A DNA stretch of 64,000 nucleotides from contig NC_047022.1 of the NCBI RefSeq assembly GCF_902652985.1, forward strand, positions 27,404,001-27,468,000, written 5' to 3'. This DNA comes from Pecten maximus. Lineage: Eukaryota. The translations under genes and the position numbers were made by a program. The notes below the pieces were generated by a model, which saw nothing but the letters and a program-made list of their open reading frames with translations, did not search any database and was not told the DNA's origin. This document shows, in pieces, positions 1 to 64,000 of this stretch (its first letter is position 1; the number at the start of each line of letters is the position of its first letter).

Positions 1-44
1 TCCGGTACTTGTGCTAGGACGGTACCCATATTCTGACATCTTGA
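1..44 (-). CDS. C-type lectin exon 3 (partial)
   Basis: Acceptor ccttatag, phase 0, SRCQNMGTVLAQVP continues the CTLD helix 1 motif. Confidence 0.8.
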
Positions 45-2225
45 CTATAAGGATACAAAGGGTATAAAAAACCTTCGTCCGTCATACAGCATATATCTTA
101 TCCTCATGTTCCTCACTTCAAATGTCCGTCCGTCATCAAACATATAATTTATCCACGTATTCTTTATTTCAAATTTCCGTCCGTCACCCAACTATACATT
201 ATCCACAGATTCCTCATTATTGTCCGTTCGTCATCAAACATATACATTTTCCTCGTGTTCCTCACCTCAAATATCCGTCCGTTAGTCAACATATACATTA
301 TCCACATATTCAACACTTCAAATATCTGTCCGTCATCCAACATATACATTATCCACATATTCAACACTTCAAATATCTGTCCGTCATCCAACATATACAT
401 TATCCACATATTCAACACTTCAAATATCTGTCCCATCCAACATATACATTATCCACATATTCAACACTTCAAATATCTGTCCGTCATCCAACATATACAT
501 TATCCTCGTGTTCCTCACCTCAGATATCTGTCCGTCATCCAACATATACATTATCCACATATTCCTCACCTTAAACAACAGTCCGTCAGTCAACAGTTCC
601 GTAAACGAAAAACAGACCTAGGAACCAGTTCCGAGTTCCTTTTAAGAAAAATAAATAGTAGTTCCGTTTTTTCTTAAACGGTTCCTAGTTCCGTTTACTT
701 AAACGGAAGTCGGAACTCGGAACTCGGAACCAACTTCAGGCTCCCCCGTCGCCCAACATATACATTATCAACATATTCATCATTTCAAAAAACCTTACTT
801 ATTTTATAGCAATTTCAAAACAACAAGTCTTCTACCAAAACAACAATATTCCTGATACCACGCTCAAAACTTCATACACATGTCTCTTTATATCTAATAA
901 TCAAAAGAACGTAATGATAACTGTCTGCTGAATAATATTCATTATTTTACGGGACTAATGTTTCATATTTTACTTTATATAAAAGTGAATTCAAAGTATT
1001 GTCACAATAAAGTTGTAACTGTAATACTTACATGAGCAATATTCCAGCTTATTTCTCTTTCGTGGAAGATCTTGAAGCACGGGCCACCGTGGCGAAAGGA
1101 ATGCCATCCACCTGTGCATGCGCCGCAAACTGAAGAAACAAGCATATTGTGCCAGAGGACATCCTCTCTTAATTAAGGGGAGGGAATGTTTCAAGTCCAG
1201 TTCATACTGCCTACCAACCGTATGGAACCTGACATCCCTTTTCTCAAACCAGTCATTAGGGTTTAGGTAAAAGAGTGCTCAACTCTAATTTAAATATTTT
1301 ACCCTTCATGGTATTGTACAAACGACAATCAAAGACTTGACACGTCTCAAAAACTAACTGAGAGTAAGTTTCAGCAGAGCCAAAATGAATTCAACTCCAT
1401 CACACAATTGTGCCGTCCTTCTAGGAATTGTCAGTCGTGATATGGGCCTAAAGTGATGCAAATTCGCTAGCTTATGGTGTGTTCAATACGATATTCTATG
1501 GAACACCATTGACTAGCAAAGTTGGAAGTGTTGATGCCTAAGAGGCGACCAAAGTAATCGAAATTGGTCGAAGGAAATGACCCGAGACTACTATATGATC
1601 AATTCTTTTGGCCGCGTATGTTTTTCATTGCACGTCTGAAAACAATATTTAATAATAGTAATGTGGTTGGTTTTTGGTTCAACATCATATTCACAAAGAC
1701 TATAAAGGACCGACTCAAAAATTCTTAATTCAGCATTGACCAATCAAATACAACACTCCTACTGTCGACACTAAGATTAACCGAAATGGGAATCATGTTC
1801 GTACAAATATATGTAATTGTCCAAGGCTTAATTCAAAACGTCTTGATAGAAATTCGATGAAAACATAATGAAATACAATTTCATGGTCGGACTGAACTCT
1901 TAGGGTAATGCCTTCCTAGGGAAAGTTTAAGTTAAGACATTTCCGTAAATAAATGAACGATAAAACCGAAACCCGATTCCCATATATCCTCTAATTTCAA
2001 TGCGAGGTGAGAGGGTGGGGGTATGTACCTTTGTAGGATCACGTGTACATCTATTGACCAATCATGCAAATTCTTTAAGATATGATATTTCTAGTTTCAT
2101 TTTCAGCATATTAATATATGATGGTGAATCGATGAATACATATCGGTGATACCAAACCGATAAGTTAACAAATAATGTTTACCGTTAAGAAGAAGAGGAA
2201 AGAGGATAAGCGCAAGTCCATGCAT
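1..2225 (-). CDS. Secreted C-type lectin domain protein, 5' part (continues beyond the window start); exons 2183-2225, 1032-1129, <1-44
   Basis: Manual splicing gives MHGLALILFPLLLN-VCGACTGGWHSFRHGGPCFKIFHEREISWNIAH-SRCQNMGTVLAQVP: a hydrophobic signal peptide, then the long-form CTLD N-terminus (CxxGW...C(F/Y)...W..A...C...G..LA). All junctions are GT-AG and phases match (1, 0). Confidence 0.85.
77..575. repeat. 51-bp minisatellite in lectin intron 2
   Basis: Unit acatatacattatccacatattcaacacttcaaatatctgtccgtcatcca, about 10 copies with degenerate edges; one more unit near 746-790. Confidence 0.9.
1032..1129 (-). CDS. C-type lectin exon 2
   Basis: Acceptor tgtttcttcag, donor GTAAGT, 98 nt, CGACTGGWHSFRHGGPCFKIFHEREISWNIAH. 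Confidence 0.85.
2183..2225 (-). CDS. C-type lectin exon 1 (signal peptide MHGLALILFPLLLN)
   Basis: ATG at 2225, 43 nt, donor G|GTAAAC; phase 1 matches the next exon. Confidence 0.75.
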
Positions 2226-2489
2226 GATTCTAACAGGTAGGCCTACAGTATCTGTGTGTTTGATAGAATAGTATACAGTATGCACGTATCGGCTTATCTT
2301 GCACAGGTCACACTGAAGTCAGTGTCAGGACATCTGACGAAAGATAAAGAAAATATTTTTATCTATAGAAATGCCATCTGTTTATTTGTGTCAGACCAAG
2401 TTAAGTGAAAAAGTGCAAGCGAACTACGAAAACGACATATGTATCCCCAATTCTAATATTGTAAGGGTCCATTTCATCTCCAAACCACT

Positions 2490-2955
2490 CGATTTCCTAC
2501 CCCGCTTGCAATGTATATCCCCCCACTCACTACATTTCTCTACCACGCACAATATATATCCCCACCGATATTATCTTTCTCCAGTCATTTCCCTTGCCTA
2601 CTATATATTTTGTCCTGCCAACAATACATTCCCCCATCTACGGTATATTTCCCCCATATTTGTATTTCCAACACCCACAAATTGTTTCCCCGCCCACGTT
2701 ACATTTCAACTACCGCACAATATATTCCCCTACCAACATTATATCCCCTTTAAAGTATTTGCCCTGACAACTAAATATTTTCCACACGAGTAATGTATTT
2801 CCCACACTCACTAGATATTTCCCTTGCCAACAATATATTTTCCCCATCCAACATTATTTTCACAAAGACAATGCATTTTCACGAGTAAAGATCACTGGAT
2901 ATTTCACTTGCCAACAATATACATTCACCATCCACAATATTTATCCCACCCTACA
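2490..2955. repeat. Degenerate short tandem repeat (caatatatttcccc-like, about 20-bp period)
   Basis: Recurring aatatat(t)tcccc motifs. Confidence 0.55.
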
Positions 2956-2994
2956 TACTTATTATTACAGTGTATTATATATATTGCCTATAAA

Positions 2995-3665
2995 AACAAG
3001 CATAACATTGCAGAGCACTGCTAAAGCAATACCTGTCCCTTGTCAGACCCTAAGCTATTACACTGTAATGATTTATAAAGATGTGCATACAATTAGCTTA
3101 TAACTGCAACGTAATATTACAAGAAAAAGTAATATTTACGTTATGACAGAAGAATTATATAAAGCAAAAGTGGGATCTTCTAAAAATATAACGATGACAT
3201 TGACTTTAAAACACTGAAAACTCAAACTCGTTCAAGATGTTAAAATAGTCCGTTATCAGTCTGGTAAGTTTGATCACGATCTATACGTAACCGCTAGAGT
3301 GCAGATAAACACAGGTGTTGTACGCATAAACAGACGAGAAGGAAACATATTCCACACTGGTTTAACCAATTGGGGACTAATAACACCAGAAATGGTTTTA
3401 TTAGCATTTTAACTAAGGAATTATAAAGAAAAGATATATCGTGATCTTTACCTAACAACATTAACACATAAGTGCCCAAGTTTGATCACGATCCCGCAAG
3501 ATATGAAGTAACTAGAGCACTCACAATGATTTTTAAAAATAGTATTGAAGACCTTGACGCATTATGGTTCTTAATTACTGTGTGGAATCTCTCTTGGTTA
3601 TTGTTCAAAGTTTGATCCAAATCACTCCCGGAACGAAGCTGTTAGACCCCTAAAAAAATTTGATG
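2995..3665 (+). mobile_element. Degenerate non-autonomous interspersed element (Helentron/HINE-like, as common in bivalves)
   Basis: AACAAG head and a repeated internal core aagtttgatc at about 3267, 3478 and 3608. The family assignment is from recall only. Confidence 0.35.
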
Positions 3666-3672
3666 CTGCATA

Positions 3673-4668
3673 CTAGAGCTGATTGATATGATGTGAGCCA
3701 TATATTGAAGGATTTGAATTTTGCCGGACATATTGTATTATTTTTCAACAGAATCCCCTTCAGTGTCTATACACTTTTGCCACCGGTGTTTAAGGGTCTG
3801 AATGCCACTTTTATAGACCTCCTTTTCTTAGGTGTTTAGAAAGTCATCCACTGCATGTATGACGTCATCATCGGACTGAAAGTGGGTGCCTGAAACCCGA
3901 TGCCATAACCTTTCCAGCTGATGGAACAGTCTTTGCCTTCTTTGGCGGGGGAGAGCCAGGGTGCTTCCATTGTTTCGATTGTTGCTTGGCCTCTGGGGTA
4001 AAATGATGGACCCATGTTTCAATCATAGTGACAAATCTCTGAAGAAAATTGGCAGGATCTAACCAAAAAGGTTAAGATTAGCACGCGATAATGTGCGCCT
4101 GGTGTGCTTCTGATCAACTGTCAGAAGTCTTGATACCCGTCAGGCCGAAAGCTTTCTCATTACAAAATCCTCGGTCAGAATGTAATTTACTCTTTCTTGT
4201 AAAATGCCAACTCTTCTGGCTATGTATCTTTCTGTGACTCGTCTGTCAGTCCTAACAATATCATGAACTTTATTGACACTTTCTGGGGTTGGAACATTGA
4301 CAGGCCTCCCAGGACGGGGTCATTCTCAAGGCTCTGTCGGCCGCGCTTACATTCCACCACCCACCTTTTGATTGTAGCATATGAAGAGGCATTTCCCCCT
4401 AGTACTGCTACCATATCATTATGGATATCGTTAGGTGTTAAACCTTTTTCATGCAAATATTGGATAACTGCTCTTTCACCGATTTTGTCCATTTTGCAAA
4501 AGCTGCTTGTCTTCTTTACTTTAGAGTGCTAACTCGTCGATATAACCTTACCAAATGACACTAGTCTTGGGTACACAGCCTGTTTAGTCAGAGAATAGTA
4601 GGACTTAAAAAGAATATCCTTGAGTACCTCCTTCAATACGAGGCTCACAACATATCAACCAATCCTGG
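3673..4668 (-). mobile_element. Defective mariner (Tc1/mariner) transposon, internally deleted
   Basis: Imperfect ~40-bp TIRs (ctagagctgattgatatgatgtgagccatatattgaagga vs revcomp ccaggattggttgatatgttgtgagcctcgtattgaagga) flanked by TA on both sides. Transposase pieces: HTH N-terminus (4492, RAVIQYLHEKG..SYATIKRWV), VSRLLTVDQK, FVTMIETWVHHF, C-terminal GTHFQSDDDV..HRWQKCID. Frameshifts and stops present. Confidence 0.9.
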
Positions 4669-5796
4669 TACGTACACACGCACCCACTAAAGTCGCAATG
4701 AAGTTTCAGTTAAATGTTTTTAATAACATTTCCATCTCTTATAAAACAACGAAAGAAATAAATACGGGCAGAAGTTAAATAAACTAAAAAAAAACTCTCT
4801 AACTTCCTCGACGGAAACTTTCAACACTCTTTTCTCTTGGAACGGAGACTTTGAAATAAAATTCGTGAACAAAAGCTAGAGGGAAATGGATTTAATCATG
4901 AATCAAGTCACAAGTGTCATCGTTTGGACTGTTCTTGTCTAAATGTGTTGTAAAACACACTTGAAATAACTGTCGTTATTATAAAAGACATGTTTGTTTA
5001 TTACGTCATACTGTGGAAACATGTCCACTGAATTCGAAAACTGACTGAAGCGGTCGACATGGAAAAATACACAGCGTTCTGATTTTTGTTGTTGAAGATA
5101 TTGCTGCTATAAATTGCGTTACATGTACATCAGCACCTGGTCGCATTCACGATATTGTTGGTCGACTACACTGTTTAGAGTAATAAGAATCGTGTCAGCT
5201 TGGTGACAATGCCTACGTTATTTCAGATGCTGGGCCTATTGAAACTATACCACAAATTCCGACAATCAGAAGGACCATGGCGGACGTTGAGTCATTAAAA
5301 ACATTCAAATCAAACAAATTTATTCTATTCTATTCAAAAAGTGATAAGATATGGTAATTTAATCGGAATAAACAAATATGGTTTCTATCACTTCTCGTTC
5401 AAACTAGAGCAAAATGCGATTTCGTATTGTTTATTTACATCAACGTTCGTGTTTGTACTCATTCCGGTTCAAAGTTCTAATAATACGTTTATATTGATAC
5501 TGCTGCACAAATGTAAAGATATACTTTGAAACGCTAAAATCATCACAATTTGTTGTAATCGTATATTAAACATATTAACAAATACAGGATGTAATTGATC
5601 TCGCACTAACTTAAACGCTTCTCGTGTTGACGTGAACGAAAACAATTGATGTTCCGTCCATGATTGCTTATGGTATCACGTATTTATGAATACTTTTATC
5701 ACGATTGTAGTAACCATAATATCAAACAAAAACACAAGGAAACGCGTCAAAGTAAAGGATCTAGTAGTATACAGGTTATTCACAATGCTTATTTAT

Positions 5797-7472
5797 AGGG
5801 GCTGTCCTAATTACCTATACACCCTAGGCTTTAATGTTATAACCAGTGTGTTTGGTAGGTAGGGGCTGTCCTAATTACCTATACTCGCTAGGCTTTAATG
5901 TTATAACCAGTGTGTTTGGTAGGTAGGGCTGTCCTAATTACCTATACACCCTAGGCTTTAATGTTATAACCAGTGTGTTTGGTAGGTAGGGCTGTCCTAA
6001 TTACCTACTCGCTAGACTTTGTTATTACCAGTGTGTTTGGTAGGTAGGGGCTGTCCTAATCACCTATACTCGCTAGGCTTTAATGTTATAACCAGTGTGT
6101 TTGGTAGGTAGGGGCTGTCCTAATCACCTATACTGGCTAGACTTTAATGTTATAACAGTGTGTTTGGTAGGTAGGGGCTGTCCTAATCACCTACTCGCTA
6201 GACTTTAATGTTATAACCAGTGAGTTTGGTAGGTAGGGGCTGTCCTAATCACCTACTCGCTAGGCTTTAATGTTATAACCAGTGTGTTTGGTAGGTAGGG
6301 GCCGTCCTAATCACCTATACTAGCTAGACTTTAATGTTATAACCAGTGTGTTTGGTAGGTAGGGGCTGTCCTAATCACCTACTCGCTAGGCTTTAATGTT
6401 ATAACCAGTGTGTTTGGTAGGTAGGGGCTGTCCTAATCACCTACTCGCTAGACTTTAATGTTATAACAGTGTGTTTGGTAGGTAGGGGCTGTCCTAATCA
6501 CCTACTCGCTAGGCTTTAATATTATAACCAGTGTGTTTGGTAGGTAGGGGCTGTCCTAATCACCTACTCGCTAGACTTTAATGTTATAACCAGTGAGTTT
6601 GGTAGGTAGGGGCTATCCTAATCACCTATACTCGCTAGGCTTTAATGTTATAACCAGTGGGTTGGGTAGGTAGGGGCTGTCCTAATCACCTACTCGCTAG
6701 CTAGGGTTTAACGTTATAACCAGTGTGTTTGGTAGGTAGGGGCTATCCTAATCACCTATACTCGCTAGGCTTTAATGTTATAACCAGTGGGTTTGGTAGG
6801 TAGGGGCTGTCCTAATCACCTACTCGCTAGACTTTAATGTTATAACCAGTGGGTTTGGTAGGTAGGGGCTGTCCTAATCACCTATACTCGCTAGGCTTTA
6901 ATGTTATAACCAGTGTGTTTGGTAGGTAGAGGCTGTCCTAATCACCTATACTCGCTAGGTTTTAATGTTATAACCAGTGTGTTTGGTAGGTATAGGGACT
7001 GTCCTAATCACCTACTCGCTAGGCTTTAATGTTATAACCAGTGGGTTTGGTAGGTATAGGGACTGTCCTAATCACCTATACTCGCTAGGCTTTAATGTTA
7101 TAACCAGTGGGTTTGGTAGGTATAGGGACTGTCCTAATCACCTACTCGCTAGACTTTAATGTTAATGTTATAACCAGTGGGTTTGGTAGGTATAGGGACT
7201 GTCCTAATCACCTATACTCGCTAGGCTTTAATGTTATAACCAGTGGGTTTGGTAGGTAGGGGCTGTCCTAATCACATATACTCGCTAGGCTTTAATGTTA
7301 TAACCAGTGGGTTTGGTAGGTATAGGGACTGTCCTAATCACCTATACTCGCTAGACTTTAATGTTATAACCAGTGGGTTGGGTAGTTAGGGCTGTCGTAA
7401 TCACCTATACTCGCTAGACTTTAATGTTATAACCAGTGGGTTGGGTAGTAAGGGCTGTCGTAATCACCTACC
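5797..7472. repeat. 62-64-bp minisatellite, about 26 copies
   Basis: Unit taggggctgtcctaatcacct(at)actcgctaggctttaatgttataaccagtgtgtttggtagg. Confidence 0.95.
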
Positions 7473-8486
7473 TATTAAATTGATCTACATTCTACTACTG
7501 ACGGTGATGTTCAACCTCTTGTGAAATGCCATGTAAGCAGCTCTAACGTTATCTTCAAGCTTATATTTTATGATTATGCTGTTTATATACTATCTTAATT
7601 TGTATTAAGGTGCATTTTAATAGTGATTTTGTTGCATCCTTCTGCTTTTATTCCTGTATATTTTTTATTATATACATGTACCTTTGTTTGTCGTATTATC
7701 AGCCACACCGAGGCAATGTTTACATGCTATTCCACATACGATATCAAACAATCAATAGTGTACACACTACCCTACTCATCAATCCATATCACGATTTGTT
7801 TCTTTTTGTTTCCCTTTCGTTTTCCTTTTGTTTTCCTTTTCCAAATACAGGGAAATACGGGTCCTAACAGTGTATACTTCAATATTTCAGTGTCTCGCCC
7901 CTATATCAAATTGATAGCGTGATTGCGATAAAACATTCCCGTGAAGGGATACTTTGGAGGATTGTTATAGAAAAAACAACGATATAAATTGTACATACGA
8001 TAAATTATAGAAACGGCAGAATTAAATTAATCGTGTTTATCGCCTTGGATATACAATGTATGTTGTCACGGTTATATGCAGAAATTGGATTATATACATC
8101 CCATTTACAGTTTTACATTTTCCCTAAAATAGTTATTATTACAAATGCATGTATAAAATCAATGTATTCTATTATAATATTAAAAAGGCATTAAAACCAT
8201 ATTTACAAAGTACACATACATTTAAATAATTCTTGATAATGAAAAAGTGAGATGCCTTTCAACATTTATACATATAATTATTTCTGAGAAAACACTAGAA
8301 ACTACAATCAATCCTCCAATGGTTTTTCAAAGATAATTTTAATTAAAAAAACAATGTCCTTATTAGAGAGCCTATACACCTCATCCTCGTTCACTTCGTT
8401 GTTCTTTGTTAAAGCTTATAGAAACAGTCGATGTAGTATCCTCGTCCAACTGTATACTCTGATGTGCTGTGACCAGGCTGGAGGGT

Positions 8487-8599
8487 CTATATGGTATAAG
8501 GCACAGGGAGTGTGACGCTCGCCAGTCTCTCTTTGTATACAGCGTTAAACACTTCACTCTGGGCTACAGTAAACCAGTTTTTCCAGTCTCCAACAATAC
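8487..8599 (-). CDS. SULT coding exon 5 (stop)
   Basis: GIVGDWKNWFTVAQSEVFNAVYKERLASVTLPVPYTI*, 113 nt. Confidence 0.92.
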
Positions 8600-11500
8600 C
8601 TGTAAATATATCATATCATTCATTATCAAACAAATATAGTATTTAACACATAGGCCCTTCACTACGAAGGTAACTAATGATAGACATGCACTAATATGTT
8701 ATAGGGCGGACACTTACGTACAGCATGTTACACACACTCATCATACGGCTATTTTATACATAAATGGTTAAGCGTTACATAGAAAGCCTCAATTTCTACA
8801 TATAATGAAATCATTTAGGGAGCACTTTAAATATTGACGTGTAAAGACCGTCTGACCTCTTACAATAACGACAGTATTACGGGGACGTACCTTTCCTATA
8901 CATGCCCGGTTTGTCGTCTTTCCATTCTGCTGTATCCTCCAAAGGGTCCTTCTCCTTCTTCATCTTCTGGAAGTTGCATTGTTTGGCGATCTCTTTGTAC
9001 AATGTCTCCGTGCCTTCAGTCTTTAAGAATGATGCAAGTCTGCTTACCTCGTTCACACTGTCCTATGATAGAAAATGAGTTGCCGAGTCATCCCCTGACA
9101 TAAGTCAGAATGAATCCATGTAAGGTTATACTGTAGACGTACATATTTTAGCGGTTGTAATATTTTAGCGCTTATTGAAGTTTTTTTATAATTGTTTTTC
9201 ATAGCAATTATCATAAGTGCGCCAATTCACCATAGCGCTAACCTGTTAAAATTCAGTTATCCGCTAAAATTTTTGTACGCCAAAATAATTACATTGCTTA
9301 TTTATTTTTTTCACATTTTTCGTTCTCGCAACAGCTAAGATAAGGCGTTATGAAAGTGGTCTTTCCCACGGATGATCGGGCCACCGATGAACTGCTTACA
9401 TTAAAGCTGTATAATAAACGTGACGATTTCATGTTATTACTTTCATTTCTACATATTAACATTCCTGTTTCCCTACCTACGAAATGTTAACATATCATTA
9501 GACAATCAAGTATAGTTCCCTTTATCGCGATTACCGTGACGTATGTCGAATACTGACTGCTTAGCAACACAAGGTCTCGAGAGATGCAGTGTGAAGAAGA
9601 CCATGGGTAATTTTTATTGTTGATATCAACTTTGGAATTTTCTTTTCCATTCCCTTGTACGAAGTCAAGCGTGTCTGGTGCTTGTTGATATGCCTCGTGG
9701 CCGCGATGTCCACCCAAGTACTGAATGAAGGTAATAAATTATAGGCACGAAATTATTTAATATTTTAACAGTATTGAAGTCATATGATTAGTACTAGTGG
9801 ATTAACGAATGCTTATAGTTCATGTTATCTTGTTTGATGATTTATGAACGCAGATGTAGCAATCCCTTTTTTCAGGATTTCATTATGTGCGTCCAGAAAA
9901 AAAGTATCCCTCTGTAGTGCAGTCAAAACTTTGAAGAGGGGCGAGGTTTACGATTGTGTGACGATGTTTACGGGGAGGTAACTCCAGCTCAGTGTTAGAC
10001 ATACGTCATATTAACGGCTCAATTTATAAAAGAAACTTCTTTATCTGGGGCACATATTTCTGAAAGTAAGCAAAGGATTTGGTTATGTTGGTTTTAATGG
10101 TATTTTGTGTATTTATTACCTTCTGGAGGTCCTCATAAGTGACAACATGTGCTGGATTCTGCTGGTTTCTGTTCATAGACGCCTCCCAGTCCACTACATA
10201 GTCAAACCAGGAACCGTAGTCAACTAGGGACAAACAGAGTTACATTATCACAATGTCAACTAGGAACTGTAGTCAACTAGGAACAAACAGGGCTACATTA
10301 TCACAATGTCAAACCAGGAACCGTAGTCAACTAGGGACAAACAGGGCTACATTATCACAATGTCAAACCAGGAACCGTGGTCAACTACTGAACTAGGGAC
10401 AAACAAGGCTACATTATCACAATGTCAAACCGGGTACCGTAGTCAACTAGGGACAAACAGAGCTACATTATCACCGTGTCAAACCAGGAACCGTAGTCAA
10501 CTAGGGACAAACAGAGCTACATTATCACAATGCCAAACCGGGTACCATAGTCAACTACTGAACTAGGGACAAACAAGGCTACATTATCACAATGTCAAAC
10601 CAGGAACCGTAGTCAACTAGGGACAAACAGAGCTACATTATCACAATGCCAAACCGGGTACCATAGTCAACTACTGAACTAGGGACAAACAAGGCTACAT
10701 TATCACAATGCCAAACCGGGTACCGTAGTCTACTGGAACGTAGTCAACTAGGGACAAACAGGGCTACATTATCACAATGTCAAACCGGGTAACGTAGTCA
10801 ACTAGGGACAAACAAGGCTACATTATCACAATGTCAAACCGGATACCTTAGTCAACTAGGGACAAAGAAGGCTACATTATCACAATGTCAAACCGGGTAC
10901 CGTAGTCAACTAGGGACAAACAGGGCTACATTATCACAATGTCAAACCAGGAACCGTAGTCAACTAGGGACAAACAAGGCTACATTATCACAATGTCAAA
11001 CCAGGAACCGTAGTCAACTAGGGACAAACAGGGCTACATTATCACAATGTCAAACCAGGAGCCGTTGTCAACCTTGGATAAACATGCCCACATTCATGTC
11101 CGAGATATAAATTGTTTTCTCATAATGAAATACTCGTAACAAAAACTTAACCATCAATGTTCTTTGGAATTTAAACATTTTACCCGACGAAGCCTTGGGA
11201 ATTTATCTAAAATTTTAACGTTGAATTATACCATAATCATCGTTTCCAATGAAAATTCCAGTTAATCACAAACAATATGATATTACATGTCAACAATTAA
11301 TATTCATTCTACCTCGCCGAAAACACTGGTCACTTCAGTGGTTTGCCAGGTGGCATTTGATTTGGTTAAAGATAATGGAATTACAAAATTGTAGGAAATT
11401 AAAACAGATTCGTTATAATTAACGTAATTGATGTGTTGTAATTATCAATTAAGTTTAATATGATAACGGAAATTCATAATGTTGTAAAAACTGTTCTAAC

Positions 11501-13374
11501 TTTAATTATAAATGAGTGAATATGGTTTTGTAGTTAATAAGTGTAATTTCCATAAGAGGGAACAGCTATTATCATTTGATTTTGAGCAATGACGATTGGT
11601 AAACTAATTACCTTTGCCCTCAATGAACCGAGGTAGGTATTGCTGCCAATCCCCGCTGTACTCATAGTCCAGCAGACGAGTATGGTGGTTAAAGAAGGAG
11701 ACAGCCACGTCCCTAGGGTTCCTCAGTATATACACAATTTTACACTGTTTCCGTTTAAAGTCCTCGGGTATCTGTCCGTAGTACATGTGAGTGTTCAGCA
11801 CTCTTGGTGACGTCATGGAATCAAGTGCTGACCGGGATAAACATTCTAACATGGCCATTTCTTTCATTAGATTGATCCTTTCGGCGTTTCCATTCAATAG
11901 CATACACGTTATCTCCCACACCCAGTGGGTCCCTGTTGAAAGTCAAGTCCGATAGGTAAAAAGGCAGGTAAATGCACAGTGGAAAGAAAGTTATCTTTCT
12001 TCCAAGGGCTCAGTTGCTCAAAATTTGATTAGCTTAATCACTTGATTAGTGAAAATCCCAACTCTCCTTAACTTAAAAAACTAAGTGGGTGTTTCCTAAA
12101 ATGGGCAAGATGGAAGAGATTGACAAGTGTTATAGCTTCATGAAATGTTGTCAAGTTAGTTGAACGAGAAATGATTTTATCAGGATCGTAAAATTGTTGT
12201 TTAACTGTGATTAGCATCATAACCCATTGAACACTTGTCCCTGAATGTAGGAGTCATGCATGTTCTTTAAACAAGAGGCTCCATGGACCTGGGTCCATCA
12301 CTTGGTATTCACTTCTTTGATAATGCTCGGCCTTTTAGTTAAACAGAAGTCGTTTTAATCTGCAACACGGTTGACCCTTGCGACTTTGAATATTGGTTAA
12401 GGTTATTTTTTTCGCAAACATTTTGGGGCTCCATTCCAGGAACCTTTCCAGCCCAACAGCATTAGGCCTATATATCGTTTAAAGGAAATGGTTGACGCCG
12501 GACGGACGACAGACGTCGGACGGAAGGACGGGGGACCTAACACAACGATACTTGTCCCTTGTAGTGTCTTTAGTTCATTCTGTAACCATGGTATATACCA
12601 GCTTCTTCCTACCACTCGTATGGTAGTTCTCTTTTAATTCGTGCAGTAGAGCTTTAGTCCTGTGACCCAGGATTCCTGAGTTCGATTCTAAACGAAGTCA
12701 TTACAAAAATCAGGTGTGTGTAACACCATGGATCTGATGCAAATACAAAGGGATGTGGTCCAAGGATGGACACAGGATAACTCTTGTAGTGACTCTCAAC
12801 GAGGCAAAACATCACATATAACTTTTTAAAGTACTATGCAATTCCGTAAAATAGAGGACATTTCGCGGTGTTTCTACTCTTAAACAGATGATGAAACAAA
12901 GCACTAATCTATTTAAAGTGGCAGGACGTAAACATTGAGCATGAACGAATACGACACACATATATAGATCCTGTATGACAATTGTATAAGGATACAGACA
13001 GACAGTTATCTATGGACATTTATCATGGTTATGGTGTAAACAAATCAAATGTTGTCTTCCGTTCACACAGCTATTATTTTCATTTTAAATTGTTTTACAT
13101 ACATGCTCAAATCGCTCACTGTTAACAATGATCTCCCTTTATAATATTTTGATAGTTTACTATAAACACTAATGCCATACAATTTTTCCATAAACCTACC
13201 AGACTTTGGGTAAGCACATATAAGTACATCATCTGATCTAGCGGTCCAGTCCGTCCTGTCCCGGAACTCCTTTTCCTGGTCATAGGGTACTCGGATCACA
13301 GGCAGGTAAAACCCGTCCACCTCTCGCAAGGTCATTGTTTTCCCGTGGTCATCTTTGACCTTGACCACCGGCAT
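8487..13374 (-). CDS. Cytosolic sulfotransferase (SULT1-like, Sulfotransfer_1), 294 aa; exons 13200-13374, 11612-11932, 10120-10223, 8891-9062, 8487-8599
   Basis: Spliced CDS of 885 nt is open. Motifs: 5'-PSB YPKSGTHW, catalytic His in LNTHM, 3'-PB RNPRDVAVSFF, GSWFDY, YEDL, RKGIVGDWKNWFTVAQSE (PAPS lid plus KxxxTVxxxE dimer motif). All introns GT-AG. Confidence 0.95.
8891..9062 (-). CDS. SULT coding exon 4
   Basis: DSVNEVSRLASFL...CNFQKMK...GMYRK-G, 172 nt; not in the ORF track. Confidence 0.92.
10120..10223 (-). CDS. SULT coding exon 3
   Basis: VDYGSWFDYVVDWE...YEDLQK, 104 nt. Confidence 0.92.
10201..11072. repeat. 54-bp minisatellite made of the SULT intron 2/exon 3 junction, about 15 copies
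   Basis: Minus-strand unit = ttgactacggttcctggtttgac (first 23 nt of exon 3) + attgtgataatgtagccctgtttgtccctag (last 31 nt of the intron). Confidence 0.95.
11612..11932 (-). CDS. SULT coding exon 2
   Basis: GTHWVWEI...RNPRDVAVSFF...FIEGK, 321 nt, acceptor ttcaacag, donor GTAATT. Confidence 0.95.
12270..12560 (+). mobile_element. Non-autonomous interspersed element remnant (HINE/pearl-like)
   Basis: Head aacaagaggctccatggacc and a GACG-type microsatellite tail (ggacggacgacagacg). A similar head lies at about 14221 and a similar tail at about 61843. Family name from recall. Confidence 0.4.
13200..13374 (-). CDS. SULT coding exon 1
   Basis: MPVVKV...DDVLICAYPKS-G, donor GTAGGT, 175 nt. Confidence 0.9.
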
Positions 13375-14597
13375 CTTAACGGTAACGTTAGTGACCTAAA
13401 CACGTTCTATAGCACGCTGGTAATTACCGAGGTCTCAACATCCCCACCTCCTGGGTCTCTGGCGTTCATCTACAAGGTAAGAGTTACCCTAATCAGGATA
13501 AGGTTTTCATATGATCTCTCATCTTTTATGATTACCTCCTATAATTAACGAATACTTTGCTAATGAGTGATCTTATGAGTGTGTACTGATTGCGTTATAT
13601 GCGATATGACATCATCGATACAAAATCTAAGGTTTTTTGGGCGTTTCCATATTCCTCCAGTTCATGACGCTTGTTAAACATGGACGTTTGTTAACCTACA
13701 ATTCCTGTACTGAAATACTTATCCACAGTGATAACGTATAGCAGTATATCATCATTTGCATTCATTATACAATAAACTACAGAAGCATTCACCATAGCAC
13801 ATCATGCCTTAAATAGATAATATAATTATGTTGCTCTAAATTTGATTAACCTTATGTAAATTCCTAAAATTTAAAACCCCCCTTTTAGAAATAGTGAAAT
13901 CGTTTGTGATACAATTTTTGTACACGATGGAAACCGAAACATAATTAAATTATGTGTTTATGTGTCAGCTTAGAAATAAATCTAACAACTCGAACTTCCA
14001 CCTATTGGCCTGACCATTTTAATGATTCTCAAACAGTATTGATGACCTCAACAGTGTGACGACACTTCTTAGTCTGTCCATTTTTCAACAACTGAAGAGT
14101 AAAACTCTCTTATCAAACAGAATATTTTTGATGTTGGAACTAAAACAGAATATTTTTGATGTTGAAATTATAATATGTAGACGTCGAGATTGTAACGAAG
14201 AACTCATTACATTATTATTAAGAAGAGGCCTTTAGGCCTAAACGCTCACCTGATCGGGCTCTACACGTAAAACAGGATTTGAATTTACTTTTACTGATAT
14301 TGAGATCTATTTCAATATTTCTATAGCCTAGCAATGTAGATATACTAGTCATTTAACCGTTTCTCTCCTTATTCTGAAAATATTTCCTTGACCTCAATCC
14401 TCTAAAAACCGCACAACTTTAGGTCCCCAAAGGTTACATGTCAAATCAACTTTAACTATAACACTGCATGGCTTAATTTCAGTGTCAATATATGTCACTG
14501 GAGACCACAGACAATATTGCTACGTAATGTACATCAATTTGCTAAACTATGCATTTGCATATCTTACTGCAAAGAAATTTCAAAGCTCAGCATAAAA

Positions 14598-14712
14598 GAC
14601 CCCTAAAGTCACATAAAGTCCCCTTAAGTCCCCTTAAGTTACATAAAGTCCCCTAAAGTCCCCTAAAGCCACATAAAGTTCCCTAAAGTCACATAAAGTC
14701 ACATAAACTCAC
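14598..14712. repeat. 10-bp short tandem repeat (ccctaaagtc/acataaagtc)
   Basis: Seen directly, about 11 units. Confidence 0.8.
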
Positions 14713-15269
14713 AGGTCGAATTGGTCATCAAGTATTATTAACGTGTTGTACACTTCTTATAACACGGTAAAATTCATCATGGTCTATCAGAGTTACTTCC
14801 CTTCGTATCGCTCTGTCCGTATAGCGATAGCTAATGAGGACCTATGTCAAGTTTTCCAATGGTCATTATATATGTCATGAAATGTCACGGGTCAAATTGT
14901 CCATCAATTCTTATCAATTTCTAATACTTTTCATTTGCACTTTTTATAACACTGTGAAATTATACCAAAGGTCAATAAATAGGTCACCAAAGGTCACCAG
15001 TCACAATGAGCATGACAAGCCCTGAGAGTCCCTGTCTTTGGCCCTAGCTGCAATGAGTAACAGTGCTGCGGCATATTTTCAACTACATAATTAATCAAAG
15101 TTAGCCAAGAGATGCCCTGTCTGAGGCCCCTAGCAGCTGAATTATGTATAGCATTTAACGTACATGTATATACAAAAATACAATCATAATAACTAACCCT
15201 TTTATCGCCTCTTCATCACCATCATAGTAGATGGACCTTATTACAACAAAACTATCTCTAAACAAGAAA

Positions 15270-15510
15270 TATCTTTAAAAAAGATAAACGGCATAGTTTT
15301 AAAGCTGGTGGTTATAATGTAAAACTGCTGGTAAATAAATTAACGAACTAATTAATAAATGATCATTTTCAGCACGACAGAGACGTCTCTGAGCACGGAT
15401 AACAAAATTATATCAGTTGGAATCATTTTTGGTTATAATAAGACTGCATTTCGAATCAGGAATATGATCTGATTAATGTGTCATTTGAATAGATACATCC
15501 ACTTATTCCA
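15270..15510 (+). repeat. Dispersed repeat, copy 1 (copy 2 at 23510-23715)
   Basis: Both start atctttaaaaaagataaacggcatagtttta and remain alignable through gtgtcatttgaa.agataca.ccacttatt. Confidence 0.85.
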
Positions 15511-17974
15511 CCTATTATCTGAAGTTTGAGGACGACCGATGATGCTAAGTAGCAATCGCTCACATGACGGCAGGAATAATAGAATACATCATTAACACTA
15601 AATATTTCATCCAAATATTTCTGACAGTGAGTGGAGACACAATAGATCTATTGTTTGATTGTTTGTTACAATAAATTACATGACTGTTACATACCCGAGT
15701 AGTATGGAGAAGGCTCATGAAGAGTTTTCCGGAAGAATGACTCCTTTGACTTTTGTTGGCAATACAATTCGTTAAAATCAATTATAAAAAGCAACATCAG
15801 CATTTGTATGGTTCTTGGTATAACAGAATCAATTTTTAAGCATTGATCTGCATTGTTATGACATGAATAGGTCATAATCAATCACAGAACTTTACAGAAA
15901 AATATACTGCTAGTCCAAGATGATGTTGACTGATACACAATATAAAGTTTTGTCATTTACTACGACTATACATACCACAATAATACAATTAGATGTTTAC
16001 CTTTTATTGTCTCATCAAAACTCTAATAGATATACGATTATACGTCATATTTCTACACGATGGTCCGCGGTTACAGTCTTTAAAATGAGAATAAATTGCT
16101 ACACTTGTATATTGCCACGATTGTCATTTCTTGTAAAAAAGCACGTCATTATCATATCCAATTTAGTATATCAATGTAGCTGGTAATACAGCCGTTAATT
16201 ATCATATTGTCTATGACGATGGCCCGTTATCAGTAGTAAACGTTTGACATTCGATTGGACCATTCCACACATCGCGTACCAATGAGATGTACTTATTTCC
16301 GAACTTGCACTGATCGCAATCCAAAACCAGCATTTTACAACCAGGACATACACATGTACGAATGGTCCTTAATACTCTTCAGACTGCTTGATTTCACGCT
16401 TACATGCATATATATATGTGTGTATGTATATATGTATATGTTTTGGTTTTTAGAATTTCTCGACAAAAGTTGCATTTAGTGGGTTTGAGGAGAGTATCAT
16501 AATGTTCTAAATGGTTAGATACACTGTATATGTCTGGTAGACTTTTCTCAATAGTGAAACTATGATGGAAGGGGGATCGCTCTAATAATACTGACATCAC
16601 ACACATATATATATATAAGATGAGACCGTCTACAACAAACACCACTATTACTGCTGCATGCCACCGAACTGTTCAGCCCGAATGCATATTTGGGTCACGA
16701 TAAGATCGGCCCATAGTAGTCCCCTCATAAATAAACACGCATGTATGTGTATGAATATATCGTGATTGAGATAAAAATATCACCATCTATTAATATTTTG
16801 CATGTGTTGCACAACCAAAACTTACCTAAAGAAATCTGACTGGTCAAAGGTACGTTGTTGTTCGGCAACAACTTTCCAGTCTATCCAGTAACTGTACGCC
16901 TGAATGTTTGTAAACACCGTAGTTCACTCACTTCCGGTAGACTTGGTAAGTGTTTATCCCCAGTTAGCACAGTTTAAAGCTCGACTAAGCCGGGTCGTAT
17001 TAAAATCAATCTGGCGGTACGTTGTGAGGCTGCTGAGCGGCTGCGTGCTCCAGCTAATGACACGTAAAAGGTGTTTAGTGGAATCCGACCTAACTCTGTT
17101 ATAGCTGTAGCTTCATCCCAAATCGATATTTTTCTATCACCGACAGTTTGATTATCCAGGGAATTCGACTGAGTATGGGGTTCTCGGGGGAATAAGACTC
17201 CATGAACAACGATTACTTAGTATAAGTGTATGAAGCTATCTGTTGTCAATTTAAAAAGACATATACTGTAACAATGATAATATTGCTGTTGAAAAAAAGA
17301 GATTTTAAAGAGAATGTACGTACAAGATGCATTGACAATGGTTTTCTTTATAATATTAACATGTATAAATGAAATAGTACTGACGTAATTGCCTTGATCA
17401 ATGTCAAAGAAATGGCAGTGGAAAGTTCTACATTATGTTAGAAAACCTTTGTAGACTACATAATTGTGTATGATTTCCATCTCCAGTACACATGTGCAAT
17501 GTTTATTTGGTTTGAGTTAGGTTGTTTTTGCGTGTCAATCACCAGTTAAACTGACCCCGGATATATATGGGTTGGTAGTTTACCGTTCCCTGGGACTACA
17601 CACAGTCTACTGTCTATAGACAGCTTTCGTCAACGTTGCTAGAACAATGATGACAATAGCCTTTTGTTGTAGGGTTATTTATGATTATTCCTATACAGTA
17701 CATGGAAAAGTATTAGGTATTCGATAATTTAGGTTTTAAAAAGATACTTAATATAGAATACTTCATATAGAGAGGATTGCAATATTACGTAAACTGAAAT
17801 CTTTTATGAACATAAACGCCAATATAGGTCCTTTATGGGAACAACAGAACCTGTATATTGTTATTGTATACGTAGTTAGAAACAGATAATTGAAAATGCG
17901 TTGGGATGGCCAGTAACAATGCCTTATTTGTACTGACAGGCAAATAGATCGATCCGACAGAGTGATTGCTTTAC

Positions 17975-20122
17975 TACCCGGTAAGAAAACGCTGCCGAGA
18001 ATATATAATGTCCTTACCCGCTAACTAAACACTACCGAGTATAAATCACGTCCTTACCCGCTAACAAAACACTACCGAGTATAAATCACGTCCTTACCCG
18101 CTAACAAAACACTACCGAGTATAAATCACGTCCTTACCCGCTAACAAAACACTGCCGAGTATAAATCACGTCCTTACCCGCTAACAAAACACTGCCGAGT
18201 ATAAATCACGTCCTTACCCGCTAACAAAACACTACCGAGTATCAATCACGTCCTTACCCGCTAACAAAACACTGCCGAGTATAAATCAGGTCCTTACCCG
18301 CTAACAAAACACTACCGAGTATAAATCAGGTCCTTACCCGCTAACAAAACACTACCGAGTATAAATCACGTCCTTACCCGCTAACAAAACACTGCCGAGT
18401 ATAAATCACGTCCTTACCCGCTAACAAAACACTACCGAGTATAAATCAGGTCCTTACCCGCTAACAAAACGCTGCCGAGTATCAATCACGTCCTTATCCG
18501 CTAACAAAACACTGCCGAGTATCAATCACGTCCTTACCCGCTAACAAAACACTGCCGAGTATAAATCACGTCCTTACCCGCTAACAAAACACTACCGAGT
18601 ATAAATCAGGTCCTTACCCGCTAACAAAACACTGCCGAGTATAAATCACGTCCTTATCCGCTAACAAAACACTGCCGAGTATAAATCACGTCCTTACCCG
18701 CTAACAAAACACTACCGAGTATAAATCACGTCCTTACCCGCTAACAAAACACTACCGAGTATCAATCACGTCCTTACCCGCTAACAAAACACTACCGAGT
18801 ATAAATCAGGTCCTTACCCGCTAACAAATCACTACCGAGTATAAATCACGTCCTTACCCGCTAACAAATCACTGCCGAGTATAAATCACGTCCTTACCCG
18901 CTAACAAATCACTACCGAGTATAAATCACGTCCTTACCCGCTAACAAATCACTACCGAGTATAAATCACGTCCTTACCCGCTAACAAATCACTGCCGAGT
19001 ATAAATCACGTCCTTACCCGCTAACACAACACTACCGAGTATAAATCACGTCCTTACCCGCTAACAAAACACTACCGAGTATCAATCACGTCCTTACCCG
19101 CTAACAAAACACTACCGAGTATAAATCAGGTCCTTACCCGCTAACAAACCACTACCGAGTATAAATCACGTCCTTACCCGCTAACAAATCACTGCCGAGT
19201 ATAAATCACGTCCTTACCCGCTAACAAATCACTACCGAGTATAAATCACGTCCTTACCCGCTAACAAAACACTACCGAGTATAAATCACGTCCTTACCCG
19301 CTAACAAATCACTGCCGAGTATATATCACGTCCTTACCCGCTAACTAAACACTACCGAGTATAAATCACGTCCTTACCCGCTAACAAAACACTACCGAGT
19401 ATAAATCACGTCCTTACCCGCTAACAAATCACTACCGAGTATAAATCAGGTCCTTACCCGCTAACAAAACACTGCCGAGTATCAATCACGTCCTTACCCA
19501 CTAACAAATCACTGCCGAGTATAAATCACGTCCTTACCCGCTAACAAAACACTGCCGAGTATAAATCAGGTCCTTACCCGCTAACAAATCACTACCGAGT
19601 ATAAATCACGTCCTTACCCGCTAACAAATCACTGCCGAGTATAAATCACGTCCTTACCCGCTAACAAAACACTGCCGAGTATAAATCACGTCCTTACCCG
19701 CTAACAAAACACTGCCGAGTATAAATCACGTCCTTACCCGCTAACAAAACACTGCCGAGTATAAATCAGGTCCTTACCCGCTAACAAAACACTACCGAGT
19801 ATAAATCACGTCCTTACCCGCTAACAAATCACTGCCGAGTATAAATCAGGTCCTTACCCGCTAACAAAACGCTGCCGAGTATAAATCAGGTCCTTACCCG
19901 CTAACTAAACACTGCCGAGTATAAATCAGGTCCTTACCCGCTAACAAATCACTGCCGAGTATAAATCAGGTCCTTACCCGCTAACAAATCACTGCCGAGT
20001 ATAAATCAGGTCCTTACCCGCTAACAAATCACTGCCGAGTATCAATCACGTCCTTACCCGCTAACAAATCACTACCGAGTATAAATAACGTCCTTACCCG
20101 CTAAGAAAAAAATACCGAGTAT
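17975..20122. repeat. 40-bp minisatellite, about 53 copies
   Basis: Unit tccttacccgctaacaaaacactaccgagtataaatcacg, with a few recurrent SNP variants and no indels. Confidence 0.97.
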
Positions 20123-20829
20123 AGGAACTGATACACGGATCGACTGCATTTTCAGTACATGTGATTCCCATTATTTCCATTATGCGATTGGATGTCAGAC
20201 ATTTTTTATGCTTGTTGATATTCCTAGTGGTTCCGTTGTGGTGACTTAACCTGGATTTGACCTAGGTTTGTATATTAGTGTCGTTGATGCAGCAGAAAAA
20301 CGCTTACTCGTCTGGAACCCCTGGTCTTATTCTCTGTACTTTTTTCAGGAGGCACAATGCAGATATATATTATGTTTGCATTTTTGCCTCTTTGAATTGA
20401 TTTTGAAAAATCGGAGCATATAATGCTTAGGTGTCGTGCAATTTTAAATGTTATCTTATTCAATAATATCCACTACAACATCATTAATACCGCATATTTG
20501 ATGAAACATCATATTGCACTCTCGCGTAACTTGGCAGACATGTGTACGACAAATCTGATTGGCTGAAAGAACCCAACGTCATAGAACACTCGCACGAGCT
20601 TGCACTTAGATGTTTTATCACTATGGCATATCAATTGGAATAATGGATCAGATGTAGACCAATCAGCATCTGATACAAAACTGAAAATATAATAACATAA
20701 TTTATATATACACATTGAGAATTAACAGGCCTTCATAGAAACTACCTTCATCGTTTTGTGACCTTGCATCAGAAACTACCTTCACTGGTTTGATGACCTT
20801 GTATCAGAAAACGTCTTCAGAACTTGCCA

Positions 20830-21150
20830 TTGATGCTATAAACACCATACAGATGTCTCGTCATTCGGGTACATGTCAGTGATGCTAGAGACACCATACA
20901 ACTGGCTCGTCATTCGAGAAACCTCCAGTATCATCATCACATAATTCGCCAGTTATGCTAGAGACACAATAAAGCTGGCTCGTCATTCGAGAAACCTCCA
21001 GTGTCATCATCACATAATTCGTCAGTTATGCTAGAGACACCATACAACTGACCCGTCATTCGAGGAATCGTCAGTGATGCTGGAGACAATGTGTAGCTGT
21101 CTCGTCATTCAAGAACTCGCCAGAGACACCACGCAGCTATCTGTCATTCA
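20830..21150. repeat. Degenerate tandem repeat (gatgctagagacaccatacaactggctcgtcattcgagaa)
   Basis: About 6 diverged copies. Confidence 0.7.
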
Positions 21151-22541
21151 ATTGTGGAAATCCATGAGGCCAGTAAGGAAAAGATTCTAGGCTATTGTAT
21201 TACAATTGTAAGAGGTGTGTTTTATTAACCGCATGATGTAGTCAATTTCAGAATAGTTGGTGGACATTATTCAAAATTCGAACCTACCGCAACTTTTCAT
21301 AAAGGGTCCGAAATACCTTCTGTAAAACGTTATTTTAAGATACTTATGACCAATCTAGTTTTTTTATGATTACCACTTATTTGGTTTGAATATTGTTTTA
21401 AGTCCTCAACATTACTTTGTTTTTTTTTCCCAAAAAAATATTATGCATTAAACAATATTTCAGATTACTGGTTAATATACCACTAGTAATAAAGACCTCC
21501 TCCTTTTTATTATATTCCTAAACCTTACGACAGCATTTTATTCAAGGTTTGTTTTAACAAAAACAAAAATGCATATGTCTTACTACATGTTTATTCTTTG
21601 TATTTTTAAAGCATGTCTACAGAGTATTGTAACTACATATTAATTTTTCTTATCACGTGCTGTTTCAAATAGTTTTCGGAAACAAACGGTCCTATTCGCT
21701 TTGATTTTTATCTTTATTCTCCGTGTAAATGGGTCTTTTAATATGTTCCTCTCGTTCCATCAATGTTCAGTTGTTCTCTACAATATGTCAATACTTGTTA
21801 TAACTGTAGTCGTGTTACTATTTTCGCTGCTCTCCAATATCAGTGTATGTCCAACGATTATTTGATAATCATCAGTAAATACCCAGATGGATAACGAATT
21901 CCGTATATTGAGAAATCAACTCTTTCACTAATAAAATTAAGCCTTTATTTCTATACATTTAACTATTGTTCGTTAAAATTATATAAACGGAAAAGAAGGA
22001 CGATGCTTGACTGGTGGCAGTAGCCAGATTACTATACAAAATAGAAATAAAAAATGTACAAGCATAGCAAGCATATTAAAGGGACAAATAATGTGGTTCA
22101 AATATAATTGATTAGTAACATAAATGGATCGCAGTAATTGGCGGAGGTCAGTGTATATAGGGACCAAGGAACCAATGATTTCCCATAGACGGTAATGTTA
22201 ACGTTTACCACTGTCCTGCTTAAATGGAGTTTTCAACACTGGTCCAGTACGTAGCTATAGTTTTTAAGTATGTCATCTCGGAAACCTCTAAATAGAATGA
22301 TTTTTTTTTTTTACCAATTTGAACTTTTTTTATATGGGGGCCACCATCTTGTATTGAATTCAGCACCAAAAATTCATCTAAATTTACAACAAAATACACA
22401 CGTACTTTACTCCCCCTGACCAAAACAGGCTAGCAAAAAAAATAACTTTTTTTCTATATATTTTACATCTACATGTATTGCCCAACCCACATATTAAAAC
22501 TTTGGAAACTTCTCTCACCTAATGTCAATGACTGTTTGCAT

Positions 22542-22856
22542 TTAAAGATTACCCAAGTCAATATTTTGATTTTCAGATTTTATCGTTAAATATGGAAGTT
22601 TTTGAGACAAACTCACTGATAGAGTACTGCGACTCATACGGAAATGCATTCGAAAGTCTCCTTCGCTATACTTTGGGACAATTTCGGAGGCATAATCAAC
22701 AACACAGGCGTGTGTTTCCTTAAAAATATGCTTTACGGCAATGATATCCAAAAGTCTTCTGTTTTTACTCAGTTCTTCTACAAGAACATTTGAAGTATCG
22801 TCACTTTCTGCTATTTCGTTTATAAGTATTAAGTTCAACGGTGAAAAGTCAGCCAT
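22542..22856 (-). mobile_element. PIF/Harbinger-like transposase N-terminal fragment
   Basis: ORF contains EIVPKYSEGDFRMHFRMSRST, matching the F..xFRMSR.TF motif of HARBI1/Harbinger transposases. No DDE core is visible. Possible donor GTGAGT at 22611-22616. Confidence 0.6.
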
Positions 22857-23196
22857 GATTGTTTGATGTCAAGCACTTAGAACCGTTGTAGAAGTGACTT
22901 AAGCGCTAGAAAATCGGCTGAGCGACTTGCAACGCACCCCTAGATATCCAATCAGTAGGCCCCGATGCATTCACCTTCCTATTAAATCTGCCCAAACGGG
23001 GAAAACCCACAATCTATTTTTGATTTGGTTCTGTGGTCCCTATAACACATAAAACAGAGTATTTATAACGGCTTACACTCTCAATACAAAGTTGTAAAGT
23101 ATATGGGTCACTGTTCAGTGGTGCCAGTGTTCTGTGATAAGATAGTAATAGGTCGATTAACACAAACACTAGTCATTTCTGATTTCCATAAAATCA

Positions 23197-23438
23197 TCAG
23201 CCACCTCTTCGTAGAATGTCGATCAGCGTCTCTATCTCCTCTCTTCTCTCGTTATCCATTCCTCTCTCCTGTGCTATCTCCCTCATCATCTCGTTTTCCA
23301 TTTCTCTCTCTTGTTCTCTCTCTCTCATTCTCTCGTTTAACATGTCTCTCTCCTGTTCTATCTCTCTCATTGTCTCGATATCCATTTCTCTCTCCTGTTC
23401 CAACTCCTTGGATTCAAAGTCGGATTTCTTCTTCCCTT
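23197..23438 (-). CDS. vWA-B exon 12 (charged helical tail, stop)
   Basis: EGKKKSDF...EEIETLIDILRRGG*; shares ETLIDIL(K/R)(K/R) with the last exon of paralogue A; phase 1 acceptor ttgcag. Confidence 0.85.
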
Positions 23439-26400
23439 CTGCAATGTAGAAAAAGTACATCATTGTAGGAGAGGTCAGCGATGTCGGAATGGTAAGAAGT
23501 TTTACACTTATCTTTAAAAAAGATAAACGGCATAGTTTTAATGCTAGTGATTATAATGTAAATCTGCTGTTGAAATAAATTAACGAACTAATACATTTCA
23601 GCACGGTTAACAAAATTATATCGGTTTAAATCATATTTGATGATAATAAGACTGCATTTGAATAAGGAATATAATTTTATTAATGTGTCATTTGAAAAGA
23701 TACACCCACTTATTCAGCTTGCATTTAATCGTAACTTTGTTTCGTTTTTAACTGCACATTTACATTTTGCATCTACCGCTACATTGACCAATCACATACT
23801 TCATCTTGACCAGTAACGCCACCTGTCGCGTAATACCCGGGGCCAAAAGAATATGATACGGCTATGCCGAAAAACCCAACAGAAATATGCGATTGTTTGT
23901 GATTATCCGTTTGCTCCACATTGCCACTATATAACCAATGAGCGCGGGTTATTCGATTTGTCTGCCATCCTGTGAACCATATAGGATCCGAAGTTTATTG
24001 CGTATATAAATATTATTGATATATATATATGTTATTTACGATTTACGAGTTGATATAATCTCAGATAGGAAAACGTTTGAATACGATTCTTCATATCACA
24101 GGGGAAAAAATAAAACAATTTTTCGATGACTAATTACCCTATACGTCACATATCGCTGTCAGTTGGAAACATTATCTTAGGAACATAATGGTGATATTCG
24201 CCTGACGTTTGGAGGGGAACAAAGTCGATAATACTTTCATTCATATTTTGTTCATGCCTCGAATGATTTTAAAAAGAAGTTTAAGTTTTAAAATCCTCTT
24301 ATTTAAAAAAGACGTCCATGTTAAAATCACAAATGGGGTGCACTACAAATCAACACTATCAAACAATTAAACACGTGAGTATCTAAAAGTTTATTATTAT
24401 CCCTATTATACAGCAAAACATAGCAGGTAAACTTACATTTTTTGTTATGTTCTGATTTGTTAAGCTTTAATGTGGGAGACGATTTTTAGTCAATCGGATA
24501 TGTCTCAGACAGGGGGCAGAACGAACTATTCCTCGAAGTGGTGATTGTTCAACTAAAAAACCAAACGTGAGGCTTTGCCAAGAGAGATATTAACAAGAAA
24601 TATATTCGGTAAGAAAGGAAAATATAAGATCCCATTCAGTCCCCTCTTACGATCATACAAGGATGGAAGGAGGTACGATTCTTACGTCCTTACTGCCAGG
24701 CATGGTCAAGTGGGGTAGGCAGTCTGTAGAGGGATTTTGACAGAAGTCAACAACAACAATCTAACTTTCAAACAAATAATTAAACATATAGTACCTTTGC
24801 AAACACTGGTAGTCAGCACTCTGAGAATGGAGTCCAGCTCGGAGAAATCATCAACCATGTAATAGTTATCCGCGGCAATGTCTTCCAGCTGGTCTGACCC
24901 GACTTTCTTCCCAACTCCTGCAAAAAAAGTACCCTGACAATGAAGGTGCTGTGGTAACGTAGTAAGCTAGATAGTCGGACATAGCTTCACTTACTTTTAA
25001 TACTCAGATAATCACGGACTCGGGTGTAAATAATGCATAACCCTCAGACATTTTACTAATGCGTTTTAAAACCAACGAAGTAATAAGTAAACAATTAAAA
25101 AAATGAAATATCTCAGAGATTTTCCCTTCCTATATTTAACTCCTTTATATATTCTTAGATTAAAACAGACACACTACAACTATTTACCTATTGCAAACAT
25201 ATGTATTCCTTTTTTCTTTCGCTTCAGCTGCCATCCTCGTGTGTCTTGGTTATTCCCTGTGGATATCCGCCGGTGATTACAATCCCTATCCTCGGAACAT
25301 CTTTTCGTTCAAGTGAATCCGAGAAAATCTGATTAGTCATCATTTGTATGGCAAGGTCAGTATTCCTTTGTCCTGATGTGAATCGGACATTTGAGAGACC
25401 CTGTTCGACTTCCGCTGGTTTCGTGTACGAATCGAGATTGAACTCAATCTTTGGTGCATCAGCGAACGTTATGAGACCAACGCGGGTGTTGTCAGAACCA
25501 ATGTCAAAATTACTGACAACTTTGTCGATGAAATCGATGAGTTCATCGAAGTTCGATTGCCCGATATCGGCAGATGAGTCCAGGATAAAGGCAACATCTG
25601 CGACCTGCTGCCTGCAAACTGACATAAAATAATGTCAAATTAAAACGTAATATGTATGTTTCTACAGCCATATACAAAATAAACTTTCCCTTTGTTACTA
25701 TGAGACATGAGACATGGGAAAATATATATCACTGACTGTACGTATATCACTGACTTCGTATATCATTGACTGTACGTATATCACTGTATGTATATCACTG
25801 ACTGTACGTATATCACTGACTGTACGTATATCACTAACTGTACATATATCACTGACTGTACGTACATCGCTGACTGTACGTATATCACTAACGGTACGTA
25901 TATCACTGACTGTACGTATATCACTGACTGTACGTATATTACTGACTTCGTATATCATTGACTGTACGTATATCACTGTACGTATATCACTGACTGTACG
26001 TATATCACTAACTGTACGTATATCATTGACTACGTATATCACTGACTGTACGTATATCACTGACTACGTATATCACTGACTGTACGTATATCACTGATCA
26101 CGTATATCACAGACCACGTATATCACTAACTGTACGTATATCACTGACTGTACGTATATCACTGACTACGTATATCACTGACTGTACGTATATCACTGAC
26201 CACGTATATCACAGACCACGTATATCACTAACTGTACGTATATCACTGACTGTACGTATATCACTGACTGTACGTATATCACTGACTATGTATATCACTG
26301 ACTCTACGTATATCGCTGACTGTACGTATATCACTGACTGTACGTATATCACTGACTGTACGTATATCACTGACTGTACGTATATCACTAACTGTACGTA

Positions 26401-29400
26401 TATCATTGACTGTACGTATATCACTGACTGTACGTATATCACTGACTGTACGTATATCACTAACTGTACGTATATCACTGACTGTACGTATATTACTGAC
26501 TGTACGTATATCACTAACTGTACGTATATCACTGACCACGTATATCACTGACCACGTATATCACTGACTACGTATATCACTGACTGTACGTATATCATTG
26601 ACTGTACGTATATCACTGACTGTACGTATATCACTGACTGTACGTATATCATTGACTGTACGTATATCACTGACTGTACGTATATCATTGACTGTACGTA
26701 TATCATTGACTGTACGTATATCACTGACTGTACGTATATCACTGACTGTACGTATATCACTGACTGTACGTATATCATTGACTGTACGTATATCGCTGAC
26801 TGTACGTATATCACTGTACGTATATCACTGACTGTACGTATATCACTGAATGTACGTATATCACTGACTGTACGTATATCACTGACTGTACGTATATCAT
26901 TGACTGTACGTATATCACTGTACGTATATCACTGACTGTACGTATATCACTAACTGTACGTATATTACTGACTGTACGTATATCACTAACTGTACGTATA
27001 TCACTGACTACGTATATCACTGACTGTACGTATATCACTGACTACGTATATCACTGACTGTACGTATATCACTGACCACGTATATCACAGACCACGTATA
27101 TCACTAACTGTACGTATATCACTGACTTCGTATATCACTGACTGTACGTATATCACTGTATGTATATCACTGACTGTACGTATATCACTAACTGTACGTA
27201 TATCACTGACTACGTATATCACTGACTGTACGTATATCACTGACTACGTATATCACTGACTGTACGTATATCACTAACTGTACGTATATCACTAACTGTA
27301 CGTATATCACTGACTGTACGTATATCACTGACTGTACGTATATCACTAACTGTACGTATATCACTGACTGTACGTATATCACTAACTGTACGTATATCAC
27401 TAACTGTACGTATATCACTGACTGTCCGTATATCACTAACTGTACGTACAAATAAATGTATATCACTGACCACGTATATCACTGACCACGTATATCACTG
27501 ACTACGTATATCACTGACTGTACGTATATCACTGACTGTACGTATATCACTGACTGTACGTATATCACTAACTGTACGTATATCACTAACTGTACGTATA
27601 TCACTGACTGTACGTATATCACTGACTGTACGTATATCACTAACTGTACGTATATCACTGACTGTACGTATATCACTAACTGTACGTATATCACTGACTA
27701 CGTATATCACTGACTGTACGTATATCACTAACTGTACGTATATCACTAACTGTACGTATATCACTGACTGTACGTATATCACTGACTGTACGTATATCAC
27801 TGACTGTACGTATATCACTAACTGTACGTATATCACTGACCACGTATATCACTGACCACGTATATCACTGACTACGTATATCACTGACTGTACGTATATC
27901 ACTGACTGTACGTATATCACTGACTGTACGTATATCACTGACTGTACGTATATCACTGACTGTACGTATATCACTAACTGTACGTATATCACTGACTGTA
28001 CGTATATCACTGACTGTACGTATATCACTAACTGTACGTATATCACTGACTGTACGTATATCACTAACTGTACGTATATCACTGTACGTATATCACTGAC
28101 TATGTATATCACTGACTGTACGTATATCACTGACTGTACGTATATCACTGACTGTACGTATATCACTAACTGTACGTATATCACTGACTGTACGTATATC
28201 ACTGACTGTACGTATATCACTAACTGTACGTATATCACTGACCACGTATATCACTGACTACGTATATCACTGACTGTACGTATATCACTGTACGTATATC
28301 ACTGTACGTATATCACTGACTGTACGTATATCACTGACTGTACGTATATCACTGACCACGTATATCACTGACTACGTATATCACTGACTGTACGTATATC
28401 ATTGACTACGTATATCACTAACTGTACGTATATCACTGACTACGTATATCACTGACTGTACGTATATCACTGACTGTACGTATATCACTGACTGTTCGTA
28501 TATCACTGACTGTACGTATATCACTGACTACGTATATCACTGACTGTACGTATATCACTGACTGTACGTATATCACTGACTACGTATATCACTGACTGTA
28601 CGTATATCATTGACTGTACGTATATCACTGACTGTACGTATATTACTGACTTCGTATATCATTGACTGTACGTATATCACTGTACGTATATCACTGACTG
28701 TACGTATATCACTGACTGTGCGTATATCACTGACTGTGCGTATATCACTGACTGTACGTATATCACTGACTGTACGTATATCACTGACTACGTATATCAC
28801 TGGCTGTACGTATATCATTGACTGTACGTATATCACTGACTGTACGTATATTACTGACTTCGTATATCATTGACTGTACGTATATCACTGTACGTATATC
28901 ACTGACTGTACGTATATCACTGACTGTGCGTATATCACTGACTGTGCGTATATCACTGACTGTACGTATATCACTGACTGTACGTATATCACTGACCACG
29001 TATATCACTGACTGTACGTATATCACTAACTGTACGTATATCACTAACTGTACGTATATCACTAACTGTACGTATATCACTAACTGTACGTATATCACTG
29101 ACTGTACGTATATCACTGACTGTACGTATATCACTGACTACGTATATCACCGACTGTACGTATATCACTAACTGTACGTATATCGCTGACTGTACGTATA
29201 TCACTGACTGTACGTATATCACTAACTGTACGTATATCACTGACTATGTATATCACTGACTGTACGTATATCACTGACTATGTATAGCACTGACTGTACG
29301 TATATCACTAACTGTACGTATATCACTAACTGTACGTATATCACTGACTGTACGTATATCACTAACTGTACGTATATCACTAGCTGTACGTATATCACTA

Positions 29401-32400
29401 ACTGTACGTATATCACTGACTTCGTATATCACTAGCTGTACGTATATCAGTGACTGTACGTATATCACTGACTGTACGTATATCACTGACTGTACGTATA
29501 TCACTAACTGTACGTATATCACTAGCTGTACGTATATCACTGACTGTACGTATATCACTGACTTCGTATATCACTAGCTGTACGTATATCAGTGACTGTA
29601 CGTATATCACTGACTGTACGTATATCACTGACTGTACGTATATCACTGACTGTACGTATATCACTGACTTCGTATATCACTAACTGTACGTATATCAGTG
29701 ACTGTACGTATATCACTGACTGTACGTATATCACTAGCTGTACGTATATCACTAACTGTACGTACATCACTAACTGTACGTATATCAGTGACTGTACGTA
29801 TATCACTGACTGTACGTATATCACTGTACGTATATCACTAACTGTACGTATATCACTGACTGTACGTATATCACTAACTGTACGTATATCACTGACTGTA
29901 CGTATATCACTAACTGTACGTATATCATTGACTGTACGTATATCACTGACTGTACGTATAGCACTGACTACGTATATCACTAACTGTACGTATATCACTG
30001 ACTGTACGTATATCATTGACTGTACGTATATCACTGACTGTACGTATATCACTGTACGTATATCACTGACTGTACGTATATCATTAACTGTATGTATATC
30101 ACTGACTGTACGTATATCACTGACTGTACGTATATCACTAACTGTACGTATACCACTGACTGTACGTATATCACTGACTGTACGAATATCACTGGCTGTA
30201 CGTATATCATTGACTGTACGTATATCACTGACTATTCGTATATCACTAACTGTACGTATATCACTAACTGTATGTATATCACTTACTGTACGTATATCAC
30301 TGACTGTACGTATATCACTATATCACCGATAGTATGTTACGTATATCGACAATAATACCTAAAAGCTAAAATCTCCACAACAACTTTTGGGAGCTTAACA
30401 GTGTTGCCATTTCCCCCCTCTGGTATTGTTTTCTTATACAGCAGTTTTTCCAAGGGCACTAGCTGTTGCTATGGCATTAGCTGTTTCTAGGGCATTAGCT
30501 GTTGCTTGAACTAGTACACACGCCATAATGTACATTTATGTCTAAACTTCGCTTTAAAAAGACTATGATTTCCGTTCCTTTCTGCGACCTAATAGGTCTC
30601 GAAATGTGAAAAGTATACACAACTATGTGTATACCCGGTGAATTGTAGATTAGCCTCTGTAGTCGATGGAGACGCTAAAACGATTATATATATATCCTTT
30701 TCCATGACAACAATACATCTACACTTCATCTCGATTTCCTCATTACATTTTTCAATTCTAGAACTACTCTAGACAACGCGAACCTTCGGCGCATCCGTCC
30801 AGATTAAGTGTCACGGGTGCTGTCAACTGGCTGAGACATAGGGTCTACTGCGTTCAGCTTGACGTTAGGCTGTTGAGCTTACAGGAAGGACTAGCTTGCG
30901 GATTATTAGTATAATGTGACTTGGTGGAGAGGGGTGTAAAATGAGCCCTACAAACATTAACTCCTTCTGAGGTTACACATATCATTTGTAGATATTTTGA
31001 TTTCGTGAATTTTGAAACGAATTTTGTTTGTTACTACGTCTGAAAGTTACAATAAGTAATTCAAAACATCTTAGATTATTGTTCAAAGTGAAAGAACTAG
31101 CATCATAATAATAAGATTTAAATATCAATAGAGAGTTTGATAAAGTAATATGTATCAAATTCAATGCATCACGCTCTTCTCCTTATGTCCTATGGAACAC
31201 AGGAACAGACATTTTAGTAGTAGAACTAAGGAAGCTGAAGTTGCATCACACATCTGCCTTGTCATTCTAGGTATCCTCAGTCTAATGACTAATGTCAAAT
31301 GTCCCGTGTTTCAGGGAATATAAGATATTTAGAACATAAAATTAAGAGTTAACTATTAATATGTGGTCATACTTACTTTCCTCCATGCTTTCCGTTGGTT
31401 TTTCTGCATTAGAAAAAACAAGGATTATAAATCATAGATACATGTAACTATGATAAGTCGAATACCAAAGGGTGCATTTGCAACGGAAATTCAATTAGAA
31501 CATGTGATCCGTACAAATTTATATCAAATTAACTAAACAAAAGAAACGCCTAACAATGCATCATCACATTAGATATAAGCCATCATACTGAAGGGAACTG
31601 CCGTGTTATCTTCCAATACCTACTTTTAGTTTGAATATTGATTATGGAGTTTGGGAATAACGGAGGAACAAAAGTATTATTTTAAAAAGAAAATGAAAGA
31701 GAGGCACACACTGGAAGAACAATCTGCCATATGGAATGCTGATTATGTTCCTAGACGATAGATATTTTATTTAGAACATGAAGAGGTGACTTAAGCAGAG
31801 CAAATGAGCTAATGAAGTCTCCTCTTTTCTTAATTGTACAAGTTAATACTGGAACCAAACAGTCACCTAAAACACGCCTCACTAGTGGGATATAAACCTG
31901 ACATTTTAGAGTGATAATTTTGTTTTTAGAATATCAGTTTACTGCTCACCTTTACAGACCCTGTAGGCTAAAAGTCTCTTGATTGTTTCAAGAGCATCAA
32001 GAGTGTCAACAGTGAAGACGAATTCTGAACTCGGGTCGGATGCCAGGATGTCGAGCTCGGGTCTATACACGGCTCCGACACCTACAATGTATTAACTGTA
32101 TAACTCATGTTATGACCTTTGGATCAGCATTGCTAGTAATAAAAATGATTTATTGTTTTAATGATGACACACTTTTTACGTGGGGAAGCCAAGAAGCAAT
32201 GTCTTACCAATATTTATCAAAGAGAATACATAGGGAATACAATGATAGCGTCGTACAGGCATACATAATAAAACTCTAACCGATAGCAAACATGTAAATC
32301 CCCTTGCTAATAACTTGAGCTGCTTGTTTACGAGTCTTGTATGGGTCGGTAGAGTTCCCGTCCGTGACGATTATCCCAACCTGTGCCACGCCTTTCCGAG

Positions 32401-35400
32401 CTCCATTTCTGACTGTGAAACCTTCATCCAGGAGCAGTGTGAGAGCCTTGTCGGTGTAGGTGTTTCCTCCATTCCATTTTGTCTTGTTTACGGCGGTTTT
32501 AACCTGAAATTATTTTTTAATTAGAAGATAAAGAAGTATACCTTTCCACTAATTATATTCATGACCATTGTGCGCAGGGTCGAATCAATTTAACATTCTC
32601 TATATCTTTAAACTTTTATTCCAAAACTGATAAATAACCATTGAATTATGACCACCAAACTTTGCGTTTAAGCATAAGTAATAACGACGTACTTAAAGAT
32701 TGCTCCATTTTTGTTCCCCGTTGTTATCTTTTGTTCTTCTGGATTGTCTAAATAGCTAAAGTTGTGAAATAACTCGAAGTAATGAAATGAAAATATATTT
32801 CCCCGATTCATTGTTTGTCCAACTTTCAAAATATAGTATTTTCTCGATCTGACACATCGAGTATGCGTACAGTATAAGATGGTTAGCTATTAAATCTGAG
32901 ATAAAGTTGTTGCTTTTATTTGTTACTTATACTGTGAGTTACTTTGCAAACATTTGATTTAACGCAAAGCTCATAAGAAGAACGGGAACGAAAATGAGCG
33001 TAATTACGTGATAACTTCCATATACTTAAAAAAAAAAAAAACGCTCCTTTTTATACAGCAAAATAGTACAGGAAGGTTCAATGTTCAAACTTTGAAAAAA
33101 AAACTAAGCCCCACCCCCACCCCCCTCCCAAAAGAAAAAAAAACATCGATTAATATCAATAAAAATATGGTAATTTATTTAACAAAAGAGGCAAGTTTTA
33201 TTTGAATGGCTGAAACTGGACACTACAAAACTAACCGACCCACTCGTACTTCCTTAACACTTTTCATGCGAGATAACCTCTACAACTGTGATATATTACC
33301 CCACCGTCATCCTTAATTGTGGACCGGTTTACCTCTACAACTGTGATATATTACCCTACCTCATCCTTAATTGTGGACCGGTTTACCTGTACAACTGTGA
33401 TATATTACCCCACCTCATCCTTAATTGAGGGCCGGTTTACCTGTACAACTGTGATATATTACCCCCACCTCATCCTTAATTGTGGACCGGTTTACCTGTA
33501 CAACTGTGATATATTACCCCTACCTCATCCTTAATTGAGGGCCGGTTTACCTATACAACTGTGATATATTACCCCTACCTCATCCTTAATTGTGGACCGG
33601 TTTACCTGTACAACTGTGATATATTACCCTACCTCATCCTTAATTGTGGACCGGTTTACCTGTACAACTGTGATATATTACCCCACCTCATCCTTAATTG
33701 TGGACCGGTTTACCTGTACAACCGTGATATATTACCCTACCTCATCCTTAATTGAGGGCCGGTTTACCTGTACAACTGTGATATATTACCCCCACCTTAT
33801 CCTTAATTCAGGGCCGGTTTACCTGTACAACTGTGATATATTACCCTACCTCATCCTTAATTGAGGGCCGGTTTACCTGTACAACTGTGATATATTACCC
33901 CCACCTCATCCTTAATTCAGGGCCGGTTTACCTGTACAACTGTGATATATTACCCCACCTCATCCTTAATTGAGGGCCGGTTTACCTGTACAACTGTGAT
34001 ATATTACCCTACCTCATCCTTAGTGGTGAAATCGTCGAGTTTGAAGCGCATGGAGGCATTGCTACTGAAGGTTATGAGCCCAACATGGGTGAGATCGTCT
34101 CCTACGTCTAGATAATCGACGACCTGCTTTACGAAGGACAGTTCTAACTGGAAGTTCTTGGGTGTATGGATGCTACTTGACTCGTCAAGTATGAAGAAAA
34201 TGTCGGCTGGCTTACCCTGACATACTGTTGAAAAATTGTGTAACGAATAATCAGATATACTAAAATGTATATAGATGTACTTAAGATTCTAGCATAATTG
34301 AATCAGTATAAATAAGTGACATAATTATTACATTATTGAATACTTTAATATAGTGTGCATAGTCACGAGTGCAAGCTTATGTTTATCACGAAATTCGTAT
34401 TTATGAGAATATAAATAAAAATTCTTTAGAATAATTAATACAGGCGAATTTCGGACAGTATGCTTTTCTCTTAAGAAAAAATCGTGCGACGTCAGATAGT
34501 TATCGTGATGTCACGAATAATCTATGACGTCAGGGTAGTGCTTTACACGTGTGTCTTACAAGATTGATGATTGATGAGTCCATCATATGTTAGATATGTG
34601 GGATAAGGAAATTCTACCCTCGGGAGAATTTCACTATCCCGAAGACCTACCATATGATGGACTATTTTTCTCACACCTTTTTAGTAAAATAGATGGAGAA
34701 ATCGATCCAATATGGCAAAACTATAAAACCATTTATATATTTGGAAAGATAACAAAACGATATCGTATCTTCTGTTGAACATGAAACATAAGATGAATGT
34801 CAAAATGTCAAGTTAACAACAAATATAAATTAATGTTTGTCAGAGGCGATCAGCTTTCCGGAAACGGCCGACTGATTTTGGACAGCACGCCATATTCCTC
34901 CATATATGCTTTCTTGCACAACGAAAACATATCTAGTCTTCCGCTGTAAAAAAGAAATTCTCGACAAAATGTAACAATATGACTGAATGTATTCAGTTTA
35001 AAAAGATCAATGTTCAGGTCTTAGGTTGGAATGTTTTCAATGTTTCTTAACCCACTGTGCCTTGAAAATAGGAATTCCTTCAGCAACATCATGTACGATA
35101 GAGTTTTTCTCCTTCACAACTGGCCTCTGAAACTGTTGAGCCATCTTGATACACTAATCTGTTTACATATGTCAAGCAGACGACTGTAAGAGTTACCCCC
35201 CTTCTTACATAAAAATCAGTCCCGGACCTTAGGTCACTCGGTGCGCCTATGTGGAATATCGCTATCAAACATAGGTATTCCACATGGGACTAAAAGAATC
35301 TTACATGGGTCTGTTCCGTGGACAGGGATATCTCAACCCGAGTGCAAGAGTTTGGCCGCGTGCTGGCCAGCTGAACTCTTACACGAGGGTTGAGATATCA

Positions 35401-38400
35401 TTGTTCGCGGAACAGACCCATGTTAGGTAGAACAGGCAAATCGTATTGTAAACTGTGCTATTTACCTTCTTTTGGGATCCTCTCCTTGTGGTATAGTTGG
35501 CGCTGTAAGTGAAACGTATATATATCAAATTTAAATTGATGCATTTAAATGACAAAACTGTAACAAAAATGACACAAACTTTCATTATTGTAGACTATAT
35601 CGTTTGTAAAACTTCTCGAATAAATAAAGAACAATAATTTGGTGTGTTTGAGAACGTATCACATTCATTGATAACTGGATTAAACTACAGGTTTTACTGT
35701 GCTGCTTCTTTGATTTCAGTATAATGTAGGATATGTAGTCTAGTAACTGGAAATGAATTTAAGTTTAATAAACATGAGTATTATTGAAAGGGAGATCTAA
35801 GTGGTGCTTGAGATTAGAAAGATGGACATAATACTGACGTATTTGTAAATATCGGGAGAAGTAATACTTACTAGTTGTTGGAGCTATTGGGGCTGGTATA
35901 TTGACGACTTAAACGAAAAGGCAAAAAACATCCATCAACATCGCACAGATACATTGTTAAAGAAAGATAGGCAATAGCACAGCTCTGTAAAAACAGTATT
36001 TAACAAAGTATTACGTTAGGACATGAGATGTAGCAGCAGACTGCATTACATCATTGATTATAATTATCCACCAATGATGAAGCCATATTTAATGCAAGTA
36101 TTGAATAGATAAGTGACTTACGACTACAAACTCTGTTGAACAGGGCCTTTTTCACTCCTTCTTTGTCAAGCTCACTGTAGTTGGCAACTGTGATGACAAA
36201 CTTGTCGTCAGGGTCTGTAGCTATTCCGTTGAGTTCAGCCATATTCACCTTAGGTCCGATTCCAATAGCAAACAGGGTTATGTTGTCGTTCCTTGCTGAC
36301 TTAGCTTCTTCTTGCGTTTTTGCCTTACCCTGGTTGGATGAAAGCCCGTCAATTCTCCCGGGGTTGGTTGTCCCGTCTGTCAGGATAATCCCCACGTGCT
36401 CGGCATCGTCACGTGCACCATTATTAGAAGCAAATAGGAAGTCACGCATTCGTTCGATAGCCTTGTACGTCCTAGTGGCTAGGCCTGCGCGATATCGAAT
36501 ATCATCAACGTCTTCAATGACACTCGCTTGGTCAGCATTTGTGTTGAATTTGAATTCGTCATACACGTAGGAGTTAAAAGAAACTGCAGCAAATTGGACA
36601 TCCTTAGGACCAACGTCAAAGTATCTGACTAAATTTTCTATGAACGCCTTCTGAATTTTGAAATCTGACTCGTGTATACTGCTTGAGCTGTCAACAACAA
36701 AGGCGATGTCTGCATAGCATTTCTTATCTATGTCAACACCTGTAAAAATAATCAGATGAAGAACACGTTGATTCAGTGATCAAAACGTCTAAATAAAAGG
36801 TTTCAAGGATAGCAAAGAGTATCTTACATGGGAGTGTAATTGCTTGATTAAGTATATGACTAATTCCCAGCTCTGACGATCTCATGTGACGGGAGTTACA
36901 TACCTCGATTTATGAATAGAAAAGCATTTCAGTCTTCGGGTTTTGTGATGTCGCTAATATAATGACGTCATAAATGCATTGTAACACTATTTTAAATTAT
37001 GGTTCCGAAATACGAAGTTCTCATAAAGCGTCTGACGTTGAAAAACTACATACTTCATCCTGTAAACAATTACTTGGTGTACGTAAAAATACTTGTAATG
37101 CTATGGTTTATTTAGAACTTGGTAGATATCCATTGACATTGTTAAGGAAATTAAGAATTTTCAAGTATTTGATAAAGATAGTAAATACTGATAATTGTAT
37201 TTTAAGATCATGTTATAAAGACATGTTGGGGAATAACGATAAATGGGTGTTGAATATCAAAAATGAATTATATAGAATAGGCCTAGGCTATACAGAAAAT
37301 ATTGACAATATCTTTTACATCTTAATTAAAGATAGACTTTTAGATGTTTACAGACAAGATTGCATAGAACAAATTAGAACATGGTAAAAGGGTCTTGTTA
37401 TAATGTCTTTTTATTCTAAAATATCCATACTTTTCTGATATACGTAAGAAGTTTTTGAAAAGTTAAAATTATAAAAAGCAAAGCATTTTTAAATTGATAT
37501 AGTTATTTAACGGACAAAACACAAAAGAATTAAAAAAAATTGGCCAAATATACTAAAGAGAAAATAATTTCATTAACTTAGTTATGCTCTTCGAGTATAT
37601 TGTCTCTTAAACGTATTTATTAATCTGTGATGTTGTCAATGTTATGTAAATGTGTACATTTTTGTATAACAATGTATGTGTATGATAGTGATGAGTCGGA
37701 AGACTCAAAGTTAATAAAGAACTAGAACTGTTCAATTGGTTTTTCATCACGGCATGCAAAACATCCAATACGAGCAACATCTGTACACTTGATAGTGGGA
37801 ATTCCGCAGGTTAGCTTTATATGGAATTGTGAAATATTATATCATAATTGTAGACTGTAGTTTTGGTTTATCACGTATTTACGTAACTGGTCTGAAAAAC
37901 ATTCACCTCGGCAGATGTCCGTTCATCTCAGCCGAGGTTTCGGTGATTATTATTCAGACTAAGTGCGTAAATCAGGGAAACATCTCACCAGTCAATAACT
38001 TATTGTACAATGACACGGACCTAAATAACTCAAATTACAATAAAAACAAAACTAGATTCACTTAATTCGGTTTTCATATAGCTTCGTAACTTAATGTATA
38101 ATTTAACCAGTAAAAATGTACTTACCAACGGTTGATTTGATCTGAAATATAAATAAATACAGCATTGTTATGACTATAGAATTATTTTTTTATCCAACAT
38201 AAAATTATAATAATTGATGAACAATCAAAAAACGGCGTCGGGGAAATATTTCACGTCAATTCAAATCGTATAAACAATTCATTAAAGATTATATCTTTAA
38301 GATAATCAGGTAATTATCTTTGAAACAGATAAAGGGGTCTACGAATGCAATACGTTAATGATCATACGGGAGCATGTTTATTCCCAAGTTTAAATCACTT

Positions 38401-41400
38401 CATGCGTTTTAATGTACCGAAGTCAATATTGAAACCCTGTGTCTCAAAATCAGTTTTACCCTTTAAAGCTTAGAAGATTGCTTGTGCACGAGAACAGGGT
38501 GAGAAAAACAGGGAATATCGACAACAGTAATTCATAATCAAGATTGCTTGTGCACGAGAACAGGGTGAGAAAAACAGGGAATATCGACAACAGTAATTCA
38601 TAATCAAGATTGCTTGTGCACGAGAACAGGGTGAGAAAAACAGGGAATATCGACAACAGTAATTCATAATCAAGATTGCTTGTGCACGAGAACAGGGTGA
38701 GAAAAACAGGGAATATCGACAACAGTAATTCATAATCAACAAAGCGAGAAAATAAGACCGGAAGTGACGGAGGGAAAGTGCCCTGTGTTTCATCGTGTTT
38801 GATTTGTAGTAACCCTGTCTGCAGCCTGTCGATATATTTCACAGCTATCGATAAGTGATAATTTACTGCTAATATTGAACTGAACACGACGCAACTTCAC
38901 AGACCGAGGTAGACATTTATAAAATTGGTACAGTTCTCTACTTGACGTTCAGTTTTGAGTTTGAAGGTATAGGATGTCCTGGTGAGCCGTGTCGTACCGC
39001 TGCCTTTTACGACATTGCTTCTGCGGGAAAGTTATCTTTGACGGCCTGACATGTTCGTAATGAAGTTATGCCTGAATTGCAGTTGCACTACCGTGCTGAA
39101 AAATCAGACATTACAACTGAATATTACCTCATCGAACCAAAATAAATTATTTTACAAATATAATGTATATTTGTCTTTTATTGGTACTTAAGCTGTCTAC
39201 ATTTCGTGCAGTTTCATTTACATCCATTCTCACGTTTTGTTTACATGGGCACACGTGTTTGTGCCATGTGGTGATCTCATTTATGTGACTGTGTGCAGGT
39301 GTAAGTCCATGTTTGCTTGTAAGGTTTGATATGGTGTTTTTTTTATATTCTTAGCTATTACCTAGTTTGCATGCTACTCTAACATAAATAATCGAGGTAA
39401 ACAAGTTATGATTGGGGTGTATCATCACATTGGTGTGTAAGAGTATTAGTAGAGTATACTATCTGTATAAAGTAGGGACAAAAGAGTAATAGAGTATTAG
39501 TAGGAATATGATATCTGTTTAATGTAGGGATGTAAGTGTATCGGTTATTTATTTATTTTATAATTACGGCCTTATCGGTAGGAGTATACTGTCTTTATAG
39601 TGTCGGGTGTAAGAGTATCAATAGGGTATAATAATTTCATAGTGTATGGTGTAAGAGTATTAATAGGGTATAATAATTTCCTAGTGTCGGGTGTAATAGT
39701 ATCAATAGGGTATAATAATTTCCTAGTGTCGGGTGTAAGAGTATCAATAGGGTATAATAATTTCCTAGTGTCGGGTGTAAGAGTATCAATAGGGTATAAT
39801 AATTTCATAGTGTCGGGTGTAAGAGTATCAATAGGGTATAATAATTTCATAGTGTCGGGTGTAAGAGTATAAATAGGGTATAGTAATTTCATAGTGTCGG
39901 GTGTAAGAGTATCAATAGGGTATAATAATTTCATAGTGTCGGGTGTAAGAGTATCAATAGGGTATAATAATTTCATAGTGTCGGGTGTAAGAGTATTAAT
40001 AGGGTATAATAATTTCAAAGTGTCGGGTGTAAGAGTATTAATAGGGTATAGTAATTTCATAGTGTCGGGTGTAAGAGTATCAATAGGGTATAATAATTTC
40101 ATAGTGTCGGGTGTAAGAGTATCAATAGGGTATACTAATTTCATAGTGTCGGGTGTAAGAGTATCAATAGGGTATAATAATTTCATAGTGTCGGGTGTAA
40201 GAGTATTAATAGGGTATAATAATTTCATAGTGTCGGGTGTAAGAGTATTAATAGGATATAATAATTTCATAGTGTCGGGTGTAAGAGTATCAATAGGGTA
40301 TAATAATTTCATAGTGTCGGGTGTAAGAGTATCAATAGGGTATAATAATTTCATAGTGTCGGGTGTAAGAGTATCAATAGGGTATAGTAATTTCATAGTG
40401 TCGGGTGTAAGAGTATCAATAGGGTATAATAATTTCATAGTGTCCGGTGTAAGAGTATTAATAGGATATAATAATTTCATAATGTCGGGTGTAAGAGTAT
40501 CAATAGGGTATAATAATTTCATAGTGTCCGGTGTAAGAGTATCAATAGGGTATAATAATTTCATAGTGTCCGGTGTAAGAGTATCAATAGGGTATACTAA
40601 GGCCATAGTGTCGGGTGTAAGAGTATCAATAGGATATAATAATTTCATAGTGTCGGGTGTAAGAGTATCAATAGGGTATAATAATGCCATAGTGTCGGGT
40701 GTAAGATTATCAATAGGGTATAATAATTTCATAGTGTCCGGTGTAAGAGTATTAATAGGATATAATAATTTCATAATGTCGGGTGTAAGAGTATCAATAG
40801 GGTATAATAATTTCATAGTGTCGGGTGTAAGAGTATCAATAGGGTATAATAATTTCATAGTGTCGGGTGTAAGAGTATCAATAGGGTATAATAATTTCAT
40901 AATGTCGGGTGTAAGAGTATGAATAGGGTATAATAATTTCATAGTGTCGGGTGTAAGAGTATCAATAGGGTATAATAATTTCATAATGTCGGGTGTAAGA
41001 GTATGAATAGGGTATAATAATGCCATAGTGTCGGGTGTAAGAGTATCAATAGGGTATAGTAATTTCATAGTGTCGGGTGTAAGAGTATCAATAGGGTATA
41101 GTAATTTCATAGTGTCGGGTGTAAGAGTATCAATAGGGTATAATAATTTCATAGTGTCGGGTGTAAGAGTATCAATAGGGTATAATAATTTCATAGTGTC
41201 GGGTGTAAGAGTATCAATAGGGTATAATAATTTCATAGTGTCGGGTGTATGAGTATCAATAGGGTATACTAATTTCAGTGTCGGGTGTAAGAGTATCAAT
41301 AGGGTATAATAATGCCATAGTGTCGGGTGTAAGAGTATCAATAGGGTATAATAATTTCATAGTGTCGGTTGTAATAGTATCTATATGGTATAGTAATTTC

Positions 41401-44400
41401 ATAGTGTCGGGTGTAAGAGTATCAATAGGGTATAATAATTTCATAGTGTCGGTTGTAATAGTATCTATATGGTATAATAATTTCATAGTGTCAGGTGTAA
41501 TAGTATCTATAGGGTATAATAATTTCATAGTGTCGGGTGTAAGAGTATCAATAGGGTATAATAATTTCATAGTGTCGGGTGTAAGAGTAGCAATAGGGTA
41601 TAATAATGCCATAGTGTCGGGTGTAAGAGTATCAATATGGTATAATAATTTCATAGTGTCGGGTGTAAGAGTATTAATAGGGTATAATAATTTCATAGTG
41701 TCGGGTGTATGAGTATCAATAGGGTATAGTAATTTCATAGTGTCGGGTGTATGAGTATCAATAGGGTATAATAATTTCATAGTGTCGGGTGTAAGAGTAT
41801 CAATAGGGTATACTAATTTCATAGTGTCGGGTGTAAGAGTATCAATAGGGTATAATAATTCCATAGTGTCGGGTGTAAGGGTATTAATAAGGTATACTAA
41901 TTTCAAAGTGTCAGGGTGTAAGAATGTTTTAATAGGTATGCTATATTTATAGTGTCGTGAGGTGCGAGTATTAGTAGTAATATATTTTTTTTAACGTCGG
42001 GGTGTAAAAGCGTAAGTTTTGGAATAATTTTTAAGCATTGATGTCATCTATTTTAGTTTCTTCGGGGGATGAAACAACATTAACGCTTATAATTAATTTT
42101 TGAAAATGATTTTCTAATTTAAAACATGTTTTATGTACAATTTTACTGGTTTTAAATGGGATTCTTTTTCTTAAATCAATACGCAACGTCAATTGTCGTA
42201 TTGTGACGTCACATTTTTCGCGCCATTCTCGGAATTTCTTTCATAGAAGTATTTACCATGAAAACAAAGAAAACTTAATTATCTTGATATGGTCGTGGTG
42301 TAAGATTTATTTATAGTAGGGATATATAACATCTGTATAGGATCGGGTGTATACTTTTCATCTCTATGATTCTCTGCTCTATGTATTATACGTAATCTTG
42401 TAAAACATCAACATAGACACCTTGAACTACATCAGTGTATACTTCAGGTGAGGTATTTTTAAATGTTAAGCCAAGCCTGTTCCTCTCACTTTCCCGAGAC
42501 AGTGGTATAACACACATCTAAAACTACATTATTATGCATCTCACACACAATGATATGCAAAACATTTTAAAGATCATAGTATCAAGTACGTGCTGGGATT
42601 ATAAAATAGCTTGTTTTCTTCATTTCGCTTATTACTATTTAAGCTAAAATCCGGTGGAAACCATGTATATAACGACCGTTTCCTTCATGTGTGGCAGCCG
42701 TCTTGATAAACATATGAATGTCTCATTGATACTGTTTCCTTACATGAAAACATTGATTGTATACGTAACGTACAGATAATAATTTATTGTGTACGTGCAA
42801 ATGGTATTAATTAGGTACTGATATGTATTAATAGTTACAGACGGGTATTAATTGCAGGGGAAGGCATTGTGTACATATATAATTTCACTGTATCTATTTG
42901 TATACATAAAGGTGTGCATCAATCGTGTACATGACCGGTTCATCTGACATAGGATCAGAAATGTGTTTTATGATTAAATTGATTAAATTGATATACAGGT
43001 TCATGTATTGCAAAGCAAGTCACGAAGCAATGTCTTTTTGATGTTTCTTAACAAATGTATGATGTTTCAGAAATCGGTCCATGAACGAAATGAAAACATG
43101 TACCCGGACAAACAACTTAATTTTAAAAGTAAAGTTAAATCTATTTTCAGTGATATACTTTACTCAAAGGAATACATTTCAGGTTTTTTTTTCACCTGTG
43201 GTTAGTTCATTTCAGTTACCCTTAATTACACATTTGCATTCTGTACCTGACAAATGCAGTTTGCGTTCAAATATTATTTTTGTGATGTTAAAATTTGCCA
43301 TTATTGCTAATTTACAAACAAACTCATCTGTGACTATGGGAGACTATAATCGCGGTATCTTTAGAAGTACTGGGAGGGTTTTCTAAAGGTCGTGTGAAGG
43401 TTTCCCTTTGTCTCTAGTTGTTACTGGGAGGGTTTTCTAAAGGTCGTGTGAAGGTTTCCCTTTGTCTCTAGTTGTTACTGGGAGGGTTTTCTAAAGGTCG
43501 TGTGTAGGTTTCCCTTTGTCTCTAGTTGTTACTGGGAGGGGTTTCTAAAGGTCGTGTGTAGGTTTCCCTTTGTCTCTAGTTGTTACTGGGAGGGTTTTCT
43601 AAAGGTCGTGTGTAGGTTTCCCTTTGTCTCTAGTTGTTACTGGGAGGGTTTTCTAAAGGTCGTGTGTAGGTTTCCCTTTGTCTCTAGTTGTTACTGGGAG
43701 GGTTTTCTAAAGGTCGTGTGTAGGTTTCCCTTTGTCTCTAGTTGTTACTGGGAGGGTTTTCTAAAGGTCGTGTGTAGGTTTCCCTTTGTCTCTAGTTGTT
43801 ACTGGGAGGGTTTTCTAAAGGTCGTGTGTAGGTTTCCCTTTGTCCCTAGTTGTTACTGGGAGGGTTTTCTAAAGGTCGTGTGTAGGTTTCCCGTTGTCTC
43901 TAGTTGTTTGAATTTGTGTCTGTTCCAAAAAAAATACAGACAGAGTTTGGTATTGCTATTTCAAATTCACAGAGAGTTCTTTGATATTTCTTAGACGTTT
44001 TATTCAGGTTCCCCTTCTTATCAATTCATTAAAGTAGAGAACATATCATAGAACCCATTACGATCTTTCAATGATGAGTGCCAAGATCCCTCTAGGTCAT
44101 GTCGATGTAAAAAAGAAATAAGCCTACTCTGGAAAAAGCCGAATTGAGTTGTCACTTTAGTGTGTAATCATAATAAATGTAGTAGTAGTAATGGTTATAA
44201 ATGACCAGCGGTAAGAGTGTTAGTAATTATAATAAGGATATTAAAATAATCGGAACGGGGTATACTGTACTTTTCATTGGAGAAAATCTATGATTCTCTA
44301 AAATACGCTTTTATGGAATAGTGTCAAACATCAATACACAAACATTTAGATTCATGAGTGTAAACTTTAGGTGTGTCAATCCGACACGTGCAATGCCATT

Positions 44401-47400
44401 GCCTTGTAATTCCCTCAGACAGCGGTAGACATCACGCAAATTTATATGTTGATATCCGAAAAGTTTTATTTATCATGGTACCAAGTGCGTGCTATGATTA
44501 CATTATGGGTAACATCTTACTCAGTATGCTTCAGTGAGGTAGCACTATAAATCGGCAAAAATTCCGGCCTATCACAAGGAGACTTAACACGAACATACCG
44601 CAGCCTCCAAAAACACACTCATTAAATGACCTTAGCTGTTAATAGGACGTTAAACAAAATAAACCAAACCAATCCAAACCAAACTTATCTCTTACACTCA
44701 GTTACCCGGGGAAATCCATGAATAATAATGACCGTTTCCATTAGTAGGGACCGCCATCTTCATAAACGCGTTAATGTTTCGTTGCTATCAATTGTTAACG
44801 TAAATGAGGACTTTAATTAATTACTTACGTTACATAATTACTACCTGATTTTAATCATGTATGGATATGAACTTATTGTAAATTTATATCTATTGATTGA
44901 ATACAATCAATGTACATACTTTACTCGTGTATGTAGATGATAGGTATTAATTACATATCCAAAGGTATATTCGTATCTTCTGATTAAATTTGTGTACAGG
45001 TATTGCCAACCAAGTCACGAAGCAATACCCTTTTGATGTTTGATGATTCAGAAATCTGTTCAAGAAATAAGAAAACATGTATCTGAACAAACAACTTGTT
45101 TTAAAAGGTTCTATCTATTTTCAAGGACATGCTGTATTCAACGGACTAAAGGTTTTGTTAACGCCGACACGGGTTTATACAGTGAATGATAATGAGCTTT
45201 CGTTAGGTATATACCATACGGTGCTGTGTAGGTACTGTTTAGTGGATATGACAATGCTACTAAGGCATGTATAATATAAACAAAAAATCAGAAAACATAT
45301 GCCAATTATTGTTCTTTCCTTCGCCTCTTGTCCCCGACTTTTGATCGACCGACACCGATAGGCATTTACCGTAAATATTTAAATGTCCTACAGATTACCA
45401 AGGCATATAAAATATCAGCGGATATTCGGTTACGAAGAAATGAACTATGACATAAAGATGTGGCTTGGAAGTGATTTAAATACAAAATAAAAACAATCAT
45501 CGTATTCAAGTTTATGATTACATTGACTGTATGAAATGATTTTGTTAACAAATACTTTGTAATAAATCGCGAAAATAGTGTTGAACTGATTGATAACGTG
45601 ATGCAACAAAATCACACTGGACTTGACAGACGACATATTACTTGTCCATGGATGTTATCCTATTTATTCTTCCATACTTTGTCCGGTATCAAACGTTTGG
45701 CCAAATAAAGTATCAAATGCTAAATCGCGTGCTTTTACATTCTGTATAGTCACGAGATATAACCTCTGATGGCTACCTTCTTCGGCCCCATCTTTATGAA
45801 CATAACATTAACTTTTCGTGGAATAAATTCATGTCTTGAAAGTCATTAGAAGAAGACGCTTCCTGGGACACATGATATGTCATTAGCAGAAGACATCCCT
45901 CAGGATACATTGTAATATCTACCATGCTCTTTGTATATTTCTATTGTCCCAGTGTATATTTGAATGTCGTTGGTAGAAGACACCCCTCATGACACATTGT
46001 AATATCTACCATTCTCTTTTTCTATTGTCCCAGCGTACATTTCTTTTGTACATACTCTGCCCTCGTTTTACTGATGTTCAGAAACTCTGTCTACTGTACA
46101 CGGTGTTATTGGTCTGATATTGTAAGAGCGACAAGCTTTTACTGGTAACTGAACCCTTTGTAAACGGCCTAAGATAATTGGACTAGATATAAGACGGTAT
46201 ATCAATATGAGGTGTAGTTTAATATGCGACGGTCTCCAAAGAGGTCGCTACACGGAATATACTACTTGTCAGAAGGGCGAACGTCCACCCAGTTATAAAA
46301 ATGTTAATTATTATCAAATTGAAACCAAATTGTCGTTTAACTTGGTTTGCGATCTCTTGTAATGTCATTTCTCCGGCTTAACTTACAGTTTATTTAATGC
46401 TTCGCGAGTTTTCTTTCGTCGTGGGATATACAGAAATCGGTGTCTGTTTCTGATCAGACGCTGATGTAATTCACATTTTTTAAACATCGCTAGAAGCTTC
46501 GACACCATAAATGGTCATGCTCGAATGCTTTTAACGAATTTAACGCCCACCGATATTAAGGCTATCCTCAAGGGGAAGAAACATTTCTTTTCATTCAGTT
46601 TACCTGTCTTATATATATGGTGGCCGATTTTGCAGTGTACTTTTGTCGCATGTCACATTGTCGCTGTTCACTTGGCGCTTTATCGCTCTTGATATGGTGC
46701 ACTGTCGCTCTTTGCATGGCGCACTGTCAGCCGCACTTCGCTAGGGGCAAATGCCAAGGGAACCCCTTGTTGCCATGTGTACAGTAACAACATAAAACCT
46801 ACTGTTCAATACTTTATTTGCTTTGTCTTACCATTTTCGTCAACTATTTATAAAATTTTTTAAAAAACTATCAGAAAATTCCGCCTGTTAAAAATTCACA
46901 ATAAACTGGTTATTATAGCCTAATGTAACGGATGTTATATGCGCATGATGACAACTGTCTCTTAGCACTGAGTCAGTGGAAAATAAGGAAAAAATTTCAA
47001 TATTGCAATATATTTACATTCAATATGCTTGAAAGCATTGGCGAAAATTGTATTACCACGGGTAACATTTTCCATCGTATTTAATAAACGCGATCCATGT
47101 AATAAATCCAATGTTGTTTCGGTCACCTTAATGTTCGAAACATAACCATCAATCCAAAAATCTCATAAAATAAATGTTGTAGATGAAAGTACATTTTGTT
47201 TGTTTGTTGTTACGACCGTGTCAATAACTGTCTGATACTTTGCCGCGGAAAACGGCTGTTCTTTCTCCCACGTCATGAGAACATGCATTTTTATTATTAT
47301 TGGGTGTTTTAAAAGATGAAAATATAACAATGTAAATATTATGAATGAAATTTATTTTTTCAACATTCATGAGGTATTTCATGACGCAGTAAATTTAATT

Positions 47401-48294
47401 CCTTAAGAGAGTTCAATATTAAATGATATCATTGTAATATGTGTTGGAGTTTTTAATTCTTCTGATGTAGCCATGCTTGTGACACCTTAACAAATTGCGA
47501 TTGTTTCTCTGATATTTGTTTACGTCCTTCTTGCCCAATAAGTCACTATAGACCAGGGAAATATGGAATGATAGGATAACTGATGGACCCTTTATTGACC
47601 ATAACACTGACTGAGCGTACTAGTCCTCGCCGCCAATTGTAACACTGAACGTTAGATAGAGAGACGCCAAAACGATTGTGTAGTCTTTGGTTTGTATCGG
47701 CCATGTGACAGAAGCCTGAACCTTACTAAGTGTTGAACTATCAACTAAAGGATAGGGCAAGGCTTTATAGGAAGGAAATCAATGTTTTTCGTTAAGGAAA
47801 TACGATAAAAACCCAAAATTATTCGCCTCAAAAACAAATCACGTAAAGGCGGTATCAGATACTTTCTAATGTCTGCGTTATAAAATAGTCGTTATAATGT
47901 TACGTTATCGGGAACTGCTACAGAAAGCAAACCATGCGTCTATCACTTAGTTATAAATATATACAAGTAAACAGTGACTAATTTAAAATATTGATAAATA
48001 ATTTATGTTGATAGATAGATAATGTCGATAAATAATTAATGTCGATAAATAATTAATGTTGATAAATAAACAATGTTTTTCAATAAATAATTTTTGCAAA
48101 ATGTAATAGACAAGAAGAGAAATCGGACAAATACAAATATAAAAAGGGACGTGAAATCATTAAAATACATGCATGCTTTTATGTATGAAGAACGAATGTG
48201 CTTGTAAATTAGAAAGTGTTGGGTGGCAGTTTAAATTTTACAATATGTTACTTACCGCCAGCAATGCTAGAACACCACACAACAGCCACTCCAT
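23197..48294 (-). CDS. Secreted 3x von Willebrand factor A domain protein, paralogue B (matrilin/collagen VI-like vWA), about 710 aa, with 3 apparent +1 frameshifts; exons 48256-48294, 38126-38141, 36122-36739, 35872-35907, 35466-35502, 34013-34224, 32281-32503, 31950-32081, 31377-31403, 25188-25618, 24795-24917, 23197-23438
   Basis: Signal peptide MEWLLCGVLALLA-IKSTVG; three Cys-flanked vWA domains (DSSSS/TDG, DESSS/TDG, DSSAD/TGG). Exon-for-exon match in number, phase and size with paralogue A. Extra bases lie in exon 5 (CCC) and exon 10 (GG, A6). Confidence 0.85.
23510..23715 (+). repeat. Dispersed repeat, copy 2 (copy 1 at 15270-15510)
   Basis: Direct sequence similarity, with an internal deletion relative to copy 1. 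Confidence 0.85.
24795..24917 (-). CDS. vWA-B exon 11 (vWA domain 3b)
   Basis: GVGKKVGSDQLEDIAADNYYMVDDFSELDSILRVLTTSVCK, 123 nt. Confidence 0.9.
25188..25618 (-). CDS. vWA-B exon 10 (vWA domain 3a; two extra bases near the 3' end)
   Basis: CRQQVADVAFILDSSADI...KTHE/MAAEAKEK/GIHMFAI-G; 431 nt = 429+2. Confidence 0.88.
25723..30327. repeat. 18-bp satellite (tatatcactgactgtacg), about 4.6 kb, with 14- and 16-bp variants, in vWA-B intron 9
   Basis: Seen directly; it produces the spurious VIYVQS/SDIRTV ORFs. Confidence 0.98.
31377..31403 (-). CDS. vWA-B exon 9, 27-nt linker microexon (EKPTESMEE)
   Basis: aatgcag/GTAAGT; same size as 54898-54924. Confidence 0.75.
31950..32081 (-). CDS. vWA-B exon 8 (vWA domain 2c)
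   Basis: GVGAVYRPELDILASDPSSEFVF...RVCK, 132 nt. Confidence 0.92.
32281..32503 (-). CDS. vWA-B exon 7 (vWA domain 2b)
   Basis: VKTAVNK..GGNTYTDKAL..IIVTDGNS..MFAI-G, 223 nt. Confidence 0.93.
33277..34022. repeat. 54-55-bp minisatellite made of the vWA-B exon 6/intron 6 junction, about 14 copies
   Basis: Minus-strand unit = taaggatgag (last 10 nt of the exon) + gtagggtaatatatcacagttgtacaggtaaaccggtccacaat. Confidence 0.95.
34013..34224 (-). CDS. vWA-B exon 6 (vWA domain 2a)
   Basis: CQGKPADIFFILDESSSI...FTTKDE, 212 nt. Confidence 0.93.
35304..35422. mobile_element. Foldback/MITE-like inverted repeat (about 49-bp imperfect arms)
   Basis: catgggtctgttccgtggacagggatatctcaacccgagtgcaagagtt pairs with aactcttacacgagggttgagatatcattgttcgcggaacagacccatg. 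Confidence 0.7.
35466..35502 (-). CDS. vWA-B exon 5, linker microexon (37 nt; one extra base)
   Basis: PTIPQGEDPKE, homologous to the 36-nt exon 56740-56775 (PTKPSGEDPKE). Confidence 0.75.
35872..35907 (-). CDS. vWA-B exon 4, Pro/Thr linker microexon
   Basis: LVNIPAPIAPTT, 36 nt, AG/GTAAGT. Confidence 0.7.
36122..36739 (-). CDS. vWA-B exon 3 (vWA domain 1)
   Basis: CYADIAFVVDSSSSI...ILTDG...FAIGIG...RVCS, 618 nt. Confidence 0.93.
36974..37730 (+). mobile_element. 5'-truncated non-LTR retrotransposon (LINE, post-RT end of ORF2 plus 3' tail), antisense in vWA-B intron 2
   Basis: ILNYGSEI..VEKLH..CKQLLGVRKNTCNAMVYLELGRYPL is typical of the C-terminus of CR1/L2-group ORF2. It ends in a gagtc-ggaa-gactc stem-loop, AATAAA and a gaact-type tail. 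Confidence 0.8.
38126..38141 (-). CDS. vWA-B exon 2, 16-nt microexon (IKSTV-G)
   Basis: tttcag/GTAAGT; same size and phase as 58615-58630. Confidence 0.75.
38474..38738. repeat. 72-bp tandem repeat, about 3.7 identical copies
   Basis: aagattgcttgtgcacgagaacagggtgagaaaaacagggaatatcgacaacagtaattcataatc-type unit. Confidence 0.9.
39597..41960. repeat. 42-bp minisatellite, about 56 copies, in vWA-B intron 1
   Basis: Unit atagtgtcgggtgtaagagtatcaatagggtataataatttc. Confidence 0.97.
43369..43907. repeat. 57-bp minisatellite, about 9.5 copies
   Basis: Unit tactgggagggttttctaaaggtcgtgtgtaggtttccctttgtctctagttgt-type, near identical. Confidence 0.95.
44522..44684 (+). mobile_element. SINE 3' portion with (aaacc)n tail
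   Basis: cagtatgcttcagtgaggtagcactata core, ttaaatgaccttagctgttaataggacgttaaac and an aaacc tail. It is absent from the sister duplicate at about 42600. A related minus-strand copy lies at about 63655-63785. Confidence 0.65.
48256..48294 (-). CDS. vWA-B exon 1 (signal peptide)
   Basis: MEWLLCGVLALLA then GTAAGT; 39 nt, the same size as paralogue A exon 1; TATAAAA upstream. Confidence 0.8.
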
Positions 48295-48346
48295 GATGCT
48301 TCGCTGATACAGGTGACAAGTCCAGATTTAACAGCTGTATACTTTC

Positions 48347-48353
48347 TTTTATA
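48347..48353 (-). promoter_or_regulatory. Candidate TATA box of vWA-B
   Basis: TATAAAA about 55 nt upstream of the ATG; paralogue A has TATATAA at a similar position. Confidence 0.5.
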
Positions 48354-48739
48354 TCATTCGCATTCCTGTCTCGTCAGCAATTTCAAAATGAATCAGGTAA
48401 GCGGAAAGTTTTAGGCAGGTAAGCAGACAAAAATGCGTAAACAAATAAGCTAACTAACACGCTCTTGTGCGCTTTTCTAAATCTGGAATATTTTCGGATA
48501 AATGTTATATTTTCCGATGAACTTGCTTTCGTGCCCTCTATTTTTGGGACACGAAGGGGTCCAAAATAAATCTACAGCTCCCAATAATATTTGAGGTCTA
48601 TGTTTTCCCGTCTAACTTCATTTGCAATGTCTCACATTTTGGTTGTTTGAGGATCTATTCAGGACAGACAAGTCCTGTAAGCTATATCTAAACTGAGACA
48701 AACCCAAGTCTATATAACACGTATTGGCAACTCTCGGTT

Positions 48740-48900
48740 TAAAGTGTAAACTGTATGCATGCTTGTTGGAGGCGCGAGGAGGCATACTATTTGTGGAAAC
48801 CGGAGAAGACAAACGTTGGAAGGTGACACCATAGCTTTCCGGGGAATCGAACCCCGACCGCCTAGGTGAAAAACAGGTGTCACCACTGTGCCACACGAAC
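48740..48900 (-). mobile_element. tRNA-derived SINE head
   Basis: Pol III A box TGGCACAGTGG and B box GGTTCGATTCC, followed by a ttctccggtttcc core-like tract; no full cloverleaf. Confidence 0.65.
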
Positions 48901-50226
48901 ACGCATGACTATGTTTGATGGTAAAGGATGTTTAACCCACTGTCAGTTAATGTGACAAGGTGGGGTGTTGTACTACTGGGTCCAGGTGTGGCCTTTCATT
49001 ATGATGACGCTATACAATATTTGTTATTTGTTTACGCCGTCGCTAAATGACTTAATTGTTACACCTGTTCCTATACGTAACTCAATTAGTGTTAAACATT
49101 TACTGTTAGACAAGACACGTGTAACATGGTTACAGTTACTGATACACCTGTTTACATGTTCAAATTACACATCTACGTTAACACCCGGTACAGGTAACAG
49201 TTTGCCATTATTAATGTATTTTTTCGGCTCGCTCCATCTTTTGTTGAGATGATTTCATTTTATTTTCCGTATGTTTTAATGTCTGCTCGTCCTTTTATTG
49301 TAAGGTCACCCACGGGCTTTGTGGTCACCGTAAGGCCTTATTGTGTAGTATCCAGAAGGTGTTTATACATTACGTTCAGGTATACATATTTGCCACCCAC
49401 CATGAGGATACCTAGACAACCATAACGCTATATAGAGTATGCCTGGTGATAAGCTATTGAATTTTGTGGACATGTGTTTTTAGTTGAAAGTGCATGTTTT
49501 GTTATACAGACACAATTGTGATACACGAGCTAGACATGTAGATATACTTCCCAGATATACAATATCACGTGTCACATAAAGCTATGTTTAATGGACTATT
49601 AACTAGATAGATCAAATCGTATTAACAAGTGCATTGACACTTACACCTCCCTTTTTAAATGAATTTTATATAAATATAAACCTTTTATAGTATGATTTTA
49701 TAAAAAAAATGGTCACTGTCATCCAAAAAAAAAAACGGAAATAAAATAGTGTGGTGATATGTAAGTTTCTAAACACCTGTACAGATAGGTATGCGAATCG
49801 GTATGAAAGGAGAACGCTAAACCACACCTTACTTGTATTAACGATAAACGTGCTGATCCTAACGTCCATTTGATAACATTCCAGAGTCTTATGTAAATTG
49901 TCAATATAGGATTTTACGAGCCTGTCTGTATGTAAAGCTATTTAATGCAAAACAATGTGTGAACAAGATTACTGGGTTAAACCATAGAAAGACTAACGGC
50001 TATAAAATAAGTAAATATCACAAGTACCACGAAACTTTGGATACAAATCATCTGCTATTCAAACGTTTGTACAAGGCACCTTTTTATAATACAAATAAAG
50101 AGTTAGATACAGGTAGATAGGGTCAAAAATTAATAAATCTATACAATACAGCCGTCCTTCTGTTAGTGACCGTTAGGCGACTTATGAAACTAAAAATGTT
50201 ATAAAAATGTCAGAAACCTGATTTTT

Positions 50227-50267
50227 TGGGTTGGGGGGGTTGGGGGGTGGGGGGGGGGGGGGGGGGG
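50227..50267 (+). repeat. G-rich homopolymer tract (G-quadruplex-capable)
   Basis: At least four G runs separated by T or TT. Confidence 0.7.
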
Positions 50268-52513
50268 TGCAATAGCCCAATAATTTATATTACATTATGT
50301 TTGATAGTAGATTTCAAGAAAATGCAAATCGTGTTAGTATTCACATAAATCAAAACGTACCTTACAAGATACCACACAAAGTATAAAGGATGCTAGTGTT
50401 AAGGGGACAACCATCATGAAGGAGAACAACAACAAGGTCACACTAAACGACAACGACAAGGCTACTGAAGGTCGCAACTCCCATTGAAAGTATGGGCTAC
50501 TGAAATAACATCTTTACCATCTACCTACGTTATGGTATATCAAGTGCCGATATATGTAAATTGTATATACATCTATGTCTACAACAACAGAAGTGTTTAA
50601 TTCATGTCAGTAAAATCAGCAATGATCCGTTTTCGCGACGTTAACAACAGAGACGGTATTTGGATTAAATATGTAGGCTTCCATATTTAATCATGTTAAT
50701 GCTAACTCATGTTGTCCGTATACGACCCTGAATAAATCGAGGGCTTCTAACCCGATTCATTACAAATTACACTGAATACCATACGTTTCTAGACACTTAA
50801 CATACAACTACATGTATCTTGATATTCAGTAAAACTGGTTCATCAGTTATTGAATTATTGATTGTAATTACTCTCTGATGATTATTTTTCATAATACATT
50901 CATAATCTATCCCTTTAATACTTTTGCAATATCATGTGCCCTTTTTTGGAAATTTCCTTAACGCTCTTCACAATACAATTGTTTTGATAAGGAGCGTAAT
51001 TTAATTGTACATGAGTAAGAAGTGATGAGAGGGCCTCCCCTGAACTTCCTGGTTTATTTGCTATTATCAAAATAACTCCTTTTCTGATGCGCGTACATGT
51101 ATAATATATAAACAAGGCAAAAGAAAGATTGAATTTAATTTCTAAATTGTTTCAGAACAGGGATGTGTGATTTTTCTCTGATCATTTATCAAGAAAAGAT
51201 GTTTTCTGTGACATGCATTTATATTGATATCAAAAAGCATAACAACAATGCTGACTTCTATTTTTGAATATTTTCTAAAGGAAACATAAACCTGTCCCTT
51301 CTAAATCTTAGATATTTTCAATGTATGAACATGTATTTTTAAAACATTGTGTCATTATTTGTTTAAAATTCAAGAAATATTTGGTACAATACCTACAGTG
51401 TATAATGACCTCATCCGGCATTCACTCGGCTGTGAAGTGTTTCAATCCAAGGAAGATGGCCTAACATTTATTGTACCAATCTCAAAGGTATTTGACAGAA
51501 AGTGAACAGTTCAATTTACTTATTGCTGTACCGGCTCTATCACTTTACATGAATAACCAGTATACATTATGGGAGCAGATACTATAAACGACTAGACCAA
51601 TTTATCAAACACTGGACATTTAACAATAATTTTTTCTCTGATAACTTCTATTCTGTCGATTTTTGTTTTGTTTTATTCTATCGCGTGTTTTTATATTGTT
51701 TTGAGCTTAAGAAACATGATATTGAACCTTATCCAATTTCAAGTTATGATACATATACCACATTTGTATTTGTAAAATAGTATTTTCTTATTTAAAAATG
51801 TTTTTAAGATTAACAGCTTTAAATATGGATTGCGTATAGGAGTATGCCGATTAATGGATACAACTGTTTCTTCATATCGTCATATCTAATGTTAGCGATC
51901 AAACGTGTGAGAATCTAGACGGGCATTCGGGAAGATCATCAAAGATTTGGAAGTTAAGATGGAATTCGGAAAGGCATCAAACCGTTGGAATTAAAAAAAT
52001 CGCCAAGGCCAGGTTAAAGTACAGATACATATGTACATTAACTCCTATTCGCGTGCATTCACTAACCCTTATATTACATACACATGTATATAATAAATGT
52101 TTTAATACATTAACCTGTCAATAGCATTTTTCGAGGATTTTATTTAAAACTTTTACAGCGTTGAATGCTTGTCGCAAATATCAAATGACACCCATGGCAT
52201 ATACTTATATCAATGAAAAAATATAGTTAAGACCCACAAATAAAATCAGCAACAAATAATTCGTTATTATACCCAAAGTTACATTAAAATATAGAGGCGA
52301 TGTACCTTACAATGTCTTTACAATGCAAGTAGTGATGCATTGACTATAAATTAAAAATAAAAACAAAACAAAACAAAAAAGGGAAGCTTAAACGTTCGGA
52401 ATGTGGTAATAGCGTGAAGTATATACCACGGTCTGTTCTTATTTTCAATAGATCGTAATTTGTCGGAGATGAAGCATCTTAGATATTGTGAGGTATGTGT
52501 AACACAGTATTAC

Positions 52514-52557
52514 AACGTAACGTAGTGATAATGACCATCTATATTTTAATTAGATTG
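52514..52557 (+). mobile_element. 44-bp micro-insertion with a 10-bp target-site duplication
   Basis: acagtattac at 52504-52513 and 52558-52567; the insert ends gaccatctatattttaattagattg. Confidence 0.7.
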
Positions 52558-53223
52558 ACAGTATTACTTCCTTTTACAGATACACATAGAGATCATACCG
52601 ACTCGCACGGGAAACAGCACAAACATATGGCAGTCTGTGATGTCGTGTTATACTGCAGTACATAAAGGGAGAGAACATCACTTGAGAGGAGAACTTACAA
52701 CGTTAACAGGGGGAACTAATTTTATTCCTGGTCATAGAAAATATGAATGTTCATGAATGACGTAAACACTGGTAACAAACGATCATATCACGCTTTTTAA
52801 ACGAGAAAATCATGAAAAAGCACAATACAGCGAAATTATAGATATAATCTATTCTTTATTTTCAATCTTTGTAAATTATATACGTAAGTATATATAATGT
52901 ACACTCGTCATATATAATGTGTAAGATATGAATAATTCTCCTTTACTGCTGATGAACGGCTTCTTTGTTAACACATATCGTTAGTCGATGTTTCAATTTC
53001 CATTTGTATTTACGAAACTGACATCATCTTTAAAATATAACAGATCATTAACGATCTTCACCATATATTTATTCCATATCTTTGGTTACTTTGTTTTGTA
53101 GAATAAATTTGTGATCAACTTTGTCAACATCTCACTCTTTAAAATCTTTTCTGACCGCGATCAGAGTCCACTAGTTTGTTTGTAATGGTAACGATCATGA
53201 CTAGAATATTTTAAAGCGTGGTT

Positions 53224-53351
53224 TCAGTTGAACGACGAAGCTTTTTTCAGTATGTCAATAAGCGTCTCCATCTCCGCAGGAACTACGTCATCGAGCCCCT
53301 TCCCTAGTCCCCATGTCTCAGACGTTCGCTTTCCCTTGGCTTTTTTCCTTC
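53224..53351 (-). CDS. vWA-A exon 12 (tail, stop)
   Basis: GRKKAKGKRTSETWGLGKGLDDVVPAEMETLIDILKKASSFN*, 128 nt. Confidence 0.85.
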
Positions 53352-56300
53352 CTACAAAGTATAACCAAATAATATTTTTGGGGGTTAATGTGGCATACCA
53401 TCAAAACAAAAACGCAAAGATGGAATCCAAAATGTCAGTAAGTTTTGGGTTTTGATTCGCTGTTCATAACAATCTCCTCAGGCTACTCATGCAAGATTAA
53501 TGTACTAAGGCACCTTTCTCTTGCTTTTTGTTCACAAAATGGATTAATGACACCTAACCAAGTGACATATCTGATCAAATGAAAATTGTCATTTATAGAA
53601 AGAATAATATTTTTCTCTGTCTTAAAAGCAAAAATAAGTTTTGACCGAATCACATATACCTACACATTACAAGACTGATAATTCGATACGAGGTCTGGAG
53701 ACAAACGTTTGGTGAGATGTTCCATATTTTCAAAGCGTAGACTCAAAAGGATTCCTGTTCCTTGGAATCAATAACAAAGTGGACACATAGGTAAACATAG
53801 ATACATTTTATCGTTTGTACGGTTAGAATCAGTTATCGTATGTAATATTACATATGACTTACCCTTGCAAGTTTTTAGAGCGAGGGCCTGGCGGATTGAA
53901 TTGAGTGAGGAAAAGTCATCGACCATGAAATAACTATCAAGGTCAGAAGACATGATCCTCAGTTCATCCTCAACGATGTACTGACCGACACCTGTAATAT
54001 ACGGATATAACAGTGTACTGCGTTTTCATATCATATAGGCAAGGTAAACTAAATATATGTAGTATCACTTGAAAAGAATTAACTTTTAGATCGCATTGAT
54101 ACTCAAAATATAATCCCTGAAATACTCGTTTGAAAGCCACCGTAGTATCGCAAATCTAATAACCCTTAAACGAAATTCAACCCATTTTATTTATTTCTTT
54201 ATTGATAGCACTACCGTAACATACCTATTGCATACATGCGTATCCCTAGTTCCTTCGCCGCTGCCGCCATAGCGTACGTTTTCTTGGGCTCACGTGAATT
54301 CCCATCAGTAATTATTATTCCTATCTTCGGTACATCGCTTCCCCGTGCACCAAAGTCTGCTGTGAACATCTGTTCGAACATCATTTGTATGGCCTCTGCG
54401 GTATACGTAAGTCCTGTTCTATAATGGACTTTTGAGAGAGCCTTTTCTACTTCGGCTGATGATGTGTACGTATCGAGGTTGAACTCAATCTGTGCTGTAT
54501 TGGCGAAGGTTATAAGGCCAACTTGGGTGGAATCTAATCCAATATCAAACTGATTTACCACGTCCTTTATAAAACCGATGAGCTTATTAAAGTCTGACTG
54601 TCCAATACTAGTAGAGGCGTCCGCAATAAACGCAATATCTGCAACCTGTCGTCTACAAACTATATAAACAAATAGATAAATAAACTTCATAACTTTAAAA
54701 AATGTCATCATTAATTATTTTATTTCCTGAAAGTTGTGCAGATGTAATCACATACTAATTTTGAACAAAACCAAATATTAATATAAAACTACCCAATATG
54801 GAGGACTATTTAAGTTGTTTGTGACATAAATGGTCTAAATGGTCTAACCAGAATGTTTAAACCTGTGTCACACGAATCAAATTGTTGTGTTACTTACTTT
54901 CCTGTGGTCTGTCTTGTTGGTCCTCTGGAAAACAAATTTTTGAATTACTAAAATATTGCTGAAGTGTATTTCATTGTACAAAATGAACTGTTGTGAAATA
55001 TTATTTTCTGTTTAAAATTGAATCAATTTCATATCAATGAGTCACTGTTCCTAATATTTATGTTCTCAATACGTTTTGATATAATTCCGTTAACGACACC
55101 TGAAGCCTTTCAGTGTTTTACCTTTGCAGACCCGGTATGCCAAAATGTCCTTGATTGTGTTGAGAGCTCCAAGATTCTCGACAGTAAAGACATAGTCAGA
55201 ATTCGGGTCGGACGCCAGGGTGTTAAGCTCGGCTCTGTTCACGGATCCAATACCTACGGAGACATGTTTTCCAGTAATTCATTCCATTTGGATTCCAATA
55301 TACATGTACGTGTATATTATTATCAGGTCTTTTGTAAGATTAGACACCTTGGTAAGGGTCATTAAACAGTTAAGTATTTAGAATAAAGTTGGCGATTTAT
55401 ATTATATTCTAAACAAACCCAGCCGCCTTTGTCAGAAAGTTTTCAGAGCATATTATGGTCAAACCCAGCCATCTTTGTCAGAAAGTTTTCAGATCATGTT
55501 ATGGTCAAACCCAGCCATCTTTGTCAAAAAGTTTTCAGAACATGTTATGGTTAAACCCAGCCATCTTTGTCAGAAAGTTTTCAGAGCATGTTATGGTCTA
55601 TAAACTGTATTCCACACTGCCCCTGCCGTTAACACCAGCATGTGCATTATATTTATACTTCTTGAACATATTGTTGATTTTAGCCAAAAGCTTGAACAGA
55701 ATTTTAATGATCCTACCTATTGCAAACATGTAAATCCCCTTGTTAAGAACTTGCGCTGCTTGTCTACGAGTCTTGTATGGGTCGGTAGAGTTCCCGTCCG
55801 TGACGATTATCCCAACCTGTGCCACGCCTTTCCGAGCTCCATTCCCGACTGTGAAACCTTCATTCATGAGCATTTTGAGAGCCTCGTTGGTGTAGGTGTT
55901 TCCCCCCTGCCAGTCTATTGCCTTTACGGCGGTCTTTACCTAGAAATAAGGTGAGGTTAGAATGTTTATAACAGACAACTTTCATTCATACCACAGAGAC
56001 ATATTTCTGTGTAGTAGATAAAGAAAGAATGGTATGTTGGTAACGTTGTACTTTTTATTGATTGCATGTCCTGTATCTTGCGGATGTGGTGACGATTTTT
56101 TTATCAGTTTAATACTGAAATACTAGAATTAAATGTGACCACGTTTTCCCTCTGCATACTATTTACTTTACTAATTACCTGGATTAAGAGACCACCTATC
56201 GTCTGTGATCTATTTTTTGCCTCCCTTGGAATGTCACATTTGGCAGGTTTAACTGTACATTAAACATGAGAGAGAAAATGAACTGACTACGTTTTGCAAT

Positions 56301-59300
56301 AACGTATATGTGCATTCCAATGTGCTTAAAGTCACTTTTTAAGCTGTACGGTCACGTGACTACTGATTTACATACCTCATCTTTACTGGTGTAACGGTTG
56401 AGAGGGAAACGCATGGTTGCATTGCTACTGAAGGTTATGACCCCAACATGGGTGAGGTCATTTCCTACGTCTAGGTAGTCGACGACCTGATTCACAAAGG
56501 ACAATTCCAACCGGAAGTTCTGGGCTGTATGAATGCTACTGGATTCATCAATTATGAAAAAGACGTCTGCCGGTTTTCCTTGGCACACTGTAACAACATA
56601 ATATTATGATTACCTTTAAAGATTCCACGGTCATATATATACTAGATGGGACTATATGAAAAATGACACGTGCGTATTCGATTTGTGACGTAGAAGTCAT
56701 AGTTATGTTAAACTTTCCTATATCGAAGTGTAAGTTTACCTTCTTTTGGATCTTCTCCAGATGGTTTGGTTGGTGCTGAAAAGATAAAAGAGTATGCTGT
56801 AGCAATATGCAAAAGACGTTTATTTACAGACAGGGAGTTAACAAGGTTAACGAAAATAATTTCAAAATAAAATACATGCATATAGGCGTTGATAAAAGTT
56901 ATTCACTCACGCATCCTACTTACTAATTGGTTGAGAGCTTGTGACTGGAGGAGGCTGTGTTGTGACAGCTAAAATAAATAAAATATGAAATAAAAGTAAG
57001 CTTTACTTATTCAGTAGATACATGATTGTTTATTGATATACATGTACTTTTACCATCTTTATTATAAAACGTTCGAACATCTGTTTAAGCGCGTTAATTC
57101 ATGGTTCATGATTGATGATACTAATAAAATAGCTGATATCGTGGTATATTTGCATATAAGAAGCAGTTTTCTCACCGTAACATGCCCTGTAAGACAGTTC
57201 CTCTTTGATTTTTTCCGTGTTTAACTGATTGTAGCTGTCGACCTTGATGACAAACGTGTCGTCTGGATCAGAAGCTATACCATTGAGTTCGTCCATATTC
57301 ACGGAAGATCCGATTCCAACAGCAAACATGTATATGTTGTCGTTCCTTGCTAATTTAGCTTGCTTTTGCGTTTCGGCCTTACCCTGTCTGGAAGAATATC
57401 TGTCATAGCCCCCGGGGTTGGTTGTTCCGTCTGTCAGGACAATGCCCACATGGACAGCATCGTCACGAGCACCGTTGCCCGGAGCAAATAGATAGGTGCG
57501 CATGCGTTCAATGGCTTTGTACGTCCTAGTGGCTGGGCCTTCGCTATAACGAATGTTACTAACGTCTTTAATTACACTTGCTTGGTCAGCATTTGTTTTG
57601 AACCTGAACTCGTCATATACATTTGCGCTATAGGAGACTGCTGCAAATTGGACATCTTCAGGACTCACGTCAAACCGTCTAACTACATCTTCGATAAACC
57701 TTTTTTGAACTTCAAAATCCACCTCCCATATACTGCTGGAGGAGTCAACAACGAAAGCGATGTCCACCTTGCATTTCAGTTGATCAATATTTCGACCTAA
57801 CAACATAAGGACGGATCATATCTTAGTAGCACAGTTTAATAACTATATGGTAACATGACAAAAAAAGGGGGAAAAAGAACTGAAAAAGAAAAATCGGGGA
57901 AACTTAGCTTTAGGTATAGAGGTGATATAAAAACAAAAGGAAATGTGTCAAAAACTAAACATGTAATTATAATTGACATTTGGATCATGGTTTAATAAAT
58001 GTAACTTTTAAATTTTGTTCATTATGATGATAAAATTGATTGATAGATGTTTCAACAGGTGTAAAAGTCATGATGTCTTATCTTACACTCGGGAAACATA
58101 GTATACGCATTTGTGTTGTATTTGTTTTTATATTATTATCATTTTAATGCAATGCCGCATACGTTATCTGTACCTTCAATCTAACAACATTTTCCATTGC
58201 TAATATTTTTTAAATGAGGTTCATTAGCAATATTAATGAGTTACATTGTTTACATTGAGACGTTGCATTGTTTATATATATGAGGTACATTACGCTCGTC
58301 TTAAAACGTGAGCATAGTAGATGGTGCTTTGTTTTCCAACATACCATGCGACAATCTACTGGATCTTATCGCGTATTACTATTCTTCATATAACAAACCG
58401 ACATTTTCCATTGTTAACATTTAATGGAAATAATGGCAAGATTTGATTAGGTACATATAATATATTGATAGAAGACATTCATAGTTAAATGACATTGTTT
58501 GCAATTAAACTTTTTAGAGTGACGGGTCACGCTACGTTGCCTATCTCATGGTCTCAAACACACAACTTTTTCAAGAAGAATATTGTCTCTATCGGGTTCA
58601 TGTAAATAACTTACCATTAGCCAAGTTGATCTGAAAATGTACAAGTAGCTTGTTAGGAAGTGATACAAATACGGAACATGCACGTCAAAGAAATGGAGAT
58701 TTCCTTTAATATTAAAACATAAAAATGTCTATCTAGAATAACGCAATCTAATTAAAATCTAGATGGTCATTATCACTACGTTACATGAACACCATCTATA
58801 TTTTAATTAGATTGAGAATAACGTTGCACAAAACATGAAAACAAGTAGTCTGCAGCAATATTGAGTATTCTAAATTATTCCGATTTTTGTGTTATATTCC
58901 AGACTTAATCAAAATAAATTATACAAAAAATTTAAATGGGAAAATGACAAATACAGATATATAGACAAAAACGACCAGTACAATACTAAATAGTACAAAT
59001 ATAGCAAAAACCATTATGTTTTAATTTTTAAATTGTTTTAAGAATAACGATACAATGATAAATACATGTCTTTAATGAAATGAAGCGGAGTGCGAAATTG
59101 TTCTGTCCAAAGTGAAATGATATACTTAATATAAAAAACAATTCATGATAGTGCCTCTGCAGATTGTGACACGTTTTAAGATAGTCACTAAGCTTGTTTC
59201 TGTGTATAGTCAGACATAGTATAAAGTATGTAAACATGACTATTGATATTACATATTTTAAATGTATCTTCAGACAGAATATTCAAACAAAAATAGTAGC

Positions 59301-59673
59301 AAATGATAATACATCCATACATAACCAACATTCATATAAAGCATTGTATGGAATAAAAACAAAGTTAGGAATACGTAGATTGTAGCAATCGTAAATTGAT
59401 AGATAAGTACGAATTCTATTAAATCAATCATTTATATCGGAGCATCATAATGATTCTAATATCAAAACTGTATCAAATGATGCATTAAAAACAACTGACC
59501 ATACGTCAGTGAAGTGAAGTGAAATATGCTGGACATCAGAATGTAGATTTACTTAAAACAGGCTACATGTTTGGATTTAAAACCTGAGCCCTACCATGAA
59601 TTTCCTTGTATGTATAGTAAAATAGGATACTCACCAGTAGTACAATGGTCGAACAGAACCTGAATAAATACAT
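53224..59673 (-). CDS. Secreted 3x von Willebrand factor A domain protein, paralogue A, 680 aa, intact; exons 59635-59673, 58615-58630, 57176-57796, 56924-56968, 56740-56775, 56376-56587, 55717-55939, 55122-55253, 54898-54924, 54225-54659, 53863-53991, 53224-53351
   Basis: Spliced CDS of 2043 nt is open. Signal peptide MYLFRFCSTIVLL-INLANG; three vWA domains each with a full MIDAS (DSSSS, DESSS, DASTS; T; TDG); Pro/Thr linker; basic then acidic tail. All introns GT-AG. Confidence 0.92.
53863..53991 (-). CDS. vWA-A exon 11 (vWA domain 3b)
   Basis: GVGQYIVEDELRIMSSDLDSYFMVDDFSSL...KTCK, 129 nt. Confidence 0.92.
54225..54659 (-). CDS. vWA-A exon 10 (vWA domain 3a)
   Basis: CRRQVADIAFIADASTSI...IITDGNS...MYAI-G, 435 nt. 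Confidence 0.95.
54898..54924 (-). CDS. vWA-A exon 9, 27-nt linker microexon (EDQQDRPQE)
   Basis: tttccag/GTAAGT. Confidence 0.75.
55122..55253 (-). CDS. vWA-A exon 8 (vWA domain 2c)
   Basis: GIGSVNRAELNTLASDPNSDYVF...RVCK, 132 nt. Confidence 0.92.
55415..55598. repeat. 46-bp tandem repeat, 4 copies, in vWA-A intron 7
   Basis: aaacccagccatctttgtcagaaagttttcagagcatgttatggtc. Confidence 0.9.
55717..55939 (-). CDS. vWA-A exon 7 (vWA domain 2b)
   Basis: VKTAVKAIDWQGGNTYTNEAL..VTDGNS..MFAI-G, 223 nt. Confidence 0.93.
56376..56587 (-). CDS. vWA-A exon 6 (vWA domain 2a)
   Basis: CQGKPADVFFIIDESSSI...YTSKDE, 212 nt. Confidence 0.93.
56740..56775 (-). CDS. vWA-A exon 5, linker (TPTKPSGEDPKE)
   Basis: ttttcag/GTAAAC, 36 nt. 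Confidence 0.8.
56924..56968 (-). CDS. vWA-A exon 4, linker (AVTTQPPPVTSSQPI)
   Basis: ttttag/GTAAGT, 45 nt. Confidence 0.8.
57176..57796 (-). CDS. vWA-A exon 3 (vWA domain 1)
   Basis: CKVDIAFVVDSSSSI...VLTDG...RACY, 621 nt. Confidence 0.95.
58615..58630 (-). CDS. vWA-A exon 2, 16-nt microexon (INLAN-G)
   Basis: ttttcag/GTAAGT. Confidence 0.75.
58744..58814. mobile_element. 71-bp hairpin micro-insertion with 24-bp inverted arms and a 9-bp target-site duplication
   Basis: caatctaattaaaatctagatggt ... accatctatattttaattagattg (1 mismatch); agaataacg at 58735-58743 and 58815-58823. Confidence 0.75.
59635..59673 (-). CDS. vWA-A exon 1 (signal peptide)
   Basis: MYLFRFCSTIVLL then GTGAGT, 39 nt. 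Confidence 0.8.
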
Positions 59674-59737
59674 ATTTCAAACGTGTAGCGTCACTGTGTC
59701 CTGCTGCTGATACTGTCACATTCACATCTTCTCCGCC

Positions 59738-59744
59738 TTATATA
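59738..59744 (-). promoter_or_regulatory. Candidate TATA box of vWA-A
   Basis: TATATAA about 65 nt upstream of the ATG. Confidence 0.5.
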
Positions 59745-60106
59745 CCACAGAGAAATGGAAATTACAGGTTAGATATAAAAAATAATGTGGTAATTAGTAT
59801 CGTATTTGGTCGAAATAATTGTTGCACCAAAAATCTCATTAATGTAAAATTACGTCCGCATATATCTGATATCTAGTTACTGTAGAAGATACCTAACATT
59901 TTTTATTAATTGTCACATGGAAAGGGTGTGTCAAATCATGTGGGGACATGCGGTTTATTTAAAGTTGAAAATAACTGTCAACTGCATGTAACATGTCTAA
60001 CATTTATCGTATTGAATGCTATATAACTTTCTATTAAATGTGATAAGCATTGTATTGTCGAAGGCTAAATGTTAGATTTAATTTGTCATTTTGAAGTGCA
60101 ATAGTA

Positions 60107-61191
60107 CGGAAGCGTATTAGGGCCACTATAAAAAAAATTAAATCGTACGTACGCTAATTCGTACGCACGGATTGCTAATTCGTACGTACGATTTACTCAT
60201 TCGTACGTACGATTTACTAATTCGTACGTAGATTTTTATAATTCGTACGTACGGATTACTAATTCGTACGTACGGATTACTAGTTCGTACGTACGATTTA
60301 CTCATTCGTTCGTACGATTTACTAATTCGTACGTAGATTTACTAATTCGTACGTACGATTTACCAATTCGTACGTACGATTTACCAATTCGTACGTACGA
60401 TTTCATAATTCCAGAGACATATATAGAGAGATAAGTAACATCGCTATTTATTCGTGACCACTCAAGCATATCCCTTATCGAGAGCGTCTTGTCCCATCAA
60501 ACACACGCGAGCAAGGGTAAATCGGGCTTAGCGCATGTGTGTATCGATGTACTGGAACTTATTCGACATGTTCTGGTCAATCCGCCATTACGTCAGACCA
60601 AAACGTCGTCAATGTTCAATACACACAAAAAGCACATGGTTTTATTTAGGCCACTACAAAAGTTACTACATTATCCAAAAACTATCATACTTATGGGATA
60701 TGGTCTTGTTTATTATGCACATTGTTGTCATTTATCCGTATTTTCGAAAACCCCATCTTCCCTGTGGTGTGCTTGACTTTCATACTCAAAATACGAACAC
60801 TTTGACAGAAATGTGATATATTCCATATTGATGACACTTCTGCACTTTGCTATTAATGCAATTAAAGCACATCATTGGATCTTGGTGATGATTTCAAATA
60901 GAAATTATCGATAACTATGTGTCTGGTTTTCAAGTGTTTTCCATTATGGCATTAGGAGAAGACTGAACAGAGCGACTGCAAAGGATTGTGGGAGGGTCAA
61001 ATAGAGAGCTGCCAATCTCTCTATATATGTCTCTGCTAATTCGTGCGTACGAATTAGTAATCCGTACGTACGAATTAGTAAATCGTACGTACGAATTAGT
61101 ATATCGTACGTACGAATGAGTAATCCGTACGTACGAATTAGTAGATCGTACGTACGATTTATTTTTTTGTATTGGCCCTTATACGCTGCCG
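60107..61191. mobile_element. Non-autonomous TIR element (about 1.09 kb) with inverted subterminal 21-bp tandem arrays
   Basis: Ends cgg(a/c)agcgtat(t/a)agggcca are inverted and flanked by TA. Arrays of tactaattcgtacgtacgatt lie at 60140-60410 and, inverted, at 61035-61160, each bounded internally by cagagacatatatagagagat. Confidence 0.8.
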
Positions 61192-63654
61192 TACAATAGA
61201 GTATGATAATGTCAAAACAAGCATTAATCATAATAAACTACTTGTGTCGTCTACTAAATTGTCGTGTAATCGTGAAAATCTCACTTATTATGTTTTGTTG
61301 GCAATACAAATGTACATGGAATGATTTTTAAAAACAACCTCACTGCTGTTAATGGGTATGGCAATAGAACGAGATAAGCATGGAGGAAACAAGATAAGAA
61401 ACAGGCACGTATTTAATCCAACGGATGAACTACAGCTCTTGGGAATTAACTTTAACAATACATTAAGAGCAATGGTCGAATTGACGAGAGTAAAATGTGA
61501 CTAAAATAATAAAAAAAAACCGACTTATCTTAATAAGCGATATCAAAAGTTCGAGGCAAGTGAACCCCATGTACACTTGTAAGATGAATCTATGTCACAC
61601 AAATGAAAACTCAATGCCTTTTTCCTTTAGTGTAGGTCAAAAGTAAGAATTTAGGGCAGATTGACCTACAGTTGATACATGACACACGTAGATAAGTTCA
61701 AATAACAGGTAGTATATGAGATGAAATCCAGACCAACTGTTTCTTTGAGAAAGGTCAAATGTAAAAATGTAGGTCATCTTGGTGAAACCATGAGCATATA
61801 ACTGAAGGTCCTGAGACAAGAAGTATTCAAGATAGGGAAAGTACGGACGGAGGCAGACAACGCAAAACTATTGTCCCTCCCTTCTCCCCCTCCCACAGTT
61901 CCCTTTCCTCATGCATAAAAAGCCGAAAAGGTTACTTTCGGCCTTTGCGCAGGACCTTCACCAAAGACATTTGGTCCACCTCCCTTTTCTGCGATATGAA
62001 AAATAAGTCTTAGAGGTATACAGAATGTGAAAATAACAGATGCATCCATGTCCAGCCTTGGCAGCAACCACGAGTAATAGTATATTCAAAATCACCAAAT
62101 AAAGTACTGAACAAAATTATTTTTAAAATGCATAAACGCCTATTCTATGATGGAATTCTTCTTTGCAATGAGTTGCAAGATGTCACTTGTTCAAAAACGG
62201 GTGAAGGATAGTCCTGGGTTTATCTCATTACATGTAGAAAAGAGCGTCTCTTCCAATCTTACAACGAGATCGGTGTTATTGGAAAGAATATGAGAGAATA
62301 CGACCTGGTGTAACCCTGTTTATAGAAGGATCAGACAAACGAGTCTGCAGAATAGAACATTTTCTTTCGTGTATTAAAGTCACATTAAAGAAAGCAAAAT
62401 CGATCTAGTACCCTTATTCCAACACTAAATTTCATATAATTATTTTGTCTTTGCATTTGGCTTTCTTTCTTGTGTGCTCTTTCTCCCTGTCAATTGCTTT
62501 TGTCTGTTGGGTGTCGCCCTGACATCTGTCCTCATTCGTCCCTGCTGTTGGCGTCACTTTGCTCTCTGTTCTTACACGTTGCTGATGTCTTCTTTTCCAC
62601 TCATCCTGATACGACACGAGTTGCTGTTTATTTTGTTGTTGGTATCTCCTTTCCTATACACCTTCCTCATATGACAGTGGCTGCTGATTTCCCTAAAACA
62701 TATGTCTTCATACGCCCCTTCCTGTTAGTATCTCCTCTCCAAGACACTCGTCCTCATATGACATTGGATTCTGGTTACTATAAAACATCTGTCCTCAAAT
62801 ATTTTCGGCCACAATCTGTCCTACATTTTGCGCTAAATGTGTATATAATCATATCATAAAATCATATCAACATTTAAATATAACTAATTCTCTCATTTAC
62901 AAAATGTTTGGCTGTCGTTGTTCTTACTTACCCTCCGTACCGTTTAAATAGCAGTTAGCCTGTAACATTGCACTTATCTGACCCTCCATGTCCTATTCCA
63001 GATGTAGTTAGTAAAAGGTAATTAGCATTCTACTGAAAACGATAATGAACATTTTATGACTTTTTTGTGAGCTCATTGATCACAGTTAATAAGCACTTTA
63101 CTTTAACTGTAGTTTGAGATAAATTACTCAATAAATTGCTGTATACAAACCAGGTCTGCATTTGCAGGCACCTTATCGTAATACATATGTCATGTCTCTA
63201 TTATCTTGATATTATTTATGACACTATGGCACTCTCAGTTAGACTGGAACCGAACTAAGGTATCATCACAGCCAGACATGGTGACTACATCACTGCTTAT
63301 TTAATAAATATTTCAGTAATGGACTAATTCCCAAACGTTTTGTTAATATTTATCTGATTGGTAAATTTTAATGGTCCGTGAATATCAACATTTTAAACGT
63401 AAATTAATATCATAATATCAATATTATTACACTCAATTTACTCGAATATAGAGTTTAAATGATGAAAATTAGAAACAAGAAAGGGTTACTGATGCAAGAA
63501 AAACCAGGCTGACATTTTCCAGTTACACTTCAACATTATACCAAATTGTGATCGGTACGCATACTGTGCTGAAGAGAAAAGAAACGCATTTTTAACAAAT
63601 TGCTTTACTACTTGTTCACATAACTGTCAGTGTGTGCGAGATGCATGCGTATAG

Positions 63655-63785
63655 TGTATGTGCGTGTTTTGGGAGGCTACGGTATATTGCCGTTTGTCTC
63701 CATTTGATCGTCGTCTGACTGTCGTCGATTACATAGTGCCATCTTACTGAATCATACTGCCAAAGTCACTCAGTATGACACATCA
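63655..63785 (-). mobile_element. SINE fragment related to 44522-44684
   Basis: The reverse complement contains ggcagtatgattcagtaagatggcactat and ataccgtagcctcccaaaaacac. Confidence 0.55.
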
Positions 63786-63860
63786 GATTCTCGCAAACAC
63801 GATCAAATCGCAGTCTCCAAAAACAAACACACACACATACACTTCACATTGGGAAATCGT

Positions 63861-64000
63861 CCTCCTATTGATGTTTGTGTAAGAAGACTTTCCTTATCGA
63901 TGTTTGTGTATAGGAGGTTTACTCCTATTGGTGTTAGTGTATAGAAGTTTTACTCCTATTGGTGTTTGTGTATAGAAGGTTTACTCCTATTGCTGTTTGT
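63861..64000. repeat. About 31-bp tandem repeat running off the window end
   Basis: gtttactcctattggtgtttgtgtatagaag-type unit. Confidence 0.85.

What the first reader, a model, noticed from the sequence alone, without database searches (positions are those of the whole stretch)
33277..34022. Second junction-derived minisatellite: about 14 decoy 5' splice sites after vWA-B exon 6, again 54 bp and again stop-guarded
Seen: the unit is the last 10 exon nt + GT(A/G)GGGTAA..., so GAG|GT donors repeat about 14 times. Reading past the first donor hits GTA GGG TAA at once, so any downstream donor gives a premature stop. Each unit also contains tacAG|GTAAAC, a back-to-back acceptor/donor resembling a recursive splice site. 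It mirrors the SULT acceptor array but is unrelated in sequence, and paralogue A lacks it. Inference: junction-seeded VNTRs may be a recurrent feature of this genome, with a possible role in splice regulation or intron/exon birth.
Basis: partly seen in the sequence, partly recalled or inferred. Interest (0 to 1): 0.7.

Follow-up and report, generated by a model that had tools for sequence, protein, structure and literature searches.

The report
Repeated splice donor in scallop gene
A 54-base piece covering the end of one exon of a scallop matrix-protein gene and its splice signal is repeated about 14 times into the next intron, but the transcripts examined use only the original signal, so it is likely an ordinary, tolerated repeat of a kind already known from human and lancelet genes.

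Summary
The array is real: 33276-34022, 54/55-bp units, 13.7 copies, 94% alike, single locus. It starts 10 nt inside exon 6 of an intact, expressed vWA-domain gene of king scallop and gives 13 downstream copies of the donor. Spliced contigs from 4 of 4 runs (4 studies) join acceptor 32503 only to the original donor. An in-frame stop follows 200 of 310 ordinary donors within 54 nt, and 6 of 12 other donor-spanning repeats have none. No other repeat of 317 has period 54. The tacAG/GT site is a weak acceptor in a 1.5-kb intron. Across 792 other exon ends (1.6 Mb, two gene families), junction repeats recur but are not enriched: donors 12 of 370 (9.5 expected), acceptors 1 of 422 (10.4 expected). 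This is the class of human F7/CBS junction minisatellites and amphioxus 'mirages', and this scan already noted several in the same genome. The one fresh lead, found post hoc, is the donor/acceptor imbalance (Fisher P=0.001). Copy-number variation and rare mis-splicing remain untested.

The parts
33276..34022 (-). Junction-spanning minisatellite, 13.7 copies of a 54/55-bp unit (last 10 exon nt + intron start)
   Evidence: single locus in G000; mean pairwise unit identity 0.948, 11 distinct units of 13
34013..34224 (-). Exon 6 of vWA-B (first half of the second VWA domain); its 3' end is the donor in use
   Evidence: Pfam VWA hit; spliced join in 4 of 4 runs; dN 0.107, dS 0.94 against paralogue A
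34007..34015 (-). Authentic donor GAG|GTAGGG (34013|34012), 32nd percentile among 310 predicted donors
34004..34006 (-). In-frame TAA, third codon of the intron read-through
   Evidence: sequence
33980..33988 (-). Internal CAG|GTAAAC of unit 1 (exact in 11 of 14 units): scores higher as a donor than the real one (64th percentile), weak as an acceptor (4th-9th percentile); no use seen
32504..34012 (-). 1509-nt phase-0 intron; the array fills its first 737 nt
32281..32503 (-). Exon 7 of vWA-B; acceptor 32504|32503
31950..32079 (-). Next exon of vWA-B
   Evidence: spliced joints in 4 of 4 runs
31377..31403 (-). 27-nt linker exon of vWA-B
   Evidence: spliced joints in 4 of 4 runs
25187..25618 (-). 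Third VWA-domain exon of vWA-B; two extra bases in the window break the frame, but transcript contigs of 4 of 4 runs lack them
55940..56587 (-). Paralogue A: matching exon and intron, same intron position, no array, in-frame TGA at codon 8 of its read-through
10201..11072 (-). Sulfotransferase acceptor-spanning array (comparison case), overlaps its exon by 23 nt, unrelated unit

Best explanation
The array is a locus-specific minisatellite built from the exon 6/intron junction of an intact, expressed scallop vWA-domain gene; the transcripts examined splice at the first donor only, and the repeat is likely a neutral by-product. Steps: (1) shown: the unit is local junction sequence and occurs nowhere else that the search found. 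(2) Inferred: a small tandem duplication across the donor arose after the A/B gene duplication and then grew by slippage or unequal exchange, as arrays do all over this genome (306 arrays in 1.2 Mb, 16% of bases). (3) Shown: the main transcript uses donor 34013. (4) Inferred from the human F7 experiments: the most upstream donor next to the exon is chosen first, so the 13 copies and the stronger-scoring CAG|GTAAAC sites stay silent, and selection has little to act on. (5) Shown: the stop codon, the 54-bp period and the AG/GT site are no more than ordinary intron sequence gives.
For: Only the true exon end is joined to acceptor 32503 in 4 of 4 runs from 4 studies (table 7). Donor-spanning repeats occur at the intronic background rate: 10 of 310 against 8.1 expected, 2 of 60 against 1.4 in a replicate set, pooled ratio 1.26, CI 0.65-2.2. 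In-frame stop within 54 nt after 200 of 310 donors and within 9 nt after 38 of 310. 6 of 12 other donor-spanning repeats are stop-free up to the second junction copy. 5 of 13 units are 55 bp, so frame is not kept. Paralogue A has an in-frame stop at codon 8 with no array. Human F7 intron 7 has the same layout; its pseudo-donors are functional but unused, and the authors found that stop codons did not explain the silence (PMC1557585). The gene is intact in transcripts and exon 6 is under purifying selection.
Against: All RNA evidence is assembled contigs, which drop rare forms, and the runs are only guessed to be RNA (their GT..AG joints support it). In human G1P3 and CBS, the second and third copies are used (PMC1557585 introduction). 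The donor CI reaches 2.2, and two-copy donor duplications alone were 4 against 1.7 expected (P=0.088), so modest enrichment at donors is not excluded. A stop as early as codon 3 is seen after only 2 of 51 phase-0 donors. The spacing to the next junction copy was a multiple of 3 in 8 of 12 other cases against 34% background (P=0.02-0.05, post hoc), a weak hint that copies are sometimes used. The window itself has 2 junction arrays among 19 annotated ends (P about 0.01-0.05 at background rates, but the window was picked for them). The sample covers two gene families only.
Confidence: 0.85

Rival explanations
1. The copies leak: a minority of transcripts splice at downstream donors, carry the TAA and would be destroyed by nonsense-mediated decay, so copy number would tune the gene's output (as reported for the human CBS VNTR).
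For: 6 downstream donors have the same 9-mer as the real one, and 11 CAG|GTAAAC sites score higher. Downstream use gives a premature stop, so such RNAs would be under-represented in contigs. Human G1P3 and CBS use second and third copies (PMC1557585 introduction). 3n spacing in 8 of 12 other cases.
Against: No such join in 4 of 4 runs, one with contig depth above 400 at this exon. No excess of stops in junction repeats. Nothing shows that the length varies or is conserved.
Confidence: 0.09
2. The tacAG|GTAAAC sites act as recursive splice sites that remove the intron in steps.
For: AG/GT back to back with a good donor half (64th percentile) in 11 of 14 units. The acceptor score (3.9-5.1 bits) is not far below that of the real acceptor, which is itself weak (6.1 bits, 15th percentile).
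Against: Acceptor half at the 4th-9th percentile of 352 predicted acceptors, 8 pyrimidines in 17 positions. The intron is 1509 nt and the first site lies 27 nt from the donor, whereas known recursive sites lie in very long introns behind strong pyrimidine tracts (recalled, not from a call). Paralogue A splices the same intron without the array.
Confidence: 0.02
3. Exon-intron junctions seed tandem repeats preferentially in this genome (a splicing-linked mutational mechanism), giving raw material for new exons or introns.
For: Two cases in this window; 13 more among 792 exon ends; two-copy donor duplications 4 against 1.7. Ebner et al. propose intron gain from such repeats (PMC3087553).
Against: Overall rate is at or below background: 11 of 662 against 16.6 expected; with 2.5 or more copies, 5 against 12.4. 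This intron predates the array (shared with paralogue A). Purifying selection could hide a higher birth rate, so the test measures survivors only.
Confidence: 0.04

Closest known systems
Human F7 intron 7 37-bp minisatellite (Borensztajn et al. 2006, PMC1557585; seen: abstract, Introduction, search passages)
   Same: First unit spans the exon-intron boundary, the donor is repeated downstream, only the first donor is used.
   Different: Mollusc gene; 54/55-bp unit with 10 exon nt (F7: 37 bp, 4 exon nt); 13.7 copies (F7: 5-9); a second, stronger-scoring donor motif inside each unit; length polymorphism and latent function of the copies are shown for F7 and untested here.
Human G1P3 (6-16) intron 2, CBS intron 13, LMNB2 and PDGF intron 4 junction minisatellites (known to me only through the Introduction of PMC1557585)
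   Same: Same architecture; 10-25 repeated donors.
   Different: G1P3 and CBS use two pseudo-donors besides the real one; none was seen here. LMNB2 and PDGF use only the first, as here.
Amphioxus 'mirages' (Adh3, globins BflGb6 and BflGb9; Ebner et al. 2010, PMC3087553; seen: passages)
   Same: Minisatellite-like duplications of exon-intron boundaries in a marine invertebrate, on donor or acceptor side, not disturbing regular splicing; intron gain was already proposed.
   Different: Different phylum. Length instability is reported for mirages and untested here. I found no published count against a background.
Recursive splice sites (recalled; one search gave only a listing)
   Same: AG immediately followed by GT inside an intron.
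   Different: Short intron, weak pyrimidine tract, sites made by repeat copying, no intermediate seen.

Membership tests
Junction-spanning minisatellite (F7/CBS type, 'mirage') | Tandem array whose terminal unit spans a real exon-intron boundary | tested here: met
   Array starts 10 nt inside the exon; boundary confirmed by spliced contigs
Junction-spanning minisatellite (F7/CBS type, 'mirage') | Splice signal repeated in the units | tested here: met
   14 donor motifs, 7 of them GAG|GTAGGG including the real one
Junction-spanning minisatellite (F7/CBS type, 'mirage') | Regular splicing goes on at the authentic site | tested here: met
   4 of 4 runs, 4 studies; contigs show the main form only
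Junction-spanning minisatellite (F7/CBS type, 'mirage') | Locus-specific unit, not a dispersed repeat | tested here: met
   5 of 5 matches in G000 lie in this array; lower bound by the tool's note
VNTR in the strict sense | Copy number varies between individuals | not tested
   One assembly only; no result on other animals' alleles
F7-type silent pseudo-donors | Copies can splice when the first donor is destroyed | not testable with these tools
   Needs a minigene
Recursive splice site | Strong acceptor (pyrimidine tract + YAG) directly followed by a donor | tested here: inconclusive
   Acceptor 4th-9th percentile, but the real acceptor is only at the 15th; donor half good
Recursive splice site | Lies in a very long intron (criterion recalled) | tested here: not met
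   Intron is 1509 nt
Recursive splice site | Splicing intermediates in nascent RNA | not testable with these tools
   Only assembled contigs were listed
Selected 'stop-guarded' decoy array | In-frame stops more frequent than after ordinary donors | tested here: not met
   6 of 12 other donor-spanning repeats have a stop before the second junction copy against 200 of 310 ordinary donors within 54 nt

The most novel reading that the evidence does not exclude
The scallop genome is a natural experiment on splice-site choice: repeats that copy a donor downstream survive at the neutral rate, while repeats that copy an acceptor upstream are about tenfold depleted (12 of 370 against 1 of 422 exon ends), because the spliceosome takes the first site it meets in the 5'-to-3' direction. 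This array would be one data point of a genome-wide polarity rule that extends the F7 scanning model to invertebrates and can be tested with one annotation file.
Probability: 0.4. Interest if true: 0.45.

Novelty: new member of a known kind. Interest (0 to 1): 0.17.

Why it matters
The array alone matters little: it is one more case of a layout described in human and amphioxus genes, and it shows that a mollusc spliceosome ignores 13 donor copies and 11 better-scoring sites in its main product. The side result is more useful. Junction repeats are common enough here (about 3% of donors in my sample) to count, and donors and acceptors differ strongly. If that holds genome-wide, it gives population-scale evidence for first-come splice-site choice and a ready set of natural reporters. 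A practical point: the window's frameshift in the third VWA exon is absent from transcripts, so the public 271-aa protein for this gene is likely truncated by an assembly error.

Tried and rejected
1) Homology between the unit's intronic part and paralogue A's intron start looked plausible but failed a control (709 of 2519 windows score as well; 398 of 3311 for the last unit plus flank): rejected. 2) vWA-B as a pseudogene with relaxed splicing: rejected, transcripts of 4 of 4 runs lack the two extra bases. 3) Dispersed repeat or transposon origin: no other locus. 4) Special 54-bp period: 0 of 317 other arrays; two random arrays share a period with probability 0.029; a third 54-bp array in the window (43368-43908) lies away from any exon I annotated. 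5) No listed holder is on record as RNA, and all are contigs; lack of contig cover in the intron is not used as evidence. 6) Two of my exon seeds were in the wrong frame and gave no usable profile, so those exon types are missing from the counts. 7) The original G1P3 paper was not held. 8) Searches for a published donor/acceptor count found nothing relevant (scan notes); these are narrow searches of an open-access library. Supplements of scallop genome papers were not read and may tabulate such repeats. 9) Allele and copy-number differences between animals remain without a result.

Full report
What is there. Tandem Repeats Finder reports an array at 33276-34022, period 54, 13.7 copies, 94% matches. 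On the minus strand each unit begins with the last 10 nt of the exon that ends at 34013 and goes on with intron sequence. Of 13 complete units, 8 are 54 bp and 5 are 55 bp; the 14th is partial. There are 14 donor motifs, the real one and 13 copies; 12 read GAG|GT. A genome search with 224 bases gave 5 matches, all inside this array. The flanking exons match Pfam VWA. A database protein identical to a downstream exon is labelled cartilage matrix protein-like of Pecten maximus, so the organism is the king scallop.

The gene. vWA-B has a tandem paralogue, A, about 22 kb away with the same intron position and no array there. Exon 6 shows dN 0.107 and dS 0.94 between them. The window has two extra bases in the third VWA exon that break the frame, but transcript contigs of 4 of 4 runs lack both, so the gene is intact and the break is likely an assembly error. 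Because A and B share the intron and only B has a 94%-identical array, the array is likely much younger than the intron and did not create it (inference).

Which donor is used. I laid 4 of the 20 holder runs, from 4 studies, on the acceptor side. All are assembled contigs and only guessed to be RNA, but they show GT..AG joints. In each run the loose end at acceptor 32503 is the true exon end, which differs from the repeat end after 10 bases. No contig joined a repeat donor or the CAG|GT site to it. Contigs drop rare forms, so this shows the main product only.

Strength of the sites. With matrices trained on 310 donors and 352 acceptors that I predicted in this genome (a somewhat circular set), the real donor is at the 32nd percentile and the internal CAG|GTAAAC, exact in 11 of 14 units, at the 64th. 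So position, not strength, likely decides. As an acceptor the tacAG scores at the 4th-9th percentile, with 8 pyrimidines in 17 positions; the real acceptor is at the 15th. With a 1509-nt intron this makes recursive splicing unlikely (criteria recalled), though not tested directly.

The stop guard. The TAA at 34006-34004 is real, and the downstream donors printed all lead to an early stop. But an in-frame stop ends within 9 nt after 38, within 27 nt after 128 and within 54 nt after 200 of 310 ordinary donors. Among phase-0 donors a stop within 9 nt is rarer, 2 of 51. Paralogue A has a stop at codon 8 with no array. Of 12 other donor-spanning repeats, 6 have no stop before the second junction copy. 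The 55-bp units shift the frame, so only 4 of 14 units are in the exon frame. The period 54 occurs in 0 of 317 other arrays, so it is no rule.

Is it enriched? I took 120 stretches of 10 kb around VWA and sulfotransferase hits, built exon profiles and placed boundaries by splice motif and phase. Of 475 exon hits, 681 boundaries passed; start-exon acceptors, stop-exon donors and ends that failed phase or score were dropped, and the 19 in the window were set aside, leaving 662. The method finds both window arrays. With 2.5 or more copies, 5 arrays begin in the last 50 exon nt against 12.4 expected (ratio 0.40, CI 0.13-0.94). With two-copy duplications included, 11 of 662 against 16.6. Split by type: donors 10 of 310 against 8.1, acceptors 1 of 352 against 8.4. 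A list of all repeats touching any exon hit, accepted boundary or not, showed no hidden acceptor cases beyond a start exon and a 272-bp exon duplication. I wrote the prediction down and ran 40 new stretches (94 exon hits, 130 boundaries): donors 2 of 60 against 1.4, acceptors 0 of 70 against 1.9 (P=0.15 alone). Pooled: donors 12 of 370 against 9.5 (ratio 1.26, CI 0.65-2.2), acceptors 1 of 422 against 10.4 (ratio 0.10, P=0.0004), Fisher P=0.001. Limits: two gene families, paralogues not independent (two cases sit at the same junction of related genes), predicted boundaries, and the split was noticed after the fact. An earlier scan note put such repeats at about 1 in 25 predicted sites; I find 13 of 792 overall and 12 of 370 at donors.

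How it most likely works. Shown: local junction sequence is repeated, the first donor is used, and donor-spanning repeats are about as common as repeats anywhere in these introns, in stretches where arrays cover 16% of bases. Inferred: a chance duplication across the donor grew by slippage or unequal exchange and is tolerated because the donor next to the exon is taken first. The scarcity of acceptor cases fits the same logic, since an upstream acceptor copy would be met first, but this is inference, and the window's own sulfotransferase array shows that acceptor cases can survive.

What is known. PMC1557585 (seen: abstract, Introduction, passages) describes the human F7 intron 7 minisatellite with the same layout, lists G1P3, CBS, LMNB2 and PDGF, shows that the copies work but do not compete, and argues that stop codons do not explain this. 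PMC3087553 (seen: passages; lead from earlier scan notes) describes amphioxus 'mirages' and already proposes intron gain from them. PMC3902484 was seen in a listing only. Earlier scan notes record at least four similar cases elsewhere in this genome (unchecked by me). I found no published donor/acceptor count; these searches are narrow.

Verdict. Observation confirmed; interpretation partly supported (recurrent, not enriched, no shown function). New member of a known kind, interest 0.17. The donor/acceptor polarity is the one lead worth a whole-genome count.

Noticed in passing
window 25217-25237 (- strand exon 25187-25618): Two extra bases break the frame of the third VWA exon of vWA-B in the window; transcript contigs of 4 of 4 runs lack them. 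The public protein P0001 (271 aa) ends at the resulting stop, so it is likely truncated by an assembly error.
   Followed up: yes
window 32329-32407 and its match in 55718-55939: Exon 7 of paralogues A and B shares a 79-nt identical run, and synonymous divergence is 0.15 against 0.54-0.55 in neighbouring exons: likely recent gene conversion.
   Followed up: partly
window 33969-33991 against 32485-32512: The CAG|GTAAACCGGCC part of the unit resembles the acceptor and start of exon 7 (12 of 9012 windows score as well). Chosen by eye after the fact, so it may be chance; a templated origin is possible.
   Followed up: partly
L068:9741-9944 and L070:3337-3540 (G000 C8, next to the window): Two more paralogues of the cluster read straight through the position of this intron, so the intron was gained in the A/B line or lost in those copies.
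   Followed up: no
window 31377-31403: A 27-nt linker exon of vWA-B, seen in 4 of 4 runs.
   Followed up: yes
L135, L137, L138, L139, L140, L142 (two), L154, L166, L170, L191, L197; acceptor case L070: Further junction-spanning repeats in sulfotransferase and vWA genes, from 2 to about 58 copies; L137 (48 bp x 58) has no stop in read-through of its first units; L140 and L142 show a 56-copy and a 3-copy state of the same junction in paralogues.
   Followed up: partly
G000:C19:32210000-32455000: A run of more than 50 single-exon VWA domains in the same orientation over about 240 kb, likely one giant matrix-protein gene.
   Followed up: no
window 36974-37387 (-): A 137-aa open frame in a vWA-B intron that reads like the end of a non-LTR retrotransposon protein (resemblance recalled, not scanned).
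   Followed up: no
window 25725-30319, 39597-41923, 17975-20123, 5796-7470: Four further arrays of 1.7-4.6 kb; arrays cover 24% of the window against 16% of the sampled stretches.
   Followed up: no
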